Assembly: GCA_965203905.1 (NCBI GenBank) | Contig: CBDBDQ010000005.1 | Span: 3,520,001 to 3,584,000 of the forward strand | Length of the DNA stretch: 64,000 bases | Source: Spirochaetia bacterium | GTDB lineage: Bacteria; Spirochaetota; Spirochaetia; SZUA-6; Bin103 | Direction of reading: 5' to 3' | In this document: positions 1-64,000 of the stretch, piece after piece | How the letters are laid out: every line of letters begins with the position of its first letter | Position numbering within the stretch: position 1 is the stretch's first letter | The notes under the pieces: generated by a model | What the model saw: the letters and a program-made list of their open reading frames with translations, nothing else | Told to the model about the DNA's origin: nothing | Databases searched by the model: none | Program-made: the position numbers and the translations under genes

Positions 1-1743
1 CTGGGAGAACGACCTGCAGGGCCAGTTCGGCTCCTCCCTGTTCCGCAGGCCGATCGACAATCCCTTCGGAGTCGAGGGCGACCTGGCGGAGGGCTACGCG
101 TACAACGACGAGCGCACCGTCATGACCATCTTCCTGCGCAAGGGACTGAAATGGTCGGACGGCACCCCCTATACGGCGGAGGACATCCGCTTCATGCTGG
201 AGGATTACCGCTGGCATTCCGACCTGCGCGGTGGCTCCACCTATTACGGCGTCGACTCGGTGGAGGTGGTCGACGACTTCACGATCCGCCTGCACAGCCC
301 GGACGGACTGGGTGACATACCGCTGATTCTCTGCGCTTGGCGCGGTGGCTTCCGCATGGTCTTCACTCCGTCGGAGTACATGAAGCAGTTCCACATCGAC
401 ACAACTCCGACGCCCAGAAGACGGCCGCCGAGAACGGCTTCGACAGTTGGACCGACTACTTCGAGAATCGCATCGCCGACGCTCCACTGCGCAACACGGA
501 CAAGCCCCAGGTCGAGCCGTGGGAGCTCACCCAGATCACCGACACGATCAAGGTGATGGAGCGCAATCCATATTTCTGGAGGGTGGATCCCGATGGCAAC
601 CAGCTTCCCTACATCGACCGAGTAGTGATCCAGATCGTCACCCCCGAGGTCTATCAACTGAAGGTCAGCGGCGGCGATGCCTCGATCGCCTACTATCGCA
701 CCAGCCTCGACAACCTGCCGCTGTACATGGCCGGCACCGACGCCGGCGACTACCGGGTCATCCTCTACCGCAGCCATTCGACCGCGTGGATGAAGTACTT
801 CACGGTCGGCAGGTTCAACAAGGATCCCGTGATCCGTGAGCTGTTCTCCGACATCGACTTCCGCCACGCGCTCTCGGTGGCGCTCAACCGGGACGAGATC
901 AACAACGTGATCTACCAGGGACTGGGCGTGCCCGGCGTGGTGGCACCGCTGTCGAGCGTGTCGTTCTACCAGGAAGGATGGCGCACCGACTGGGCCCAGT
1001 ACGATCCGGACCTCGCCAATCAACTGCTCGACAAGGTGAGGCTGGACCAGCGCGACGCGGAAGGCTTTCGGATGCTTCCCGACGGCCGCCCCTTCAACTT
1101 CATCATAGACTACGGCGCCGACCGCTGGACCGCGGAACTGGAGCTGTACGTGGAGCAGTACCGCGAAGTTGGCATTCGCACCATCATTCGGCTCGGCGAT
1201 CCACGCTCGTACAGCGACCGGCGCTGGCAAGGTGAGGGAATGGGCTGGGTCCACAACAACCCGATCGTCCCGCAGGCGGGTGAGCGCCAGTTGATCGAGG
1301 ATTTCTTTACCTGGGACCAGCAATTCGACGCCTGGAAGCTATGGATCCAGTCGCACGCCAACGCGGTTCGCTCGACGCTTCCCGAGGGGGCCATTCTACC
1401 CGCGGGGTGGCAACTGTTGCCGCGCGTTGCCGGCTGGGAATACGTCGGCAGCCGTGGCCGCGCCGCGGAGGAGCCGCCCTTGCATTGGAAGGAGTGGCGG
1501 GCGCTCAAGGACCGCTGGTTGAACATGGAGCACGGCTCGGATGAGTTCATCGAAGCGGGTATCGAGATCTTCAACTACGTGGTGGATGACTTCGGCATCA
1601 TCGGGGCAGTCGGCGAGGTCCCGTCGGTGATCGTGGCCAAGAACGATCTCGGCAACGTCGTTACCGAGGACATCTGGCCCGGCACGGGGGTTGCCGATCT
1701 GCTGATGCAGTCCTGGATGGACCAGCTCTACTGGAAGAAGTAG
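1..1743 (+). CDS. ABC transporter substrate-binding protein, family 5 (peptide/nickel type); 5'-truncated by window edge, one frameshift near 400
   Basis: LRKGLKWSDGTPYTAEDI in ORF 122-556 continues in another frame as ...ERNPYFWRVDPDGNQLPYIDRV...FRHALSVALNRDEIN (ORF 337-1743). Confidence 0.85.
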
Positions 1744-1800
1744 CCGATTCCCAGGCAGCGAGGGGAGGGTGGCTCCGTGCGGTTGCCCTCCTCTCGCTGT

Positions 1801-3150
1801 TCACGGGCCGGTCGCCCGCAGGGCACGGACGTTGTCGAGAAAGGCCGGCGACGGTATCGGGCCCTGCAACAGGGGATCATCGGTGTCCCGCATCCATCTG
1901 AAGAGGGCTCGCGCCAGATCCCGTCTGGTTTCGTCGTACTCCCTGCGCGCGGCGAGGTTGTCCAGCTCCAACGGATCCGACTTCAGGTCGTAGACCTCTT
2001 CCCAGGGGCGGTTCTTCGGATCCGCTTGGCGCATGATGCGGGCGCTGTCCTTGACTCCGAGGATCGTGCGATGCTGTTCGACTCCCTCCGAGTAATACCA
2101 GTCGGGCCGGACACTCTCGAAGTTGCGGATGTACTTGAAGCGGGACGTGCGCACCGATCGCACCGGGTCATAGCTCGTGTGGAACGTCCGTTCGGCAAAG
2201 ATCCGATCCCGTTCCCGGTACTCCCCACCGGTCAGAAGCGGCCAGCAACTTCGCCCCTGCAGACCGTCCTCCGTGCCGCCCCCAACGGCCTCCAGGATGG
2301 TCGGAACGAGGTCCACGTTGCTGATGAGCTGGTCGTGGACCGTTCCCGCCTTCAGCACCGTCGGATAGCGCATCAGCAGCATGATCTCGAGGCCGGCATC
2401 GTACAGGGACGCCTTGGCCCGCGGGTAGGGGATCCCGTGGTCGGTGGTGACGATCAACAGGGTGTTGGTGGCGAGATTGCTGTCGAGGATGGAAAGGATT
2501 CTCCCCAGCCCGGCGTCCCAGTTCCTGATGCTGCCCTGGAACCAGGCAAGATCCTCGCGCAGGGCCTGGGAGGGTTGCAGATAGGGTGGGACGGTCACGC
2601 CAAGGGATCTGTCGGGTTGCGCATCGCCGATGCGAAAGTCGCGATGGGTCTCGGCGGGACAGATCTGGGCATAGAACGGCGTCGAGGAATCGTGGCTGGC
2701 CAGCCAGCGTTCGAAGTCATCCACCAGTTCACGGGCCGGCAGATAGCCGTGGTTGCGATAGTCGAATTCCAGTGCGTCCAGGTGCGCGGGAGGGCTGTCC
2801 CCGCCGGTAGCCTCGTGGGCGAGTCCGAACAGCGCGGTCCGATAGTTGCGTCGCCGCAGGCGGTTTGCGAGGTGGACCGAGTCGGCGTTCAGCGTGAAAC
2901 CGGTGGCCGCCCGTGCCAGCCCGGACAATCCGGCGGCATGGGGATAGCGGCCGGTAAACAGGCTGGAGCGCGAGGCGCTGCAACTGGGAGCCGTGGCGAA
3001 CGCATTCCGAAACAGCACGCCTTCCCGCGCCACTCGTGCCGCGTGGGGCGTGTGCACGGTAGCTGTGCCGTAAGGACCGATGTGCCTGCCGGTGTCATGC
3101 GAGGCATAGATGATGACATTCGGCGGATCGGTGACCGGTGCGCGATTCAC
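1801..3150 (-). CDS. Sulfatase (formylglycine-dependent, sulfamidase-like)
   Basis: PNVIIYASHD start, CSASRSSLFTGRYPH (CxxxR motif), TTDHG, YDLKSDPLELDNLA; GTG start at 3150 overlaps upstream stop. Confidence 0.9.
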   Translation of the reverse strand: MNRAPVTDPPNVIIYASHDTGRHIGPYGTATVHTPHAARVAREGVLFRNAFATAPSCSASRSSLFTGRYPHAAGLSGLARAATGFTLNADSVHLANRLRRRNYRTALFGLAHEATGGDSPPAHLDALEFDYRNHGYLPARELVDDFERWLASHDSSTPFYAQICPAETHRDFRIGDAQPDRSLGVTVPPYLQPSQALREDLAWFQGSIRNWDAGLGRILSILDSNLATNTLLIVTTDHGIPYPRAKASLYDAGLEIMLLMRYPTVLKAGTVHDQLISNVDLVPTILEAVGGGTEDGLQGRSCWPLLTGGEYRERDRIFAERTFHTSYDPVRSVRTSRFKYIRNFESVRPDWYYSEGVEQHRTILGVKDSARIMRQADPKNRPWEEVYDLKSDPLELDNLAARREYDETRRDLARALFRWMRDTDDPLLQGPIPSPAFLDNVRALRATGP

Positions 3151-4283
3151 TTGTAGGGATCCGCCGCATCCCTCAGGCCGTCGCCGAGGAAGTTGAACGC
3201 GAGCACGGTGAGAACCACGAGCAGTGCCGGGATGATGAGCCACGGATACAGCGTGACCGAGCGTATGTTCTGCGCCTGCTGCAGGAGCACTCCCCAGCTC
3301 ACGGCCGGTGCCCGCATCCCGATCCCCAGAAAGCTGAGCGCGGTCTCTCCCAGAATCATCTGCGGTATGGCCAGCGTGATGCTGACGATCAGGTAGCTGG
3401 TGAAGGACGGCAGCAGGTGGCGAACCATGATGCGGCGTTCTCCCGAGCCCGCAATCTTGGCCGCCAGGACGTAGTCCTCTTCTCGGGTCGAAAGCAGCTT
3501 CCCGCGCACCACGCGCGCCAGCCCGGTCCAGCCGAAGATCGAGAGGATTATGGTGATTCCGAAGTACACCTGGACGATCGGCCAGACCGGCGGCAGCGCG
3601 GCGCTCAGCGCCATCCACAGCGGGATCTGCGGGATGTTCTGGAGAAACTCGATGATGCGCTGGATGATCATGTCGGGCGCTCCGCCGAAGTAGCCCGATA
3701 TCCCGCCCAGGAGGCAACCCAGGACGAAACTGATCGCAATACCCACCAGGCCCACGCTCAGCGACACGCGGGTGGCGAACAGAATCCGCGACAGCATGTC
3801 CCTGCCGATGCTCTCGGTACCCAGGAGGTGGATCACTCCGGGCTCGTCCACGCCGAAGAAACGGATGTTGCTGGGAATGAGGCCGAGCAGCTTGTAGTCC
3901 GTTCCCCGGACAAAGAACCGCACCGGGTAGCGCTGTGACCGGTCCTCCGAAAACTCGAGAAAGAACGTGGTGGTGCTGCGTTCGCTGGTGACGCCGTAGA
4001 CGAACGGCCGCTGCAGCTTCCCCTCGTGCCACAGTCTCACCCGCTGCGGCGGAAGATGAACCAGGTCGGTGTGCCGCTCGTAGATGTCGTAGGGCGACCA
4101 AAACTCTGCGAAAACCGCCAGGATCACCAGGAGCGCGATCACCGCGGCGCCGAACCTGGCAAGCCGGTGGCGCCGGAACTTGCGCCACACGAGCTGCCAT
4201 TGGGAGGCAATGAAGTAGGCTTCCTCGGCGGGACGGCCGAGGTCTTCCGAGGTGATGGCGTCAGCGCTCTCCTTCGCGCTCAT
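3147..4283 (-). CDS. Peptide ABC transporter permease (DppC/OppC-like)
   Basis: LLGTESIGRDMLSRI, REEDYVLAAKIAG, ETALSFLGIG, FNFLGDGLRDAADP; ATG overlaps stop of the upstream permease. Confidence 0.92.
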   Translation of the reverse strand: MSAKESADAITSEDLGRPAEEAYFIASQWQLVWRKFRRHRLARFGAAVIALLVILAVFAEFWSPYDIYERHTDLVHLPPQRVRLWHEGKLQRPFVYGVTSERSTTTFFLEFSEDRSQRYPVRFFVRGTDYKLLGLIPSNIRFFGVDEPGVIHLLGTESIGRDMLSRILFATRVSLSVGLVGIAISFVLGCLLGGISGYFGGAPDMIIQRIIEFLQNIPQIPLWMALSAALPPVWPIVQVYFGITIILSIFGWTGLARVVRGKLLSTREEDYVLAAKIAGSGERRIMVRHLLPSFTSYLIVSITLAIPQMILGETALSFLGIGMRAPAVSWGVLLQQAQNIRSVTLYPWLIIPALLVVLTVLAFNFLGDGLRDAADPYK

Positions 4284-5266
4284 TTCTCGAGCCGGATCCT
4301 GGGATCGACGATGGCGAGAAGAATGTCGGAGATCAGCGTGCCGATCACCCCGAGCGTGCTTACCATGAGCACCAGGGCAGCCGCGAGGTGCATGTCCTGG
4401 GCTTGCAGCGCACCGAACAGGAGGGGCCCGACCGTAGGCAGGTTGAGCACGATCGAAGTGATGGTAGACCCCGACACGATCGCGGGCAGGAGGTTGGAGA
4501 CCTGGCTGATGATCGGGTTCAGCGCCATGCGTACCGGATACTTGAAGATCAGGCGCGCTTCGGGGAGACCCTTGGCCTGGGCGGTCACCACGTAGTTCCT
4601 GGAGAGTTCGTCGAGCAGGGAACCGCGGAGGATGCGTATCAAGCCCGCGGTGCCGGCGGTCCCGAGAACTATGAGGGGGATCGGCAGGTGCTTGATCAGG
4701 TCCCAGACCTTGGCGATGCTCCAGGCGGACAACTCGTACTCCACGGAGAACAGACCGCCGACATCCATCCCGAGCGTGATCGAGAAGAACAGCATCAGGA
4801 TCATCGCGAGCAGGAAATTCGGCGTGGCCAGGCCGATGAAGCCGAAGAAGGTCCACAGGTAGTCGCCGACCGAGTACTGGCGGGTGGCCGAGTAGATGCC
4901 GATCGGTATCGCCATGACGTAGGTGAACACCAGGGTGGACATGGAGATGATCACGGTAAGGGTGAGCCGGTCGCCGATCAGTTGCGAGACCGGCCGCTGG
5001 TACTCCATGCTGCGGCCGAAGTCGCCATGCAGGATACGCCACGCCCACCTGAGGTACTGCTGATGGAGCGGCATGTCGAGGCCGTAGCGCCTGGCCAGCA
5101 ACTCGATCAGCTCATCGGTAACCCGCTCGCCGCGCAGCCTCATGTTGTCGATCATGTTGGTCACGTAGTCGCCGGGCGGAAGCTGGATGATCACGAACGC
5201 GACCATCGAAATCGCCACCAGCACGAAGACCATGTACACCACACGCCGAACGATGTAGCTTACCAC
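4280..5266 (-). CDS. Peptide ABC transporter permease (DppB/OppB-like)
   Basis: YIVRRV, LPPGDY, GDFGRS, YVVTAQAKGL, SDILLAIVDPRIR. Confidence 0.93.
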   Translation of the reverse strand: MVSYIVRRVVYMVFVLVAISMVAFVIIQLPPGDYVTNMIDNMRLRGERVTDELIELLARRYGLDMPLHQQYLRWAWRILHGDFGRSMEYQRPVSQLIGDRLTLTVIISMSTLVFTYVMAIPIGIYSATRQYSVGDYLWTFFGFIGLATPNFLLAMILMLFFSITLGMDVGGLFSVEYELSAWSIAKVWDLIKHLPIPLIVLGTAGTAGLIRILRGSLLDELSRNYVVTAQAKGLPEARLIFKYPVRMALNPIISQVSNLLPAIVSGSTITSIVLNLPTVGPLLFGALQAQDMHLAAALVLMVSTLGVIGTLISDILLAIVDPRIRLEK

Positions 5267-5465
5267 GCTGACCTCCCCCCATACTCCAGCAGCGTGTCAG
5301 GTCGGATACGTCGCCGCGCGGGCCCGGCCGTCGCAGTCGGTGCCGTGCACGACGGCCGCCACGACGAGGGAATCGGCCAATCCTAGGCGCAGCAGCCCCG
5401 ACTTGCAAGCGCGGCGATCACCCGCGACCGGCTCCCGCTGAAGCGCTGCCCAGGAGTTTCCGCAC

Positions 5466-6977
5466 ATGATCCAGGACCACCATCGCCCGATCTATCACCA
5501 CCTGCCGGTAGAGGGACTGCTGTGGGATCCGTGCGCGGCCGTGTTCCGCGACGGCCGCTACCACCTGTTCTACCTGCACGACTCGTGGGCCGCGGCGGGA
5601 CCGTCGAAGCGTTCCGACGGCTACAACTACAAGGCGTGGGCGCACGTCTCCAGCGCCGACCTGGTGCACTGGCAGCGCCATCCCGATGCGATCGCCCGCG
5701 GCCAGACCGGCAACCTGTTCGACTGGAACGGCACCCCGGCGATCGTGTTTCCCCACCCGGACGGCGGCGCCAGTTGCTTCGCCAGCAACCCCGAGGGTGA
5801 CTTGGAGCGGTGGCGGTTCGACCCGGCGAGCGCGGTGCTGCGCCATCCGCTGCAGGGCAACTCCCTCTACCCGGGCAGCAACGACGTCACCGCCTGGCAG
5901 GAGGGGGAGTGGTGCTACGTGCTCACCGGCACCCGCGACCAGCGCCACGGCGGCGATGCGCAGCACCTGTTCCGCAGCCGGAACCCGCTGGCGCCGGGGG
6001 CCCGCCACCACGACACCGCGGCGTGGGAGTACGTGCACCAATTCTACCGCTCGCGGCGCGAGTGGACCGACGCCGGGGACGACTGCGCCTGCCCCGAGTT
6101 CTTCCGCATCGGCAGCGGGGAGGCGGCGAAGTGGATGCTGCTGCACTTCTGCCACAACGCGCCGGGCGGCAGCCGCTACTACCTCGGCAGCTACCGCGAC
6201 CGCCGCTTCCACCCGGAGAGCTTCGACCGCATCAACTGGCCTGGCGGCAACCTGCACGCGCCGCGGGCGCTGCTCGACGGGCAGGGCCGCCACGTCATGT
6301 TCGCCAACCTCAACGAGCGCCGGCCGCCCGACGAACTGGTGGCCGCCGGCTGGAGCGGCTGCATGAGCCTGCCGGTGGCGCTGACGCTGGATCCCGACGG
6401 CCGGCGGGTGCGCTTCGCTCCGGTCGCCGAGCTACAGGCGCTGCGGCACGAGCCGCGCGAGTGGTCGGACGTGGCGCTGGCGGCCGGTGCGGGCAGTGGT
6501 GCCGGCGTGACCGAGGCGGAGGTGGCGCTCCCGGAGGCCAGCGGCGACGCGCTGGAGATCGAGCTGCAGATCGCGGCCGGCAGCGCCGCCGCCTGCGGGC
6601 TCAAGGTGCGCTGTTCCCCGGACGGCACCGAGGAAACCGCCATCGTGCTCAACGCCGCCGAGCGCGCGCTCGAGATCGAGTTCGGCAAGGCGAGTCTGCG
6701 CGACGACCTCGCCTTCGCCCGCTGGGACGCAAAGCTGGAACGTCCGGTACAGAGCGCGCCGCTGGAGTTCGACCCCGCGCAGCCGGTGACGTTGCGCGTG
6801 TTCGTCGACCACTCGGTGGTGGAGGTGTTCGCGGGCGCGGGCGGTCTCCAGTTCGAGCGCTACCTCGCACAGCGCATCTATCCCACCCGTCCCGACGCGC
6901 TGGCGGTAAAACTGTTCAGCCGCGGCGGCAGCTCCCTGGCGCGCCGCCTGCGCACCTGGCAGATGCACGCCATCTGA
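5466..6977 (+). CDS. Glycoside hydrolase family 32-like protein (5-bladed propeller plus C-terminal beta-sandwich), non-canonical catalytic motifs
   Basis: HRPIYH..LWDPCA..YHLFY..WAHVSSADLVHW; CACPEFF; C-terminal LRVFVDHSVVEVF..RIYP. Confidence 0.8.
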   Translation: MIQDHHRPIYHHLPVEGLLWDPCAAVFRDGRYHLFYLHDSWAAAGPSKRSDGYNYKAWAHVSSADLVHWQRHPDAIARGQTGNLFDWNGTPAIVFPHPDGGASCFASNPEGDLERWRFDPASAVLRHPLQGNSLYPGSNDVTAWQEGEWCYVLTGTRDQRHGGDAQHLFRSRNPLAPGARHHDTAAWEYVHQFYRSRREWTDAGDDCACPEFFRIGSGEAAKWMLLHFCHNAPGGSRYYLGSYRDRRFHPESFDRINWPGGNLHAPRALLDGQGRHVMFANLNERRPPDELVAAGWSGCMSLPVALTLDPDGRRVRFAPVAELQALRHEPREWSDVALAAGAGSGAGVTEAEVALPEASGDALEIELQIAAGSAAACGLKVRCSPDGTEETAIVLNAAERALEIEFGKASLRDDLAFARWDAKLERPVQSAPLEFDPAQPVTLRVFVDHSVVEVFAGAGGLQFERYLAQRIYPTRPDALAVKLFSRGGSSLARRLRTWQMHAI

Positions 6978-6984
6978 CCGGGTC

Positions 6985-7476
6985 TCAGGGTGTCCTCAGG
7001 GGCATGATGAACGCCAGCGCCGGTTGGTCGCGCTCCATTGGCTCCACCGCGAAACCCATGGCCAGCTTGAGCCGGTGGTTCTCGGGGTGGTCCCCGTCGC
7101 TGACCGATCGCACCTGGTAGCAGCCGAGCGCCTGGGTCCGGCGCAGCGTGTGCTCCTGCAGGGCCCTGCCGATCCCCTGTCTGCGATACTCCTCCTTCAC
7201 GCCGAAGGCGATGATCTTCGCCTCCGTCAGTGGGCGCCCGGCTACTATCAGAGGGCGATGGCCGCGATCGTTGGGACCGATGTCCCACACTACATACATC
7301 AGAAAGCCGACGACTCTGCCGTCCTGTTTGGCCATCACGAAGTGGCGGGGAAACGGCTCGAAATGGGCGTCGAATGCCCACCGTGCCTGACCTTCCCCGT
7401 TGATTACCGCTACAAATTCCGGCCAATCGCGATCATCCGCATTCAACTCCCGAATCGAACATTGCGGAATACTCAA
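6985..7476 (-). CDS. GNAT family N-acetyltransferase
   Basis: FGVKEEYRRQGIGRAL acetyl-CoA binding motif. Confidence 0.85.
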   Translation of the reverse strand: MSIPQCSIRELNADDRDWPEFVAVINGEGQARWAFDAHFEPFPRHFVMAKQDGRVVGFLMYVVWDIGPNDRGHRPLIVAGRPLTEAKIIAFGVKEEYRRQGIGRALQEHTLRRTQALGCYQVRSVSDGDHPENHRLKLAMGFAVEPMERDQPALAFIMPLRTP

Positions 7477-7529
7477 AAGCCATCCCTCACCACGAGTAAT
7501 ATTGTGTGATTGGTCATCGCACTGAACTG

Positions 7530-8321
7530 CTACCAGGCAATGAGGCCGCCGTCAACGTATAGGGTCTGGCCTATCACATAGCTTGAGTCGTCGGATGCAA
7601 GATAGAATGCCGCACCGGCACATTCCTCAACCGTGCCGATTCTTCCGCATGGCACTTTGTCTGTCAGTTTCTTCAGGTTTATCGGATCGGCGAGCGACTG
7701 GTTCATCTCTTCATGTACCGGTGTGACCACGAAGCCTGGAGCGATACAGTTCACGTTGATATTGTATTGACAGACTTCGACTGCAAGTGACCGAGTGAGT
7801 TGCATCACCCCAGCTTTCGCGGCTGCGTAGATTGTCTGGTCTGGGAAGGTCGCCACCACACCAGACGTAGATGCTATATTGACTATCCTTCCACCGCCCG
7901 ATTTCTTCATTGCCCTTACCGCTTCCCTGCAGCACATCCATAAGCCTCGAAGATCGGTTGCGTGGACGCGATCGTAATCCTCGAGGGTGCATTCGTCGAT
8001 CGGTCGGGATAGTGAGATCCCTGCATTATTCACCAGTATGTCGAGACGCCCGTACGTTTCTGTTGTACTGGCAACCATCCTTTCGACATCGATCTCCACA
8101 GAGACGTCTGTTTCCAGGACTGTGCCCGCGCTACCCATGCTCGTTATCTTGGCGGCGACTGACTCCCCCTCCGCTGCATTCTTGTCGGCTATCACGACCG
8201 CGGCGGCGCCTTCCTCGGCGAATCTGACCGAAATGGCCTCTCCTATGCCACGGGCGGCGCCCGTGATTATCGCCACTTTTCCCTGCAGCCTGCGGTCACC
8301 GGGTATCGCCTTCGACCTCAT
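7530..8321 (-). CDS. Short-chain dehydrogenase/reductase
   Basis: TGAARGIG, NNAG, YAAAK, VDGG. Confidence 0.93.
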   Translation of the reverse strand: MRSKAIPGDRRLQGKVAIITGAARGIGEAISVRFAEEGAAAVVIADKNAAEGESVAAKITSMGSAGTVLETDVSVEIDVERMVASTTETYGRLDILVNNAGISLSRPIDECTLEDYDRVHATDLRGLWMCCREAVRAMKKSGGGRIVNIASTSGVVATFPDQTIYAAAKAGVMQLTRSLAVEVCQYNINVNCIAPGFVVTPVHEEMNQSLADPINLKKLTDKVPCGRIGTVEECAGAAFYLASDDSSYVIGQTLYVDGGLIAW

Positions 8322-9109
8322 ATGAGCGTGTACCCGCCGTCGATGACGAGCGCCTGCCCCATCAGGTAGCTGGAGTCATCGGACGCAAGGAAGTAGGCCC
8401 CTCCAGCCACATCGTCTGGCTCGCCTATCCGTCTTAGAGGAATCGATTTCAGCGTAGATTCGAGATTCTCCGGATCGTCTAACGGAAAATCTATGTCATA
8501 GTATATGGGCGTGTCGATAATCCCCGGACAAATGCAGTTCACGTTTATACCGAATGGGCACAGCTCGACCGCTAGTTCCCTGGTCATGCTGATGACCCCG
8601 CCTTTCGTCGATGCGTATATGGACTCCCATTGATAACCGATGAGCCCGGACATCGATGCCATATTGATTATCTTGCCGGCCCGGTTTGCGATCATCGTGG
8701 GAACAACCGCCTTCGTGCACATCCACAGGCCCTTCAGATTGACATCGTTGAGTCTATCCCAGTCGTCCTCGGTGGCCACAGTGATATCTTTCATGAGTGC
8801 CACACCCGCGTTATTGACTAGGATGTCGATCTTGGTGTAGCGCCGGAGCGTCTCGTTCACCATGCTCTCTATGCTTTTGTTGTCGGTCACGTCTGTGTAG
8901 ACAAAGATCGCGCGGCCACCTCGCTTCTCGATTTCGTCTACGGTGACCGCGGCCTCGTCCGCTTTCCTATCCGCGATGACCACGGAGGCGCCCTCCCTTG
9001 TGTAGCGGAGTGCAATCGCCTTTCCGATGCCACGGGCGCCGCCCGTTACGATGGCCACCCTGTTAAGAAGCCTTTTCCCCGTTGCATGCATGTTTGTATC
9101 CGCCCTCAC
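8318..9109 (-). CDS. Short-chain dehydrogenase/reductase
   Basis: TGGARGIG, NNAG, YASTK, IDGG. Confidence 0.93.
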   Translation of the reverse strand: MRADTNMHATGKRLLNRVAIVTGGARGIGKAIALRYTREGASVVIADRKADEAAVTVDEIEKRGGRAIFVYTDVTDNKSIESMVNETLRRYTKIDILVNNAGVALMKDITVATEDDWDRLNDVNLKGLWMCTKAVVPTMIANRAGKIINMASMSGLIGYQWESIYASTKGGVISMTRELAVELCPFGINVNCICPGIIDTPIYYDIDFPLDDPENLESTLKSIPLRRIGEPDDVAGGAYFLASDDSSYLMGQALVIDGGYTLI

Positions 9110-9174
9110 CTTCAGTGGTACTTGCTATCCTGCCGAACTCCCCGCACCACAGCGCGTCCGGCGCCATCGTCAGC

Positions 9175-10035
9175 CTAACCCTTGAGCGCACCCATGTGTA
9201 TACCCTTGAGCAACCTCGTCCGGAGGAACAAGAACACAACGATGGTGGGGGTCAGCACGACTACCAAGCCAGCAAAAAGTGGCCCCCACTCGGTCGAATA
9301 TACCCCCTTGAATCCCATGAGTCCCACTGGCAGGGTCTTCATCCAATTGTTCTTCAGAATGACCAGGGAGAACAGGAACTCATTCCAGATACCGGTGAAG
9401 TTGATCACGAATACCATCGACACGGCGCCAAGCGAAGAAGGCAGGACCACCCTGAGGAAGGTCCCTATGGTACCCTGCCCATCAATCTTGGCCGCGTCTA
9501 TCAACTCATCCGGGAACTGGCGAAAATATGTCTGCAGCATCAATATCGTGAATGGCGAAAACAGCGCCACATAGGGAAACACGACGCCGAGGTAGTTGTT
9601 GAGCAGACGCATATCGGCGATAAGATAGTACAACGGGACAACGATGGAGTGAGCCGGAATCCCCAGAAATATCATCAAGACAATGAGCACGACATTCTTG
9701 CCATGGAATCTGACCTTCGCAATCGAGTATCCAGCGAGGAAGCAAACCACCGTCAAGGCGGCCACCGCCAGCATGACAACGACAAAACTGTTCCGAAGAT
9801 ATAAGCCTAGAGTGACCCCCAGGCTTTCGTTGATCTCCGCAAAGTTGAAGTTGTCCAAGTAGAGCGACCTCGGTGGAGACAACATGCGCTGACTGATATC
9901 CAGAGAAGGCTTCAAAGAAGACATGTAGATCCAGACTACTGGGATGATCTGGATCAACAGCCAAAACAGCAGCACTACCTGAACGGCTGAGTACGCGAGC
10001 ATGTTCGAAGGCTGATAGCGAGTGGTTCTGGACAC
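9175..10035 (-). CDS. Carbohydrate ABC transporter permease (MalG-like)
   Basis: FPDELIDAAKIDG (EAA loop), WNEFLFSLV, TLPVGL. Confidence 0.92.
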   Translation of the reverse strand: MSRTTRYQPSNMLAYSAVQVVLLFWLLIQIIPVVWIYMSSLKPSLDISQRMLSPPRSLYLDNFNFAEINESLGVTLGLYLRNSFVVVMLAVAALTVVCFLAGYSIAKVRFHGKNVVLIVLMIFLGIPAHSIVVPLYYLIADMRLLNNYLGVVFPYVALFSPFTILMLQTYFRQFPDELIDAAKIDGQGTIGTFLRVVLPSSLGAVSMVFVINFTGIWNEFLFSLVILKNNWMKTLPVGLMGFKGVYSTEWGPLFAGLVVVLTPTIVVFLFLRTRLLKGIHMGALKG

Positions 10036-10045
10036 GGCTCGATGG

Positions 10046-10936
10046 TTACCGCAGTTTCTCGTAGCCCGATACTCTACGATACAGGAACGACAGCGCTACC
10101 GCGACCGAGAGGGCGATCATCGAGAGCACCGATGCGTAGCCGAACTTCAGAAACCTGAACGAATATCGGTATAACAGTGTTCCCAGCACCTCGGTTCCAC
10201 CGGATGGCCCGCCGGCCGTCATTATCCAGACTATCTCAAACACCCGAAAGGAGAATATGAGTTGCATCACCACGAGAATCGAGAAAACGTGTCTTAGGAG
10301 CGGGACAGTTATTGATACAATTTGACGAACTGTCGATGCCCCATCTAACCTGGAAGACTCGTATATTTCCTGGTCGATACTCTGCATACCGGCGAGAAAA
10401 AAGATCATTGGAAAGGAGCTGTATTGCCAGATCGAAACAAGCAGCATGATGCCCAGGCCGGTGTTGGGGTTGTCGAACCAGGGTGCCGCGAACCTCCCAA
10501 GACCAAGGTAGTTCAGGATCGTGTTTAGCAGTCCGTGTGGCTCGAAGATCTTGAGCCACAACATCGACACGGCGGCAATTGACAGCGCGTAAGGCAAGAA
10601 GAAGACAATCGTGTACAGCTTCCATAGCGAGACCCGCAAGTCGATTGCGGCGGCCAGCAGGAACCCGATGACTACGGTGCCAGCGGTGGCCACGGTGGAG
10701 AATACGAAAGTATTTCGCAGTGCGGTATAGAAGTACCTGTCCTCGGTGAACATCTCTACGAAGTTGCTCAGACCGGCGAACTTCAGAGCAGTTATTCCAT
10801 CCCATTGAAAGAATGGCATGATGGAGGATCTTATGGCCGGATAGAGCAGGAAGGTTGCGATGAAAACCATCGCGGGAAGAACGAGGGCCCAGCCTACGAA
10901 TGATTCGATTAGTCGTCTGTTCTTCGCAATCACCAT
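10046..10936 (-). CDS. Carbohydrate ABC transporter permease (MalF-like); start could extend to 11059
   Basis: FAGLSNF, LAGMQSIDQEIYESSRLDGA, MTAGGP, FGYAS. Confidence 0.9.
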   Translation of the reverse strand: MVIAKNRRLIESFVGWALVLPAMVFIATFLLYPAIRSSIMPFFQWDGITALKFAGLSNFVEMFTEDRYFYTALRNTFVFSTVATAGTVVIGFLLAAAIDLRVSLWKLYTIVFFLPYALSIAAVSMLWLKIFEPHGLLNTILNYLGLGRFAAPWFDNPNTGLGIMLLVSIWQYSSFPMIFFLAGMQSIDQEIYESSRLDGASTVRQIVSITVPLLRHVFSILVVMQLIFSFRVFEIVWIMTAGGPSGGTEVLGTLLYRYSFRFLKFGYASVLSMIALSVAVALSFLYRRVSGYEKLR

Positions 10937-11143
10937 TCTTCGAGTGCTCGTGCTGGGCGGATGGCGGTGCCCGGCGGCCAACTCCGTGCGAGCCGCCGCC
11001 GGGGCAGGCGGCCGACGCCGGACAGGCCGGGCCGGCGCAGGGGGAGTTCGGCGCAGCATCAGCCGAGGAGTCCGCGCGGGCGCCTGGCGCGCTGGCGCAC
11101 GCGCATTAGGCCTCGGCGCGACGGACCCCCGGCCGCAATCAAT

Positions 11144-12463
11144 CTACTCGATGTTCTTTTCTGCTGCGCTATGGATGAACTCTACGGCCTCCTCCGGCGT
11201 CATCGTAAATGCGGTGACCTCCTGGGCTGCAATGTCCCACGCTCCGGCCGCCATCTCTTGCGGCCAATTTGAAAAGTGGGTAACAACCCCACCCTTGTCG
11301 CCGTTATCCTTGATCAGTCTGGCGGTCAAAGGATCCACGCTTGCGGCGATATCTGCCTCACTGAGGTTGGTGCTGGATGAAATCAAGCCGGCGGAAAATG
11401 AGAACTTGGCGTACTCCGGCTGCAGCATGTTGTTGAAGAAGTCCAGAATCGCGTCCAGCTTGTTACCAGAAGTGTATGCCGGGATGGTAAGACTGTTCGC
11501 ATACGACGCCGGGAAGGTGGTGTTTCCGGCGTGCTCGGGCATCAGGAAGTAGTCGAGAGCCAGCTCCGGCGCCTCTCCGTTGACCAGCCCGACCGCCCAA
11601 GAGCCCGAAGAGTACACGGCCGCTCTCTGTTCCGTAAAGGCCAATCTTCCGGCACCATCATCGAGCGTGTTGAAGCCTTTAATAAACATCCCTTCTTCGG
11701 TCATTTTCTTCAGAAATCGGAACACTTCAAGCACGCCATCGGACTTCATCAAGTCCAGATTCGCCCTCTTTTCCTGCGCAGAGAGGTTCCTCCAGTTCAC
11801 CAGAGTCTGATAGGTATCGGCCGGTATCAGACGCAGTGCCAGAGACTCGGAAAGCTGTCTGATTGTCCACTGCCACTTGTTCCCGATAGCCCAGGTAGCG
11901 TAGTCAGCTGCTTTCAGTTTCTCCGAAATCGAAAACAGATCCTCCAGTGCACCTGGAGCGGCGACGCCCACCGAGTCAAAGATCTCCGTGTTGAAGTAGT
12001 TGATCCCATACATCACGAAGTCGATGCTCAGGAAGTACAAGTTGCCATCCCTGGCAGTCAGCTCCTTGGCGGCGCCGGGATACTGCTGATCGTACCAGTC
12101 GAATTGCTCGTAGTACGGCGTCAGATCCACCAGCAGGCCCTTCTCGCCAAACGACTGGGCGTCGGCATGACCAATGAGGAAGAGGAAGTCGAGTTCCTCT
12201 GCACCGCTCGCCAGAGCCGCCGGCACGATGTCATTCAGATTCTGCATCTCGAACGCAGAGACCTTGAAGGTCACGTTGGGGTTCTGTGCCGTATACAGGT
12301 CAAACATCGGCTGTAGTTCGTCATTTATCTGGCCGGCCTCAGTCCACACCGACAGGGCAATCGGACCGGTATCCGTGGCTGCCTCCTGCGGCGCACTCGC
12401 CCCGAGATCCAGCGCGACCAGGAAAGTCACGAGCGCAATCGTTAATACAGACAAAGGTTTCAT
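11144..12463 (-). CDS. Carbohydrate ABC transporter substrate-binding protein
   Basis: N-terminal signal peptide; NPNVTFK, GLLVDLTPY, YFNTEIFDSVGV; sits upstream of two sugar permeases. Confidence 0.88.
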   Translation of the reverse strand: MKPLSVLTIALVTFLVALDLGASAPQEAATDTGPIALSVWTEAGQINDELQPMFDLYTAQNPNVTFKVSAFEMQNLNDIVPAALASGAEELDFLFLIGHADAQSFGEKGLLVDLTPYYEQFDWYDQQYPGAAKELTARDGNLYFLSIDFVMYGINYFNTEIFDSVGVAAPGALEDLFSISEKLKAADYATWAIGNKWQWTIRQLSESLALRLIPADTYQTLVNWRNLSAQEKRANLDLMKSDGVLEVFRFLKKMTEEGMFIKGFNTLDDGAGRLAFTEQRAAVYSSGSWAVGLVNGEAPELALDYFLMPEHAGNTTFPASYANSLTIPAYTSGNKLDAILDFFNNMLQPEYAKFSFSAGLISSSTNLSEADIAASVDPLTARLIKDNGDKGGVVTHFSNWPQEMAAGAWDIAAQEVTAFTMTPEEAVEFIHSAAEKNIE

Positions 12464-12513
12464 TCGTCCTCCAGTAGCCTATCGAGATTCCAAAGTGGGC
12501 CTAGCCCACAACC

Positions 12514-14595
12514 TCACGCCCATTCGATCGCTAGCATCTGGTATATCGTCAACTCATCTATCCGTATTTTCACCCAGTGGTCATCGATCTGGTATTCCAG
12601 GGGCGTCACATCCGGGAGCAGTAGTACCCTGCCGACCTGTCGGTGTCGCAGGTTGACGGCAACAGAGAAATCGCGTACGGGAAGCACGCGTCGGCGCTCC
12701 TGCAAGTTGATGAGGTGCAAGATGTGTCGTTTGTTATCAGGTTGTTCGAACAGGGTAATCTCGACGTCAGGAGGCGCATCTGAACGAAATGAGAGCGGTT
12801 CCGGGTGGCCACATTTCAGCAGGTCCAGGAAGATACTTCGATGGGGCTCGTTGTCGATGCGCTCCAGGCCGAACGAGGACCACATGATGGACCCTCTTCC
12901 GACTCGCTTGGCGATGATCGAGGGATGCTGGGTATGAACTCCGGGGGGATCGGAGTGGATGGCGGCGAAGCGTGTGCCATCGTGTGGAACGGTGTACGGC
13001 AGCAGCATCGTGGCCAACACCGACACCGGTTCGAGAACCTCGACGACGGCTTGCGGTGCGTGCACGGAAATCGCGACTCCCTCGTCAGCGTCGCGGAAAA
13101 TGCCCGCGCCTGCGGTCGTGGGTGAGAAGTAGGTCAGAGTCTCCTCGGTCATTCGAAGACACTTCACGCCAAGAACCGTGCCAAAGTGCTCAGCCGCCCT
13201 GGCACCGCTCAGGAACAGGTGCCCGCCGTTCCGGACGTACTCCGAAAACGCAGCAATCTCCTCGTCGTCGAATCGGTCAATCGACGGGAGCACGACGGTC
13301 CCATACTTGGAGAGGTTGGCAATGAGTTTCTTGGTAATCACGCCGAACGGACAATGGCTCTCTTTCAGGGCTGCAGTGGTCGCCATGGCCGACTCGATGT
13401 GAGGTATCGGATCTTCGATAATGTCGCCCACGTATAGCAACGCACGACTGCCGCTCTTGTCCAGATCGATTTTCGAGTTGAAGCTGAAGTATATGGCTAC
13501 ATCCTCCACCAGCGTTCCGCCGAGATACGGTTCGAAACGTTGCGACTCCCCGAATACCTTTCCCACGCGCTGGTAAACGGCAGGGTTAAGGGAACCGTCA
13601 GGATCAATACCGTCTATGAAAAGAAAAGCCGTGTTGTGGGCCAACGCCAAGTAGGTGTGCGAACGCAGAATATCCTCGCTCTTCAGCGTTGTGTGCTCGA
13701 ACAGGTCGGGATAGCAGCGTGAGGTATGGTACTCGGTGGGAAAGTTCCTGGTCAGGTTGTAGTATAGTTTGCACACGAACGACTGGTCGATGTATCCGTC
13801 GAATCGATCGCCTCCAAGATAGTCGTGGGCGTCGGCCGAAGTGTGGTCGATACCGAGCAGCCAACTGTACAGAGCCAGGGCATAGTTGTGTTGCACGGAC
13901 AGGCCGTCGCTGAGAGCCTTGACGTGATTCGAGAGATCAAATGAATACTCGGCCATCCAGTCGATCCGCTTCGCCTGAAACTCGGTCCAGGATGGATCGT
14001 CCCAGTCTATCTGCTCGGGTATGTTACCGCCTATTTCCGTGGCATACCTTCGGTGACAGTCGTCGCAGTAGCAAACCACCGGCCAAAAGCTCATGTCCAG
14101 GTACATCCCGTTGAATTCGTAGGTCTCTACAAGCTCCGTCAACTGAGCCTTAATGAAGTCCCTATGTGGAATCGAGTTCGGGCAGCACAAACCGTACCGA
14201 TTCGTTAGCAGCGGTCTTTTCCCGGGATCCCTGGAGTGGCCGCCTTCCAGATCGACCGTTCGCCACTGCGGATGTTCATCATATGCCCAGTTGTTGAAGA
14301 TGGCGCTGTAGTAGACTACGGTCGAGATGCTTTCGCTGTTGCAAAGACCCAGGAGCTCGCCAAGTATATCTCTTCCATTGAGGTTTCGGTGCATGCGACC
14401 CGTCGTGGTCGGCCAGTAACACAGTCCCACCGATGAATTTGCGTATATCATCGCGGTCTGTACTTTCGCCTGCTTGAGGAGCGTGACGTAGCGAGTGGCG
14501 TCGAACTTCGCCAGGAACGCGTCGTTCCAGTCGTCGATGTGCATGTCGACCAGATTTCGTCGGTAGCTGTTTGCGTACCAGTGCTTGGTCTTCAT
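12514..14595 (-). CDS. Putative glycoside hydrolase (GHL6/alpha-fucosidase-like TIM barrel plus beta-galactosidase-trimerisation-like domain)
   Basis: LVDMHIDDW, GLCYWPT, AYDEHPQWR, FNGMYLDM, CYCDDC, EYVRNGGHL. Confidence 0.7.
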   Translation of the reverse strand: MKTKHWYANSYRRNLVDMHIDDWNDAFLAKFDATRYVTLLKQAKVQTAMIYANSSVGLCYWPTTTGRMHRNLNGRDILGELLGLCNSESISTVVYYSAIFNNWAYDEHPQWRTVDLEGGHSRDPGKRPLLTNRYGLCCPNSIPHRDFIKAQLTELVETYEFNGMYLDMSFWPVVCYCDDCHRRYATEIGGNIPEQIDWDDPSWTEFQAKRIDWMAEYSFDLSNHVKALSDGLSVQHNYALALYSWLLGIDHTSADAHDYLGGDRFDGYIDQSFVCKLYYNLTRNFPTEYHTSRCYPDLFEHTTLKSEDILRSHTYLALAHNTAFLFIDGIDPDGSLNPAVYQRVGKVFGESQRFEPYLGGTLVEDVAIYFSFNSKIDLDKSGSRALLYVGDIIEDPIPHIESAMATTAALKESHCPFGVITKKLIANLSKYGTVVLPSIDRFDDEEIAAFSEYVRNGGHLFLSGARAAEHFGTVLGVKCLRMTEETLTYFSPTTAGAGIFRDADEGVAISVHAPQAVVEVLEPVSVLATMLLPYTVPHDGTRFAAIHSDPPGVHTQHPSIIAKRVGRGSIMWSSFGLERIDNEPHRSIFLDLLKCGHPEPLSFRSDAPPDVEITLFEQPDNKRHILHLINLQERRRVLPVRDFSVAVNLRHRQVGRVLLLPDVTPLEYQIDDHWVKIRIDELTIYQMLAIEWA

Positions 14596-14720
14596 CTGGT
14601 GTTCCCGACGATGCTACGGGGGAGTTGCCCGAAGATGCCCTCGACCGCATCGCGGATGCGTCTCAACACGGACGCTTTTGAAGTCTCTAGTGCGTGCCTT
14701 CGGCTGTGGCTGACAACTGC

Positions 14721-15482
14721 TCATCGGCGCGCGTCGACGTAGCCGGCACCACGGCTGCCGGGCTCGCCCCGTACCAGGTAGACCGGTATGTCGTGCTCCT
14801 CGACGTCCACCCAGGCGGTATCGGTACTGCAGTAGCGGATGGTGTAACCGGCTCGCCGGCGCTTGGTATGGTTCGTGCCGCTACCATGAATCAGGAACGA
14901 GTCATGTATGGACAGGGCGCCCGCCGGCATTGACAGGGTCACGGCCGACGCCTCCATTTCGGAAGTTGCGGAAACCTTCCATGGCAGCATCTGGTCCGCG
15001 CTCGCGTTCGGTACGGTCTCGTATTCACGATAGCCGGTGTGAGAGCGGGGAATGACCTGCATGGCGGAGTTGTCCACGTCGGCATCATCCAGCGCCAGCC
15101 ACACCGTTGCCACGTCCGTCCCATGCACACTCGGCCAATAGTTGTTGTCCTGGTGCCATGCCACCGCGTCCGTCGAATGCGGCGGCTTGATGAACACGCT
15201 CGAGTACACCAGGATCAGATTCGGTCCCAGTATCGTGGCGACCGCATCAAGCAGCGGCGGGTGGCGACAGATGTCCAGCCAGCGTTGGTCCAGCGTGTGC
15301 GGCTCCAGTAGCTGATTCGGCTCCTGAAGCATGTCGGAGTCAATCGCATCCTGAAGCAGGCGACGGTTTGCCGCGATGGTGGCGTCGTCGAAAACGCGAG
15401 GAAAGAGGCAATATCCTTCGCGCTTGAACAACAAGGGATCGCGGTTCACCACGGGGCCGCCGTTAGCGGCTGGCTCAGGCAT
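14721..15482 (-). CDS. Phytanoyl-CoA dioxygenase (PhyH) family protein
   Basis: FIKPP..WHQD, VWLALDD, VIPRSH, IHGSGTN..RRAG. Confidence 0.9.
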   Translation of the reverse strand: MPEPAANGGPVVNRDPLLFKREGYCLFPRVFDDATIAANRRLLQDAIDSDMLQEPNQLLEPHTLDQRWLDICRHPPLLDAVATILGPNLILVYSSVFIKPPHSTDAVAWHQDNNYWPSVHGTDVATVWLALDDADVDNSAMQVIPRSHTGYREYETVPNASADQMLPWKVSATSEMEASAVTLSMPAGALSIHDSFLIHGSGTNHTKRRRAGYTIRYCSTDTAWVDVEEHDIPVYLVRGEPGSRGAGYVDARR

Positions 15483-15729
15483 GGTGCGGTAGGTCAGGAG
15501 CCGTACCCGGAACACCGGCCCCCGGTCGACGCGGCAGTGGTTGCGGTTTCGCAAACCGACAGGAGCGCTGGGACGTGTAGTCACCCGTCACCGTGCCCAT
15601 CGAAAACACCGTACGAGACATGCTATCGAACAGTCAACCGGCAATGGCACGTCATGCCGGTACGGCGCGTGTGGGGCGCACGACCCATGACGCCAAGCGT
15701 GGTGTCGGGTTCTGGGTGCCGCCGCGAGG

Positions 15730-16632
15730 CTATGCGGGAGCGGGGCGCTCGCCGGCACCGTCGAGGCGGCGCTTGGCCTCGGCGTAGGTGTCGGCCGGCA
15801 GCGGGCCGCGTGCGACGGCGGCGAGGTTCTCCTGCAGGTGCTCGGAGCGCGTGGTGCCCACGATGATGGTGTGGGCGAACGGATGGCTCAGGGTGTACCG
15901 GAGCACGAACGCCGAGCGGCTCTCGCCGGGGTCGCGCAACTCGTCGAGCCCGGCGCGCTCGAAGGTCGCCCAGGTGTCGCCGCGGCCACGCCCGCTGCCG
16001 GGCTCGCCCTGTGCCACGCCGCCGCGGATGATGATCCCCACGCCCGCCTGCCCGGCACGCGTGATCCAGTCCTCGTGCTTCCGCTCGAGGGCGGAGTAGG
16101 GGATCTGCATCACGTCGAACACGCCCCAGTCCAGGTAGGTGGGCAGGTGCGGCAGCGTGCTGGACACGCCGATGAAGCGCACCCCGCCGCTGCGTTTCAT
16201 CTCCCGGAGGGCATCCACCAGGCCGCCGGCCTCGCACTCGGCCACGGTGGGGTTGTGGAGCTGCATCACGTCGACGCTGTCGCGTCCCAGTCGCGCGAGG
16301 CTGCCTTCCAGAGCGCGGAACAGGTTGTCTCGGGTCCACACGTGGTCGGAGTTGTTCTCGGTGGGGCGGCTTTCGGTGCAGCCGCACTTGGTGGCGAGGC
16401 TGAACTCGCCGTAGCGGTGGGCGATGAAAGCGCCGATGCGGCGCTCGGCCTCAACGTAGTCGTAGGCGGTGTCGAGGAAGTTGATGCCGACGTCCAGCAC
16501 TTCGTTGAGCAGCCGGTCCGCCGCCTGATCGGTCCAGTGCGGCTTGGTCGGGCTGTACAGCGCGGTGCCGAAGCCGAGCCTGGTCACCTCGATGCCGGTG
16601 TCGCCAAGGGTCGTCGTGGGGAGCGTTGCCAT
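15730..16632 (-). CDS. Aldo/keto reductase
   Basis: LGDTGIEVTRLGFG, GINFLDTAYDY, LATKCG, SLARLGRDSVDVMQLH, RFIGVS. Confidence 0.9.
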   Translation of the reverse strand: MATLPTTTLGDTGIEVTRLGFGTALYSPTKPHWTDQAADRLLNEVLDVGINFLDTAYDYVEAERRIGAFIAHRYGEFSLATKCGCTESRPTENNSDHVWTRDNLFRALEGSLARLGRDSVDVMQLHNPTVAECEAGGLVDALREMKRSGGVRFIGVSSTLPHLPTYLDWGVFDVMQIPYSALERKHEDWITRAGQAGVGIIIRGGVAQGEPGSGRGRGDTWATFERAGLDELRDPGESRSAFVLRYTLSHPFAHTIIVGTTRSEHLQENLAAVARGPLPADTYAEAKRRLDGAGERPAPA

Positions 16633-16743
16633 GGCGGCCATCATATGCCACCCACCTCCGCGGCGCGAGCGGCCGCCGGAGCTCCTCATTGACAGCGCTG
16701 CCGTGCGATCAAGCTGCGCAGCGTCGCGTATATTCAGCACGAC

Positions 16744-17292
16744 ATGGCACCACGGATCATCACGTTGGCGGGTAGCGCGCGCCGGGAGTCGCTGAACAAG
16801 CAACTGGCGCGGATTGCGGCGGTACGCGTCTCCGCGCTCGGCGGGGAGGGCGTGTTCCTCGACCACGCCGACTACCGCATGCCGCTGTACGACGGCGACT
16901 ACGAGGCCGCCAAGGGGGTGCCTGACAACGCGCGCGCCTTTGGCGAGCAGGTGGCGTCCGCGGACGGACTGATGATCGCCTCACCCGAGTACAACGGCTC
17001 GCACCCCGCACTGCTGAAGAACACCATCGACTGGCTCACCCGTATCGACCGCCGGATCTGGGTACGCCCCACGGCGCTGCTGAGCGCATCGCCGGGGCCG
17101 CGCGGCGGGCGGCGGGCGCTGGTGGTGCTGCGCCTCGCCTTCGACCACATGCGCGTGCCCGTGCTGGAGCGGCAGTTCAGTCTGCCTTCGGCGCGCGAGA
17201 CCATGACGGGAGACGCGCTGAGCGATGCAGCCAGGTTGGAGGAGCTGGACCGGCTCGTGTCCGAACTCCTGACCGCTGTCGGAGCCCGCTGA
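16744..17292 (+). CDS. NADPH-dependent FMN reductase
   Basis: GSARRESLN, SPEYNGS, LKNTIDW, SASPGPRGG. Confidence 0.92.
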   Translation: MAPRIITLAGSARRESLNKQLARIAAVRVSALGGEGVFLDHADYRMPLYDGDYEAAKGVPDNARAFGEQVASADGLMIASPEYNGSHPALLKNTIDWLTRIDRRIWVRPTALLSASPGPRGGRRALVVLRLAFDHMRVPVLERQFSLPSARETMTGDALSDAARLEELDRLVSELLTAVGAR

Positions 17293-17367
17293 GCCGGCGC
17301 CCCGGTTCCCCCCGGTTTCCATGGAGCTACCAACCACGGCAGCTCCGGTGCTATCCTGCGGCTTGCC

Positions 17368-18384
17368 ATGGCCAATCGAATGAACCGTGCCTGGACGCTG
17401 GCGGCGCGGCCGCACGGCGTCCCCAAGCTATCCGACTTCGCGCTGACCGAGACGGCGGTCCCCGACCCCGGCCCCGGTGAGGTGCTGATCGCGACCCACT
17501 ACCACTCCCTCGACCCCTACATGCGCGGCCGCATGAACGCCCCCAGCGGCGCCAGCTACGCGGCGGCGGTGCCGATCGGCGGGGTGATGGAGGGAGATGC
17601 CGTGGGCGAGGTGGTGGCCTCCAACTCCGACCTGTTCGCGGTCGGCGATTTCGCCATGGGCAAGATCGGCTGGCAGGAGTACGGGGTGATGGACGCCCGC
17701 GACGTGCGCAAGATCGACCCCGGCGCAGCGCCGATCTCGACCTCGGTGGGGATCCTGGGGATGCCGGGACTGACCGCCTACCACGGACTGTTCGAGGTGG
17801 CCAAGCCGGTCGCCGGCGACACGGTGGTGGTGACCGCCGCCTCCGGCGCCGTGGGCGCAGTGGTGGGCCAGCTCGCCAGGCACGCCGGCTGCCGCGTGAT
17901 CGGCGTCGCCGGCTCGCCCGACAAGGTGGCCTACGTGGTCGACGAGTTGGGCTTCGACGCCGCCATCGACTACAAGACGGAGGATGTGCCCGCGCGCTTC
18001 CGCGAGCTCTGTCCGCGCGGCATCAACGTCTACTGGGACAACGTCGGGGGGCCGGTCACCGACGCCGCCATCGACCAGATCGCGGTGTTCGGCCGCGCGG
18101 TGATCTGCGGCCAGATCGCCTTCTACAACGCCACCTCGCCGCCGCAGGGACCGCGCAACATCCCGCGCATGCTGCTGACCCGCCGCGCCCGCATGGAGGG
18201 TTTTCTCGTGTTCCAGTTCGTCAACAAGCACGAGGAGGCGCTGGCACGGCTCGGGGCCTGGATACGTGATGGGGTGCTGAAGTACCGCGAGGACGTGGTC
18301 GAAGGCATCGAAAACTCACCCGAGGCATTCATCGGCCTCCTCGCCGGCGCCAACTTCGGCAAGCTGGTGATCAAGGTCCGCTAA
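17368..18384 (+). CDS. NADP-dependent oxidoreductase (MDR family, CurA/YncB-like)
   Basis: SLDPYMRGRM, GMPGLTAY, AASGAVG, DNVGG, GANFGK. Confidence 0.92.
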   Translation: MANRMNRAWTLAARPHGVPKLSDFALTETAVPDPGPGEVLIATHYHSLDPYMRGRMNAPSGASYAAAVPIGGVMEGDAVGEVVASNSDLFAVGDFAMGKIGWQEYGVMDARDVRKIDPGAAPISTSVGILGMPGLTAYHGLFEVAKPVAGDTVVVTAASGAVGAVVGQLARHAGCRVIGVAGSPDKVAYVVDELGFDAAIDYKTEDVPARFRELCPRGINVYWDNVGGPVTDAAIDQIAVFGRAVICGQIAFYNATSPPQGPRNIPRMLLTRRARMEGFLVFQFVNKHEEALARLGAWIRDGVLKYREDVVEGIENSPEAFIGLLAGANFGKLVIKVR

Positions 18385-18390
18385 CCTCGC

Positions 18391-19509
18391 TCAGCGCCAG
18401 CCGTCGCGCGACCAGCGCTCCACCGCGGCGTCGTCCAGCACCACCCCGAGGCCCGGCTCCTGCGGCAGCGCCAGGCCGGCGTCGCGGATCTTCAGCCGCG
18501 TTCGAAAAACCTCCATCAGGTTGAGCACCTCGGTGTCGGGAAAGAACTCCACCCAGGTGGCGTTGGGGGTGGCTGCCACCAGGTGCACGTGCAGGTCCGC
18601 CAGCCAGTGCGGCGCCACCGTCACCCCGCGTCCCGCGGCCAGCGCCGCGATGCGGCGGAACTCGGTGACGCCGCCGCACACCCCGGCGTCGGCCTGCAGG
18701 ATCGCGGCCGCGTCGAGGTCGAGGATCTGCTGGAAGTCCCAGCGCGTCTGGTGGATCTCGCCGGTGGCGATCGGCGGCTCGACCGCGGCGGCGACCGCGG
18801 CGTGGGCGGCCAGCTCGTCGGGCGGGTTCGGCTCCTCCACCCAGCCCAGGTCGTACTCCTCCCAGCGGCGGATGGCGCGGATCGCGGCGGTGGCGTCGGG
18901 CCAGGCGTTGTTGGCGTCGGTGAACAGCTCCACCTCGGGGCCGATGGCGTCCCGCACCGCGGCGATGCGGGCGGCGTCCTCGCGCGCGCTCACCCGGCCC
19001 ACCTTGATCTTGACCGCCGCGAAGCCGCGCTCCACGTAGCCGGCGCACTCGGCGCCGAGGTCCTGCTCGCCCTTGCCGGCCAGGTAGTAGCCGCCGCTGG
19101 CGTAGGCCGGCACCACGTCGCTGCGTGCGGCCCCCAGGTAGCGGTATAGCGGCAGCTCGGCGGCCTTGGCGCACGCGTCCCACAGGGCGATGTCGATGGC
19201 GCTCATGGCGCGCACCACCGCGCCGCGGCGGCCCATCAACAGGGCGTCGCGGTACATGGCGTCCCAGATCGCCTCGGTCTGGTGCGCATCGCGGCCCACC
19301 ACGTGGCCGGCCAGCAGGTCGCGCACCGCGCCGGTGACCAGCCACCCCGCGGCGTTGCCGCAGTAGCAGAAGCCCAGCCCCTCGATCCCGCCTTCAGTGG
19401 TCACCTTCACCAGGGTGTAGTGGCGCTCGCGCACCGTGCGGGTGGCGAACGAGGTGACGTTGCGCAGCGGGATGACCAGGGTGGCAGCGGTGAGCGCCGT
19501 GACCTTCAC
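18391..19509 (-). CDS. Mandelate racemase/muconate lactonizing (enolase superfamily) enzyme
   Basis: SAIDIALWD, AYASGGYY, KIKVG, DAN, EEP, ATGE; GTG start with GAGGAG RBS. Confidence 0.9.
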   Translation of the reverse strand: MKVTALTAATLVIPLRNVTSFATRTVRERHYTLVKVTTEGGIEGLGFCYCGNAAGWLVTGAVRDLLAGHVVGRDAHQTEAIWDAMYRDALLMGRRGAVVRAMSAIDIALWDACAKAAELPLYRYLGAARSDVVPAYASGGYYLAGKGEQDLGAECAGYVERGFAAVKIKVGRVSAREDAARIAAVRDAIGPEVELFTDANNAWPDATAAIRAIRRWEEYDLGWVEEPNPPDELAAHAAVAAAVEPPIATGEIHQTRWDFQQILDLDAAAILQADAGVCGGVTEFRRIAALAAGRGVTVAPHWLADLHVHLVAATPNATWVEFFPDTEVLNLMEVFRTRLKIRDAGLALPQEPGLGVVLDDAAVERWSRDGWR

Positions 19510-19519
19510 CCCGCGCTCC

Positions 19520-20236
19520 TCACTTCTTGACGTACTGGTGGCCGCCCATGATGGCGCGCACCTGCTCCACACCCTTGGCCTGGAGCAGGCGGTTGACCCG
19601 CTCTTCTTCGCTCTCCAGCAGCAGCCTGGCGTTGGTGACCACCTCTTCCAGGCGCGCCGCCGGGAACTTCACCGCGCCGTTCTCGTCCATGTGCACGATG
19701 TCGCCGGGCGCCACGTCCATGCCGCACAGGCTGACCGGCACCTGCACCGCCTGCAGCGCCTGCGGGCCGTGGCCGGCGCAGATGCCGCGGGTCAGGTACT
19801 GGAACTGCATCGGCCGGATCTCGTGGATGTCGCGCGAGGGTCCGTTGCTCACCGCGCCTACCGCGCCGCACGCCTTCAGCGCCGAGGTCATGTTGCCGCC
19901 GGCCAGGCCCACCTTGTCCGCCAGCTCCGGCGGGAAGCGCTGCTCGAAGCAGAAGATGGAAGGCTTGCCCAGCTTGTCCGCCTCCTCCAGCACGTCCATC
20001 AGGGTCGGCCCCGAATAGCCCGGATCGGTGACCCCGTAGGTGCAGGTCACCGCGTAGCCGGCGACCGGGCCCAGCTCCGGGTACCAGCACCCCAGCCGGT
20101 TGTCGGTGTACCAGTTCGCCTCCCACGGGTGGTACAGCTCCAGGCACAGCTCGTTGCCGGGATAGGTCGCCACCACGTTGGTCACCGTGGGCGTGTCGAT
20201 GTTCTTGAGTTGCTCCAGCAATTCCAATTCTGTCAT
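19520..20236 (-). CDS. RraA/HMG aldolase family protein
   Basis: DTPTVTN, GYAVT, GGNM, GPSRDIHE, PGDIVHMDENGAV. Confidence 0.85.
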   Translation of the reverse strand: MTELELLEQLKNIDTPTVTNVVATYPGNELCLELYHPWEANWYTDNRLGCWYPELGPVAGYAVTCTYGVTDPGYSGPTLMDVLEEADKLGKPSIFCFEQRFPPELADKVGLAGGNMTSALKACGAVGAVSNGPSRDIHEIRPMQFQYLTRGICAGHGPQALQAVQVPVSLCGMDVAPGDIVHMDENGAVKFPAARLEEVVTNARLLLESEEERVNRLLQAKGVEQVRAIMGGHQYVKK

Positions 20237-20263
20237 GTAATTAGCTCCTTGTTGTTCGAGTTG

Positions 20264-21064
20264 TTATTCGACGCCGACTTCCGCCGAGTAGTCGCGCTGG
20301 TAGGTCGGGACGATGGTCAGCTCCGGTATCACGGTGCGCTGCGGCAGCTCAGCCACCAGCACGATCGCCCGCGCTACGTCTTCCGCCGTGGCCATGGTGG
20401 CGCGCGCCTCGGCGCTGGGGTTGATCGGGCGCTTGTCCAGGATCGGCGTGTCGACCTCGCCGGGGATGATCACGCTGGCGCGCAGGCCGCTGTTCTTGTA
20501 CTCGTTGTTCAGATACTTGGTGAAGTTGATCACCCCCGCCTTGGCGGCGGAGTAGGCGACCCCGCCGAGCTGGCTGCCGATGACGCCGGCCATCGAGGCG
20601 ACGTTGATCACGGTGCCCTCCCCGGCGGCGAGCATGGTCGGCACCACCGCCTGGGTGCAGTAGATGGTGCCGGCGAGATTGGAGTCGACGGCGCCGCGGA
20701 TATCCTCGGGGGTGGTGGTCTGCAGCATGCGGTGGGGTGACGCGTGGCCGGCGTTGTTCACCAGCACGTCGATGCGGCCCCAGCCGTCCAGCACCTCGGC
20801 CGCCATGCGCTGCACCGCGTCGCGGTCGGCGACGTCCAGGCTCACCGCCAGCGCGCTGCCGCCCGCGCCCTCGATCTCGCCGCGCACCGCCGTGAGCTTG
20901 TCCCGGGTCCGGCCCACCACCACGACGCGCGCCCCGTGCGCGGCCATCAGCAGCGCGCTGGCGCGGCCGATCCCGCTGCCGCCGCCGGTGACGATGCAGA
21001 CCTTCCCCTGCAAACCGGTCCGAACCTGGTGGCCGGCAGGCGATGCCTGGGTATCGATGCTCAT
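20264..21064 (-). CDS. Short-chain dehydrogenase/reductase
   Basis: TGGGSGIG, NNAG, YSAAK, PGEVDTPIL. Confidence 0.92.
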   Translation of the reverse strand: MSIDTQASPAGHQVRTGLQGKVCIVTGGGSGIGRASALLMAAHGARVVVVGRTRDKLTAVRGEIEGAGGSALAVSLDVADRDAVQRMAAEVLDGWGRIDVLVNNAGHASPHRMLQTTTPEDIRGAVDSNLAGTIYCTQAVVPTMLAAGEGTVINVASMAGVIGSQLGGVAYSAAKAGVINFTKYLNNEYKNSGLRASVIIPGEVDTPILDKRPINPSAEARATMATAEDVARAIVLVAELPQRTVIPELTIVPTYQRDYSAEVGVE

Positions 21065-21304
21065 GGCGTTCTTCTCACGGAGTGACCGTGCCTGCTCATG
21101 CGCCAAACCTATCACAGAGTCCCCGCAGCGGGCAGGCGTAGCGGCGGCCGGCAGCGGCGGTGGTGACTCATTTTGGAATCTCGCCATCGTGAGGGCGATT
21201 CCGGTGGGTCTTTGGGGGGATGGGCCTGGCGCCGCTGGCGTCCATCGCCACGCCCAACACATACCCGAATGGGCGGGCCGCTGGAACGTGGATATGCGGT
21301 AAAC

Positions 21305-21359
21305 TATAATACACGTGATACTGATGTATCAGCGGCCAGAATCTGTATCACTTGTATCA
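21305..21359 (+). promoter_or_regulatory. Putative promoter -10 (TATAAT) followed by TGATAC/GTATCA operator-like repeats
   Basis: TATAAT 21305-21310; palindrome TGATAC-N4-GTATCA 21316-21331; two more TGTATCA at about 21344 and 21353. Confidence 0.45.
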
Positions 21360-21446
21360 TGGTCCCGAAGGGGCGCAAATTGGGTAACAATAAGGATTTG
21401 ACGCGTTTATGCGCCGCATCCTATATTTGCAATCCGCAGGTGGGTA

Positions 21447-21713
21447 ATGGACTGCTACTTGGTCGTGTCGACCAATGAACCACTTAAGGAGATTCCTGAG
21501 CGCTTCGAGAGAACATGTTTAAGACTCAGTGGCGAGCATGCCTGCATAGTAGCCGATCCGTCCATTAAGACAGAGGAGGTGGCTGATCTCTTCGGCGTGT
21601 CTGCTGGAGTGAGCAATGGTCGCTACGGCATCGTCGTGAAGCTCGACTTCTATGCCGGATCGGACACCAGAGAAGTCGTCACGAAGTATCGGACGCTTAG
21701 GGATTCTGAGTGA
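21447..21713 (+). CDS. Hypothetical protein, 88 aa
   Basis: Low-GC ORF with normal composition; stop overlaps next start (GTGA). Confidence 0.6.
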   Translation: MDCYLVVSTNEPLKEIPERFERTCLRLSGEHACIVADPSIKTEEVADLFGVSAGVSNGRYGIVVKLDFYAGSDTREVVTKYRTLRDSE

Positions 21714-22096
21714 ACCACAAGGAAGAACTCGGCCCCGCAGATGCCGGTACTCTCGCCGGGCGAGATGAGTCCGCTGGAAAGCGGCGGCTATCATCGGTAG
21801 CCAGTTACTTGGCAGGGAGACTGCCAATCCTAATCACGATTGGGGTGCTACTCACGGGCGCCGCCGCACTATGGAATAGACTTGACCGAATCGAGGACAA
21901 TCTCAAAGACAGGGTAGATCATATCGGGGTGCGGATAGACAATCTCGATAACAAGGTCGATGTGGATTTCAGTTTACTTCACAGCGAGGACCGCGAACAG
22001 CGTGCCGACCTACGCTCGTTACGGAGTGAGATACAGAACCTGCGGTCCGACATCCTGGCGGAACTTCGGGCCCTTCGCAGCAGGGAAGGAAGTTAG
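21710..22096 (+). CDS. Hypothetical single-TM coiled-coil protein
   Basis: LPILITIGVLLTGAAALW hydrophobic stretch followed by heptads LDRIEDNLKDRVDHIGVRIDNLDNKV. Confidence 0.65.
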   Translation: MNHKEELGPADAGTLAGRDESAGKRRLSSVASYLAGRLPILITIGVLLTGAAALWNRLDRIEDNLKDRVDHIGVRIDNLDNKVDVDFSLLHSEDREQRADLRSLRSEIQNLRSDILAELRALRSREGS

Positions 22097-22132
22097 ATAC
22101 CTCTGCCGCCAGCAGCAGTATGGTGTTTCGGG

Positions 22133-22512
22133 TCAGCCTGACCCAATATAGAAAGTCGTTACGCGAATAGTTACATACAGCCCGCGCTTCAAGACGCGGA
22201 ACTGCGCTTCCGGTAAGTCTTGGGACGGCTTGGGCGTCGCGGCGTCCATCATCCTGACGTGTCCGCCCAGGTTCATCAGGTGCTCGGCCACGGCAGCTGC
22301 CACTGCGGCGTGGTCTCGATCGTTCGGTGCTTGCGACAAAATTGTATTGTAGTTGAAGAAGTGGAGCGCGACGTGCGCCGCGTGGTTCTCCATCTTCTTG
22401 GAGAAGGGGTTGATTAGCCGGGTGTAGCGCCGCATGGACATCCGCATCGTCAGGTTGTTGCGCTCGGCGTAGCTCGTGCTGATCGTGTCGAATTCCGGGA
22501 GCCACTATCGTA
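22133..22512 (-). pseudogene. C-terminal remnant of IS1-like DDE transposase
   Basis: ISTSYAERNNLTMRMSMRRYTRLINPFSKKMENHAAHVALHFFNYN; frameshifted and cut at 22512. Confidence 0.8.
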
Positions 22513-22539
22513 GGGCGTGAGTCTCAAACTGACGAGTCA
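22513..22539 (+). repeat. IS-like terminal inverted repeat, left copy
   Basis: GGGCGTGAGTCTCAAACTGACGAGTCA; its reverse complement matches 32411-32437 at 25/27. Confidence 0.85.
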
Positions 22540-23020
22540 GCCGGCCCAACCGTGGGTCAATTATGTAACGACAACCCTAACGCAGATTTGGAGCTTCTGC
22601 TGACGTGTGACTGCACTGAACGGCGTCTGGTGTTGTACACCGACGACCTACCGGGCATTGATGTTGCCTCGTGGTATCAAGTTGGTGACGGCGCCCGGTA
22701 TGACGGTACATGGGAGTCGAAGAGATCTCCGGTCCTCTTTGGCATCGCTGATCTTGAAGGGTCAATCACGTTCGAAGTTCGAAGAGAACCGAGCACGCGT
22801 CAAGGCCGTCCTTGGCTTCGAGCGGGCTGGGCATGCTGGCGGCTTCACAGCTTATGGGAACCCCATGCCCACCGCCGCCGGCGTCCTGGCGGCTCCTTGT
22901 CCGTGCCCGCCGCGGGGCGGCCCCGGTGGGCACTGGGATTCGACAATGAGTCACTACCGAATCGGCACACCCGTTGACGGTCGGATCGATGCGTGCTATC
23001 TCCGCGGCGGGGATGGATGA

Positions 23021-24007
23021 ATGAGTGAACGCAGTGAAGCAACCGTGTATGTCGGGACCGTGGGCGAGGGCCTGTGGCGGAGTTCGGACGGGGGCGCGAC
23101 CTGGCAGCGCAAGAACACGGGCATGTACATCGAGAACGAGGTGCGGGCGCTGGCGGTGCATCCGTCCGACCCGAACCTGCTCTACGCGGGGACCGACCAG
23201 GGGGTCTACCGCACGACCGACGGCGGCAACCACTGGACCCGGCTCGACAGCGAGATGAACGACCTGGTGATCTGGGCGCTGCTGGTGATGCCGGACGATC
23301 CGGACACGGTGTTGGCCGGGACCCGGCCGGCGGCGGTGTTCCGCTCCCGTGACGGCGGCGACACCTGGCAGCGGCTGAGCGCCGACATGGAGCAGGAGTG
23401 TCCGGGCATCGTCTACAACCGGGTCACCACGCTGAACGTGGACCCGGCGGCGCCCGACACCATCTGGGCCGGCGTCGAGATCGACGGCGCCTGGCGCAGT
23501 GAGGATCGCGGCGACACCTGGACCCGCCACGCGGAAGGGCTGTCCTCGCTGGATATCCACGGATTGGCGCTGGTGCCGCGGGAGGGCGCCGCGACCGCGC
23601 TGGTGGCGGCCACCAACAACGACGTCAACACCAGCGGCGATTCCGGCGCGAGCTGGCAGCAGCAGAACGTGGACCAGCAGTTCCCGTGGCGCTACTGCCG
23701 GGGCCTGCGGCAGCATCCCGACAACCCGCGGCGCCTGTACCTGGGCAACGGCAACGGCCCGCCCGGTTCGCAGGGCGCGGCCTGGCGCTCCGCCGACGGC
23801 GGGGCGAGCTGGGAGCGAATGACCTTGCCGATAGAGCCCAACTCCACCATCTGGGACTACGCATTGCACGCCGCCGACCCGGATCTGGTGTACGCCTACA
23901 GCGTCAGCGGGCAGGTGTTCCGCTCGGTGGACGGCGGCGACGGCTGGGAGAAGCTGGAGCAGGAGTTCGGCGAGATCCGCGCCATGCTGTGGGCGCCCGC
24001 CGCCTGA
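23021..24007 (+). CDS. BNR/Asp-box repeat beta-propeller protein (WD40/YVTN/sortilin-like)
   Basis: Repeated S/TxDxGxxW motifs (SSDGGATW, TTDGGNHW, SRDGGDTW, SEDRGDTW, SADGGASW, SVDGGDGW). Confidence 0.88.
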   Translation: MSERSEATVYVGTVGEGLWRSSDGGATWQRKNTGMYIENEVRALAVHPSDPNLLYAGTDQGVYRTTDGGNHWTRLDSEMNDLVIWALLVMPDDPDTVLAGTRPAAVFRSRDGGDTWQRLSADMEQECPGIVYNRVTTLNVDPAAPDTIWAGVEIDGAWRSEDRGDTWTRHAEGLSSLDIHGLALVPREGAATALVAATNNDVNTSGDSGASWQQQNVDQQFPWRYCRGLRQHPDNPRRLYLGNGNGPPGSQGAAWRSADGGASWERMTLPIEPNSTIWDYALHAADPDLVYAYSVSGQVFRSVDGGDGWEKLEQEFGEIRAMLWAPAA

Positions 24008-24090
24008 GCGACCCGCACCGAGGGCGGCGCCGAGGGCGGCGCAGCGCGCGCCGGTAGCGCCGCCGGCCGCGGCGACCGTTCGGCCGCGTG

Positions 24091-25359
24091 CTACGCGACC
24101 AGCGCGGCGTAGGCGAGTTCGCGGAACTCCTCGGCCACGCGGAAGTAGCCCGCCGGCCGGATCTGCGCCAGGAAGATGGCGACCGACTCCTCGACCGGAT
24201 CGATCCAGAAGTAGGTGTTGGCTGCTCCGGCCCAGCCGTACTCCCCGACCGAGCCGGCGCGGCGGGCGGCCGCGGGATCGAACAACACACGTACTCCGAG
24301 ACCGTAGCCGTAGCCGCGCTGCTCGCGGCCGTTGACCTCGAACGGGAGCAGAGCGGCGGGGAGTCGATTGCCGGTGATGAGCTCCACGGTCTGCCGGCCG
24401 AGGATGCGCGTGCCGCCGAACGTTCCGCCTCCCAGCAGCATGGCGCAGAAGCGCAGGTAGTCGGCGGCGGTCGACACCAGCCCGTGGCCGCCGCGGAACG
24501 CGCGGTGCGGGCGGTACTCCAGGTCGGTCTCCGGGTTGGAGATCCAGTCGAACCTGCCGGCCGCGGCGAGCTTGAGCGAGCGGCTGGCGGTGACGTCGGC
24601 GGGGTCGCGGGCGCCGATCATGGCGGCGAAGCGGTGCTGCTCGGCGCGTGGCACGAAGAACCCGGTGTCGGTCATTCCGAGCGGCTCGAAGATGCGCTGC
24701 TGCAGGAAGCGGTCGAGCGGCACGCCGGCGATTACCTCGATCAGGCGCGCCGCCACGTCGTGGCACAGTCCGTAGCGGAACCGGGTGCCGGGCTGGAACG
24801 CCAGCGGCAGCGCCGCGATCTGCCGCACCAGGACGGCGAGCGGCTGGTCGGAGAGGTGGGAAACGTGGCGCCGGTACAGCTCCTCCACCGGGCCGTACTC
24901 CATCCACGGATAGGTCAGGCCGGCGGTGTGCGTCAACAGGTCGTGGATCGTCACGGCCCGCAGCGGGTCCGTGGTCGGCACCGTCTCCAGCGTGAACGCA
25001 CCGGCAGCGGGTGACGTCTCGGCGGGCTCGGGTGCGGCGTAGACCCTGACCTGCGCAAACTCGGGGATGAAGCGCGCCACCGGGTCGGAGAGCCGGAACG
25101 CCCCTTCTTCGTAAAGGGTCAGCAGGGCGGCGCACACGATCGGCTTGGTCATGGAGTAGATGCGGAAGATGGCGTCCGGCCGCATCGGTTCGCCGCCCGG
25201 CCCCAGCACGCCGAATGCCCTGTGGTGCAGCAACTCGCCGCGCCGATACAGCAGGGTCACGATGCCCGGGATCGGGGTGGTGTCGATGCAGCGCTGCATC
25301 GCCTCGTCGATGCGGCTCAGTCGCGCGCGTGAGACTCCGGTGGTGAGGGTATCGCTCAT
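24091..25359 (-). CDS. Serine hydrolase, beta-lactamase/esterase family VIII-like
   Basis: FRIYSMTK (SxxK), LLTHTAGL, FQPGTRFRY, FEPLGMTDT, WAGAANTYFWIDP. Confidence 0.9.
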   Translation of the reverse strand: MSDTLTTGVSRARLSRIDEAMQRCIDTTPIPGIVTLLYRRGELLHHRAFGVLGPGGEPMRPDAIFRIYSMTKPIVCAALLTLYEEGAFRLSDPVARFIPEFAQVRVYAAPEPAETSPAAGAFTLETVPTTDPLRAVTIHDLLTHTAGLTYPWMEYGPVEELYRRHVSHLSDQPLAVLVRQIAALPLAFQPGTRFRYGLCHDVAARLIEVIAGVPLDRFLQQRIFEPLGMTDTGFFVPRAEQHRFAAMIGARDPADVTASRSLKLAAAGRFDWISNPETDLEYRPHRAFRGGHGLVSTAADYLRFCAMLLGGGTFGGTRILGRQTVELITGNRLPAALLPFEVNGREQRGYGYGLGVRVLFDPAAARRAGSVGEYGWAGAANTYFWIDPVEESVAIFLAQIRPAGYFRVAEEFRELAYAALVA

Positions 25360-25453
25360 GGCTGGATGATCGCGGCAGAAGCTAATCCGCGGCGGTTCCG
25401 AGATCAACCGCCCGCCCACCCCGCACCAGCCCACGATGCGGTAGGGTGAGCGG

Positions 25454-26542
25454 GTGAAGATTACCGACGTACGCGCCTCCTGCTACCGGATCCCGCTTGA
25501 CCAGCCGCTGACCGACGCGGGACACGGCCGCCACGACCACTACGACCTGGTGACGGTGGAGCTGGGCACGGAGGGCGGGCATACCGGGCTCGGCTACACC
25601 TACACCGTGCACGCCGGCGGGGCGGCGATCCTGGCGCTGATCGAGCACGACCTGGCGCCGCTGCTGCTGGGCGCGGACGCGCGCCGCGTCGAGGCGCTGT
25701 GGCGCGACATGTGGCAGCGCACCCTCTACGTGGGCCGCGGCGGGATCGCCGCCTTCGCCATCGCCGCGGTCGACATCGCCCTGTGGGACCTGCGCGGGCG
25801 CGCCCTGGAGGAGCCGCTGTGGCGCCTGCTGGGCGGCGCCGCCGACCGGGTGCCGGCCTACGTGGGCGGGATCGACCTGCTGCTGCCGCTGGACCAGCTC
25901 CTGGAGCAGACCCGGGCGGCCCTGGGCGACGGCTTCGGCGCCATCAAGATGAAGGTCGGGCGCGACCTGCTGGCCGAGGACGTGGAGCGGGTGGCGGCGA
26001 TGCGCGAGCTGCTCGGACCGGAAGCCGCGCTGATGGTGGACGCCAACATGCGCTGGACCGTCGCCCAGGCGATCGCGGCGGCGCGTGCCCTGGTGCCCTT
26101 CGGGGTCTACTGGCTGGAGGAACCGGTCGCCCCCGACGACTACGCCGGCCACCGCCGGGTCGCCGCCGAGGGCTCGGTGCCCGTGGCCGCCGGCGAGAGC
26201 CTGCGCAGCGTGGGCGAGTTCGCGCACCTGATCGCCGCCGGCGGGGTGGCATTCCCGGAGCCGGACGTCTCCAACGTCGGCGGCATCAGCGCCTGGATGC
26301 GGGTGGCGCGGCTGGCCGAGGCGCACCACCTGCCGGTGACCTCGCACGGCGTCCACGAGTTGCACGTGCACCTGCTGGCGGCCGTCCCCAACGCCTCCTA
26401 CCTGGAAGTGCACGGCTTCGCCACCGAGCGCTTCGTGCGCCAGCCGCCGCGCTTCGACGCCGGCGCCTGCATCCCGCCCGACCGCCCCGGCCACGGCGTG
26501 GAGCTGGACCGGGAGGCCCTGGAGCCCTACCGCCACCCCTGA
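25454..26542 (+). CDS. Mandelate racemase/muconate lactonizing (enolase superfamily) enzyme
   Basis: AVDIALWDL, KMKVG, MVDAN, WLEEP, AAGE, TSHG. Confidence 0.9.
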   Translation: MKITDVRASCYRIPLDQPLTDAGHGRHDHYDLVTVELGTEGGHTGLGYTYTVHAGGAAILALIEHDLAPLLLGADARRVEALWRDMWQRTLYVGRGGIAAFAIAAVDIALWDLRGRALEEPLWRLLGGAADRVPAYVGGIDLLLPLDQLLEQTRAALGDGFGAIKMKVGRDLLAEDVERVAAMRELLGPEAALMVDANMRWTVAQAIAAARALVPFGVYWLEEPVAPDDYAGHRRVAAEGSVPVAAGESLRSVGEFAHLIAAGGVAFPEPDVSNVGGISAWMRVARLAEAHHLPVTSHGVHELHVHLLAAVPNASYLEVHGFATERFVRQPPRFDAGACIPPDRPGHGVELDREALEPYRHP

Positions 26543-26634
26543 TCGACCGCCGATACCGGTCGGGACCAGTCACGCCGACCGGCGCTGGCACCCGCTCGAC
26601 GCGGACCGATTTCGTTGCGATCATGGGGCGCATC

Positions 26635-27519
26635 ATGATCCCGACCCAACCGTTTGGCGCCACCGGTCACGACAGCACGTTGACCCTGTTCGGCGCGGCG
26701 GCGTTCAGCCCCGAATCCACGGGGGCCGATGCCGACCGCGTCCTCGAACTCCTGCTGCACCACGGAGTCAACCACATCGATACCGCGCACAGCTACGGCG
26801 ACGGCAACTCCGAGGTGCTGATCGGCACCTGGATGGCGCAGCACCGCGAACGCTTTTTTCTGGCGACCAAGACCAACCAGCGCACGGCGGAAGGCGCCCG
26901 TGCGCAGTTGGAACTGTCGCGGCGCCGGCTGCGCTCCGACACCATCGACCTGATCCAGTTGCACAACCTCACCGACGAGCAGGCATGGGAGACCGCCATG
27001 GCGCCCGGCGGCGCGCTGGCGGAGTTGGAAGCCGCGCGCGAGCGGGGCAGCGTGCGCTTCATCGGCGTCACCGGCCACGGCCTGGCCACGCCGCGCATGC
27101 ACCTGCGCAGCCTGCAGCGCTTCCCGTTCGACGCAGTCCTTCTGCCGATGAACTACGTGCTGGCCTCCGACGCGAGTTACTACAGCGACTTCGTGCGGCT
27201 CAAGGCGCTATGCTTCGAGCGCAACGTGGCCGTGCAACTCATCAAGACGGTGGCGCGCCGTCCGTGGGCCGGCCGCCCGCGCGGCCGCGGCCCCTGGTAC
27301 GAGCCGCTCGACTCCGCCGAGGACATCGCCCGCGCCGTGGCCTATGCCTTGAGCTTCGCCCCTTCCTTCATCAACACCATGGCCGACCTCGACCGCCTGC
27401 CGCTGGTCCTGGAAGCCGCCGAGGCCCCGGCCCCGCGCCCCTCCGACGCCGAAATGGCCGCCATGCTCGCCGACCAGGCCATGCAGCCGATCTTCGAGGA
27501 ACACGCCACCATCCACTGA
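26635..27519 (+). CDS. Aldo/keto reductase
   Basis: FGATGHDST, GVNHIDTAHSYG, FLATK, IDLIQLH, RFIGVTGHG. Confidence 0.88.
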   Translation: MIPTQPFGATGHDSTLTLFGAAAFSPESTGADADRVLELLLHHGVNHIDTAHSYGDGNSEVLIGTWMAQHRERFFLATKTNQRTAEGARAQLELSRRRLRSDTIDLIQLHNLTDEQAWETAMAPGGALAELEAARERGSVRFIGVTGHGLATPRMHLRSLQRFPFDAVLLPMNYVLASDASYYSDFVRLKALCFERNVAVQLIKTVARRPWAGRPRGRGPWYEPLDSAEDIARAVAYALSFAPSFINTMADLDRLPLVLEAAEAPAPRPSDAEMAAMLADQAMQPIFEEHATIH

Positions 27520-27671
27520 CCCGGACGACGCCGGGCTCCAGCCGCGGCAGGCGGACAGCACTCGTCAAGTCGGCTATTGTAGACAAAGCCGAGGAGGAGC
27601 TCGTCGTTTCGGGAACGGTGGACAAAGTTGCACCGTGCAGATTGCGTGATTACGACACAGGTGATACAGGT

Positions 27672-27902
27672 ATGAGTGCTGTGCTCATCACTCCAAGTTC
27701 CGCTGGAGACAATCGGTGCTCTGAGGCGGCTGGCGCGCAGCAACCACCGGTCCCTGCAGAGCGAACTGCGTGTTATTCTGGAGCGGGCCGCCAGGATGAC
27801 GCCTCCCGAGGGCGTGCACCCGAATTCAAGCTGGAGACGGTCCGGACGGGCTACACGGCATCATGGAGCCGCGAAGAGATCTATGGCGGCGATGGTCGGT
27901 GA
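27672..27902 (+). pseudogene. FitA/Arc-like ribbon-helix-helix antitoxin, frameshifted
   Basis: MSAVLI../QVPLETIGALRRLARSNHRSLQSELRVILERAA../..SWSREEIYGGDGR spread over two frames. Confidence 0.65.
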
Positions 27903-27976
27903 GGTCGTGTTCCAATCGAACATGGCGGCGCAACTACATTGTCGATCTGATTGAGTCTATTGAGGAGTAATTTCGG

Positions 27977-29632
27977 ATGAAACTAAGATCGGTAGAGCTT
28001 TCGAATTTCAAGGCGTTTGGTGATACCACTCGTTTTGAACTCGCTCCAATCACTCTGATATTCGGCGAAAACAGCGCAGGAAAGAGCTCCATTCTTCAGT
28101 CGCTCAGTCTGATGAAGCAGACTCGGGAGAGTCGAGAAGCTGGTGCACCGCTATTGCCACGGGTAGAGGGTGGAATTACTGATCTTGGAAGTTTCCAGGA
28201 GATGCTCTTTGACCATGACCTGTCTCGAACGCTTTCGATCGGGCTACAAGTCGATACTACGGATGGGGCGTTACACCCCTCCGCGACACACAGATGGTTC
28301 GGGGGTTTGTCCCCGGAATCTATTGGACTCTCCATTCGTTTTCATCGGTCGGGACCCCAGGACGAAGTCGAGGTCCCCGACTTGGATGTGAATTGCTCGA
28401 TGTTGAATGAGCCATTGGCGTCGTTTGCGCTTAGGGGTCTTAATTCTAGAGAACGCAAGTTTGTCGATGAGTTCTATTGGCATCCCTCTCGTGGTAGACA
28501 TCGCGCTCAACAGCGGAAACTCCGGGCTGCGGTGTGTACCCGGCTCTCCGACAGTCCTGATATGTGGACGGACGTGTATTCGGCGTGGGTGAAGAACACC
28601 GATGCGATAAGAAGTGCGCTTGAGGATATAGAAAAAGACGCAGTGAAGGGGGCAGGCCCCTTCGTTATGCGCGCCGACCGCGACGACTCCAGCGACGCGA
28701 GGAAAGAACGTGAGAACTGGCATAGAAGAGTTAGACAGGCGCTGAGCTTTTATTCTTCGAAGTTCAGCGTCGTTGAGTTTGTCAAGCGGATGACGACTGA
28801 AGCGCACTCCACCGTTTTGGCTATGGACGGGTTTATCCCAGTTCAGCTTCCGTATACAGCGGCTGCACCTGAGTTCGTTGCGCTGAAGTACCGTATCACG
28901 CGGGACACCCACAAGCTCCCAATACTAGATATCTCTGATATAGCGCCGTTTGTCGGTCACGTCTTGGATGATGTTCTCGAGTCTCTTTTTCCAATGGGAC
29001 CGTTCCGGCGTCCACCGGAACGTTGGTACATATTCACCGGTACCAGCCCGGAGGATGTTGGATATCGCGGTGACTCGCTTCCCGACCTCCTGTTCCGCCG
29101 GCCCGACTTGATCGATGTAGCAAACAACTGGCTTGAGCGTCTAGGGATTGGCTACGGCCTGAGTGTGCGTCCAATTGCTGCGGAGAGCGACCTCTTTGAA
29201 GTTCGGTTGGTCGACCGCCGGCGTTCACGGGAGGTCGACGTCGCTCTTTCTGACGTAGGATTCGGTATCAGTCAAATTCTCCCGTTTATTGTACAGACTC
29301 TGGCATCTAGGGATCAGATCATCTCTATTGAGCAGCCAGAAGTACATATCCACCCTCGGCTGCAGGCCGACCTGGGAGATCTGCTAACAACCGCGATTCA
29401 GGGCCCGTATCGGCATCAATTTTTAGTAGAGACACATAGCGAGCACCTCATCCTGCGATTGCAGAAGGCAGTTCGCGACCGCCGACTCCGTCCCCACGAA
29501 ATATCCGTATTGTTCATCTCGCGTGAGAGTCGCGGCTCCCGTGCGAGAAGATTACGACTCGATGAAGACGGGACCTTCATGGACGAGTGGCCAGGCGGCT
29601 TCTTTGCTGAGCGTCTTCGGGAGTTGACCTAA
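27977..29632 (+). CDS. ABC-type AAA ATPase (AAA_15/AAA_21) with DUF3696-like C-terminus
   Basis: NFKAF, GENSAGKSS, DVGFGISQILP, IEQPEVHIHP, VETHSEH, WPGGFF; GAGGAG RBS; lower GC. Confidence 0.88.
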   Translation: MKLRSVELSNFKAFGDTTRFELAPITLIFGENSAGKSSILQSLSLMKQTRESREAGAPLLPRVEGGITDLGSFQEMLFDHDLSRTLSIGLQVDTTDGALHPSATHRWFGGLSPESIGLSIRFHRSGPQDEVEVPDLDVNCSMLNEPLASFALRGLNSRERKFVDEFYWHPSRGRHRAQQRKLRAAVCTRLSDSPDMWTDVYSAWVKNTDAIRSALEDIEKDAVKGAGPFVMRADRDDSSDARKERENWHRRVRQALSFYSSKFSVVEFVKRMTTEAHSTVLAMDGFIPVQLPYTAAAPEFVALKYRITRDTHKLPILDISDIAPFVGHVLDDVLESLFPMGPFRRPPERWYIFTGTSPEDVGYRGDSLPDLLFRRPDLIDVANNWLERLGIGYGLSVRPIAAESDLFEVRLVDRRRSREVDVALSDVGFGISQILPFIVQTLASRDQIISIEQPEVHIHPRLQADLGDLLTTAIQGPYRHQFLVETHSEHLILRLQKAVRDRRLRPHEISVLFISRESRGSRARRLRLDEDGTFMDEWPGGFFAERLRELT

Positions 29633-29642
29633 CCGCTCCGCC

Positions 29643-30659
29643 ATGCTAACCAGCGTCGTTATCGACCCACTGTGTTTCACAAACAGAGCGCTACAAGAGC
29701 CCGAAGTTCGCTTTGGTGCTGAACAGCTACTAGACGGTGTGATCAAAAATGGCGTGTTTCTAGCCGACGACGCCAGAACCTTCCTTCAAGAACTCGTCTC
29801 ATCTGTCACCACACTGAGTTCGACCTCCGGGCAACGAGTGCAGCTCCTTGTCGCTGAGATTGCAAAGACGCCCCATAGGTATGTTGCAGCCGCCCGCCGG
29901 CCGTTATACACGACAAGCCCGAGTAACCGGCTATCACTGATGGCAGCAGTTGCAGGTGCGATGAGAGCGGACGTCATTATCTGTCAGTGTGACTCGGACG
30001 TACGCCGTTTATCAACACTCAATCAACCTCCGATCGAAGCATGTACGTTGTCCGGCTACAATATGTCAAGAGCAGAGACGAAACGCAACACGTGGTATCG
30101 GACAACGCGGATCGACACTCTTCCAACGAGTGTTTGTAACGAAATAGTGGGAAGAGTGCTCAAGTATACTAACGAGATCTTGATCGCCGATCGGTTCTTC
30201 GCGATTGCCGCGAACAGCGGATGGCCGAATCCCCGATTGCGTCGATTTGCGGCAGGAGTGGTTTTCTTGGCTAATTGTTGGTGTCGGGATTCCCCGTACA
30301 ACAGTAGGTCCCGCCCAATATTGCATATTGTGTCAGTCGTGGGAAATACGAGCGCAGCGGGTCAGTATGTGGACCCAAGAGTGGTCGAGGCGAACATTCG
30401 TACCGCAATCGCGGCGCTGGACACGCAGAATAGTGTGGGCAGTATCGTGATTTCACTGAAACACGACAGACATCCACGGATCGCGAATGACAGATTCCTC
30501 TTCGGGAAGGGTAGATGTTTCGGCGTGATGCACGGGATTGACGACATCGGTAACCTTGCGGCACCCCAGTCGGCTAGGAGACCGACATCACTTGTTCCTG
30601 ACTGCGATGATCACCGTGCGTTGCTTGTCGAGATCAGATCGCTCAAAGCAGCTACATAA
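29643..30659 (+). CDS. Hypothetical 338-aa partner of the ATPase (possible PIN-like N-terminus, PLD-like C-terminus)
   Basis: Starts 10 bp after the ATPase, same composition; VVIDP, EILIADRF, ANDRFLF..HGID. Confidence 0.65.
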   Translation: MLTSVVIDPLCFTNRALQEPEVRFGAEQLLDGVIKNGVFLADDARTFLQELVSSVTTLSSTSGQRVQLLVAEIAKTPHRYVAAARRPLYTTSPSNRLSLMAAVAGAMRADVIICQCDSDVRRLSTLNQPPIEACTLSGYNMSRAETKRNTWYRTTRIDTLPTSVCNEIVGRVLKYTNEILIADRFFAIAANSGWPNPRLRRFAAGVVFLANCWCRDSPYNSRSRPILHIVSVVGNTSAAGQYVDPRVVEANIRTAIAALDTQNSVGSIVISLKHDRHPRIANDRFLFGKGRCFGVMHGIDDIGNLAAPQSARRPTSLVPDCDDHRALLVEIRSLKAAT

Positions 30660-30949
30660 TGGAGAGAACCTCCTTTGTGGTATGATTAGAGGTGTATTCT
30701 GAATCTTGGCGAGCATCTCGATGCGGAGGACTCTGGCTAGTTTCGGTAATTCAAAAAAACCTCACGCATTGACGAGTGCTTTCCAAGTGTGTCGAAAAGC
30801 ACATATGATCGATTTTCAGGCAAGGTGCGTAACAGAAGACGACAGAGACACTAACCTCACACGTGACTAACACCGCGATACTCCGAGCAGATCCTGAGTC
30901 TGGAGTCGGTCGGCTCGTGCCGTCGGCGAGGCGCGGTACGTGGTAGGTT

Positions 30950-31500
30950 TGCGAAGGCGTCGTAGGGGAAGCGGGCGGCCAAGCGCTTGTCCATCTCGAT
31001 GCCCAGCCGGGCGCTCGGTGACGTCTACCGTCCCGTTGTGTTACCTCGGGGATACCGGGGATCTGGTCCTCCTCGGCCGGCGCGGAGCTACCATTTCTGG
31101 ATGACGAAGTTGGGCACGTGCAGGTCGAGGTGCCCGTTGGCGGCCATGCCGACCAGCGACACGCCACGCGGGACGGGGCAGGCGGTGCGCTCGCCGCATG
31201 CCGCGCGCAGGCTTGCTTTGCTAGTAGCTTCAGGGTCGCGGTGATGCCACTTCCAAGAGCTATACCGACAGCTCGCCCATCGCCAGCGGTGTCCCGCACC
31301 GGGAGCACAGCAAGCGAAGAAGCCGATCTCCTCCGGCGCCAGCAGATCCTCCAGGAAGAACAGCCGGTTGGGTTCCGGCAGAGCCTTGGCCAGCCGTACC
31401 GCATCGACCGGCGCCATGCGCTCGTGGATGTCGTACAGCAGCTCCGCCTTCGGCGGATCGCCGGTGAGCGCCTTCTCGAACAGCTCCGTTACCCGGCGGA
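30950..31500 (-). pseudogene. Remnant of mannonate dehydratase/RspA-like enolase superfamily gene
   Basis: ELLYDIHER..AVRLAKAL..LFFLEDLLAPE..GMAANGHLDLHVPNFVIQKW, fragmented; boundaries approximate. Confidence 0.7.
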
Positions 31501-31509
31501 GCGGAGCAA

Positions 31510-32437
31510 AAGGGGAAGCGTTGGAGAAGGACTGCGCGCGATCAGCGTCGTGGTGCCTGATGAGGCGATCACGCTGGCGGTGTCGCTGGACGGGGTGATG
31601 GCGTCGATGCGGGACGGGGCAAGGCAAGAATAGCGCGCCGTAGCACGCGCCGAGTGGCGCGTTACCAAGGGGCCTGCCGGCTACCGGGAGTGGCTGTGGC
31701 ACGGTGTCATGCTACGACGCCGCTGGGGAGCGCTTGAGCACGCTGCGCTGTGGGTGGATGCCCGGAGACCAGGAAAGCGACGCTCAACAGATGCTGGACG
31801 CCGAGTAAAGGCGGCGCTGGAGCAACGGCCCGATCTGCGGGTGGTCAAGCTGGCCGACGCGGCGCGCGACAATCGGGATTTCTCGGCAGTTGGCGCAGGC
31901 TGAAAGCAGCGAGGAGTTGGTGGACTTCTTCATGCCTCCGAGCAACTGAGGCGACCACCGACGCCGCCTACGGCGAGAGCAACTCGCACGGTCGAGCGCA
32001 GTACGAGAAGCATCGTCACGTGTTGCGTCATGAGCATGGCGGAGTGGAGCGGGTGATCCGCGCGTTGCGCTATCTGCGCGGCAAGCGCCCACGCCGCAAG
32101 CGGATCACGGACGTGCTGGGGTATTTTGTCGCTACCGTAAGCGGATGGACTGATGGACTATGCGGGGGCGGCGCAGCTTGGCTTGCCGAATCGGCTCCGG
32201 AGTGGTCGAAGCGCCGCGCAAACACTGGTCACCGAACGCATGAACCGCTCGTGGATGCGTTGGCGAGAGGATGGAGGCCAAGCGATCATGACGTTACGCG
32301 GTTGGGCTCAGAGCGGTCGCTTCGCGACCGCTTGGTCGTTGCTCTCGGCAACTCATCGGCGCGAAGTCGCCGTCTCGGACGCCATCGAGTCGACGCACGG
32401 TCATGCCGCGTGACTCGTCAGTTTGAGACCTACGCCC
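31510..32437 (+). mobile_element. Degraded ISKra4/ISLre2-like (Mutator-type DDE) IS with right terminal IR
   Basis: VSLDGVM, VVKLADAARDN, VDFFHASE, MDY..GLP, KTLVTERM..MRW...GGQAIMTLR; many frameshifts; IR at 32411-32437; left boundary approximate. Confidence 0.75.
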
Positions 32438-32721
32438 ACGCGATTCCTGATCGCTACGGCTTCGTCGTTACCCGGACCTTAGAATCCAGCTCCGTTGGTC
32501 CCATCAGCGTGCCGGTCGAGCATAGCGCCATTGCCGAGACGCCGCATCTGCGCAGGGAGCAGCCGATGGCGGTAACCGGCGGTGGCCTCCCCGCACACCA
32601 GGCCGCTACCGCACTGCTCGACCGCCCGCACGCGGCGCGTCGGGATGGTGCTGGGGCTCCTCTCGTTCCCGTGAGTGGCCGCTGGCGGCGCGGGTGCCGT
32701 TGGTCGTCCGGCGGTTGTCAG

Positions 32722-33564
32722 CTATCGGCCGGAGTGAGGTCCGGCCGCCGAGTGCGCCGAAGCCGGCACCGCAGGGTCGTGGTCGAGTCCGTGCAACCGC
32801 AGCCGGATCAGCAGGTCCTGCAGCGCGGGCCTGGCGCTCGGCTGCGCCGGCAGGTGGGAGGTATCCGCCGCCGCACGCAGTACGCCGACCAGGCGCTCAT
32901 ACTCCGCCGCATGGAATCGCAGATCGGTGGGAGGCAGGTGGTCCTGTTCCGGGCCGGCGACCTTGCGCGCGATCAGTTCGTCGAGGTAGGGCAGCCTGGC
33001 GCTGTCGTTGAGGGTGCGCAGGTTGGCCTCGACCAGGCCCGTCCGCATCAGGTGAATGCCGGTCAGGAGCACGCGATACACGTACAGCAGCGGCTTGATC
33101 CGCGGTGGCTGCTCGCGCTCGAACAGCTTCCACTGCCCGGCGGCGAACCCGCGATAGTGACGCTCGTGACGGCGCGTCACGCAGTCGGCGGCGATCGTCT
33201 TCAACTCCTCGTGCGCCGGCGTGGTGCGCACGATCAGCGGCGAGTGCACCTGCTCCAGCACGTAACCGTTCGGCTTCAGCAGCAGACCGAAGAACTTGCG
33301 CGCGTCGTGGGTCACCAGATCGATCTCCATCGCGGCAAGCTGGTGCGTCGTCTCGACGGTATCGCCGCCGCCGTCGAGACCGATGACGTGCTCCAGCGGC
33401 AGCAGATGGGCGCCGCGCAGATCGCAGTCGGAGTCCGGCGACGGAAACCCGTACAGATGGGCACCGCTGATGGTGACGAACAGCAGTGGATGAGACTGCC
33501 GGTCCACCAGCCGCTGCAAGCCTGCGTCGCCGGTGAGGTCCGCGCCCGGGGCAGGCGGGCTCAC
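32722..33564 (-). CDS. Nucleotidyltransferase, PF10127/YcgL/RlaP-like
   Basis: SGAHLYGFPSPDSDCDLRG, LLLKPNGYVLE, KPLLYVYRVLLTGIHL. Confidence 0.88.
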   Translation of the reverse strand: MSPPAPGADLTGDAGLQRLVDRQSHPLLFVTISGAHLYGFPSPDSDCDLRGAHLLPLEHVIGLDGGGDTVETTHQLAAMEIDLVTHDARKFFGLLLKPNGYVLEQVHSPLIVRTTPAHEELKTIAADCVTRRHERHYRGFAAGQWKLFEREQPPRIKPLLYVYRVLLTGIHLMRTGLVEANLRTLNDSARLPYLDELIARKVAGPEQDHLPPTDLRFHAAEYERLVGVLRAAADTSHLPAQPSARPALQDLLIRLRLHGLDHDPAVPASAHSAAGPHSGR

Positions 33565-34259
33565 GGCAGTCGATCCTCGACCGCGCGCCGGCGGGCGTGG
33601 ATCAGAAACCGGTCGGCGCGCTCGTAGTCGGGCTGCGCCGGCAGGGTGGTGCGCGCCAGAGCGCAGTCGAACTCAGCAGCCAACTCCCTCCGCCACGCGT
33701 CCACCTCCGGCCACCTGGTCCTGCCCGACCTGACGGCAAGCAGACGCTCCCGGTGTTGGCTCACGTCGACGGCGACGAACCCCTCCTGCAGCACCGTGAT
33801 GCCGGACAGCAGCAGTCGCAGTAGGTGCATGGCGTGGCTCCACTTCACCTGGCCGCGGCTGCGCAGCGCGGTCTGCATACGCCGGAACTGAGACTCCACG
33901 TAGCGGGTGTAGGTCTGGTGCACCAGCTTGGAGAGAAAGCATCCCCGCATGGCGAGCAACTCCTCGCCCAGCGGCGTCGCAGTCTCCACCAGCGGTGTGT
34001 AGAGACACTCCAGGATGTTCGGATTGGCTTTCAAGGCGAGCGTAATGAACTTCTGGAGTTCCCAGTACACCTCCTGGGTGGCCTCGTTCTGCAGTTGCGG
34101 CGGCGCTCCCGCCAGCGACCAGTGCAGGTCGGCGGGCGGTAGATACACGCCACGGCGATCGGTGTCGGAGTCCTCCCGGTCAAGTCCATAGGCGCGTGAG
34201 CCGACCACGCAACGGAGGATCACACGCTCGACCAGATCGGTGACAGGGGCATTGCACAT
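33561..34259 (-). CDS. Nucleotidyltransferase, PF10127/RlaP-like
   Basis: VGSRAYGL..DSDTDRRG, ANPNILE, HAMHLLRLL. Confidence 0.88.
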   Translation of the reverse strand: MCNAPVTDLVERVILRCVVGSRAYGLDREDSDTDRRGVYLPPADLHWSLAGAPPQLQNEATQEVYWELQKFITLALKANPNILECLYTPLVETATPLGEELLAMRGCFLSKLVHQTYTRYVESQFRRMQTALRSRGQVKWSHAMHLLRLLLSGITVLQEGFVAVDVSQHRERLLAVRSGRTRWPEVDAWRRELAAEFDCALARTTLPAQPDYERADRFLIHARRRAVEDRLP

Positions 34260-34417
34260 GGTGCCGGCGCCTCGCGGCGCGTCGAAACCTACGCTTGTAG
34301 GCGAGCACCGGTCAAAGGCTGAAGGCGGCGAGTCGTTTGACCGGTGCGCCCCAATGCAACGAGCGTGCGATCAGCTTGCGCTTGACCGTGGGACAGTTCA
34401 CGATATGGGGGAACGTC

Positions 34418-34870
34418 ATGCGTTTTGTGTATCCAGCACGATTGCGCCGCACCGGCCCGGACGAGGTAGTTGTCTCGTTCCGTGACTTGCCGGAGTGTCT
34501 CACCTCGGGCGCCGATGAGACCGAGGCCTTGATAGAAGCCACGGACGCTCTGGATGTGGCAATTGCCGGCCGCATCGTATACCCGCCCGCGGACGGTGAT
34601 CCGATCCCGGCACCGAGCGCTCGACGCGCGGATGAGCATGATGTCGCCGTGCCGGCAGATACTGCTGCCAAAGCTGCTTTGATGCTTGCGCTTCAAGAAA
34701 GCGGTCTCTCACGCAGCGGCCTCGCGCGCCGTCTCGGCGTGGACGTGAAGGTGGTGCGTCGTATGCTTGATCCGCGTCATCGCACCGCCGCGAGCCGGAT
34801 TGGTGCCGCTCTCCGCGAGCTGGGGCGGGAGTTGGTCGTGGAGACACACGTACCCGAAACGGTCCGCTAG
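34418..34870 (+). CDS. hicB: HicB family antitoxin with C-terminal HTH; no HicA found
   Basis: YPARL..VVSFRDLPECLTSG..EEAL-like, GLSRSGLARRLGV..VRRMLDP. Confidence 0.82.
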   Translation: MRFVYPARLRRTGPDEVVVSFRDLPECLTSGADETEALIEATDALDVAIAGRIVYPPADGDPIPAPSARRADEHDVAVPADTAAKAALMLALQESGLSRSGLARRLGVDVKVVRRMLDPRHRTAASRIGAALRELGRELVVETHVPETVR

Positions 34871-34949
34871 ATAGTAGCGGCCGCGGAACCGCCGCGCGAG
34901 TTCCTAAACCGCCGCAGGCGGCGCCGTTAAACGGCTCGCCGCTGTAGTG

Positions 34950-35187
34950 GCCGGTGCTGCGATCCGGGCCCTCCAGGTGAAGACTCTTACTTGGTGGTGT
35001 GCGTCCACTCCTCCACCAGCACGTCGGAGGTTTTCCTCGATGAGTAGCTGCCGGAGCGCGGCTTGCGGATCTTCGGATCCAGCTTTCCGATGCGGGTCTC
35101 GAAGCTGCGTTGCCGGTAGCCATTACGACAGTTTACGCGCTCCTCACTGCGTTCATGGCGCGTAATGCCGCACTCCAGCTCCATCAG
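34950..35187 (-). pseudogene. IS256 family transposase, N-terminal fragment
   Basis: RHERSEERVNCRNGYRQRSFETRIGKLD.KI.K.RSGSY. Confidence 0.78.
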
Positions 35188-35214
35188 CGGCTACAACGTG
35201 AACTTCTCCGCTCA

Positions 35215-35532
35215 CCCAAGAAGTGATCCCCAGTATGCTCTTCAGCCAGTTCGATCGGTTCGGGACGTACCCTTCCTGTCCGCGTGATTTCAGCCACTCG
35301 GCGATTGCCGCGGTCTCTTCATCGGTCAAGCGGAGCACACGAATGGTTGGCTTGGCTCCGTCGAATACGGAGACGGTACCAGTTCGCCGGTCGGTGTCCC
35401 ATCCACGTTTTATGTCTCCGGCGGGAGTAGCCGGTCCGCCTGCCGCCGGATCTGATGGGAGGTGCGGTAGTTGACCCGTAGCGTGTGCGAGCACCCGCGG
35501 ATTTCGACTCCCAAGGCGCCAGGAGAACGGGT
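35215..35532 (-). pseudogene. Internal fragment of a UvrD-like helicase paralogous to 39399-41480
   Basis: TDRRTGTVSVFDGAKPTIR..DEETAAIAEWLKSRGQEGY; DNA closely resembles about 39790-40062. Confidence 0.85.
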
Positions 35533-36445
35533 ACCTGGCAGAACTGATCGTAGGCTCCCTTGGCCTCGTTCAGGGATCCGGCTTGCCACATCTCACGGAT
35601 CATCGTCTTTGCCTTGCTCGGTACTGACTTTGGCGTTTTGTCCAATAGGTTGCCCGCCTTATGGAACCAACAGATCTGCTCCTGCGTATCCGGATACACT
35701 TCCCGCAACGCCTTCCCGAACCGCCGCGCTCCGTCGGTCGTCGCCAGCCGCGGCCCTACCAACAACCCTCGCCGGCGCAGACTCAACAGCATCTATCGCC
35801 ACGACCCGGTGCTCTCCCGATAACCGTCGCTGAGACCGCCACCAGTTCCTTGTTTCCGTGCTCGTCCGCTCTCATGAGCACCCGGGCGCTACTCCGCTCC
35901 TCATGCAGCCGGACTTTCATGCAGCCCGTCGGCCCCAATACACGTTACCGCTTGCGGCTCAGATCGCGTAGGGTCCACTCCCGCCACTCCTGCTCCCACA
36001 CCGCCTTCAGCCGGGCGATGCTGTTCGCGCTCGGCTCAGGGGCTCCTGCTCCCAGGATCGCCTGCAGCGCGTTCGAGATTCCTCGTCGACACTCCGTTCA
36101 GATACAGCGCCGGTATCAGACTGTCCACACTCGCCACCCGTTTCAGGTGGCGCGGCAGGAACGCGCTAGTGAACCTACCTTCCCGCTGCTTGGCGAGTTG
36201 GCGGTCTCTCGTCCACCTTGTCGGCGTGGTTCCCCACGACCGCGGCTACCTTAGCTTCCACCGCTTGCGCTAGCATCTGCCGTGCTCTTCGACGTGCTAT
36301 CTTCTCCAGCACCCATCTGGGTCTTTGCACCTCGATCTCCTTGAGCACGACATTCTCCACAAGCGTACTCCTGATGATTCGTGGGCCGAATCTCTAATTC
36401 GGGGCGTGTGCTCATTTGTTTCATCCACAACTTCGATCATATCCC
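35533..36445 (-). mobile_element. Degraded IS256 family element (left end plus truncated transposase)
   Basis: RRARQMLAQAVEAKV; PRLATTDGA..FGKALREVYPDTQEQICWFHKAGNLLDK; end-like sequence ATCCACAACTTCGATCATATCCC at about 36423-36445. Confidence 0.78.
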
Positions 36446-36712
36446 CATGCGTCCCTGCAACTTCTTGACGAGGCTCTCCGCTACCGCTACAAGTTCTTTC
36501 GTATTCATGGTATACCTCCCCATGATGTAGTGCTCTGGAGTACGTAGACTTAGTTTTTCTGCGCCAGAATCAACGAATCGCTACCGTCTTAGGCGTTCAC
36601 ACTCAAAAAGAGGACACTTGACCTATCTTGTGAGAATATGATAACATATGGACCATAGTGCAACCTCGTTTGAACAACGACTGAGAACACGGAAACGAGG
36701 TAAGGACTGTTT

Positions 36713-37090
36713 ATGGTACGTATTGGTGCAAGAGTGTGTAGCGGAGATAGCATTAACATAATCGGTAACGGTGATTACCTATTCAAATTCGAGCTTTCGC
36801 TGTCAGGACGAACAACGGAGTGGATTTACAGCAAACCCGAAGAAAACGGAGTGTTGTGTGTCTGCGAGTTGACTGAGGACGACATTCCAGTGGTATTGAA
36901 AGAGTCTGACTATCGGTTTAGAACGGAACCGACTCAGATTCACCTGGACAAATGGGTGTTGTTGAGAAATGTGGCCGGGCACATAGCCGCAATTAGATTG
37001 ACTGCGATTAACGGGAATCGCGACCACACCCATGCGGAGGTCAGGTTTGTTTATGCCATCTTCGAATTGCTTACAAGGGTTGACCGCTAG
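36713..37090 (+). CDS. Hypothetical 125-aa beta-rich protein
   Basis: Low-GC ORF with GAGG/AAGGA upstream; IGNGDYLF..WVLLRNVAGHIAAIRL..EVRFVYAI; 3' end overlaps the convergent 151-aa ORF by 4 bp. Confidence 0.5.
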   Translation: MVRIGARVCSGDSINIIGNGDYLFKFELSLSGRTTEWIYSKPEENGVLCVCELTEDDIPVVLKESDYRFRTEPTQIHLDKWVLLRNVAGHIAAIRLTAINGNRDHTHAEVRFVYAIFELLTRVDR

Positions 37091-37542
37091 GAAGCCCATT
37101 TCGGAATGGGAATTCCGTGCAATCGACATAGTCTGTACTTTCCACGGTCCACAGTCTCGAATTCATTTGTTCGAGAAAAGTATGCGAATATGGCCCCTTC
37201 GGTTCCTAACTGAGCACAGTCGGAGATCATCTTTTTTGCGTATTGTGCGGTAATAGTTCCGTCCGGAGATAGGTTCGCTAGGAAGACTGCTGCTTCACCG
37301 ATGTTCGCCAGCTTCTTCAGAGACTCAATTAGCTCGTTTTCTTTGGCTTCAGCAGTATCGATGGACAGTTGAAGTTGGGCTTGGAACTCCTCTAGACGGC
37401 GTAGGCTATCCGCTAGTTTGTTTCGTTCGGCGTCAAGCGTTTGAAGGGCACTCTTTGTAGCGTGGATATGGGAGATGAAAACTCGGAGCGCGATGCGTTG
37501 CTCCTCAAGACTGACGGATGTGTTTACCAGTGGTGTCACCAT
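37087..37542 (-). CDS. Hypothetical 151-aa protein (coiled coil plus possible winged-helix C-terminus), downstream of the tRNA pair
   Basis: Heptad-rich LQTLDAERNKLADSLRRLEEFQAQLQ; C-terminal FETVDRGKYRL wing-like motif. Confidence 0.62.
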   Translation of the reverse strand: MVTPLVNTSVSLEEQRIALRVFISHIHATKSALQTLDAERNKLADSLRRLEEFQAQLQLSIDTAEAKENELIESLKKLANIGEAAVFLANLSPDGTITAQYAKKMISDCAQLGTEGAIFAYFSRTNEFETVDRGKYRLCRLHGIPIPKWAS

Positions 37543-37623
37543 ACTTGACCTTTTCGCTCAAACGTGTTACATTTGTCAGGCAGCGGGAACGTAGCTGATC
37601 GATATCGTTCGTACTCCAAAGGT

Positions 37624-37707
37624 TGCCGGCGGTGGGAGTTGAACCCACATGCCCCTACAGGCGACCGCTCCCAAAGCGGTTGTGTCTACCAATTCCACCA
37701 CACCGGC
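37624..37707 (-). tRNA. tRNA with Leu-type class II body and TGG (Pro) anticodon
   Basis: GCCGGTG TG GTGG AATTGGTAGA CAC A ACCGC TT-TGG-GA GCGGT CGCCTGTAGGGGCAT GTGGG TTCAACT CCCAC CGCCGGC A; intact cloverleaf, 15-nt variable arm, CCA not encoded. Confidence 0.88.
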
Positions 37708-37713
37708 AGAGAA

Positions 37714-37784
37714 TGGAGAAGACCGGAATCGAACCGGCATCGCAAGATTCGGAGTCAGGCGTGGTACCATTACACTACTTCCCC
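37714..37784 (-). tRNA. tRNA(-like) with G3:U70/A73 (Ala-type) acceptor stem and CCG (Arg) anticodon
   Basis: GGGGAAG TA GTGT AATGGTA CCAC G CCTGA CT-CCG-AA TCTTG CGAT GCCGG TTCGATT CCGGT CTTCTCC A; two mismatches in the anticodon stem. Confidence 0.72.
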
Positions 37785-37796
37785 GCTGTGTTCTAG

Positions 37797-37839
37797 AAAG
37801 GGAGCCTGTGACGTTGCAGCGTTGCGGTGCTCCCTTCTT
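37797..37839. other. Stem-loop between promoter and first tRNA
   Basis: Outer stem AGGGAGC...GCTCCCT; inner arms CTGTGACG/CGTTGCGG pair mainly through G:U on the + strand. Confidence 0.55.
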
Positions 37840-37849
37840 CATGCCCCAA

Positions 37850-37878
37850 AGCGTAATATCAATCCTCACAGTAGGCAA
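37850..37878 (-). promoter_or_regulatory. Sigma70-like promoter for the tRNA cassette
   Basis: Minus strand TTGCCT (37878-37873), 17-bp spacer, TACGCT (37855-37850). Confidence 0.6.
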
Positions 37879-38029
37879 GGGCCGTAGAGAAAAATCTGTG
37901 ATGATGAGCTTACAGGAATCCGAGTGTAGGTGTTAGGTGTTACCTGTCGCAAGGTGGAGCATGACGTAAAGAACCCCGCTGTAGGGGTTTACGGCGGCTG
38001 ATACAGCACCGATACGGTGGTTAGACAAG

Positions 38030-38125
38030 TGTGTTGCTGCGCGGTTTGCAGTTGCGGCAGCGCTTCGGCCCATCGACCATGCAGGTCTGCGGGCGGCAGA
38101 CACACGCCGTGGCGTTCGGTGCCGT
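38030..38125 (-). pseudogene. Short fragment of a PF10127-type nucleotidyltransferase paralogous to 33561-34259
   Basis: RHGVCLPPADLHGRWAEALPQLQ versus RRGVYLPPADLHWSLAGAPPQLQ. Confidence 0.72.
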
Positions 38126-38239
38126 CCCATCGTGCCGGCGGGTCTCGCTGCCAGGGCTGCTCTGATGGGTCAAGACTATGAGGTAAGCGTCCACGCCGCC
38201 ACGCAGCAGGGTGTTCGCCGTCAGTCACAGGTACCGATG

Positions 38240-38974
38240 CTACCAGCCCAGCTTGGTTTGGCGGCTGTGCTTTTGCAGCAACTCGGCGATCGCGTCCTTG
38301 GTCAGGTCGAACACCGAGAAGCCGGCGGCCACCTCTCCCCACATTCGCTTGCCCGCCGCCTGCAGCTTCTCGTTGATCCTGGCGTAGGTCTCCTTCACGC
38401 GCGGATGCTGCGGTTCACCGGGCAGTCCCAGGCTCTGCGCCATGTCCTCGGCTCCGGCGCCGAAGTAGTCGATGCCATCGACCGCGAGAATCTCGTCCAG
38501 GTTCTCCAGGGCCACGATGCTCTCCAATTGCGGCACGATCACCGTGTTGGCGTTGACCTCCTGGAACAGGCGCACGTGATCGCCGTCGACCTGGCCGTGC
38601 ATGGTGGCGATGCTGGTCGCGCTGCGCAGTCCGAGCGGCGCGAAGAAGCTGTACTTGACCAGATCCCTGGCCTGGTCCGCGGTCAGCAGGTTGGGGATGG
38701 TGATCACCCGCACGCCACGGTCCAGGTAACTGAGGATCGTGCTCTCCGCACCGTCCGGGATGCGCATGGAGACGGTCATGCCGTAGGCGTCGGCGACACG
38801 GCACATCTCCCCGATCTCGGCCGGCGTCACCGTGTCGTGCTGGCCATCGAAGGTCACGAAGTCGAGCCCGCACCGGCCGGCCAGCTCCACCAGCAGCCCG
38901 GAGGTCTCTCGGAGCGTCAGCCCGAGCGCCTTCTCGCCGCGCGCCATGCGCTGCAGAATCTGATTGGGAACCAT
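38240..38974 (-). CDS. HpcH/HpaI aldolase family protein
   Basis: GLDFVTFDGQH, FAPLGLRS, PQLES..ALENLDEILAVDGID..GAEDMAQSLG. Confidence 0.9.
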   Translation of the reverse strand: MVPNQILQRMARGEKALGLTLRETSGLLVELAGRCGLDFVTFDGQHDTVTPAEIGEMCRVADAYGMTVSMRIPDGAESTILSYLDRGVRVITIPNLLTADQARDLVKYSFFAPLGLRSATSIATMHGQVDGDHVRLFQEVNANTVIVPQLESIVALENLDEILAVDGIDYFGAGAEDMAQSLGLPGEPQHPRVKETYARINEKLQAAGKRMWGEVAAGFSVFDLTKDAIAELLQKHSRQTKLGW

Positions 38975-39210
38975 GGTTGGCCATTCATTCAGCACCATCC
39001 GGTCGTGTCAACCGGCACCCAGCGGCGACAGCGCCACCCGCCGCTCCGGATCGGCAGTGAGGAACGCGTCTTCCCGGTGCCGGCATTTGCCACCAGGTAG
39101 AGCGCTGCGATCCAATCTGACGCGCGGCGGACCTGACCCGTCCACACCGATTCGCACCAAGCGCCCTTCCGGCGCGGAGGCTCCGCATGTTAGATTGCGT
39201 GCACGGCGTC

Positions 39211-39396
39211 ATGCATACGTATACCGCAGTCGTCGAGCGATGTCCCGATACTGGTCTCTATGTTGGCTACGTGCCGGGTTTTCCGGGCGCGCATAGTCAG
39301 GGCGAAACGCTCGAGGAACTCTCCGAGAACCTCAAGGAGGTAATTGCGATGCTCCTCGACGACGGCGAGCCAGCCATGGAGGTCGTGTTCAGATAG
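39211..39396 (+). CDS. HicB-like (UPF0150) antitoxin, probably C-terminally truncated; no HicA
   Basis: YTAVVERCPDTGLYVGYVPGFPGAHSQGETLEEL. Confidence 0.8.
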   Translation: MHTYTAVVERCPDTGLYVGYVPGFPGAHSQGETLEELSENLKEVIAMLLDDGEPAMEVVFR

Positions 39397-39398
39397 CG

Positions 39399-41480
39399 CT
39401 ACGCGTGGGGCGGGTGCCGATGCTCGACAAGTAGGTCGTCGAGGAACTCGGAGGCCGGTTCCACGCCGGTGACCAGGAGATGATCGCGGGCGCGCGTGCA
39501 TGCGACGTAGAGCAGGTGGCGCTCGGTGGTGTAGACCTCGTCGAGCTCGGCCTGATCGCCGACGCGCTCGATTCTCGCTTGCGACGGCAGCACTTCGTCA
39601 TCACACGCGGCGACGACTACGGCCCGAAACTCCAGGCCCTTGGCGAGGTGCATCGTGCCGACTGCGACGTTGCCCGAAACGCCGCCCGCGTGCTGCGCCA
39701 GATCGACCGCCGAATACTCTGCGGCTTCAACGGAGGCGATGGCTCTGTCCAGTTGGCCCTTCGATCGGACGAACACGCCCATCTCGTGCGGGGTGTACCC
39801 TTCCTCTCCGCGTGATCTCAGCCACTCGGCAATTGCGGCTGTCTCTTCATCGGGCGAGGGCGAGATCCGAATGGTTGGCTCGGCTCCGTTGAATACGGAG
39901 ACGGTGCCAGTTCGCCGGTCGGTGTTGCCGTCCACGTCCGAGGTCTCGGGCGGGAGTAGCCGGTCTGCCTGCCGCCGGATCTGATGGGAGGTGCGGTAGT
40001 TGACCCGCAAGGTGTGCGAGCGCCCCCGGATGTCGATCCCCAAGGCGCGCCAGGAGAACGGGGTCTGGAAGATCCGCTGACCGAGGTCACCGGCAAAGAA
40101 CAGGGCATCGGGGCGCCCGGCGCCGAGCGCAGCCAGGAAGCGCAACTCGGCCACCCCGATGTCCTGAGCCTCGTCGACCACGCAGAACTCGAACGGTGGA
40201 CGATCCATCTTCGCGAGCTGACGCTCCAGACATCCGAACAAGCGCGGCTCGGTCAGGAGCGCATGCTCGTCAAGAGCGGCGGCCACCTTGGAGAAGATCG
40301 ACCAGAGGATCTCTCGCTGCCGTTCCGGCAGGCGAGTCCTGCGACCGAGCCGCGGCACGTCCCGGTACTGTTCCCAGCTTGCAAGCTGCCAGGCATCGAC
40401 CACTCGGCTCCACTCGGTCCAGAGGAAGCGCAAGCTGAACCGGACGTCTCCAACCTTGGCGGCGGCTTGGCGCAACAGCTCGCGCACGCGATCCGGGGTT
40501 GCCAGATCGGGGCGGCCGAAATGTGCCTGGTAGAGGCGCCGCCCGATGTCGGCCATTGCGTGCACCTCCAGCCGCTCGCCGATCTTCGGCTCGTTGGCGA
40601 TGAGTCGCACCACTCGCGCCCGCAACGCATCCGCGAGTGCCGGGGAGAACGTGGTCAGCAGCACGCGCGCGTCCGGATGGGAACGGGCCAGATGCACCGC
40701 TCGGTGCAGCGCCACGATGGTCTTGCCGGTTCCGGCGGATCCTGACACCCGGGCCGGGCCGCGGTAGCTCCGCTCCACTACCTGCCGCTGAGCGGGATGC
40801 AGAAAGACCGTCCACTTCTCCCATGGATACTCAAGCGCCCGTCGCAACTCCTCCTGGTTGGACATGACTCGAAAACGGCGTTGAGCATCGGGATGGGCAA
40901 ATGGATCTCCATCCGTGGCTCCGGGGTCAGGCCGCACCGGTGTGCTCCCGGTAGCAAGCTCCAGCAGCACCTCGGCGGCCTCTGCGGGAAGATGATCCGC
41001 CAGGGCCAGGAGCGCGTCCTCGTCGGCTACCTGCCTGACGTCATCCAGCCACTCGCCGGGCACTCCGTACGCCAACAACTGACTGTCCGCGACGCCGGCG
41101 AACAGGGCGCGTTCGGCAGCGACGTAACGCGGGATCTCGACCTTGCGCACCACTTCGCGGACTTCGACGAGTTGCGCCGCACCGGTGTGGGGATGCTGTT
41201 CGAGGCGCCGGCGTTCCGCCCAGCGATACGCATCGTCGTGCTCTCCGACGTAACAGAGCAGGAGATTGGCCGCCGTCTTGTGCACGATCATGCGGACGCC
41301 GCGATTGACCCGAACCGACCAGAAATTCTTGTCCCTTGCCCGCTCCACCCGATGGAACTGCATCCCCGGCTGTGCCGGATTGAGTTGCAGATCGAATGCC
41401 GTCGTTTTGGCGGCGCGCTGCTCCTCGCCAGGCAGCTTCGCCAGGCTATCCGCAAACGTGTCGGCTATACGGAATTCCAC
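39399..41480 (-). CDS. UvrD/REP-like SF1 helicase with N-terminal RelE-like domain
   Basis: N-terminal FADSLAKL..FWSVRVNRGVRMIVH..YVGEHDDAY; GSAGTGKT; VVDEAQD; HLAKGLEF; LYVACTRAR. Confidence 0.9.
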   Translation of the reverse strand: MEFRIADTFADSLAKLPGEEQRAAKTTAFDLQLNPAQPGMQFHRVERARDKNFWSVRVNRGVRMIVHKTAANLLLCYVGEHDDAYRWAERRRLEQHPHTGAAQLVEVREVVRKVEIPRYVAAERALFAGVADSQLLAYGVPGEWLDDVRQVADEDALLALADHLPAEAAEVLLELATGSTPVRPDPGATDGDPFAHPDAQRRFRVMSNQEELRRALEYPWEKWTVFLHPAQRQVVERSYRGPARVSGSAGTGKTIVALHRAVHLARSHPDARVLLTTFSPALADALRARVVRLIANEPKIGERLEVHAMADIGRRLYQAHFGRPDLATPDRVRELLRQAAAKVGDVRFSLRFLWTEWSRVVDAWQLASWEQYRDVPRLGRRTRLPERQREILWSIFSKVAAALDEHALLTEPRLFGCLERQLAKMDRPPFEFCVVDEAQDIGVAELRFLAALGAGRPDALFFAGDLGQRIFQTPFSWRALGIDIRGRSHTLRVNYRTSHQIRRQADRLLPPETSDVDGNTDRRTGTVSVFNGAEPTIRISPSPDEETAAIAEWLRSRGEEGYTPHEMGVFVRSKGQLDRAIASVEAAEYSAVDLAQHAGGVSGNVAVGTMHLAKGLEFRAVVVAACDDEVLPSQARIERVGDQAELDEVYTTERHLLYVACTRARDHLLVTGVEPASEFLDDLLVEHRHPPHA

Positions 41481-41540
41481 GTCAGCCCTGGTTGTGCCTT
41501 GAAGGGGAAGCTGCGTCGAGAACGGGATCCCGATGTCATT

Positions 41541-44042
41541 TCAGAAATCTGCTGCGACGGTGGTTGCGACTCGATTCGCCACCTCCGCATAGAGATCGAC
41601 ATCGACTTCCGGTGCCCTGATGCTGACAACTAGGGAGTACCGGGCGGCCCGGTCGTAGCGTTCGAGACGCGTACGGGTCTTCCACCATCCCAGCGCAGGA
41701 TAGGCGGCGATACATGCGCGGCTAGCGAGATCAGCGGCGGTTCCACGCCAGATGTCGCTATGGAGGGAACCGCGATGGCGCGCCTGCTTGCCTATCAACC
41801 AATGAGGATCCTCGCCGCTTTGACTGGTTCCCTGCTCTTCGTCGCGCGCGGCGGAGTTTATCCTGGCCCTGAACTCGTCGACGGACTCGTAGGGGCGTTT
41901 GACATCGAAACGGAGACCGTGGGACTCGTAACGGTAGCGGGAACGCCCTCGTTGCGACGGGTTCGGCTCGATGAAGTAGGAGAGTGTGACACGCATCTCC
42001 ACCTCCGTGTCGCCGAGTGATTCCAATGTATCCTGCGGCCAAGGGAGATTATGTAGGTGCATATCGCGGAGCGTGGCTTGTTTGCCTGTCTCTCGCTTGA
42101 AGGGATGCAGGATTTCTTGAACCACCATCGTCAGCGAATTCGCGACGCTCCACAGAGCCCGGTCAAGGTTCGGCACGCCATACCCGCAGCGCCGGACCAG
42201 ACGCCTGTAGTCAGCCTTCTTCGGTTGTGTATTGGTGGGTAAATAGGCACTCCTCATGGCATCAGTCCACTCCGTCGAATGAACGACCAGAGCGCGAATC
42301 GTCTCGGGCCAGAGCGCCGGATATGCGGTCATCAATTGGGCTGACAGGCGTGCAGCCAACGCTGCGGCTGCACTGGTCGCATTTGAAGTAGTAAGCAGGT
42401 TCACCGTCGGGCGATGATGTGTGGTCAGAAGGCTCAGGCTGGGAAGGGAAACCGCGCTCAAACTGTCCTTAGCTGCATTGCCGCCTTCAAGGACTATGTC
42501 CGGCTTCAGCGGCCATTGTGGCGGCCACGTCAGCGAAGTCGTGCTGAACGGGCTCAGACCTCCTCTCGGTGCGATCGACTCATAATCGTCACAGTCGGGG
42601 TCGGTAATCCGTACTCGCTCCGTGTACGCTCCGACGGTCAGCGCGTTCCATGCCTGTGCGGGGTCATGAACGCCGTCAGAATCGTTGCTGTGCGGGTAGC
42701 GAGACCAAGCGTTGGGATCGTCGACGTTACCAGCCGATATGACGAGCAGGCGTGGGTCAGCGCCGTCACCATAGCTATCTGCGGCGAGAGCGTCGACGGC
42801 CGCTGACCAAGCCGACGGACGGCCTCGGTCACGGTCATCACGTGCGGTGACCGCCATTACAAAGACCCGCAACCTATTCGGTGCGGTAACTTCAGGCCGC
42901 GTAACCGCCTGCACCGTGAGATACCCATGGTGTTGTGGATCGGTTCCCCCGCTGCGTCCCTGTGGCAGAAGCTTGACCGACTCTAGCCGGTGGCTCACGT
43001 CCACGTGGGAGCTGCCTGCGAGAAGGTTGGTCAAGTCTCCGGCGAGGGCCAAACCCGCCATCTCCGTACCGTGCCCATTGCTATCTCCAACGCCCCACGC
43101 CGGTTCGACAGTGTGTAGATCGTTCGCAGCAAGCGCGTTCCTGAGCATCGGATGGCCTCGAGTCACGCCGGTATCCAGGATGCACACGTGCGCTATCTCC
43201 GCGGCGTCTTCGGCGAAGGAAGTTCGGGCAAGTAGATCGTCAATCCATTCGTACTGTTCTTCCTGCGGAAGCGAATCGAAGAACTCGGCCGTTTCCTTGG
43301 CACGCCGCAGCTCCGCAACACTGTTCAACGTGAGCATGGACCGTTCCATCTGTTCGACGGATGCCAATACATGCAGTACCGTGCGCTCAGGAAAGCTCAA
43401 CTCACCCGGTGCCACGCGCATGTCCTGCGCTTCCGCAAGATTGCGGAATGTGCCGACGGTTTCGTTTCTGTCCCGCCGAATGGGCAGCCAGACTTCCCAC
43501 CATATTGGTCTTTCCCGTTCCGACGGGAAAGCATCCAGGTCCGTCCATAGCGCTCGAAGGCTTGCGGCACGAATCTCCCGAATTGCGTTGATCAGCCGCT
43601 TGTGGTCAAGAGATCGCCCGATGCGGTCCTGTTTTTCCGCCAAGTAGTCTTCGACAAGGCCTTGGAAGTGAGTGAGCTTCCCATCGGGAACGAATACCGT
43701 GGCGTAGGTTCGACCTTGGTGGTGGCGGACATTCAACAACTCGATGCCGGAGCGGTCCCGTGCCAGGCTCTCGAATGCAAGCTCGATGTCAGGGAAGCTC
43801 TCAAACTCGATCCGAAGTCCGAATCCCTCTTCGAGCCCTGCGTCCTGTTGCGCTACGCGAGCCGCCTCGGCCTCGGACTGAAGCTCCCCAAGCTGCCGCA
43901 TCAAGCCTGCCCCATGCCTCTGGCGGTCGCGCGCCGGGATGGTAGGCCGGCCGCCTCCTTCCTGCGGAGAGCGATATGGCTCAACCTCGGTGACGCCCTC
44001 CAGGATAAAGTGCCGACTTCTCTCCTCCGTCCCGTTTGCCAT
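41541..44042 (-). CDS. ietS: S8 subtilisin-like peptidase, IetS-type
   Basis: ILDTGV, HGTEMAG, ISAGN, NALTVGA, KPDIVLEGGN, ATSAA, GYGVP; directly downstream of an AAA ATPase. Confidence 0.85.
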   Translation of the reverse strand: MANGTEERSRHFILEGVTEVEPYRSPQEGGGRPTIPARDRQRHGAGLMRQLGELQSEAEAARVAQQDAGLEEGFGLRIEFESFPDIELAFESLARDRSGIELLNVRHHQGRTYATVFVPDGKLTHFQGLVEDYLAEKQDRIGRSLDHKRLINAIREIRAASLRALWTDLDAFPSERERPIWWEVWLPIRRDRNETVGTFRNLAEAQDMRVAPGELSFPERTVLHVLASVEQMERSMLTLNSVAELRRAKETAEFFDSLPQEEQYEWIDDLLARTSFAEDAAEIAHVCILDTGVTRGHPMLRNALAANDLHTVEPAWGVGDSNGHGTEMAGLALAGDLTNLLAGSSHVDVSHRLESVKLLPQGRSGGTDPQHHGYLTVQAVTRPEVTAPNRLRVFVMAVTARDDRDRGRPSAWSAAVDALAADSYGDGADPRLLVISAGNVDDPNAWSRYPHSNDSDGVHDPAQAWNALTVGAYTERVRITDPDCDDYESIAPRGGLSPFSTTSLTWPPQWPLKPDIVLEGGNAAKDSLSAVSLPSLSLLTTHHRPTVNLLTTSNATSAAAALAARLSAQLMTAYPALWPETIRALVVHSTEWTDAMRSAYLPTNTQPKKADYRRLVRRCGYGVPNLDRALWSVANSLTMVVQEILHPFKRETGKQATLRDMHLHNLPWPQDTLESLGDTEVEMRVTLSYFIEPNPSQRGRSRYRYESHGLRFDVKRPYESVDEFRARINSAARDEEQGTSQSGEDPHWLIGKQARHRGSLHSDIWRGTAADLASRACIAAYPALGWWKTRTRLERYDRAARYSLVVSIRAPEVDVDLYAEVANRVATTVAADF

Positions 44043-44051
44043 GGATTGTGC

Positions 44052-45041
44052 TCAGGTGGTCAGGCGGGTGGCGATGCTGCGGCGTTCTTCGAGCATCGCG
44101 GTGATCTTTGCTTCTCCGACGAGCCCCGACTTGGAGTTGATCAGCGCATCCTTCAAGGCTTCGTCAGCGGCGCGCGAGATGTCGGCGTGACTCAGCCCTG
44201 TCGCGGTGGCAGCCAGCCGACTCCATGAGACACTCGTGACTACGGTTCGGGCCAGGCGCGTCTTCAGCAGCTCTGCGATCTGAGCCTCATCGGGCATGTC
44301 GTAGTGGAGTACGTCGTCGAACCGTCGAAAGAGCGCGGGATCGAGAATCTCGAAGTGATTGGTTGCGGCGATCACAAGGCTGTAGGAGCGTTCCTGTTCG
44401 ATCATCTGGAGAAAGCTGTTCAGCACTCGGCGGATCTCGCCCACATCGTTGGTGAGGCCACGTTGCGAGCCGATGGCGTCGAACTCGTCGAAGAAGTACA
44501 CGCCTCGCATGCGGCTCGTGGAGTCGAACACCTGTCGAAGCCGTGCGGCGGTCTCTCCCATGTATTTGGTGATCAGCCCGTCCAGGCGTACCTGCAGCAG
44601 CGCGAGCCCGAGTTCGGCTGCCAGCACTGACGCGGTCATCGTCTTGCCGGTGCCCGGGGGACCGACCAGGAGGAGCTTGCTCCGGGGGACGAGGCCCTGC
44701 TCGATGATGCGCCCGGCATGGCGCTGCTCGCGGATCACGCGCTCTATCTGCTGCGCAAGGGGATTGCTCAGGATCATTTGACGGAGGCGGGCTTTCGGGT
44801 ACGAAGTCTCCAGGAGGCTTGCTGAAGCTCCGTGCGGTCGGTCTGCCGACACGTGTCCGAGCGGCCGTGGGGGACGTCCATTCTTGGCCTCGTCTACCAG
44901 AGCCCGCAACTCGACGGCGAGCTTGCCATGCCCGAGCTTGGCCTCATGCGCCGCCACCTGCATGGCGACCGAGAGGAATCGCTCGTCGTCGCCCTTGATG
45001 TGCGACCTGAGCAGCGCCTTGATCTGTTCAGCGCTGGCCAT
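44052..45041 (-). CDS. ietA: AAA+ ATPase, IetA-type
   Basis: GPPGTGKT, KYMGET, FFDEFDAIG, AATNH..LDPALFRRFD. Confidence 0.87.
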   Translation of the reverse strand: MASAEQIKALLRSHIKGDDERFLSVAMQVAAHEAKLGHGKLAVELRALVDEAKNGRPPRPLGHVSADRPHGASASLLETSYPKARLRQMILSNPLAQQIERVIREQRHAGRIIEQGLVPRSKLLLVGPPGTGKTMTASVLAAELGLALLQVRLDGLITKYMGETAARLRQVFDSTSRMRGVYFFDEFDAIGSQRGLTNDVGEIRRVLNSFLQMIEQERSYSLVIAATNHFEILDPALFRRFDDVLHYDMPDEAQIAELLKTRLARTVVTSVSWSRLAATATGLSHADISRAADEALKDALINSKSGLVGEAKITAMLEERRSIATRLTT

Positions 45042-45071
45042 AGGGCATTTTGTACTGTTGCGCCGCTATGC

Positions 45072-48020
45072 TCAAACGCGGAACACCTTCATTACCTCGT
45101 CGCCGAGGTGGTTGATGACCTTGACGGCGATGCGGCCGGAGGCCGGGCGGTCGAAGGGGCGGGAGGTGGCGCTGTGCAGGGTCTCCCACGCGTCACGGTG
45201 GATCTCGGCCTTGAGGGTGGTCTTGAGCGCTTTGTAGGGGTCGCTGGCGCCGAGGAAGTAGGCGTGGCGGACGAAGAAGCTCTCCTCGTTGTAGTCGGTG
45301 TCGACGAACCAGCAGGCGATGCCGTCGGGACCGTCGCTGCGGATTTCGCCGGTATTGGGATGGAACACGTCCACCCCGTTGACCTTGACCTGGATCTGGC
45401 CCGGCTTAGCCCCGTTGTCCTGGACCGGGATGATCTCGATGTCGGGCTCGCCGAAGATCACGAACAAGTTGCCCTTGCCGGTGTTCTTCAGGTCGCCGGC
45501 CATGTGCAGGTCGGCGTTCATACGCGCCTTGAGGACCGGGATGCGGCCGAGCTTGCTGAACTCGGACGCGTGCGCCTCGTAGCTGAACGCGCAGGCGACC
45601 AGGACGTCGAAGTCGGCATCAGCGGCTTCGCGGGCGGCAGCGACCAGATCGGGGCGGGTAACGGTGCCGAACTCGGGGCCGATGAAGATGCCCGCGCGGC
45701 GCTCGATCCCGGTGTCCGCATCACCTTCGATGTAGCGTCCTTCGGCGCCGATCAGATCGCCCGGCCAAGGGCTGAGGACGTTGAAGGAGATTCGATCCTC
45801 GCGGTGCGCCTGCTGCACGCCGGAGGTCTTCAGGTGCTCCAGGATCATGGTCGCGAAGTCCTGCTGCTCGCCGTAGCCGGTCTTGTTCTCGGCAAGATGG
45901 TCGATCAGCTTGTCATTCTCGTCGACGCCGAGTGTGCGGTGGGGCGCAAGGCTCTCCACCGTGAACGGGCCGGCGACGCGGACGACTCCACGATCCTCGT
46001 ACGGCTTGTCGTACAGGTACTCGAAGTCCGCCTTGGCGGCGATGGAGGCATCGATCTCCTCCTGTCGCGCAATGCGCGCTTCCCACCAGCGGCGGTGCAG
46101 TTCGGTCGGTGCAGCTTCCCACGGGTCGTGCGGCTCGTCGGGGACCTCCTCAGGCGTGTAGGTGCGGCCGAGAACGTTATTCAGTTCCAGCAGAGCCGTC
46201 CTTTTCTCCGCGTCGGAGTGGGCGGACTGGAGTTGCCTCCACGCGGCTGCAGCCGTCTCAGGCCACGGGTCCCCAGCCTCCCGAGGGATCTCCCACTCCT
46301 CCCACGCACGGCCCAATACATCGTTCAGTTCCTCCTGCAGCGGCTCCAGTGTGTCCTGCCACCGTTCCCATATCACGTCGATCTCGACGTTGTTAGCGAT
46401 CGACTTCAGGGTGATGTGCGGCACCCGCTCGTATACGAAACCCTGCCGGACGTCGTCGCCTGTGGGGCTGTCGGACGGCACGGTCTGGGTGAGCTCCGCT
46501 TCCTTCTGCCGTCCCGCCGGGCTGTCGGCGAGCAGGTAGTAGGGATAGCGCGCCGCCATGATGCGGGAACGAGCCAGTGCCAGCGCTACGCGGGACGTGT
46601 CGATGGTGATCCAGCGCCGTCCCCATTGTTCGGCTACATACGCGGTGGTACCAGAGCCGCAGGTCGGGTCCAGCACCAAGTCGCCGGGGTCGGTGGTCAT
46701 CAGGATGCAACGTTGGACAACCGAACGGTTCGTCTGGACAACATAAACGTTTGGATCAGCGAAACCAGACGTAATAGTATCAACCCAGAGATTCGAGTGA
46801 GGGAATATGCGAAAGTCATCCAAGAATCGAACATATCGGAGCGTACTTCCAATAAAGATCATGCGCTTCGCGTGTGCGATACGCCTCAGTCCGTCCGCAT
46901 CTGTTTTGAAAGTACCCTTGTTCACATAAAATGACTTCCCTTCGAATGTGAAGTCGCGAACGTCATCGCCCTGTGCCGGTCTTTGGCTGGTAATGTTGTC
47001 ATGAGCAAATACTTTCAACGAATCTTGTTTGATGCTCGACGCCTCCCAATCTACTAATGTTGCACGCGTACCTGACGCATCCTCACCAAAATTGTATTGG
47101 GTAGCGCCAGTGCCTCTGGGCTGCTTAATCTGGAATTGCGGTCGATATTTTGGTGTTGTTGATTTACTGAACCAAAGCAGCAGATCGAAAACTCCCGAAA
47201 GTGCTTCTGACGACGTGGAGGAGGTCTTCTGAAATACAATCTCTGAAACGAAGTTATCCTTTCCGAAGACTTCGTCCAACAGAGCGCGGACCAAATGGAC
47301 ATTCTCATCGCCGATCTGAACGAAGATGCTGCCGCTCTCCGTGAGCAGGTCTCGGGCCACCGTCAACCGGTCGCGCAGGTACGTGAGATACGAGTGGATG
47401 CCGTCACGCCATGTGTCGCGGAAGGCCTTGACCTGCTCGGGCTCGCGCGTGATGTGCTCGGCTTTGCCGTCCCTCACGTCGCGGCTCGTGGTGGACCACT
47501 GGAAGTTGGAGTTGAACTTGATGCCGTAGGGCGGGTCGATGTAGATGCATTGTACCTTGCCGCGCAGCCCTTCGCGTTCGGCGAGCGAGGCCATCACCTG
47601 CAGGCTGTCGCCGAGGATCATGCGGTTGGACCAGTTGGCGTCGTGGCGGTAGAACTCCGTTCGGGCGTTGTCGTCCGGCAGCCCGTTGAAGTCCGAGAAC
47701 AGGTCGAGCTGGTCGTCAGCCGCTTGCTCTCCTTCCTTGCTGCGGCGTAGCAGGTCGTCGATCAGCACCTTCGGATGGACCTTCTCCTGGATGAACAGCG
47801 GCGGCGCCTGCACCACGAGGTCGGACCAGTCCTGTTCGTCCTTGCCGCGCCACACGAGCTGCGGGTCGAGGTCTCGGTTACGGCGCCCATACGCCACCCG
47901 GATGGGGCTCTGATCGGCCTTCTCCATCACCGACTGATACTCCGCCGTGGGAATGTTCCTGCGCGACGCCTCGTCGTGCGTAATGGTATCGACGGTCTTG
48001 GTCTTTCTTCGTTTCGCCAT
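45072..48020 (-). CDS. mod: Type III restriction-modification methyltransferase (Mod, N6-adenine)
   Basis: YIDPPYG, LVLDPTCGSGTT, IAVKVINHLGDEV; res gene upstream. Confidence 0.9.
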   Translation of the reverse strand: MAKRRKTKTVDTITHDEASRRNIPTAEYQSVMEKADQSPIRVAYGRRNRDLDPQLVWRGKDEQDWSDLVVQAPPLFIQEKVHPKVLIDDLLRRSKEGEQAADDQLDLFSDFNGLPDDNARTEFYRHDANWSNRMILGDSLQVMASLAEREGLRGKVQCIYIDPPYGIKFNSNFQWSTTSRDVRDGKAEHITREPEQVKAFRDTWRDGIHSYLTYLRDRLTVARDLLTESGSIFVQIGDENVHLVRALLDEVFGKDNFVSEIVFQKTSSTSSEALSGVFDLLLWFSKSTTPKYRPQFQIKQPRGTGATQYNFGEDASGTRATLVDWEASSIKQDSLKVFAHDNITSQRPAQGDDVRDFTFEGKSFYVNKGTFKTDADGLRRIAHAKRMIFIGSTLRYVRFLDDFRIFPHSNLWVDTITSGFADPNVYVVQTNRSVVQRCILMTTDPGDLVLDPTCGSGTTAYVAEQWGRRWITIDTSRVALALARSRIMAARYPYYLLADSPAGRQKEAELTQTVPSDSPTGDDVRQGFVYERVPHITLKSIANNVEIDVIWERWQDTLEPLQEELNDVLGRAWEEWEIPREAGDPWPETAAAAWRQLQSAHSDAEKRTALLELNNVLGRTYTPEEVPDEPHDPWEAAPTELHRRWWEARIARQEEIDASIAAKADFEYLYDKPYEDRGVVRVAGPFTVESLAPHRTLGVDENDKLIDHLAENKTGYGEQQDFATMILEHLKTSGVQQAHREDRISFNVLSPWPGDLIGAEGRYIEGDADTGIERRAGIFIGPEFGTVTRPDLVAAAREAADADFDVLVACAFSYEAHASEFSKLGRIPVLKARMNADLHMAGDLKNTGKGNLFVIFGEPDIEIIPVQDNGAKPGQIQVKVNGVDVFHPNTGEIRSDGPDGIACWFVDTDYNEESFFVRHAYFLGASDPYKALKTTLKAEIHRDAWETLHSATSRPFDRPASGRIAVKVINHLGDEVMKVFRV

Positions 48021-48196
48021 CTACGGCAATTCCTCGTTGGGTACGGCGAGCGGGACTCTCAACGCCGGTAGCCACGGAGCGGTGGTTTCACGGATGAAGG
48101 TGCACATGACGCTGTCGACCATGCTCACGGAGCCAGAGCCGAAGCGGTCTCCCGTACGAAATTGGTGCCCGCCAATCATGAGTCGCGTGAGTGGTA

Positions 48197-49438
48197 TCAC
48201 GCATGGGCAAGCTCCTGTTCGACATCGTGCGGTTGTTTGTTCCGGTGGGTGCGCTCGAACAGATCGAGCTGGCGCGGAGCGGACCGCTGCGGGTCGGGGC
48301 GGAGCTGATCCATTCGTAACAGTTCGCCGGCGGTGAACAGGTGATCGCGGAGCGCGGAGCGGCCGGCCTCGTCGAGGGGGCCGATCCTGGTTTCGGCGTG
48401 CTCGGACCGGACGGCGAGGATCGCGCTCTCAGGTATCGTATCGTTGTCGAGCAGATCCGCACTGTGGCTCGTGACCACGACCTGAGCCAACTGACTGGCG
48501 TCAGTGAGGCTGTCGAAGAGGACTCCGGAGGCAGCCGGGTGAAGGGCGCTCTCCGGTTCTTCGATGCCGACCAGGTGGCGGCGGCGCATCGGATCACCCT
48601 TGCTCTGAAACAGCGCTACCAGGACACCCAGTGCGCGCAAAGTGCCGTCCGACATGTTGCCTGCGAGGAACTGCGATGGTTGCCTGGCGCCCCGTACATC
48701 CTGATGGAAATCGAGGGTCAGCTTGCTGCCGATCGTTCGTGCCGCAACACCGGTGACCCCGGGAGTCATTGCAGCGAGGTACTCTTCCACTACCGTCCTT
48801 CGGTCTCCGTGGAGGTTGGACAGAACGCTCGCCAGGTTGCTGCCGTCCCGTTTCAGGAGCTCGCCCGGGTCAGGTGCCTGCAGATCGCGGATTGCGTCCG
48901 GATTCAGGTTGTAGAAGCCCATTCCGGAAAGTGCGTCATAGAGTGAGCGGAACACGTCGAATCCAGACATGTTCACGAGGTAGAGGCGGTCGCTGGCGCA
49001 GGCCGGAGGATTGGGTATGGTGCTGGCCTCGACTTTGCCGTTTGCTACTTTGTACGAGCCGTGGCCGCCCTCGCCCACGAGGAAGCACTCTTCCTGCTGG
49101 ACGCTGTAGCGGCCGCCGGGCTTCGCCGCAACCCGAAACGCATACCAACCCTCCGCCCGAGGGAGCTGAAGATCAAGGCGAATGCCGAAGTGGTTCGGAT
49201 GGCCGCCGGAGCGTCTCCGTACCTCCTGGATGCCGCCGCGGTCGCGCAGCGCGTGATCGAGCGAGAAGCGTAGCGCCTCGGCCACGAAGCGTAAGGCATC
49301 GAGGAAGTTGCTCTTGCCGCAACCATTCGGACCTACGAGAAACGACAGGGGCGCGGGATACACGTCACAGGCGGCGATGCTCTTGTAGTTCCGCAGGGCG
49401 ATCCTGGTCACCAGCCGCGGGTCGGTGTGTCCGCTCAT
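48197..49438 (-). CDS. AAA_21/SMC-N type ABC ATPase
   Basis: NYKSI, GPNGCGKSN, MSDGTLR, IEEPESALHP, TSHS. Confidence 0.88.
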   Translation of the reverse strand: MSGHTDPRLVTRIALRNYKSIAACDVYPAPLSFLVGPNGCGKSNFLDALRFVAEALRFSLDHALRDRGGIQEVRRRSGGHPNHFGIRLDLQLPRAEGWYAFRVAAKPGGRYSVQQEECFLVGEGGHGSYKVANGKVEASTIPNPPACASDRLYLVNMSGFDVFRSLYDALSGMGFYNLNPDAIRDLQAPDPGELLKRDGSNLASVLSNLHGDRRTVVEEYLAAMTPGVTGVAARTIGSKLTLDFHQDVRGARQPSQFLAGNMSDGTLRALGVLVALFQSKGDPMRRRHLVGIEEPESALHPAASGVLFDSLTDASQLAQVVVTSHSADLLDNDTIPESAILAVRSEHAETRIGPLDEAGRSALRDHLFTAGELLRMDQLRPDPQRSAPRQLDLFERTHRNKQPHDVEQELAHA

Positions 49439-49598
49439 GTCTCCTGCAGGGACTCTTCAGTCCGTTCGCCTTCTGGTACGACAATCATCTGACCTGCAAT
49501 GACTGCCCCAACGGTTCGTCCCAGTGGTCTCTCATGGTGCCTCTCACCTCGGCGTCCTTGCACCAATACGGTACCGATGTGGAGCACGTAGTGACCAC

Positions 49599-50249
49599 CT
49601 ACTGGCCAACGGGCGTGCCTTGCGGGCGTTTCGGCGGCCGCGAAACGACTCGTCGTTCGCCTAGCCGCTGCTTCTCTTGCAGATCCCGACAGATCGCGTC
49701 CAGGTCATGATCGAACTTCCTGGCGTATGCATTGCGTATCTCTCGGATCTCCTTGACTATGGGATCTTCCAGCACAAACCTCATTCCTCCATTAATCCGA
49801 GTGGCGTACAGAGCCCCTTGGTACCCCGAGAACGCGCAGATGGCCTGAATTTGGTCGTGCAGTGCCGCGTTGGCGATGTGCCGACAATTCCAAGTCAACA
49901 GGTAGTCAATCCCATTGACGGTAGCTACCGCGATATGCAGCGCGTCGATTCCAGCTCTGTCGGGCAGGGGAGAATCAGCAAGCGACGATTTGGACAAGTT
50001 CCGTACGTCATCACTGATTGCGAGTACAGGAATATCCCCGATTGCCGAGAGCCGTCGTTGCGCTGCCCCGGGGTCACGTGACGATGCCTTTTCAACGACC
50101 GCTTGCGAAACGAACAGGTCGTACTTAATTCGTTGCTCGTCCCACCACATTCGTGTGACTTAATGGTGGGCTGCCATCATGAGTTGCAAACTTCTCCAAG
50201 CAGTCGAGTAGCTGATCACAGTCGTCTCGAGATACACACTCTGCCGCAC
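49599..50249 (-). pseudogene. PIN (VapC-like) toxin with internal stop, fused in-frame to its small downstream partner (EDPIVKEIREIR...)
   Basis: VYLETTVISY..stop near 50161..DALHIAVATVNGIDYLLTWNCRHIANA then EDPIVKEIREIRNAYARKFDHDLDAI. Confidence 0.78.
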
Positions 50250-50590
50250 CGGTTCCTCGCTACGTCCGATCACTCAACAATCGAAAACGAAGCCGTCGTG
50301 ACTTGGTTCGACCCACCCGCGACGAGCCGAGGAAAAATCCTGGCGAAAACATACTTGTCTAACCAACCTAACCCTATCTTGTTACTGTAATCGACGGAGT
50401 TCATGTTGATTCTCTGCCATCTCCTGACGAACTAGAGTCTCTCGGGAATCAAGATCGGCCTCCCCTGAACGATCAGATTCGCTTGCAGAGCGGTTAGGAA
50501 ACATGGGGAAATCTGTTGGACTTCGTCTGATCGGTGGAGGGGAGGTGCAAGTGCGCGTAACAGAAGCCGGTGCCGGTGTCCAGTTGGCAT

Positions 50591-50962
50591 CTAACTAACC
50601 CCACCAATCACCGAATTCAAATCATGGAACCAGGTTAAGCCACAATTCGTGCAGTATTGTGAGATGAACAGTCTGTAGCCTCTACCGTCCACAAGGAGTG
50701 AGGTCTCGCCGTCCCTCTCAACAGTGCCCGAGGAATACGTGCCTACCATGATCCTGGAATCGACTTCCAGGTTGCGGTTGTCTGCCTTACAACATGGTCC
50801 CATGGGGAACATATTGAAATGTGCTTTGACAAGTCGTATTGTCTTGTCCGTCATCGTTCCGTCCGGGTTGTATAATTCGGTCGGCAGTGGGATCGTTACT
50901 CCCAGCGGTTGAAGTGATCTATCCATTTGAAGGAATATAACATGTATATTCCTACCTGTCAA
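50591..50962 (-). CDS. Hypothetical protein with possible Zn-ribbon
   Basis: GPCC..YCTNCGLTWF; low-GC ORF. Confidence 0.55.
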   Translation of the reverse strand: MTGRNIHVIFLQMDRSLQPLGVTIPLPTELYNPDGTMTDKTIRLVKAHFNMFPMGPCCKADNRNLEVDSRIMVGTYSSGTVERDGETSLLVDGRGYRLFISQYCTNCGLTWFHDLNSVIGGVS

Positions 50963-51125
50963 TCCCCACCATCACAACGGGCACTCAAGGGGGTGTGCTG
51001 TCAATGTCTAACGACGTACGGTTGGAAGCCAAATTCCGAGACCAATAGATCAGAATTGAGAACCTGAAGAATCGCCGATTGACACGAAGGTTCGAAACAG
51101 GGTACGGTACCGGCTGGAGGGAGAT

Positions 51126-51983
51126 ATGGAAGAATTCAAATACGATGTTGTGTTGTCGTTTGCCGGTGAGCAGCGAGCGTACGTTAGGGAGGTTGCGGAC
51201 GAACTCAAGAGGATAGGCTTGGCAGTTTTCAACGCTGATGACGAACGTACGGAATTGTGGGGAAAGGACTTGCCGTCCTATCTGTGGCAAGTATTTGATA
51301 GGGATGGTCGCTATTGCGTCTTGTTTGTTTCTGCGGAGTCGGTGGAAAAACAGTTCCCAAAACACGAACGTCGCAGCGCGCTGACGAGAGCTTTGAGGGA
51401 AAAATCAGAATATGTTCTGCCCGCTCGTTTTGACGACATCGAAATCCCACAGCTAACAAACGTACACTACATTGACTTAAGAGATATGAGCCCGGTCGAG
51501 TTCGCCGGTATAATTGCGGAGAAGGTGTCATCGGATGAAGGTGTGCCGTCACAGTCGTCTGAGCGTAGTGAGGCGGAGGATATGGCGTACTACAAGCTGC
51601 TGGCATCTGTAGAATCGCTCAAAGGAGAGTCCTTATCCGTGCAGAATCGTATGCTCATTATACAAGACAACCTGGGGGTCGTACGTCGTGTTGTGGACGA
51701 GATAGTGCTGGATCACAAGGACAAGCACATTTTTCGTCACGACCTTGAGAAGAAGGTCGTTCTTGATCAGGATGATGACGGTCATAAACTTAGGTGTATG
51801 TTGGATAGGAACACTGTGCAGGATAGTACGTTGACCATTGAAGCTCTTGCAGAGGAACTAAGGACCTGTTTTCTCGATTGGAGAAGAGTTGAGCTTGCTT
51901 TGGCGGATGCCACGCGAAAGGTAGAAGAAGAAAAGTCAAAGAGAGGTATTTGGAATTTCCGAATCGAAACCAAGCCTCTGTGA
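51126..51983 (+). CDS. TIR domain protein with C-terminal helical/coiled-coil region
   Basis: YDVVLSFAGEQR, LWGKDL, HERRSA (conserved Glu), VLPARFDD, YIDLR; GGAGG RBS. Confidence 0.87.
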   Translation: MEEFKYDVVLSFAGEQRAYVREVADELKRIGLAVFNADDERTELWGKDLPSYLWQVFDRDGRYCVLFVSAESVEKQFPKHERRSALTRALREKSEYVLPARFDDIEIPQLTNVHYIDLRDMSPVEFAGIIAEKVSSDEGVPSQSSERSEAEDMAYYKLLASVESLKGESLSVQNRMLIIQDNLGVVRRVVDEIVLDHKDKHIFRHDLEKKVVLDQDDDGHKLRCMLDRNTVQDSTLTIEALAEELRTCFLDWRRVELALADATRKVEEEKSKRGIWNFRIETKPL

Positions 51984-52233
51984 GTGCAGGACACCTTAAA
52001 GGTGTAAGACGATCAGGACAAGGAGGGCCATAATAAACGTTCAGAAAGTTTGAAAACCCGATTATTTTATCGACGCGATGATTTGAGGTTCAAGGTGTGG
52101 GTCCACTTGACAACTCAATCGTCGTGCCTCTTGTAAGAACCGCTCCGCGAAAGAAGACAATTGTGCTCGGTGGAGTAAGTATGACGTGAAGTACTTGAAG
52201 GATGACGAAGTTGGAGAAAAAACCTGGGAGAAG

Positions 52234-52270
52234 GCGCGAGTCGCTGCCCTTCCGAGAAGGGAATTGAAAC
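52234..52270 (+). repeat. Solitary CRISPR-like direct repeat (no array)
   Basis: 37-nt GCGCGAGTCGCTGCCCTTCCGAGAAGGGAATTGAAAC with hairpin CCCTTC/GAAGGG and ATTGAAAC 3' end. Confidence 0.5.
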
Positions 52271-52417
52271 GGCTTCAATGTGCATGGGCTTGTCAGCTTC
52301 GCCGGAATCGGGTGAAAAGGTTGTTAATGAGTCCATAGCGCGTTATGACCTGGTTGTGTAGGCTTGTCAATCACCGGTTCAAAAAAGAAACCACGTAACT
52401 CCGTGCTTGGAATGGGG

Positions 52418-55400
52418 TTAGTTAGGTATGTTATTGCCAAAATCCTCCCGCAGCGTATACACGTCGGTGAACTCCGCGAACCGCCAGCGCCCGTACGTTT
52501 CCAGTCCGTTGACGCCAGGCACCCACTGGGTCTCCATGGTTGCCTTCTTTTCCTTGGCGTCCTCGCGGCGGTAGCCCTTGATCTCGACCACGAGGTGGAG
52601 CAGATCGTCCTCGCCCCGCCCATCGTCGACAAGCACGATGAAGTCGGGGAGGTAGGTGCGCGCCTCGGAGCCGTACCGGTAGGGAACCTCCAGCCCCAGG
52701 GCGTGGTTCTTGACGTAGGCGTGGACCTGCGGCTGCGACTCGACGAAGCGGCAGAATTCCGCCTCCCAGTTGCTGTCGCAGACCACCCAGTTCACGTGGC
52801 AGCGGAGCGGGTGAGTCTGCCAGCGGGTCGGCTTCGAGGTGGTGAAGTTGACGTGGATCGTCGAGCCCGTCGGGTTGTAGGGGTCAAGCACCGCCGTCAC
52901 TGCGCGATCTCTCAGATGGCGCGCCACGATGCCACGGGTGATGCGGGTGCAGGCCTGATCAGCCAGCTCCTGGTACATGAGCTGGGCGGGGTAGGTGCCA
53001 CCCTTGCAGACCAGGTGGTCGTCCAGCCAGCGACGCGTGACCCGCTTGAGCTGGCCGAACAGGTGCAGCTTCGGCTCCTGATCCGGATCCCGCCAGTGTT
53101 TCTCCAGCAACGTCTTGGTCAAGTGGTAGACCAGCGTCGATGGGCGTAGATCCCGGCGGTGGATCAGGTTCAGGTCGACGCCTTCACCAATGATCCCGGC
53201 GTTGTGAGTGATGGAAGGACCGACGATCTCCGGGGTGAGCACGAGCGTCGAGTCGTCGTCGAACTTCGCGTCCACGTGCTCCTCGGGCAGCTCTACGCGG
53301 TAGCCCTGGACGCGCGGAAACCGGATCTCGCAGGCGTCTCGATCCGGGGTAATCGCCCGGACCGCTACCGTCTTGCGCGGCTTCTGTGGCTTGGCGACGA
53401 CCGGCTGGGCGGTGAAGTCGAACGGGATGCCGAGCACGTCGGCATACTCGACGTTGAACCGCTCCTTTTCGTTGAGATCGTAGGACTGGCGGCGCAGGGC
53501 GCGACCGACCACCTGTTCGCACAGGAGCTGGGTGCCGAACGCGCGCACCCCGAGAATGTGCGTGACGGTGCGCGCATCCCAGCCCTCGGTGAGCATCGAC
53601 ACCGATACCACGCAGCGCGTGGAGCCCCCGAGCCGGCCTGCAACACCCACGGTGTTCATCACTTCGCGCAGCAGATCCTGGTCGGAGAGGTTCTCCGCCT
53701 GCCGAAGGTCGCCGGTGCGCGTAACGATCTCCTTGCGGAAGCGCTCGATCTCGTCGGTCGCGGCGACCCGGAAGTCCTTGCCGAGCGCTTCACCGGAGTC
53801 GAGTTGCTCGCTGTCGATCAGCAGGGTGTGCGGTCTGCCGAGCGGGTTGCCGAAGTCGTCGAAGTTGCGGAACAGCTCTAGCCGCCCGTTCTCGAACGAC
53901 GAGGAGCCGTCCTCATGTTGGCGCTGGAACCCCGATATGTAGTCGTAGACCAGCTTCGAGGTCGCCGTGTTGTTGCACACCACGATGAAGCAGGGCGGAA
54001 CATCGATGTCGGCCTCGCGCCACTGGTCGAACACCTTCGCGTAGTGGCCGTAGAGCGCTTCGAGCGCGGTCTGCAGCTCCACGGGAATGCTCAGCGGGTC
54101 GAGCACCGCGGACTTGGCGCGGCCCTTGCGGGGCATCCGCTTGCCGATGTGCTCCCACAGGTTGCGGAACTTGGGCATGTCGGCGCCGGGGATGTTGTCG
54201 GCCACCGGCACCCGCGGCAGCTTGACGATGCCGCACTCGATCGCGTCCATCAGCGAGAAGTCGCTCATCGTCCACGGAAACAGCGTGCCCTCCGCGTAGC
54301 CCGAGCCGCGCAGGAAGAACGGCGTGGCGGAGAGATCGATCACCCGGCTCAGGCCCAGCCTGCGCTGCACCACCTCCAGCCCGGATATCCACACCCGCGC
54401 GGCTTCGCTGTTCTTCTTCGCCTCCTGGCGGTCGTCTCCGGTGAGCTTGCCCTCGTCGCTCTCCTGCTCCGGTTTCTCGCGGTAGCAGTGATGGGCCTCG
54501 TCGTTGAACGCCATGATGCGCTTCATGCCCATCAGGCCGGGCATCACCCGCTGCAGCATCTGCCCCTCGGTCTCCAGCGTCTGCAGCTCCGGGCCGCGGC
54601 CCTGCAGCAGCGCGCGCCCGCCTTTCGAGATGTCCTGCGTCTCCCGCCGCATGAAGGCGTGGTAGTTGGTGATGACGATGTTGGCACGGTTCAGGTCGCC
54701 GAGCATGTCGCGCGGCACCAGCTCGCGGCTCTGGTAGTAGCTGTCGGGGTCGTTGGGCTGCAGCACGCGCAGCCGGTCGCGGATGGTCAGGCCGGGGGTC
54801 ACCACCAGGAAGCCGCGCGTGAAGCGGCGGCTGTTCGGATGGCGCACCGCGTTGATCGTCTGCCAGGCGATCAGCATCGCCATCACGGTGGTCTTGCCGG
54901 CGCCGGTGGCGAGCTTGAGCGCCAGGCGGGTGAGGCCGGGATTGGCCTCCTGGTTCGCCGCCTCCAGGTGCTGCAGGAACTGCCGGCCTTCCCGTCCGGC
55001 ACCGGGGGCGGCAACCTCGGTCAGCCAGATCACGGTCTCCACCGCCTCGACCTGACAGAAGAACGGACGCAGGTCGCTGAACTGGTGGTGCCGCCAGTGG
55101 TGGAGCAGTCGAGCGGTTTCCGGCGTGACCCGCCACTGGCCACGGGGCAGCCTGCGCCACTCGTTCACGCTGTTGCGTACGCTCTCGATCATCCGCATCA
55201 GTTCGTACTGCTGCCCATCCTCGTCCGGCGTCCTGCCGGCATCGTCGAGACCCAGCTCGCTCTGTTTCGCGGTCTGCTTGCGAGCCGCGGGGATCGGGGT
55301 GATGAACGACACGGTACGACGGCGGTCGATGATGTGGTTGGTGGGCTGCCGGTTCTCGTCCAGCTCCCAGTGCCGCGCCGGGTACTCGTACGGCGAGTTC

Positions 55401-55432
55401 AGAATCGGCTGTTCGAAAAACCGCTCGTCCAC
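52418..55432 (-). CDS. res: Type III restriction endonuclease subunit (Res, BPTD_3080-like)
   Basis: LATGAGKT, NDEAHHCY, LSATP, MLTEGWD, EQVVGRALRR, YLPDF..VEIKG. Confidence 0.9.
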   Translation of the reverse strand: MDERFFEQPILNSPYEYPARHWELDENRQPTNHIIDRRRTVSFITPIPAARKQTAKQSELGLDDAGRTPDEDGQQYELMRMIESVRNSVNEWRRLPRGQWRVTPETARLLHHWRHHQFSDLRPFFCQVEAVETVIWLTEVAAPGAGREGRQFLQHLEAANQEANPGLTRLALKLATGAGKTTVMAMLIAWQTINAVRHPNSRRFTRGFLVVTPGLTIRDRLRVLQPNDPDSYYQSRELVPRDMLGDLNRANIVITNYHAFMRRETQDISKGGRALLQGRGPELQTLETEGQMLQRVMPGLMGMKRIMAFNDEAHHCYREKPEQESDEGKLTGDDRQEAKKNSEAARVWISGLEVVQRRLGLSRVIDLSATPFFLRGSGYAEGTLFPWTMSDFSLMDAIECGIVKLPRVPVADNIPGADMPKFRNLWEHIGKRMPRKGRAKSAVLDPLSIPVELQTALEALYGHYAKVFDQWREADIDVPPCFIVVCNNTATSKLVYDYISGFQRQHEDGSSSFENGRLELFRNFDDFGNPLGRPHTLLIDSEQLDSGEALGKDFRVAATDEIERFRKEIVTRTGDLRQAENLSDQDLLREVMNTVGVAGRLGGSTRCVVSVSMLTEGWDARTVTHILGVRAFGTQLLCEQVVGRALRRQSYDLNEKERFNVEYADVLGIPFDFTAQPVVAKPQKPRKTVAVRAITPDRDACEIRFPRVQGYRVELPEEHVDAKFDDDSTLVLTPEIVGPSITHNAGIIGEGVDLNLIHRRDLRPSTLVYHLTKTLLEKHWRDPDQEPKLHLFGQLKRVTRRWLDDHLVCKGGTYPAQLMYQELADQACTRITRGIVARHLRDRAVTAVLDPYNPTGSTIHVNFTTSKPTRWQTHPLRCHVNWVVCDSNWEAEFCRFVESQPQVHAYVKNHALGLEVPYRYGSEARTYLPDFIVLVDDGRGEDDLLHLVVEIKGYRREDAKEKKATMETQWVPGVNGLETYGRWRFAEFTDVYTLREDFGNNIPN

Positions 55433-55667
55433 GGCGGCATACTACCGCATTCGAATGGCCGGTGTGGGAGGCTCGGCCTCCGGCGCGGTTGGAGGTCGAC
55501 TTGCTACCCGACCGGTTCTACGCCGCGATTCCTATCGCAACTTCCGGCGCCTGCCAGTCGTACGTAATCTGGGATGCGTCAGCGCGCGTTGACGCCATCC
55601 GGAGGGCAGCAGCAGCATCTGCGGGGTGATGCTGTTGCCGATGTTGATATACCTTACGTTGGTTGAC

Positions 55668-56831
55668 ATGAAGGCCCCGCAGCAACGGTTGTTCACTCCC
55701 GGCACGGGAGCAACGCCTCGGGCCCTCACCGGGCGCGAGCGCGAGCAGGCGGTGTTGACGCGGTGCCTGGCGGACCTGCTCGGCGGCTCGTCGCCACCGC
55801 ATGACGTCGTCCTGACCGGGCCGCGCGGCACCGGAAAGACGGTGCTGCTCAACTGGTTCGAGCGTGTCTGCCGCGACGACGGACGGAACGTCGACGTTGT
55901 GAAACTGACCCCCGCCGACATTCCGACCCGCGATGCGCTGATCGAGGTTCTGGCGCCGCCGCCCGGGATGGCCAAGCTGCTGCTGCGGAAACTTGGCGTG
56001 GCGGCGGTCGGCTCGGTCGAATGGGCACCGCCGTCCGGGGGCATGCGGAACCTTCGGGCCGAATTGACCGCCCGGTGCCGCAGGAAGCCGTTGGCGGTGC
56101 TGCTCGACGAGGCGCACACGCTCGACCTGGGGGTGGGCAGAACGCTGCTCAACGCCAGTCAGCAGGTGCGTGCCGACGCGCCGTTCCTGCTGGTACTGGC
56201 CGGCACACCGGGGTTGGCGGGGCACCTCGGCGCCATGAACGTGTCCTTCTGGAGCCGGCTCGACGAAGGCCGCCTGGGTATCGGCCTGCTCAGCGACGCG
56301 GCTGCTCGTGCCGCTCTGGTAGATCCGCTCGCGGCCCACGGTGTAAGCATCGACGCCGACATCCTCAGCGCGGTCATCGAAGACAGCCAGCGCTATCCGT
56401 ACTTCATCCAGCTTTGGGGCGAGGCCCTGTGGCAACAGCGTCTGGTCACCGGCGCGACCCGGCTGAATGCCGCCGACGCGGCCGCGGCTCGGACCGACGT
56501 GGCCGCTCGGGTCATCGACTACTACGAGGATCGGTATCTGGAATTGGACCAATCGGGCTGGCTCGCCGTTGCCGAGCGGGTGGCCTCCCGCTTTCGGTCC
56601 CTGCCGACGCTGACCTACGAGGAGTTGAAGGCCGCGATCGCCGCCGGACTCGCTGCGAACGCGGACCCCGCGCAGGTGCACGCAGCACTGAACGCCCTGC
56701 AGCGCCTGGGGTTCGTCTGGCGACCGCCCGGACAGCTCCCACCGGTTCGCTACGAGCCCGGCATTCCCTCGTTCATGGCACACGTGCTCGACCACGCCGC
56801 ACCGGCCTTGAGCGACTCCGCATCATCGTGA
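55668..56831 (+). CDS. AAA ATPase (AAA_16/archaeal ATPase-like) with C-terminal winged helix
   Basis: FTPGTG..LTGRERE, GPRGTGKT, LLDEAH, RYPYFIQLWG. Confidence 0.85.
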   Translation: MKAPQQRLFTPGTGATPRALTGREREQAVLTRCLADLLGGSSPPHDVVLTGPRGTGKTVLLNWFERVCRDDGRNVDVVKLTPADIPTRDALIEVLAPPPGMAKLLLRKLGVAAVGSVEWAPPSGGMRNLRAELTARCRRKPLAVLLDEAHTLDLGVGRTLLNASQQVRADAPFLLVLAGTPGLAGHLGAMNVSFWSRLDEGRLGIGLLSDAAARAALVDPLAAHGVSIDADILSAVIEDSQRYPYFIQLWGEALWQQRLVTGATRLNAADAAAARTDVAARVIDYYEDRYLELDQSGWLAVAERVASRFRSLPTLTYEELKAAIAAGLAANADPAQVHAALNALQRLGFVWRPPGQLPPVRYEPGIPSFMAHVLDHAAPALSDSASS

Positions 56832-57082
56832 AGGTCCGGGGCTGGACATCATCCATGTCTACGACGATGCGGCTCGGAAGCCGGTCTCGCCAGCGCCAGA
56901 ACACGAGGTTAACATCCACGGGACGCGCACCGGCAGCGAAGCTCCGCACCAGCATCCCGACGAAACCGGACTCGATCAACCGATCCGCCAATGCCTGCGA
57001 CGCCGGGACGGCGCCACCGTACATCACCGTTCTCCAGGCCGGGCAGTGTAGATCCGTCGGTGACATCATGGTCTGCGCAACG
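56810..57082 (-). pseudogene. C-terminal remnant of RES-domain toxin
   Basis: PASQALADRLIESGFVGMLVRSFAAGA..VNLVFWRW; N-terminal RES motifs missing. Confidence 0.72.
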
Positions 57083-57436
57083 TCAGGCGTAACCTCCGGC
57101 GACGATCTGGTCGAGGTAGGCGTGGACGTAAGCCGCCTTGCCGCGACGTACCAGTTGGTCCGGAGTCATGCAATTCAAACCCGGCAGCGGCTCCGAGCGG
57201 AACCAGGCGTATGCCACGAGGGTGGCGCAACCGGTATGCGCCTGCACCCTGCGCAGAATCTCGACCATTTCGCGCAACCTTGTCTGGGTCTTTGGCGCCC
57301 GCACCCGCGCCGATCGCGAAAACGCGTCCTGGCCAAGCCCCAGGGTGCTCGCGATTTCCGTCTTGGTAGTCCGCAGAGCACCGGCGATCAACGTTGGCGA
57401 GAACACCTGATCCTGGACGAATTCCTGCAGCTCCAT
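57083..57436 (-). CDS. Xre/MbcA/ParS-type antitoxin
   Basis: EIASTLGL..TQTRLREMVEIL..AYAWFRSEPLPG..TPDQLV..GGYA; upstream of the RES remnant. Confidence 0.85.
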   Translation of the reverse strand: MELQEFVQDQVFSPTLIAGALRTTKTEIASTLGLGQDAFSRSARVRAPKTQTRLREMVEILRRVQAHTGCATLVAYAWFRSEPLPGLNCMTPDQLVRRGKAAYVHAYLDQIVAGGYA

Positions 57437-57439
57437 GAC

Positions 57440-57863
57440 ACTAACGGCCGCGGATCGGCCATGCTCCAGCGCGCCAGCGCCTGGCGCAATGCTTTGCCCG
57501 GCCCCACCCAATCCAGCAGCCCGGGCCAGAGGTCCTCGAGCATGTCATCGCCCAGCGTCAGGCTGGCCTGGAACCCCAGCTCGGCAAGCACGGTGCGCAT
57601 GCCCTCGGCCACGTTCTCACGCATCGCCTGGCCATCCTCGACGGTGGCGTACACACAGCGGAAGTCGCCGGCCTCTCCACCGTTCAGCAGGTTGCGCAAC
57701 GCCAGCAGCGCAGATGTCTTGCCGGTCTGCCGCGGTGCGTGCAGCACGAAGTACTTCTCGTCGCGGATCAGGGCAGCACATCCTTAAGGTCGGGCCGCGA
57801 CAGCGGCGCGATCTGGTAGTGTCGTTCCGCACGCACCGGGCCGGCGGTGTTGAACTTGCGCAC
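57440..57863 (-). pseudogene. N-terminal fragment of AAA-like ATPase
   Basis: RKFNTAGPV..HY..YFVLHAPRQTGKTS; frameshift near 57780; truncated before Walker B. Confidence 0.78.
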
Positions 57864-57911
57864 GGTGGCCACTGTCGCAGGGTGTGGTGCGGTTGTCATC
57901 CGCGGCTGTCT

Positions 57912-59054
57912 TTACCCGGCGCCCGGCAGCCGAGCGAGCTGGATCTCATCCCTGTGGATCACGACACCGTCGTCGTCGACCAGCCACGATCGCCAGCCGT
58001 CCTTTTCCACGTAGGCCAACTGCGCCCGTGACCACGGGTCGGCCCATCCCGGTGCAGTGCCGACCACGACCTGGAGCGGCACGCCGCGCTGGAGAGACTG
58101 ACTCATGAGCTTGTGGAGCGTTACCTCATCGCGGTGCACCCATGGGGCTGGGAGGCGTTCGTCCAGAAATCCCCATCGTAACCGCACGGTGCCATGCAGA
58201 CTTCCGTATTGATAGATGGCGTAGAGCGACTTGGCGTCGGCTTCGAGCCGGCGCCGCAGCTTCGTCAGTTCGCCGCCGGCGAGGTACTCTCGCATCGTCT
58301 TCTCATCGCCGAACGGGCGCCTGATGCCGCACGAGCCCTGTACCAACAGACTCGTCGTGATCTTGAGCGTCCGTCCGCTCTTGCTGATCGTCTTTGTCTT
58401 CTGCGGAGGTCCCAACTCACCGAGGCGACGGTCTCCGGGCTCGAAGCGCAACGTCCGCAGCAGCGCGCGCACGTCGATGGCCGCAATGATGCCATAGGCA
58501 GCGAGCTTCTCGACCGCGTCCCCGATCTCGTCTCCCACGAAGGTGTGGAGAGCCCGCTCGGCGACGTCGACCAGCACCAGCGCCTGCGGCCGTCTGGCGG
58601 GAAACGCGTGGACCAGCACCCGTCGCATGCGGCCGAGTTCTTCGGCGTGGGTCGGAAGTGGTTCTGGCGCGCGGCGATCCACCGGCTGCGTTGCCGCCTC
58701 CGATGGTCGCAGGTCGAGCCTCCAGACCCACAGATCGGCCTCGGCGTCGCGAGGATCGAGCGCGTAGTAGTCGCCGTCACGGTAGATGGGAGCACGCGCC
58801 GGCTTGCACCGTTTCAGCGAAGCCAGAGCGTGCGCCGCCGGTGCCACGCCAGCCTCCGCGAAGCGCTCCGCGGCTTCCTGCAAGGTGACGGGTTCGCCTC
58901 GCTCCAGGAGGAACACGATCAGGAGGCGGTAGTAATTGGCCTCCGGGTGGTCCTTGGCTACCTCCAGCTTCGGAATCTCGATCCCGAGCGCGTCGCAGTA
59001 TGGATTCGACCTCTCGCTCCGAAACCGAACCCCGGTTGTCCGCTCCTCGTCCAT
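57912..59054 (-). CDS. Hypothetical protein, about 380 aa
   Basis: Long ORF with natural composition; LLERGEPVTLQEAAERF suggests an HTH; GAGGA RBS before ATG 59054. Confidence 0.65.
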   Translation of the reverse strand: MDEERTTGVRFRSERSNPYCDALGIEIPKLEVAKDHPEANYYRLLIVFLLERGEPVTLQEAAERFAEAGVAPAAHALASLKRCKPARAPIYRDGDYYALDPRDAEADLWVWRLDLRPSEAATQPVDRRAPEPLPTHAEELGRMRRVLVHAFPARRPQALVLVDVAERALHTFVGDEIGDAVEKLAAYGIIAAIDVRALLRTLRFEPGDRRLGELGPPQKTKTISKSGRTLKITTSLLVQGSCGIRRPFGDEKTMREYLAGGELTKLRRRLEADAKSLYAIYQYGSLHGTVRLRWGFLDERLPAPWVHRDEVTLHKLMSQSLQRGVPLQVVVGTAPGWADPWSRAQLAYVEKDGWRSWLVDDDGVVIHRDEIQLARLPGAG

Positions 59055-59284
59055 CCCGTCCTCTCGCCCGCCACGGAGTCTGTCGCAATCCGACACCCTC
59101 CAGGCCCTCAAAGTGGCCGTCGACATTCGGCAGGCAGAGCCCCGGCCACTCCCGCAATGACCCGTTCCCGTTGGTCGTGCTTGCCGTTACGTTGTACCGT
59201 TGCGCGAGTGTTGATCAACCAGCCCTTGCCGCAGGCGGAGATGCGGCGTTGGCGGGTCGACGGCACTCTCGGCGGAGGCGCGAG

Positions 59285-60295
59285 ATGACGAATGGGACGG
59301 ATGGCCTGTCCGCCAACACGACCGCGATCCTGCTGCTTACGGCTCCCCTGATCGTCGGCAACCGCGGGTCACGAGATCAGATCCTCACGGCCGGCGAGTA
59401 CCGGAAGCTGGCCCCCTGTCTGGCATCGCTCCAGTCCCAACCGGCCGACCTGCTGGAGCCCGGTGCCGGTCGGCTCGTGGCGCAGTGTGGCGAGGTGATC
59501 GACGAGGCTCGTCTGAGAGCATTGCTGGACCGGGGATTCCTGCTGAGCCAGGCGGTCGAACGATGGCAGACACGGGGGACCTGGGTGGTTAGCCGCGCCG
59601 ATGCCGCGTACCCGCCGTTGCTCAAGAAGCGTTTGAAGAACGATGCGCCGAGCGTGCTCTACGGGTGTGGACCGCAAGAGATCATGCATACCCGGAGCTT
59701 CGCGATCGTCGGTTCGCGAGACGTTACGGAACCACTCATCGACTACACGCGGGGAACTGCCGCGCTGGTCGCCGGCGCCGGATTGACCGTGGTTTCGGGT
59801 GGTGCAAGAGGTGTTGATCGGGCCGCCATGAACGGTGCTCTGGAGGCCGGAGGCCGCGTCGTGGGAGTGCTGTCGGGAGACCTGGAGAGGACGGCCATGA
59901 ACCGCGAGCATCGCAACCTGCTGCTGGAGGAACGGCTGGCACTGGTCTCCCCCTTCGACCCGAGCCAGAGATTCACGGTTGCGCAGGCGATGCAGCGCAA
60001 CCGGGTGATCTATGCCCTGGCGGAAGCGGGTTTGGTCGTGAACGCCGACTTCAACCGAGGGGGTACGTGGGCCGGAGCCGTCGAGCAGTTGAAAAAGTAC
60101 CCGGTGCCCATCTTCGTGCGTTCGAGCGGTGATCCTTCCAAGGGACTTGAAGCTCTGAAAGACCGTGGGGCATGCCCGTGGCCGGAACCGGAAGAGCCGG
60201 ATGCGATTGACCGGATTCTTCGGCAAGGCTCCGCACGGCACGAGCCCGCAACGGACCAGGTCGAGCTGATCTTCGACCCGGAAGCCGGAAGATAG
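59285..60295 (+). CDS. dprA: DNA-processing protein DprA/Smf family
   Basis: YPPLLK..APSVLYGCG, AIVGSR, VSGGARGVD, AMQRNRVIY, GGTWAGA. Confidence 0.87.
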   Translation: MTNGTDGLSANTTAILLLTAPLIVGNRGSRDQILTAGEYRKLAPCLASLQSQPADLLEPGAGRLVAQCGEVIDEARLRALLDRGFLLSQAVERWQTRGTWVVSRADAAYPPLLKKRLKNDAPSVLYGCGPQEIMHTRSFAIVGSRDVTEPLIDYTRGTAALVAGAGLTVVSGGARGVDRAAMNGALEAGGRVVGVLSGDLERTAMNREHRNLLLEERLALVSPFDPSQRFTVAQAMQRNRVIYALAEAGLVVNADFNRGGTWAGAVEQLKKYPVPIFVRSSGDPSKGLEALKDRGACPWPEPEEPDAIDRILRQGSARHEPATDQVELIFDPEAGR

Positions 60296-60345
60296 GTTCC
60301 TCCTCGTCGTCGACCGGGGCGGCGCCGGCCACGTGGGCCAAACGC

Positions 60346-62769
60346 CTATGGCCGGGCGGTTACGGCGACGGATTCGGCCAGGTCGCGAATCGCCTGGCGC
60401 GGGTTGTCGATCCGCCGTTCGTTGATGGTGACTTCGCCCCACCCCCGCACCTCCGGCGGCAGGCGTAACTCGGCACGATACCCCTCCGGCACCGTGGCGT
60501 CGAGGCGGAACGACTGCCGCTCCATGCTCCAGGCCACGCCCGCGTTGCCGCCCTCGGTCTTGACTGTCCCCTTGGCCCACCGCAGGCCGCAGGGATGGGG
60601 GGCTATCGTGATGGTCCCGGTCACCGCGTCGGGGATGCCGAGGCCGAGGAAGTCGCGCACCAGCCACACCCCGGCATGCGCGGCGAATCCCTGGCACACG
60701 CTGCCGGTGTCGGCCATGCCTTCCCACAGCGTGCCGGGGCCCTCGTCGATCATGCGCGAGTAGAGGTAGCGCAGCTCCCGCAGCAGGCGTTCGTGCTCGC
60801 CATGGGCGGCGAGGATCTCGAAGCGGATCGGCAGCGCCGCAAAGTGATCCGAACGCAGCACCTTGGGGTCGTCCACCAGGCGCTCCGGACACGGGCCGTG
60901 CTGTTCGAGCAGCGCCTTGAACAGCGCGGGATGCTCAGCGGGCGACGCGATACCGAGCCACGCCGCGTAGTACTGCGCCGCCTCCGACGTCAGCTTGCCG
61001 CGCGCCAGCGTGCCTCCTTCCGTGTGCTGGAGACTGTCGCTGAGGAACTGCGCCGGGCGCTCGGTACGGATGCCGGCGTACGCCTGCCGCAGCCTGGCGC
61101 GAATGCCAAGCGCCTTCGCGCGCAGCTCCGGGCGCCCGTAGAGTTCGTCGATGCACTCCAGCATGCGGGCGTAGAGGGCATTGGTCGGCATGGAGATCGG
61201 CTGACTGAAGTACTCGGGGAGCGGGGCGGTGGACCCGTCCACGAAGATCCGGCCCGGCAGCCGGTTCAGGACTCCGTCGGCGTCCTCATGGCGGGCGAGC
61301 TGCGCGGTGACTTCGGCGACCCGCGCCGCGTACCGGTCGACGAAGCCGCGATCGCCGGTGCGGTGGTAGAACTCGTGCAGGTGCAGGATCAGGAACATCG
61401 TCCAGTTGGGATGGTGGTTCCCTCGCCCCGCGGGATACACGGCCGGCGAGTAGCCGTCGAAGTGCTCGCCAACCGTGGGCGCGAGAAAGTTCTCCAGCAT
61501 CGCCCGCTCCACCCGGGTGTCGCCCAGCATCTGGCGCGCCGCCCGCGCGGTCCAGAACGAATCGCACAGCCAGCCTCCGCGCTCGCGCCCCGGTGTATCC
61601 AGGAACACGTCGAGGGTGTTGGCCCGCAGGGTGAGCCGGGCCGCGTCGTAGATCCGGTTGAGCGTGCCATCGCTGCACAGGAAGGTCCCGCCGACGAGGT
61701 CGGGGTACTGGTACCGGCGCAGGAACACGTCGTGCAGCGTGAACGCGCGCGCCCGCCGCACGATCACCCTGAGGTAGCGCACGCAGTACGGCTCGAAGGA
61801 CTCCAGGCGGGTGCGCCCCTGCGAGCAGTACAGGCGCACCACGCAGCGTGACGCGCACCCGTGCGGGTCGATGCTGCCGTCATCCCCGATCCGGTCGGCG
61901 TGCACCAGGTCCACCGTTCCGCCCGCGGGCAACGAGACCTCGACCCCCACGAATGCGCTGGACAGCTCGCCGAAATCGTAGGTCAGGGCAGTGCTGTCCT
62001 CCGAGGTCTCGACCTGCAGCTCGACGAATCCGCCATTCCCACCCCCGCTCGGGCGCGCCGTCCCGCGGAACGGAATCTCCCGTTCCCGCGCGCACTCCGC
62101 GGCGGGGTCTTCCGGGAGCTGCTGCCCGGATCGGCCGTGCGCACCGCCGACCGTGTTGGCCAGCGTGAGCAGCCGTGCCCCGCCTACCAAGCTGCCGTCG
62201 GCAAGCTCCACCGCGCGCTCCAGGAGCTGGCGGTCGTCGTCGACCTCCTCCACCGGGAGCCAGGGAGATTCCCCCGGTCCGCCGAGGGGGCCGGTCCTCC
62301 AGTCGAAGTATCCGGCATCAAGGTCGTAGATCTCCATGATGGAGCGCGCGTGTGAAAACGGCGGGGCGTCCGACCGCTTGTGCTGCAGTCGGATGCCGGA
62401 CCAGGATCGGTCGGTCGCGATCAGGACCTCTCCGTCCGCCTCCAGCTCGGCGAGCAGGAAGCTGGGCTCGCCGGTGACGTGGAGGGTCGGCTCGCAGTAG
62501 CCCGCGACTTCGATGGCGAGGCAGTTGCGTCCCGCCCCAAGCCGGCCCGAGAGGTCGACCGTGTCGATGCGCGCGAATCCGTGGGCCGCCCGCGCCGGGC
62601 CATGGAAGAGAAACTGCCCGTTGAGGTACGCGCGGTAGAAGGTGCATGCGGTCACCCGCAGCGCGGCCTTGTCGGGCACGGTGTCGAGCAGGAGATCCTT
62701 GCGGAATCCTGCCTGGCAGTTCTTCTCGGTCCGCAGCCCCTCGAGAAAGATCTTCTTGGCTGTTCGCAT
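60346..62769 (-). CDS. Alpha-L-rhamnosidase (GH78)-like protein
   Basis: YDFGE, FLCSDGTLNRIY, LDTPGRERGGWLCD, GPGTLWE, SVCQGF. Confidence 0.82.
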   Translation of the reverse strand: MRTAKKIFLEGLRTEKNCQAGFRKDLLLDTVPDKAALRVTACTFYRAYLNGQFLFHGPARAAHGFARIDTVDLSGRLGAGRNCLAIEVAGYCEPTLHVTGEPSFLLAELEADGEVLIATDRSWSGIRLQHKRSDAPPFSHARSIMEIYDLDAGYFDWRTGPLGGPGESPWLPVEEVDDDRQLLERAVELADGSLVGGARLLTLANTVGGAHGRSGQQLPEDPAAECAREREIPFRGTARPSGGGNGGFVELQVETSEDSTALTYDFGELSSAFVGVEVSLPAGGTVDLVHADRIGDDGSIDPHGCASRCVVRLYCSQGRTRLESFEPYCVRYLRVIVRRARAFTLHDVFLRRYQYPDLVGGTFLCSDGTLNRIYDAARLTLRANTLDVFLDTPGRERGGWLCDSFWTARAARQMLGDTRVERAMLENFLAPTVGEHFDGYSPAVYPAGRGNHHPNWTMFLILHLHEFYHRTGDRGFVDRYAARVAEVTAQLARHEDADGVLNRLPGRIFVDGSTAPLPEYFSQPISMPTNALYARMLECIDELYGRPELRAKALGIRARLRQAYAGIRTERPAQFLSDSLQHTEGGTLARGKLTSEAAQYYAAWLGIASPAEHPALFKALLEQHGPCPERLVDDPKVLRSDHFAALPIRFEILAAHGEHERLLRELRYLYSRMIDEGPGTLWEGMADTGSVCQGFAAHAGVWLVRDFLGLGIPDAVTGTITIAPHPCGLRWAKGTVKTEGGNAGVAWSMERQSFRLDATVPEGYRAELRLPPEVRGWGEVTINERRIDNPRQAIRDLAESVAVTARP

Positions 62770-62931
62770 CTTCTGCCCGCGCTGCATCGACAATCCCCGG
62801 CGAGCATAACCCAACAGGACGCCACGCACAGACCACGCGTTCGATCTCGGGCACCCTCTCACCAGACTCGCGGCTTGCCATCCTCCGCTTCGGTGCCTAG
62901 GGTGCTCCCGGGCGCCGGCCAGGGGGTGGAG

Positions 62932-63804
62932 ATGGAGAAGCAAGCCCGCGACAGGATCGAGGATTACGAAAGGGACGGCTTCGTCGTCGTTCGCGGCCTC
63001 CTGCGGGATCGTGACCTGGAGCCGGTGCGCCGGGTGATCGCCGCCCAGGTCGACCGGGAGGCGCGCCGAAGGCGGGATGCGGGAGCGATTGCCGATCTGC
63101 ACAAGAACGCCCCATTCGAGCGCCGGCTCTACGAGGTCTACCGGGGCAGCAAGCGCGACGCGGGTCTCTGGAACCGCGAGGTGTTCAGCCGCGAGCTGTA
63201 CGACTTCGGAATGAATCCGGGCATCCTGGAATTGGCCGAGTCGATCCTGGGGCCGGAGATTCAGTTCAACGGCGACTACTGGGTGCGCTCGAAACTGCCG
63301 CACGAGTCACTCACGACCTACCCGTGGCACCAGGACAGCGGATACTACGGGGCCGCCACCGAGCAGCACCACATACTGTCGCTCTGGATTCCGCTGGTGG
63401 ACGTCGACGAGGTGAACGGCTGCCTGCAGATGATGCCCGGCAGTCACCGCTGGGGACTGCTCCCCACGATGAGCGACGGCGGCGGCCACCTGCAGCCGCG
63501 AGAGGACATCGAGGAACGCGGTCAGGGCGTGGCGGTCACCATGGCGGCGGGCGACGTTCTGGCCTTTCACAACCTCACGTTCCACCGCTCCACCATGAAC
63601 CGTTCCGATTCCATCCGCTGGAGCATCGATCTTCGCTACAGTGCCATCGGGGTGCCGCTGGAGTGGCTGTTCAGGGACTGCATCAATGGGTTCATCGCCC
63701 GCAGCAGGTCCGATCCGGGCCGGGTCGACTCCTGGGAGGATTGGCGCAACAAGCGCGCCGCTGCGACCGCGGCGGCACAGGTTCGCACCGCACCGGCGGT
63801 CTGA
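62932..63804 (+). CDS. Phytanoyl-CoA dioxygenase (PhyH) family protein
   Basis: YERDGFVVV, PWHQD, WIPLVD..NGCLQMMPGSH, FHRS..IRWSIDLRY. Confidence 0.92.
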   Translation: MEKQARDRIEDYERDGFVVVRGLLRDRDLEPVRRVIAAQVDREARRRRDAGAIADLHKNAPFERRLYEVYRGSKRDAGLWNREVFSRELYDFGMNPGILELAESILGPEIQFNGDYWVRSKLPHESLTTYPWHQDSGYYGAATEQHHILSLWIPLVDVDEVNGCLQMMPGSHRWGLLPTMSDGGGHLQPREDIEERGQGVAVTMAAGDVLAFHNLTFHRSTMNRSDSIRWSIDLRYSAIGVPLEWLFRDCINGFIARSRSDPGRVDSWEDWRNKRAAATAAAQVRTAPAV

Positions 63805-64000
63805 TTCACGCACGATGCGCCCGTACAGAATACGCATCGTCTGGGGCTACTGGATGCCCTATGCCCCGTATCCGTTTCAGCACGCCACCTACAATTGGGA
63901 CGGCGCGGTAACGGCGCAGCGCGGTACCATCAACCGCTGCTGGCTCATCACCTTCAACGGTCACTACGGCGACGTCGCCGAGACCCTCGTTCCGCTCGCA

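Follow-up and report, generated by a model that had tools for sequence, protein, structure and literature searches.

The locus analysed here raises the question of what two tRNA genes, whose bodies and anticodons point to different amino acids, are doing side by side in front of a small protein gene. The preliminary description had read the arrangement as a candidate mistranslation cassette, with two identity-swapped tRNAs and an ORF of 151 amino acids in one transcript. In the window, by which we mean the whole 64-kb stretch of DNA analysed, ARAGORN found exactly two tRNA genes, both on the minus strand. The features in and around the unit are the following.

37714..37784, minus strand: tRNA1, 71 nt, anticodon CCG (Arg), found by ARAGORN and Rfam
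37708..37713, minus strand: spacer of 6 nt between the two tRNAs
37624..37707 (ARAGORN bounds 37621-37708), minus strand: tRNA2, 84 nt, anticodon UGG (Pro)
37087..37542, minus strand: ORF151 (P0001), 151 aa, starting 81 nt past tRNA2
36713..37090, plus strand: P0002, 125 aa, convergent with ORF151 and overlapping its stop by 4 nt
37796..37838, minus strand: GC-rich stem-loop about 10 nt upstream of tRNA1
37850..37878, minus strand: promoter-like hexamers TTGCCT-N17-TACGCT, a weak match (7/12 consensus positions)
36500..38000, no strand: low-GC patch in the composition profile, containing the entire unit
35319..35792, minus strand: Mutator-family transposase fragment (PF00872, 7e-10, profile positions 215-298 of 379)
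39399..41480, minus strand: UvrD/GajB-like helicase (Pfam; PADLOC NERD+UvrD, 1e-23)
41541..44042, minus strand: IetS subtilase (PADLOC, 1.1e-32)
44052..45041, minus strand: IetA ATPase (PADLOC, 5.2e-75)

The order that had been described, namely a 71-nt tRNA, a 6-nt spacer, an 84-nt tRNA and, about 80 nt further on, a co-oriented ORF of 151 aa, was read in the sequence as such. The Rfam model RF00005 gave 56 bits for tRNA1 and 55 bits for tRNA2 over model positions 1-71, the gathering score being 29. The CCA end is encoded by neither gene and by only one of the 52 tRNA genes examined in the genome. The low composition of the patch was also borne out, with a GC content of 0.45-0.53 over 36500-37999 against 0.59-0.72 on either side; in a genome of 66% GC, the patch is, judged by composition, foreign DNA. 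No convincing direct or inverted repeats flank the unit, and no att-like repeats were seen around it. To learn whether the odd anticodon of tRNA2 could come from a sequencing error, the preliminary description had called for a comparison with the reads, and contigs of two samples speak against such an error. Contig X1 spans 36000-38311 with 0 differences from the window, the X3 contigs, from another sample of the same study, span 37225-37729 and 37753-38540 with 0 differences, both are identical over tRNA2, and no variant is listed for 36000-38271. A look-up of RNA runs listed none that contains the locus.

Some features of the surroundings are recorded here as observations. Transposase fragments surround the unit. 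IetA and IetS are adjacent and co-oriented, as in an Iet defence system recognised by PADLOC; together with the UvrD/GajB-like helicase they lie 1.9-7 kb from the cassette and are noted as context only. Elsewhere, the genome of the window carries a second odd tRNA-like gene, whose anticodon is UUA and which lies some 3 kb away from remnants resembling IS1595; this gene has U56 and an imperfect anticodon stem.

The region in front of the tRNAs contributed less than had been expected. The 43-nt stem-loop is present at 37796-37838, with a folding energy of -16.9 kcal/mol and a z score of -2.9, equalled by one of 200 shuffled sequences. The mean minimum free energy upstream of 13 odd tRNAs was -22.8 versus -19.7 for the 49 ordinary tRNA genes of the genome (Mann-Whitney p 0.15), and a leader hairpin as a hallmark of such cassettes was dropped, its stability being no greater than upstream of ordinary tRNAs. 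The hexamers of the proposed promoter do exist, although they match no better than expected by chance: the promoter scan passed over 37878-37850, and it found two sites, both on the plus strand, versus 1.6 expected by chance.

The core of the module is tRNA2. It is a class-II tRNA with a variable arm of 15 nt, A73 and a D arm the same as that of the host Leu tRNAs, all its stems are paired in the 7/5 acceptor/T geometry, and compared with the 57 other ARAGORN calls of the genome its best five matches were the five host Leu tRNAs. Its anticodon is UGG (loop UUUGGGA) instead of the NAG or NAA of a leucine tRNA; UAG and UGG are a single A35G change apart. The host retains canonical tRNAs for Pro(UGG) and Arg(CCG) as well as three for Ala and five for Leu, so tRNA2 is an extra gene. 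Pro(CGG) and Pro(GGG) are present in the host as well, and G017, a genome of the same family, likewise retains Pro(UGG) and Leu(UAG).

The same features could be explained by a remoulded proline tRNA, that is, a Leu-like body charged with proline and serving a mobile element or phage as an extra tRNA-Pro(UGG) in GC-rich hosts, without any mistranslation. G35, G36 and A73, all present in tRNA2, are main determinants for ProRS as well, so tRNA2 could be charged partly or mostly with proline; it also has G37, as in Pro tRNAs, and CCG is the commonest Pro codon of the host. However, tRNA2 has G1:C72 and a long arm where a tRNA-Pro has C1:G72 and a short variable loop (the three Pro tRNAs of the host have a 5' C and are 73-74 nt long), its D arm, A73 and long arm are still fully Leu-like, and the host already reads proline codons with three tRNAs of its own. 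The host ProRS is of the bacterial type with an editing domain (proS family II), which also argues against proline charging: in E. coli work, the bacterial-type enzyme uses G72 together with A73. The relatives described below bear on this reading too, and on all of the evidence we regard it as rather unlikely.

The second swap proved to be of another kind. The acceptor of tRNA1 (GGGGAAG/CTTCTCC followed by A) has G1-C72, G2-C71, G3:U70, G4-C69 and A73, which is what an alanine acceptor should have, while the anticodon is CCG and the body is not that of a tRNA-Ala with an NGC anticodon. Among host tRNAs, Ala is no nearer to it than Gly, Gln or Leu. In its D and anticodon arms tRNA1 comes closest to tRNA-Gln(CUG) of order-level relatives, and in its T arm it resembles tRNA-Gly(UCC) of relatives. 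Two adjacent non-pairs interrupt the anticodon stem (CCTGA/TCTTG), and the minimum-energy fold is not a cloverleaf (z 0.15). tRNA1 has C35 and G36, and its D loop, AAUGGUA, places U and not A at position 20; recognition by ArgRS follows an A20 rule known from E. coli work, and a phage tRNA-Arg(CCG) of the same D-arm pattern likewise has no A20. This phage tRNA, an ordinary one without G3:U70, was the sole viral match, and no relatives of tRNA1 with the same features were found in the viral contigs or the relatives' genomes searched. Thus, of the claim that both tRNAs pair an aminoacylation body with a non-cognate anticodon, the part on tRNA2 holds, and for tRNA1 only the acceptor stem is Ala-like. 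We conclude that tRNA1 may be weakly active or decaying.

These observations on tRNA1 bring in decay, or an artefact, as an explanation of the entire unit: a degraded mobile element whose tRNA copies are dying, or an anticodon created by sequencing or assembly error. The two broken pairs and mosaic body of tRNA1, its lack of relatives, the transposase fragments around the unit and the imperfect UUA tRNA-like gene elsewhere in the genome are all consistent with it. For tRNA1 alone decay or artefact is plausible, at somewhat less than an even chance. For the unit as a whole it is very improbable, given that tRNA2 is identical in contigs of two samples with its stems intact, that ORF151 and P0002 are both conserved, and that the tRNA recurs in other phyla with compensatory changes, as follows.

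Genomes of 185,579 species, one each, were scanned with a search pattern made of one D-arm pattern and the UGG loop. The scan gave 16 loci, of which five hold full-length Leu-type/UGG tRNAs, in MAGs of Alphaproteobacteria (two), Acidobacteriaceae, Phycisphaeraceae and Jatrophihabitans. Viral contigs gave 10 pattern loci, with three canonical copies and three more (two distinct sequences) with variable arms of about 30 nt. Since a UGG (or GUC) loop and a single D-arm pattern were prescribed in the searches, the numbers of loci and the seeming invariance of UGG are in part a product of the search design. Near the host the pattern was rare: it occurred in two of 92 genomes of the order and in one of 401 genomes of the phylum sample, the latter being the window's own genome (G000), and a search of relatives with the whole cassette DNA returned only partial matches, to ordinary tRNAs. 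tRNA2 is 73-80% identical to other Leu-type/UGG tRNAs (68% to one); the copies in G017 and Phycisphaeraceae are nearest, at 80%, and one from Alphaproteobacteria reaches 79%. Its identity to the five Leu tRNAs of the host is lower, 62-69%.

When tRNA2 and six relatives were aligned, all 140 of 140 stem positions were paired. Two or more pair types occurred at 14 of the 20 pairs, and 13 of them had changed on both sides. The aligned copies keep the 7/5 stems, U33, a purine at 37, the T loop and A73 (7/7). G1:C72 is present in 6/7 aligned copies including that of the window, and A37 in 5/10 canonical copies where Pro tRNAs have G37, both of which weigh against a remoulded proline tRNA; in its favour, the relative L019 has C1:G72, and several copies lie on viral contigs. 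Judged from this pattern of substitutions and from where the copies occur, the Leu-type/UGG tRNA is under selection for tRNA shape and spreads horizontally, across phyla and onto viral contigs. Random decay does not explain the unit, since this tRNA turns up repeatedly on mobile DNA with every stem compensated. The earlier argument that the swaps are unlikely to be decay therefore stands for the Leu-type/UGG tRNA, which has compensated stems and occurs on mobile DNA in several phyla, and falls for the pair of swaps, as tRNA1 was seen only here. Two independent swaps in one transcript as a conserved design can no longer be maintained for a tRNA1 found at this locus alone, mosaic and damaged in its anticodon stem.

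The neighbourhood of the copies suggested yet another role, one that involves no decoding. IS1595-family transposases lie within 1.5 kb of the tRNA in L019, L022 and L027 by Pfam and in L043 by eye, the G017 copy is flanked by an IS1-like gene, and the L040 copy has an integrase 1 kb away. The tRNA could accordingly be an integration or recognition target, act as a decoy or sensor for nucleases that attack tRNAs, or serve as a regulatory RNA to which the winged-helix protein binds, with UGG incidental or a specificity tag. The position of the second odd tRNA-like gene (UUA) of the genome close to IS1595-like remnants fits this, winged helices can bind RNA, and many allo-tRNA(UAU) species are probably unused in translation according to passages of Mukai et al. 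2017 (PMC5389517). However, the copies retain the full set of features for charging and for the ribosome, UGG is common to copies that differ in most stem positions (although the searches required that loop), and the window unit is without att-like repeats. We consider a non-decoding role improbable, to about the same degree as the proline tRNA.

The protein partner is the second gene of the proposed module. The preliminary description had called the 151-aa ORF coiled-coil/wHTH-like, and the AF2 model (pLDDT 85.7) agreed, predicting a long N-terminal helix (residues 12-76) and a C-terminal winged helix (81-138) composed of helices 81-91, 99-109 and 115-124 and strands 128-132 and 135-138. The best Foldseek hits were forkhead and Rok DNA-binding domains (probability 0.98-0.99, E 0.04-0.05), and the comparison with VIA gave Z 8.1 with an rmsd of 3.1 over 62 residues. 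These hits place ORF151 among winged-helix proteins in general and single out none of the subfamilies considered (Rok, HARE-HTH, MarR/PadR). No Pfam, PHROG or useful PADLOC match was obtained; a PADLOC match to LmuB (4e-4, residues 12-92) was taken as coiled-coil similarity only. The protein atlas, with scores of at most 0.87 and HARE-HTH on 19% of one cluster, added no function. Three close homologues and 11 profile matches were found, the family profile being built on the narrower alignment A3. As a single sequence ORF151 had no match in 60 other genomes (1/61 counting G000), missing the G017 homologue that the profile later found, and no loci with homologues were seen in genome, metagenome or viral contigs, nor by tblastn in plasmids and phages. 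By these matches, ORF151 is a member of a small unnamed family and, on the predicted fold, probably a DNA-binding regulator of the cassette. CCA and CCG codons are not avoided in ORF151 and its analogues, and the lack of CGG among its nine Arg codons is not significant because the gene is low in GC.

P0002 has homologues of 72% and 60% identity, no family match and only unnamed clusters in the protein atlas. Its 72% homologue lies on a contig of 34,448 nt, and the 62% homologue of ORF151 likewise lies on a contig of 34,448 nt. On this sequence evidence P0002 is a conserved convergent partner gene of this copy, which adds to the module both P0002 and an extra, possibly impaired, Ala-acceptor tRNA with anticodon CCG.

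A small ORF next to the tRNA was found elsewhere too. At seven of 12 distinct loci a small coiled-coil and winged-helix-like ORF adjoins the tRNA on the same strand, L022 and L049 being judged by eye; four loci have no such ORF, and the contig of L019 is too short to judge. In G017 the ORF, 48 nt after the tRNA, matches the ORF151 family profile at 3e-7 and is a remote homologue, and in L040 an ORF of 138 aa with a long N-terminal helix follows 25 nt after the tRNA. The tRNA of L017, L022, L023 and L049 is immediately preceded by a small co-oriented ORF whose C-terminus is winged-helix-like. The co-occurrence that the preliminary description had looked for, a mismatched tRNA beside a homologue of the 151-aa ORF, was thus met once, in G017, where the Leu-type/UGG tRNA lies directly upstream of the remote homologue. 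The comparisons do not support a single protein family for all neighbour ORFs: the ORF151 profile matches only G017 among them, hhalign of this profile with L022u and L023u gave a probability of 0.4%, and the BLASTP links between neighbour ORFs (4e-4, 0.002 and 0.17, in a tiny database) are weak. Neither P0016 nor the L040 ORF led to further homologues or loci when used as a query. Viral contigs also yielded Leu-type tRNAs whose anticodon is GUC, and no ORF of the ORF151 family was found beside these copies.

How might such a unit work? The two tRNAs and ORF151 would be co-transcribed from a start upstream of the hairpin, the tRNAs being freed by RNase P and 3' processing enzymes and given their CCA as host tRNAs are. 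LeuRS does not read the anticodon, so tRNA2 would be charged with leucine, by way of A73, the Leu-type D arm and the long variable arm, and the host ProRS would charge it poorly because tRNA2 has no G72. The resulting Leu-tRNA(UGG) would put leucine at CCA and CCG Pro codons throughout the proteome and, if tRNA1 is functional, AlaRS would charge it through G3:U70 and alanine would enter at CGG Arg codons. As a rough proxy of the extent, CCA and CCG make up 63% of Pro codons and CGG 28% of Arg codons. ORF151, as a dimeric winged-helix protein, would most likely hold transcription of the cassette low, and the benefit could be stress-induced mistranslation, a toxin-like growth arrest or abortive infection.

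The reading we prefer is that a Leu-type tRNA(UGG) and ORF151 form a two-gene module that moves horizontally and inserts leucine at CCA/CCG, and we would give it in full a little short of an even chance. In more general terms, the comparisons point to a tRNA module that is real, selected and mobile, and that probably mistranslates. As unrelated bacteria carry the same pairing of tRNA and small ORF on mobile DNA, the unit may serve in nature to mistranslate proteins in a regulated way. A bolder extension, more doubtful than either the proline or the non-decoding explanation, would make such units mobile "tRNA toxins": the winged-helix partner would silence the Leu-charged tRNA(UGG) and cousins such as those with GUC, and their release on infection, stress or loss of the repressor would cause missense across the proteome, as in an abortive-infection or addiction module.

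To our knowledge, very few dedicated mistranslating tRNAs of bacteria have been characterised, namely the allo-tRNAs and tRNAProX. The allo-tRNAs and irregular tRNA polycistrons of soil bacteria, as presented in passages of Mukai et al. 2017 (Nucleic Acids Res., PMC5389517), have anticodons mismatched to their charging identity; in E. coli, AlaRS charges some of them, which carry G3:U70, induced missense-suppressor allo-tRNAs arrest growth of E. coli, and many allo-tRNA(UAU) accompany transposons or toxin-antitoxin loci. Like the cassette described here, they are natural bacterial mismatched tRNAs, some polycistronic and near transposon-related genes. In contrast, their acceptor/T stems are 8/4 or 9/3 and their identity is mostly that of serine, whereas both tRNAs here are canonical 7/5 tRNAs, and tRNA2 combines leucine identity with UGG; the terms "UGG" and "LeuRS" occur 0 times in the main text of PMC5389517, the supplements of which may list such tRNAs. 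A conserved winged-helix partner is present here, and the passages of that paper on allo-tRNAs mention none.

A tRNA encoded together with a dedicated protein partner is known from the tRNAProX/ProRSx pair of Streptomyces and Kitasatospora, as outlined in parts of PMC11415595. There, a proline body with Ala, Asn or Thr anticodons brings proline to other codons, which is the reverse of the leucine body with a Pro anticodon found here, and the partner is a synthetase and not a small protein of DNA-binding type; no synthetase gene was found near the cassette among the annotated ORFs of 29.6-46.9 kb. Anticodon variants of tRNA-Leu, tRNA-Ala and tRNA-Ser mistranslate, and the logic is shared with our case (e.g. 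PMC11028032, PMC10543346, PMC6827378): LeuRS, AlaRS and SerRS ignore the anticodon, so a swap leads to missense. Those variants are laboratory constructs or sporadic eukaryotic alleles, whereas the gene described here is conserved, has spread horizontally in bacteria and on viral contigs, and is linked to a protein gene. The literature searches and the passages of PMC5389517 and PMC11415595 gave no account of a winged-helix partner beside a Leu-type tRNA(UGG).

The locus thus offers a compact and directly testable candidate for mistranslation, with a possible switch in the small DNA-binding gene that frequently accompanies it. If the preferred reading is true, mobile elements carry regulated devices for proteome-wide missense, and a natural part for Leu-at-Pro decoding together with its candidate regulator becomes available for study; if tRNA2 is charged with proline instead, it is a clear bacterial case of an identity change in which the foreign body was kept. 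In build, the module differs from the known hybrid-identity tRNAs in that a canonical leucine tRNA is re-aimed at abundant proline codons.

Direct reading of the minus strand gave the order that the preliminary description had claimed for this cassette, namely a hairpin, a 71-nt tRNA, 6 nt, an 84-nt tRNA, about 80 nt and an ORF.

Features of the cassette, 5' to 3' on the minus strand (all by direct reading)
37878-37850, minus: promoter-like hexamers TTGCCT-N17-TACGCT
37838-37796, minus: GC-rich stem-loop (fold -16.9 kcal/mol, z -2.9)
37784-37714, minus: tRNA1, 71 nt (ARAGORN Arg(CCG); Rfam tRNA model 56 bits)
between the tRNAs, minus: spacer of 6 nt
37707-37624, minus: tRNA2, 84 nt (ARAGORN Pro(UGG); Rfam tRNA model 55 bits)
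between tRNA2 and the ORF, minus: spacer of 81 nt
37542-37087, minus: ORF151, 151 codons

Across the 64 kb ARAGORN called no tRNA gene besides tRNA1, as Arg(CCG), and tRNA2, as Pro(UGG); the gathering score of the Rfam tRNA model is 29 bits. The low-GC patch noted earlier is real, GC dropping to 0.45-0.53 from 36500 to 38000 against 66% for the genome as a whole. The hexamers of the proposed promoter are present and match 7 of 12 consensus positions, but they are absent from the output of a promoter scan, which found sites no more numerous than in shuffles. The leader hairpin was considered as a hallmark of such tRNAs and rejected, the comparison of upstream structure between 13 odd tRNAs and 49 ordinary tRNA genes of the genome giving p 0.15. 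No flanking repeats delimiting the element were found around the window unit.

The swapped identity suggested for tRNA2 was borne out: it has a 15-nt variable arm, a D arm of the host leucine type, discriminator A73 and the anticodon loop UUUGGGA, hence a leucine-type body with the proline anticodon UGG, and when it is compared with the other 57 ARAGORN calls of the 8-Mb genome, the host's five Leu tRNAs take the top five places, at only 62-69% identity. CCA is not encoded by tRNA2, nor by 51 of the 52 host tRNA genes examined. tRNA2 comes on top of a normal host set that includes Pro(UGG), Pro(CGG), Pro(GGG), Arg(CCG), three Ala and five Leu tRNAs. The anticodon is no assembly slip. A contig from sequencing run X1, possibly the source sample, spans 36000-38311 with 0 differences from the window, and contigs from run X3, a different sample from the study that gave X1, span 37225-37729 and 37753-38540, again with 0 differences (contigs, not reads, were compared). 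Zero variants are listed between 36000 and 38271. Among the runs listed for the locus, none is an RNA run.

Genomes were searched for a Leu D arm followed by a UGG loop in a collection of one genome per species (185,579 species). Of the 16 loci found, five hold a complete long-arm tRNA with UGG; they come from MAGs of Methylocystis, another alphaproteobacterium, Acidobacteriaceae, Phycisphaeraceae and Jatrophihabitans, and an Rfam gathering scan recovers four of these. The remaining 11 are either 5' halves of Leu tRNAs that continue as unrelated sequence or tRNA-array fragments. At loci L015, L016, L024, L025, L026 and L028, tRNA-Leu 5' halves end within the anticodon loop and are followed by unrelated structured sequence; these may be intron-bearing tRNA-Leu genes, although no intron family appears among the Rfam gathering hits at these loci. 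The pattern, relaxed slightly, has 10 matches on viral contigs; three are canonical by ARAGORN, four are not Leu-type/UGG tRNAs, and the other three (two distinct sequences) were judged by eye to be Leu-like UGG tRNAs whose variable arm is about 30 nt long. The latter, L046 ~7789-7892 (identical in L048) and L047 ~4841-4944, have an arm that looks branched and are passed over by ARAGORN. A further oddity, L044 ~773-900, is tRNA-Leu-like but has a long, perfectly paired hairpin in place of the anticodon arm, and it stands about 200 nt upstream of an integrase gene. Within the order, 2 of 92 genomes contain the Leu D arm plus UGG loop; in a phylum sample it is 1 of 401, namely the source genome. 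G017, a genome of another genus in the same family, also carries a Leu-type/UGG tRNA while retaining canonical Pro(UGG) and Leu(UAG).

In seven Leu-type/UGG tRNAs all 140 of 140 stem positions are paired and A73 is present in 7/7; at least two pair types occur at 14 of the 20 stem pairs, 13 of which have changed on both sides. With the G017 and Phycisphaeraceae copies tRNA2 shares 80% identity, with an alphaproteobacterial copy 79% and with two others 73%, against the 62-69% that it shares with the five Leu tRNAs of its host. Judged from such comparisons, Leu-type/UGG tRNAs are under selection and moving horizontally, and tRNA2 is unlikely to be a decay product.

LeuRS and AlaRS are indifferent to the anticodon, and bacterial-type ProRS, from work in E. 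coli, uses G72, A73 and the anticodon. The host ProRS is of the bacterial type with an editing domain, and tRNA2 has C72 and retains all Leu-type features that could be checked. Because of these retained features, the C72 in place of the G72 used by ProRS, and a LeuRS that does not read the anticodon (as is also the case for AlaRS; PMC11028032), LeuRS would be expected to charge tRNA2 with leucine, so that leucine would be inserted at CCA and CCG codons. As a rough proxy, these make up 63% of host Pro codons. tRNA2 could instead be a proline tRNA built on a foreign body, as it carries G35, G36 and A73, the marks of ProRS, and one Leu-type/UGG relative has C1:G72; or it could serve the mobile element in some non-decoding role.

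The claim of a second swap, in tRNA1, held for the acceptor stem, which has the full alanine set (G1-C72, G2-C71, G3:U70, G4-C69, A73), but not for the rest. Compared with host tRNAs, tRNA1 has no Ala-like feature outside this stem. The D and anticodon arms resemble tRNA-Gln(CUG) from relatives at the order level (78% identity over 50-58 nt), and the T arm matches that of a tRNA-Gly(UCC). In the anticodon stem, the 3' strand agrees with the Gln tRNAs and two bases differ in the 5' strand, leaving two adjacent non-pairs, and the minimum-energy fold is no cloverleaf. An ordinary tRNA-Arg(CCG) on a phage contig shares the D-arm and loop pattern without G3:U70, and no relative combining G3:U70 with CCG was found. 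Given this mosaic body, the broken anticodon stem and the lack of such a relative, tRNA1 may be charged by AlaRS, ArgRS, both or neither, and it is plausibly a decay product.

ORF151 matched no Pfam and no PHROG family. Three close homologues (73%, 62% and 54% identity) were found, and a profile run against 1.8 billion representatives has 11 matches at E <=0.001, two of them long coiled-coil proteins. As had been proposed from the sequence, the AlphaFold model (pLDDT 85.7) has a long helix (residues 12-76) and then a winged helix. Structure comparison pairs the modelled wing domain with forkhead, Rok and numerous bacterial regulator domains at middling scores (Foldseek E 0.04, VIA Z 8.1), and the fold is a generic nucleic-acid-binding one; in the simplest view ORF151 would be a transcriptional regulator of the cassette. 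In G017 a 172-aa ORF follows the tRNA by 48 nt and matches the ORF151 family profile at 3e-7 (BLASTP 20% identity, E 4e-4 in a small set); the two neighbourhoods have nothing in common beyond the tRNA and this ORF. At L040, a 138-aa ORF starts 25 nt after the tRNA, modelled with low confidence as a long helix at the N-terminus and a helical C-terminal part that also has strands. L017 and L023 have homologous ORFs (7e-19) with weak regulator-type matches directly upstream of the tRNA on the same strand, and L022 and L049 have similar-looking ORFs, by eye, directly upstream. An ORF of this kind thus lies beside the tRNA at 7 of 12 distinct loci, with four lacking it and one contig too short. Profile-profile comparison does not unite the neighbour ORFs as one family. 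Avoidance of the targeted codons in partner ORFs was not seen.

P0002, a 125-aa ORF at 36713-37090 (plus), is convergent with ORF151 and has homologues at 72% and 60% identity. The two ORFs probably travel together, since the 72% homologue of P0002 and the 62% homologue of ORF151 sit on equally long contigs of 34,448 nt. Transposases of the IS1595 family are found less than 1.5 kb from the tRNA at L019, L022 and L027, and by eye at L043; the G017 copy is flanked by an IS1-like gene, the L040 copy is near an integrase, and a Mutator-transposase fragment is 1.3 kb from the window cassette. At 22346-22498 (minus) a short fragment resembles the IS1-like transposase flanking the G017 copy (55% over 51 aa). 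The IetA ATPase and the IetS subtilase, which form a known anti-phage system, are followed directly by a UvrD/GajB-like helicase; the three genes occupy 39399-45041 (minus), 1.9-7 kb from the cassette, and the observed relation is one of proximity. An RlaP-family nucleotidyltransferase (RNA-repair-associated DNA polymerase beta family; Pfam 2e-41) at 33561-34259 (minus) adjoins ORFs of 625 aa and 207 aa, both without family. Outside the window, at contig positions 4211301-4211376 (plus; L066 252-327), lies an odd tRNA-like gene with an Arg-like body, anticodon UUA (predicted to read stop codon UAA), U56, an imperfect anticodon stem and 43.6 Rfam bits; promoter-like hexamers and a hairpin precede it, a low-GC stretch follows, and IS1595-like transposase remnants (4214104-4215013) are about 3 kb away.

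We infer transcription, processing, charging, decoding and regulation of the cassette. From its sequence it is a mobile module under selection and makes a good candidate for a natural case of Pro-to-Leu mistranslation. The features noted in the preliminary description stand for tRNA2, the ORF and the low-GC patch and are weaker for tRNA1 and the promoter; its interpretation has partial support, and the two-tRNA design is not conserved.

No description of a Leu-type/UGG tRNA with a winged-helix partner was found in the literature searched. Viral contigs also have Leu-type long-arm tRNAs whose anticodon is GUC, for aspartate (L051 203-293, L053 4245-4332, L059 470-566), and L058 and L060 have Leu-type GUC tRNAs with a very long variable arm, uncalled by ARAGORN; no ORF151-family gene was found beside any of these five. 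The nearest published relatives are allo-tRNAs and polycistrons of irregular tRNAs, described in a paper whose main text contains neither 'UGG' nor 'LeuRS' (Mukai et al. 2017, PMC5389517). Unlike the cassette tRNAs, the allo-tRNAs described there show 8/4 or 9/3 geometry, and most are of serine identity. The tRNAProX/ProRSx system (PMC11415595) runs in the opposite direction from tRNA2, and the partner there is a synthetase.

What the first reader, a model, noticed from the sequence alone, without database searches (positions are those of the whole stretch)
37624..37707. Leu-body tRNA carrying a Pro (UGG) anticodon
Seen: fully paired cloverleaf with G1-C72, A73, D-loop AATTGGTAGA, a 15-nt variable arm and anticodon loop TT-TGG-GA (anticodon at 37673-37671). 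Established: bacterial tRNA-Pro has C1-G72 and a short variable loop, and G72 is a ProRS determinant; a long arm with A73 and this D-loop is typical of tRNA-Leu. It differs from a Leu(TAG) loop by a single A35G change. Inference: it would be charged with Leu and read CCA/CCG, giving Pro->Leu substitutions or relieving polyproline stalls.
Basis: partly seen in the sequence, partly recalled or inferred. Interest (0 to 1): 0.82.

Follow-up and report, generated by a model that had tools for sequence, protein, structure and literature searches.

The report
Leucine-shaped tRNA with proline anticodon
The window holds a real, intact extra tRNA that has the body of a leucine tRNA but reads proline codons, and it belongs to a rare family of such tRNAs that travels between distant bacteria, usually next to one kind of transposase gene.

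Summary
An 84-nt class-II tRNA lies at 37707-37624 on the minus strand (Rfam tRNA 55 bits). It has G1-C72, A73, the D-loop AATTGGTAGA, a 15-nt variable arm and the anticodon TGG at 37673-37671.

It is not a sequencing error. Contigs from a second sample show the same letters. Similar tRNAs occur in about 35 other genomes of at least 10 phyla and in viral contigs.

It is not a recent A35G mutant of the host Leu(TAG) gene, with which it shares only 40 of 61 core positions. It sits in a 1.57-kb, 51% GC insert that 5 congeners lack. It is extra to a complete canonical tRNA set.

In 18 of 29 family loci an IS1595-type transposase gene lies within 3.5 kb. Those transposase genes are specifically enriched in CCA/CCG, including at conserved prolines.

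All known LeuRS determinants are present, so leucine charging is expected. The codon coupling, however, points to productive use at proline codons. My best reading is a mobile, hybrid-identity CCA/CCG decoder. Which amino acid it carries is unresolved.

A second odd tRNA, with an alanine-type acceptor stem and a CCG anticodon, lies 6 nt upstream.

The parts
37624..37707 (-). 84-nt class-II (leucine-shaped) tRNA with anticodon UGG. It has A73, G1-C72 and a 15-nt variable arm, and encodes no CCA.
   Evidence: Rfam RF00005 55.0 bits; ARAGORN; cloverleaf read. In an alignment with 16 relatives, 98% of cells are paired and 18 of 23 pairs show changes on both sides.
37671..37673 (-). Anticodon TGG. 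The middle base, G35, is at 37672.
   Evidence: Counted. Contigs of a second sample show 0 differing letters. The anticodon loop TTTGGGA is identical to that of the host's canonical tRNA-Pro(TGG).
37714..37784 (-). Partner tRNA, 6 nt upstream on the same strand. It is a 71-nt class-I tRNA with anticodon CCG, an acceptor stem of G1-C72, G2-C71, G3-U70, G4-C69 and A73 (the alanine-type set), and two mismatches in the anticodon stem.
   Evidence: Rfam 56.0 bits, with non-standard pairs marked in the anticodon stem; ARAGORN Arg-ccg; a canonical Arg(CCG) exists elsewhere. None of the 20 other hits of the D-arm + CCG pattern has G3:U70 with A73.
37087..37542 (-). 151-aa ORF, 82 nt downstream of the tRNA on the same strand. 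It has a coiled-coil-like N-terminal half and a C-terminal 'DRGKYRL' motif. It is a possible partner or regulator; its function is unknown.
   Evidence: ORF list. A weak homologue sits in the same position after the G017 tRNA (BLASTP E 4e-5, 20% identity over 120 aa). No Pfam or PHROG family matched. It was found in 1 of 92 genomes of the order, the window's own. The Atlas gave leads only, all under 0.9.
36713..37090 (+). 125-aa ORF convergent with the 151-aa ORF, overlapping it by 4 nt. No family matched and it is uncertain whether it is a gene.
36603..38174 (.). Low-GC insert (51.1% GC against 66% for the genome) that holds both tRNAs and both ORFs. It abuts transposase-related repeated DNA on its left and the HpcH-type aldolase gene on its right.
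   Evidence: No DNA match at E<=1e-10 in 5 congeners, although both flanks match (query 9604-11175). GC figures.

Best explanation
The gene is a functional-looking, horizontally acquired accessory tRNA that reads CCA and CCG. It belongs to a rare family of leucine-shaped tRNAs with proline anticodons (mostly UGG, also CGG and GGG). The family is scattered over many bacterial phyla and viral contigs. It usually lies beside an IS1595-family transposase gene and sometimes beside a second mismatched tRNA.

Inferred mechanism: it is transcribed together with the partner tRNA 6 nt upstream, cut out by the normal tRNA-processing enzymes, and given its CCA end by the CCA-adding enzyme. It then competes with the host's canonical tRNA-Pro(UGG) and tRNA-Pro(CGG) at CCA/CCG codons.

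Its identity is hybrid. It carries the full LeuRS determinant set, so LeuRS should charge it. It also keeps ProRS's strongest determinants (G35, G36, G37, A73) in a genome that has both ProRS types. I therefore expect a mixture of Leu and Pro delivered at CCA/CCG codons, in an unknown ratio.

Shown here: the gene, its intact fold, its foreign origin, the family, the link to the transposase, and the codon coupling. Inferred, not shown: expression, processing, charging and decoding.
For: Real and intact: Rfam 55 bits. Across 17 family members, 98.0% of cells pair, 18 of 23 pairs show changes on both sides, and 0 of 500 shuffles reach this.

Extra copy: the genome has canonical Pro TGG, CGG and GGG and Leu TAG, GAG, CAG, CAA and TAA. 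A canonical Pro(UGG) also co-exists with the odd tRNA in G017, G094, G093, G095, G096 and G097.

Foreign origin: the insert 36603-38174 has 51% GC and is not matched in 5 congeners. Of 60 relatives, only G017 has a counterpart. The canonical Leu genes of G000 and G017 are identical or nearly so, yet the two odd tRNAs share only 46 of 61 core positions and are not sisters on the tree.

Family: the pattern scans gave about 25 full cloverleaves among 109 parsed hits, which came from 101 genome and 7 viral stretches plus G017's L002. An anticodon-blind route, through 80 relatives of the transposase, gave 10 Leu-shaped tRNAs above 60 bits: 6 UGG, 1 CGG, 1 GGG, 1 CCU and 1 true UAG. On a tree with canonical Leu tRNAs the odd ones cluster (5 label changes against a shuffled mean of 16, 0 of 500 shuffles as low), and a single clade is not rejected (p-AU 0.64).

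Mobile link: an IS1595-type transposase (PF12762 + PF12760) lies within 3.5 kb in 18 of 29 loci, and an IS1-like one in 3 more.

Leu side: A73, A14, A15, U48 and G18G19 are invariant in the 17-sequence alignment. By my reading of the sequences, A73, A14-A15 and U48 also hold in the 9 mismatched tRNAs found by the anticodon-blind route, whose D-loops vary. The window copy's D-arm is identical to that of host Leu(TAA) and Leu(GAG), and its acceptor stem matches host Leu(CAA) at 14 of 14 positions. Identity rules are from PMC9976931.

Pro side: G35, G36, G37 and A73 are present, and the loop is identical to that of the host tRNA-Pro(UGG). Both ProRS types are in the genome. Pair 31-39 is C-G, as in Pro tRNAs, rather than the A-U of canonical Leu tRNAs.

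Codon coupling: 76.6% of proline codons in the adjacent transposase genes are CCA or CCG, against 58.8% in flanking ORFs (n=23, paired p=3.3e-5). In 65 transposase relatives without the tRNA the figures are 54% and 57% (p=0.53). Among 8 four-codon boxes the shift is largest for Pro. It is replicated in both ways of finding the loci (12 of 15 and 6 of 6 positive; 0 of 20000 label permutations reach it). At the two universally conserved proline columns, 37 of 41 codons are CCA or CCG.
Against: No RNA run holds the locus, so expression is unknown. No sigma-70-like promoter was found on the minus strand upstream, though this is a consensus scan only.

The window copy has no IS1595 transposase within 3.5 kb and sits among decayed transposase fragments. 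The partner tRNA has two anticodon-stem mismatches. This copy could therefore be a stranded relic.

For natural and engineered class-II tRNAs with foreign anticodons that have been tested, the body decided the amino acid. nev-tRNAs were charged only with Leu (abstract of PMC3333845). Engineered tRNALeu(UGG) impaired yeast growth (passages of PMC11028032). This favours pure Leu charging over a mixture.

The tRNA lacks G72, G15:C48 and a short variable loop, and it lacks the G2-C71 and G3-C70 of the archaeal-type proline set. A long variable arm may hinder a class II ProRS; this last point is my inference.

The codon coupling is a correlation across related elements, so the p-values overstate independence. 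The flanking ORFs used as controls include spurious frames.
Confidence: 0.4

Rival explanations
1. Pure mistranslator. LeuRS alone charges the tRNA, and it inserts leucine at CCA/CCG. Expression is kept low or conditional because CCG is the commonest proline codon of this genome. It could act as a weapon or stress device of a mobile or defence element.
For: The full LeuRS determinant set is present and invariant, and LeuRS ignores the anticodon (PMC9976931 passages). The bacterial ProRS determinants G72 and G15:C48 are missing.

Precedents: nev-tRNAs are charged only with Leu (abstract). Allo-tRNAs with Ser identity mistranslate and arrest E. coli growth, and lie near toxin-antitoxin genes and transposons (PMC5389517 passages). 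Engineered tRNALeu(UGG) impairs yeast growth.

The neighbours look like a miscoding set. In the window the partner has an alanine-type acceptor with a CCG anticodon. L101, L118 and L194 have Arg-like class-I tRNAs with GCU. L080 has a second Leu-shaped tRNA with UGA. L194 has a Leu-shaped tRNA with CCU.

The locus lies in a defence island: IetA/IetS, a type III methyltransferase and a GajB-like helicase. CCG makes up 36.4 and CCA 3.6 of every 1000 codons.
Against: Adjacent transposase genes are enriched, not depleted, in CCA/CCG, including 37 of 41 codons at universally conserved prolines. Their CCA/CCG-coded prolines align with P, A, G and K in relatives, not with L. A Leu-inserting neighbour would damage them.

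Most family copies are structurally intact, which is unexpected for a harmful gene. In nematodes no mistranslation by nev-tRNAs was detected in vivo (abstract of PMC4300185).
Confidence: 0.3
2. Helper proline tRNA in a leucine-shaped body. ProRS charges it through G35, G36, G37 and A73, and LeuRS charges it little. The mobile element carries it to boost decoding of its own CCA/CCG-rich genes, as phage and plasmid tRNAs do.
For: The codon coupling is specific to the proline box and was found by both ways of locating the loci. Conserved prolines are coded by CCA/CCG. In the anticodon-blind set, 8 of the 9 mismatched Leu-shaped tRNAs carry proline anticodons. Pair 31-39 is C-G, as in Pro tRNAs. 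The anticodon loop is identical to that of the host tRNA-Pro(UGG). Both ProRS types are present. Family copies are intact.
Against: I see no feature that would keep LeuRS off; no anti-determinant separates these tRNAs from canonical Leu tRNAs. G72 and G15:C48 are missing and the variable arm is long. 12 of the 17 aligned members have A37 rather than the G37 of every canonical Pro tRNA aligned.

No genome was shown to depend on the odd tRNA as its only UGG decoder. G098 lacks a canonical UGG in the search, but its tRNA set also lacks Asp and Gln tRNAs, so it is incomplete.

The excess of proline anticodons could simply reflect descent from one ancestor.
Confidence: 0.2
3. Stranded relic. The family is real, but this copy is a leftover of a decayed mobile element and is not expressed or not used in this genome.
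For: No IS1595 transposase lies within 3.5 kb of it, while four decayed IS1595-like copies lie elsewhere in the genome. The surroundings hold a Mutator-type transposase fragment and a helicase fragment. The partner tRNA has two anticodon-stem mismatches. No consensus promoter was found upstream.
Against: The tRNA itself shows no decay: all stems pair, and U8, A14, G18G19, U33, the T-loop and A73 are in place. It scores like the host's own class-II tRNAs (55 bits against 46-58 bits). G017 keeps the same tRNA-plus-small-ORF arrangement.
Confidence: 0.15
4. Artefact: base 37672 is a sequencing or assembly error and the true anticodon is TAG.
For: None found. The reads available to me were contigs, not raw reads.
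Against: Contigs of two samples show the same letters. The genome already has a Leu(TAG) gene with a different body (40 of 61 core positions). Dozens of independent relatives carry TGG, CGG or GGG in the same place.
Confidence: 0.01

Closest known systems
nev-tRNAs of nematodes (PMC3333845 and PMC4300185; abstracts seen)
   Same: They are class-II, Leu-derived tRNAs whose anticodons fit neither Leu nor Ser. They are conserved and supernumerary. By identity rules Leu charging is expected, and in vitro it was Leu only.
   Different: They are eukaryotic and nematode-specific, with Gly (CCC) and Ile (UAU) anticodons, and are not on mobile elements. Here the tRNAs are bacterial or viral, carry proline anticodons, are linked to a transposase, and show codon coupling with the neighbouring gene.
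allo-tRNAs and irregular tRNA polycistrons (Mukai et al. 2017, PMC5389517; passages seen)
   Same: They are rare bacterial tRNAs with mismatched body and anticodon. They are found near toxin-antitoxin genes and transposon-related genes, sometimes as polycistrons of several odd tRNAs, and some are translationally active in E. coli.
   Different: Allo-tRNAs have an 8/4 or 9/3 acceptor/T-stem arrangement, a tRNASec-like shape, Ser or Ala identity and about 35 different anticodons. The window tRNA has the canonical 7/5 arrangement and a Leu shape, and its family is nearly restricted to proline anticodons. The main text of that paper has no occurrence of 'tRNALeu', 'LeuRS' or 'UGG'; its supplements were not seen.
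tRNAProX with ProRSx of Streptomyces and Kitasatospora (review PMC11415595, section 17 read)
   Same: It is a natural bacterial hybrid-identity tRNA family involving proline.
   Different: It is the mirror image: a Pro body with Ala, Asn or Thr anticodons, A33 and A34, and a dedicated ProRS paralogue encoded alongside. Here the body is Leu-shaped with proline anticodons, U33 is kept in the window copy, and no synthetase gene lies nearby. The two ProRS genes of this genome are lineage-wide features.
Engineered tRNALeu(UGG) in yeast (PMC11028032; passages seen)
   Same: It has the same body and anticodon combination, and it mis-incorporates Leu at proline codons.
   Different: It is man-made, eukaryotic and strongly growth-inhibiting. 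The natural bacterial family appears tolerated and conserved.
tRNA genes carried by phages and other mobile elements and matched to their codon usage (general knowledge, recalled; PMC10865867 seen only in a search listing)
   Same: An accessory tRNA sits on a mobile element, with the neighbouring gene's codon usage shifted towards the codons it reads.
   Different: Such tRNAs normally have the body that fits their anticodon. I found no report of an IS1595-type element with a tRNA passenger: the search for IS1595 + passenger + tRNA gave 6 papers, none on this by title or abstract.

Membership tests
tRNA (Rfam RF00005, canonical 7/5 cloverleaf) | Score above the curated gathering threshold over the full model, with all four stems paired | tested here: met
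   55.0 bits against a gathering score of 29, model positions 1-71, no non-standard pair flagged. Stems read.
Bacterial tRNA-Leu (LeuRS substrate) | Discriminator A73 | tested here: met
   A73 in the window. Invariant in 17 of 17 aligned relatives and, by my reading, in the 9 mismatched tRNAs of the anticodon-blind set. Rule from PMC9976931.
Bacterial tRNA-Leu (LeuRS substrate) | Hinge elements: Levitt pair A15:U48, G18G19, A20a and the U8:A14 pair | tested here: met
   The D-loop AATTGGTAGA is identical to that of host Leu(TAA) and Leu(GAG) (19 of 19 D-arm positions). U48 is the last base of the variable arm. A14, A15, G18, G19 and U48 are invariant in A1.
Bacterial tRNA-Leu (LeuRS substrate) | Long variable arm (class II) | tested here: met
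   15-nt arm with a GCC/GGC stem.
Bacterial tRNA-Leu (LeuRS substrate) | Leucine anticodon (NAG or YAA); defines the decoder, not the LeuRS substrate | tested here: not met
   The anticodon is UGG.
Bacterial tRNA-Leu (LeuRS substrate) | Is actually leucylated | not testable with these tools
   Needs an aminoacylation assay.
Bacterial-type tRNA-Pro (ProRS substrate) | Anticodon G35, G36 and G37, with A73 | tested here: met
   Loop TTTGGGA and A73. Rule from PMC9976931 Table 1.
Bacterial-type tRNA-Pro (ProRS substrate) | G72 (the C1-G72 pair), the G15:C48 pair and a short variable loop | tested here: not met
   The window tRNA has G1-C72, A15:U48 and a 15-nt arm. All 8 canonical Pro tRNAs aligned have C1-G72.
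Archaeal-type tRNA-Pro identity set (relevant because the genome has a TIGR00408-type ProRS) | A73, G1-C72, G2-C71, G3-C70, G35 and G36 | tested here: inconclusive
   A73, G1-C72, G35 and G36 are present, but pairs 2-71 and 3-70 are C-G. The ProRS gene is at C5:4467114-4468607. Rule.
Leu-shaped proline-anticodon tRNAs beside IS1595-type transposases (grouping made here) | Class-II Leu-type body, A73 and an NGG anticodon | tested here: met
   A single clade with the other members is not rejected.
Leu-shaped proline-anticodon tRNAs beside IS1595-type transposases (grouping made here) | IS1595-family transposase gene within a few kb, usually convergent | tested here: not met
   No tblastn match better than E 0.02 in the window. 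Present in 18 of 29 loci.
allo-tRNA | 8/4 or 9/3 acceptor/T-stem arrangement and a tRNASec-like D-arm | tested here: not met
   7-bp acceptor and 5-bp T stem, with a Leu-type D-arm. Definition from PMC5389517.
tRNAProX | tRNA-Pro body with an Ala, Asn or Thr anticodon, A33 and A34, and a ProRSx encoded alongside | tested here: not met
   Leu-type body, UGG anticodon, U33. No synthetase gene among the neighbours.
Partner tRNA 37714-37784: bacterial tRNA-Ala (AlaRS substrate) | G3:U70 with A73, G2-C71 and G4-C69; G20 is a minor element | tested here: inconclusive
   G3-U70, G2-C71, G4-C69 and A73 are present, but position 20 is U (rule). The anticodon CCG also offers ArgRS its C35 and G36 (recalled rule). 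The two anticodon-stem mismatches cast doubt on function.

The most novel reading that the evidence does not exclude
A subgroup of IS1595-type transposons carries its own private decoder, a leucine-shaped tRNA with a proline anticodon. The element's transposase gene has become codon-adapted to it. The element would then either tie transposase output to its own tRNA, or impose an element-controlled Pro/Leu ambiguity on CCA/CCG codons of the host. With partner tRNAs it might also impose Ser/Arg and Arg/Ala ambiguity. That would be a transposon-borne modifier of the genetic code spreading between phyla.
Probability: 0.3. Interest if true: 0.85.

Novelty: new variant of a known kind. Interest (0 to 1): 0.74.

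Why it matters
Natural tRNAs whose body and anticodon disagree are the raw material of genetic-code change and of programmed mistranslation. Only a few bacterial families are known: tRNAProX, allo-tRNAs and the tRNASec/Cys hybrids (review PMC11415595, sections 17 and 18).

This locus adds a Leu-body, Pro-anticodon family that is mobile, spans many phyla and viral contigs, and is physically and statistically tied to one transposase family. My searches found it described nowhere. The term tRNALeuUGG and its variants occur in only one paper, on engineered yeast.

The family offers a direct test of two questions. Can ProRS override a complete LeuRS identity set? Can a transposon profit from carrying its own decoder?

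If the tRNA inserts leucine, about 4% of the codons of this genome would be at risk (CCA + CCG = 40 per 1000).

Tried and rejected
1. Recent point mutant of the host Leu(TAG) gene: rejected (40 of 61 core positions shared).

2. Sequencing error: rejected (and the relatives).

3. Recoding of the transposase, with proline codons standing for leucine: rejected. Only one variable C-terminal column has P in the tRNA-linked group where the others have L, T or P. CCA/CCG-coded prolines align with P, A, G and K, not with L.

4. Terminal inverted repeats enclosing tRNA and transposase: none convincing in 6 loci. The unit is single-copy in G096 and G093. Whether the tRNA lies inside the IS is therefore unresolved.

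5. Odd tRNA as the sole UGG decoder: not shown. G098 lacks a canonical UGG in the search, but it also lacks Asp and Gln tRNAs among 36 hits.

6. Link to a second ProRS: rejected. Both ProRS types are common in the family, the archaeal/eukaryal-like type in 21 of 23 and the bacterial type in 19 of 23 genomes, while the odd tRNA was found only in G000 and G017.

7. The 151-aa ORF: no Pfam, PHROG or convincing PADLOC family. The Atlas gave only leads under 0.9. It was not found in 91 other genomes of the order with this query.

8. Promoter and terminator scan: nothing on the minus strand upstream of the tRNAs. This is a consensus scan and no evidence either way.

9. No RNA holder was listed among the sequencing runs, so expression could not be examined.

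10. Codon counts for single loci (the window ORFs, G017, and the loci with CGG, GGG or CCU tRNAs) are too small to read.

11. Many hits of the relaxed pattern scan are not members. Some are chance hits in coding DNA. Others are alphaproteobacterial tRNA-Leu(UAA) genes with an insert that looks like a group I intron after U34 (my reading).

Supplements of papers were not seen; those of PMC5389517 list many irregular tRNAs and could hold members of this family.
Full report
THE OBJECT. On the minus strand at 37707-37624 lies an 84-nt tRNA gene. ARAGORN calls it tRNA-Pro(tgg). Rfam's tRNA model matches it end to end at 55.0 bits (gathering score 29), and no pair is flagged as non-standard.

No CCA is encoded, but only 14 of 52 tRNA genes in this genome encode one.

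Contigs of two samples of one study cover the gene with no differing letter. One of these samples may be the source of the assembly.

THE GENOME DOES NOT NEED IT. The window is G000:C5:3520001-3584000 of a 7.99-Mb, 66% GC genome. ARAGORN finds canonical tRNA-Pro genes with TGG, CGG and GGG anticodons, all with C1-G72 and A73. It also finds Leu tRNAs with TAG, GAG, CAG, CAA and TAA. The odd tRNA is therefore supernumerary.

Its anticodon loop is identical to that of the canonical Pro(TGG) and one base away from that of Leu(TAG). Its D-arm is identical to that of Leu(TAA) and Leu(GAG), and its acceptor stem to that of Leu(CAA). With Leu(TAG) it shares only 40 of 61 core positions. It is not a fresh A35G mutant.

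IT IS FOREIGN. The tRNA lies in a 1.57-kb stretch (36603-38174) of 51% GC. That stretch has no DNA match in five congeners, although both flanks match: the RlaP genes, an antitoxin-like ORF and transposase-related repeats on one side, and an HpcH-type aldolase and a UvrD-type helicase on the other.

The wider region is a defence and mobile island. It holds IetA/IetS, a type III methyltransferase, a GajB-like helicase, two RlaP nucleotidyltransferases and a Mutator-type transposase fragment.

Among 60 relatives, only G017 (same family, another genus) has a counterpart. That counterpart is an 86-nt Leu-shaped tRNA(UGG) with different acceptor and anticodon stems. It is followed, as in the window, by a small ORF. 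The two ORFs are weakly similar (E 4e-5).

The canonical Leu genes of the two genomes are identical or nearly so. The two odd tRNAs share only 46 of 61 core positions and are not sisters on a tree. That does not fit vertical descent at the canonical rate.

A FAMILY. A narrow pattern (D-arm plus TTTGGRA) found 5 loci in one-genome-per-species GTDB contigs. A relaxed pattern found 101 stretches there and 7 in viral contigs.

My parse of 109 hits sorts them into three kinds:
- chance hits in coding DNA;
- alphaproteobacterial Leu(UAA) genes with an intron-like insert;
- about 25 complete cloverleaves with A73, a long arm and UGG.

The complete cloverleaves come from Chloroflexota, Pseudomonadota, Acidobacteriota, Planctomycetota, Verrucomicrobiota, Gemmatimonadota, Actinomycetota, Krumholzibacteriota and viral contigs. 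Most pass Rfam's threshold.

In an alignment of 17 members with short arms, 98.0% of cells pair and 18 of 23 pairs show changes on both sides. None of 500 shuffles, and no slid register, comes near this. I chose these rows for having good stems, which inflates the percentage paired but not the compensatory changes.

A14, A15, G18, G19, U48 and A73 are invariant. Of these, U48 and A73 were not part of the search pattern.

On a tree with the canonical Leu tRNAs of six host genomes, the odd tRNAs cluster (5 label changes against a shuffled mean of 16). A single clade is not rejected (p-AU 0.64). With only 66 columns, few forks are resolved.

THE TRANSPOSASE LINK. In 18 of 29 family loci a 290-400-aa protein with the IS1595 zinc-ribbon and DDE domains lies within 3.5 kb. 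It is usually convergent with the tRNA, whose 3' end lies 30-150 nt from the transposase stop codon. Three more loci, G017 among them, have an IS1-like gene.

The window has neither within 3.5 kb. The genome holds four decayed IS1595-like copies elsewhere.

Going the other way, I fetched the 80 best relatives of this transposase and searched them with a covariance model of the family. Ten loci hold a Leu-shaped tRNA above 60 bits, and this route is blind to the anticodon. The anticodons are UGG in six, and CGG, GGG, CCU and a true UAG in one each. Two further loci have a class-I tRNA with UGG and U73 right after the transposase stop.

Partner tRNAs recur:
- Arg-like class-I bodies with anticodon GCU in L101, L118 and L194, two of them with C33;
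- a second Leu-shaped tRNA with UGA in L080;
- in the window, the 71-nt tRNA at 37784-37714, which has an alanine-type acceptor (G1-C72, G2-C71, G3-U70, G4-C69, A73), anticodon CCG and two anticodon-stem mismatches.

A scan for the window partner's D-arm plus CCG found 20 other stretches. Eleven of them parse as complete cloverleaves with A1-U72 and G73, four from genomes labelled Absconditabacterales or SR1, and none has G3:U70 with A73.

WHICH AMINO ACID? By the identity rules collected in PMC9976931, the tRNA has everything E. coli LeuRS needs: A73, A15:U48, G18G19 and A20a. The anticodon is irrelevant to LeuRS. The tRNA lacks G72, G15:C48 and the short loop of bacterial tRNA-Pro. It keeps G35, G36, G37 and A73, which are ProRS's anticodon and discriminator determinants.

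The genome has one LeuRS and both ProRS types. Both ProRS types are common in the family, so they are not tied to the odd tRNA.

Precedent favours the body. nev-tRNAs are charged only with Leu. Engineered tRNALeu(UGG) impairs yeast growth.

One comparative result points the other way. In transposase genes that sit beside a UGG tRNA, 76.6% of proline codons are CCA or CCG, against 58.8% in flanking ORFs of the same loci (n=23, p=3.3e-5). In 65 relatives without a tRNA the figures are 54% and 57%. CCU falls to 4.7%.

Among eight four-codon boxes, only proline shifts strongly. The shift appears in loci found by the tRNA pattern (12 of 15 positive) and in loci found through the transposase (6 of 6 positive). 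No label permutation out of 20000 reaches it.

At the two proline columns conserved in all these transposases, 37 of 41 codons are CCA or CCG. The CCA/CCG-coded prolines align with P, A, G and K in relatives, not with L.

A neighbour that inserted leucine efficiently should select against these codons. A neighbour that delivers proline would select for them. The family also has a C31-G39 pair, as in Pro tRNAs, where canonical Leu tRNAs have A-U.

Caveats: the elements are related, so the tests overstate independence. The flanking ORFs include spurious frames. The window copy has no transposase on which to test the point.

VERDICT. The gene is a member of a previously undescribed, mobile, Leu-shaped, proline-anticodon tRNA family. 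"Undescribed" rests on my literature searches; supplements were not seen.

How I rate the readings of what it carries:
- hybrid identity, delivering both Leu and Pro at CCA/CCG: 0.4;
- pure proline helper: 0.2.

It remains possible that this particular copy is a silent relic (0.15). A sequencing error is practically excluded.

No test with the tools at hand can settle charging or expression. The experiments that would are listed under decisive next steps.

Noticed in passing
window 37714-37784 (-): A second odd tRNA lies 6 nt upstream of the finding. It is a 71-nt class-I tRNA with anticodon CCG and an alanine-type acceptor stem (G3-U70, G2-C71, G4-C69, A73). It has U at position 20 and two mismatches in the anticodon stem. 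A canonical Arg(CCG) exists at C5:4938272-4938345. CGG makes up 26.3 of every 1000 codons.
   Followed up: partly
G000:C5:4211301-4211376 (outside the window): ARAGORN calls a 'tRNA-Stop(tta)' here (Rfam 43.6 bits). It looks like a decayed copy of tRNA-Arg(TCG) with an enlarged anticodon loop. It lies 2.8 kb from, and convergent with, a decayed IS1595-like transposase gene at C5:4214149-4214918.
   Followed up: no
window 39399-48020: A defence island lies here: a GajB/UvrD-like helicase (39399-41480), IetS subtilase (41541-44042) with IetA ATPase (44052-45041), and a 982-aa type III methyltransferase (45072-48020). A fragment resembling the helicase C-terminus lies at 35153-35494.
   Followed up: partly
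window 32722-34259 (-): Two adjacent RlaP-family (PF10127, RNA-repair-pathway) nucleotidyltransferase genes lie here, conserved in congeners. Any link to the tRNAs is unknown; a transposase fragment lies between them and the tRNAs.
   Followed up: no
G000:C5:368911-370605 and C5:4467114-4468607: The genome has both a bacterial-type (TIGR00409) and an archaeal/eukaryal-like (TIGR00408) ProRS, each above its curated cut-off. Both are common in the same taxonomic family, in 19 of 23 and 21 of 23 genomes respectively.
   Followed up: partly
L037, L047, L050, L051, L090, L101, L104, L108, L128, L185, L201 (tRNA coordinates): A subgroup of the family has a variable arm of about 29-35 nt. It seems to fold as an outer stem enclosing a small inner hairpin plus a 4-6-nt bulge. 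ARAGORN misses most of these.
   Followed up: no
L101 6873-6946 (-), L118 6329-6402 (-), L194 5112-5185 (-): Class-I tRNAs with an Arg-like D-arm and anticodon GCU (a serine codon reader) lie next to Leu-shaped tRNAs. Two of them have C33 instead of U33.
   Followed up: no
L080 1965-2048 (-) and L194 5488-5575 (-): These are Leu-shaped tRNAs (A73) with other foreign anticodons: UGA (serine codon UCA) directly after a UGG member, and CCU (arginine codon AGG).
   Followed up: no
L225 4395-4471 (-), L202 4433-4508 (-): Class-I tRNAs with anticodon UGG, G1-C72 and U73, and an unusual D-arm, lie 40-51 nt after the stop of an IS1595-type transposase gene. They are a different body with the same anticodon in the same position.
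   Followed up: no
L041, L063, L072, L073, L091, L092, L096, L116, L120, L039, L087 and others: These are alphaproteobacterial tRNA-Leu genes whose anticodon loop is interrupted after U34 by an insert with conserved 'AAATTCGGGGA'-type sequence. They look like the known group I introns in tRNA-Leu(UAA); that is my reading and was not tested.
   Followed up: no
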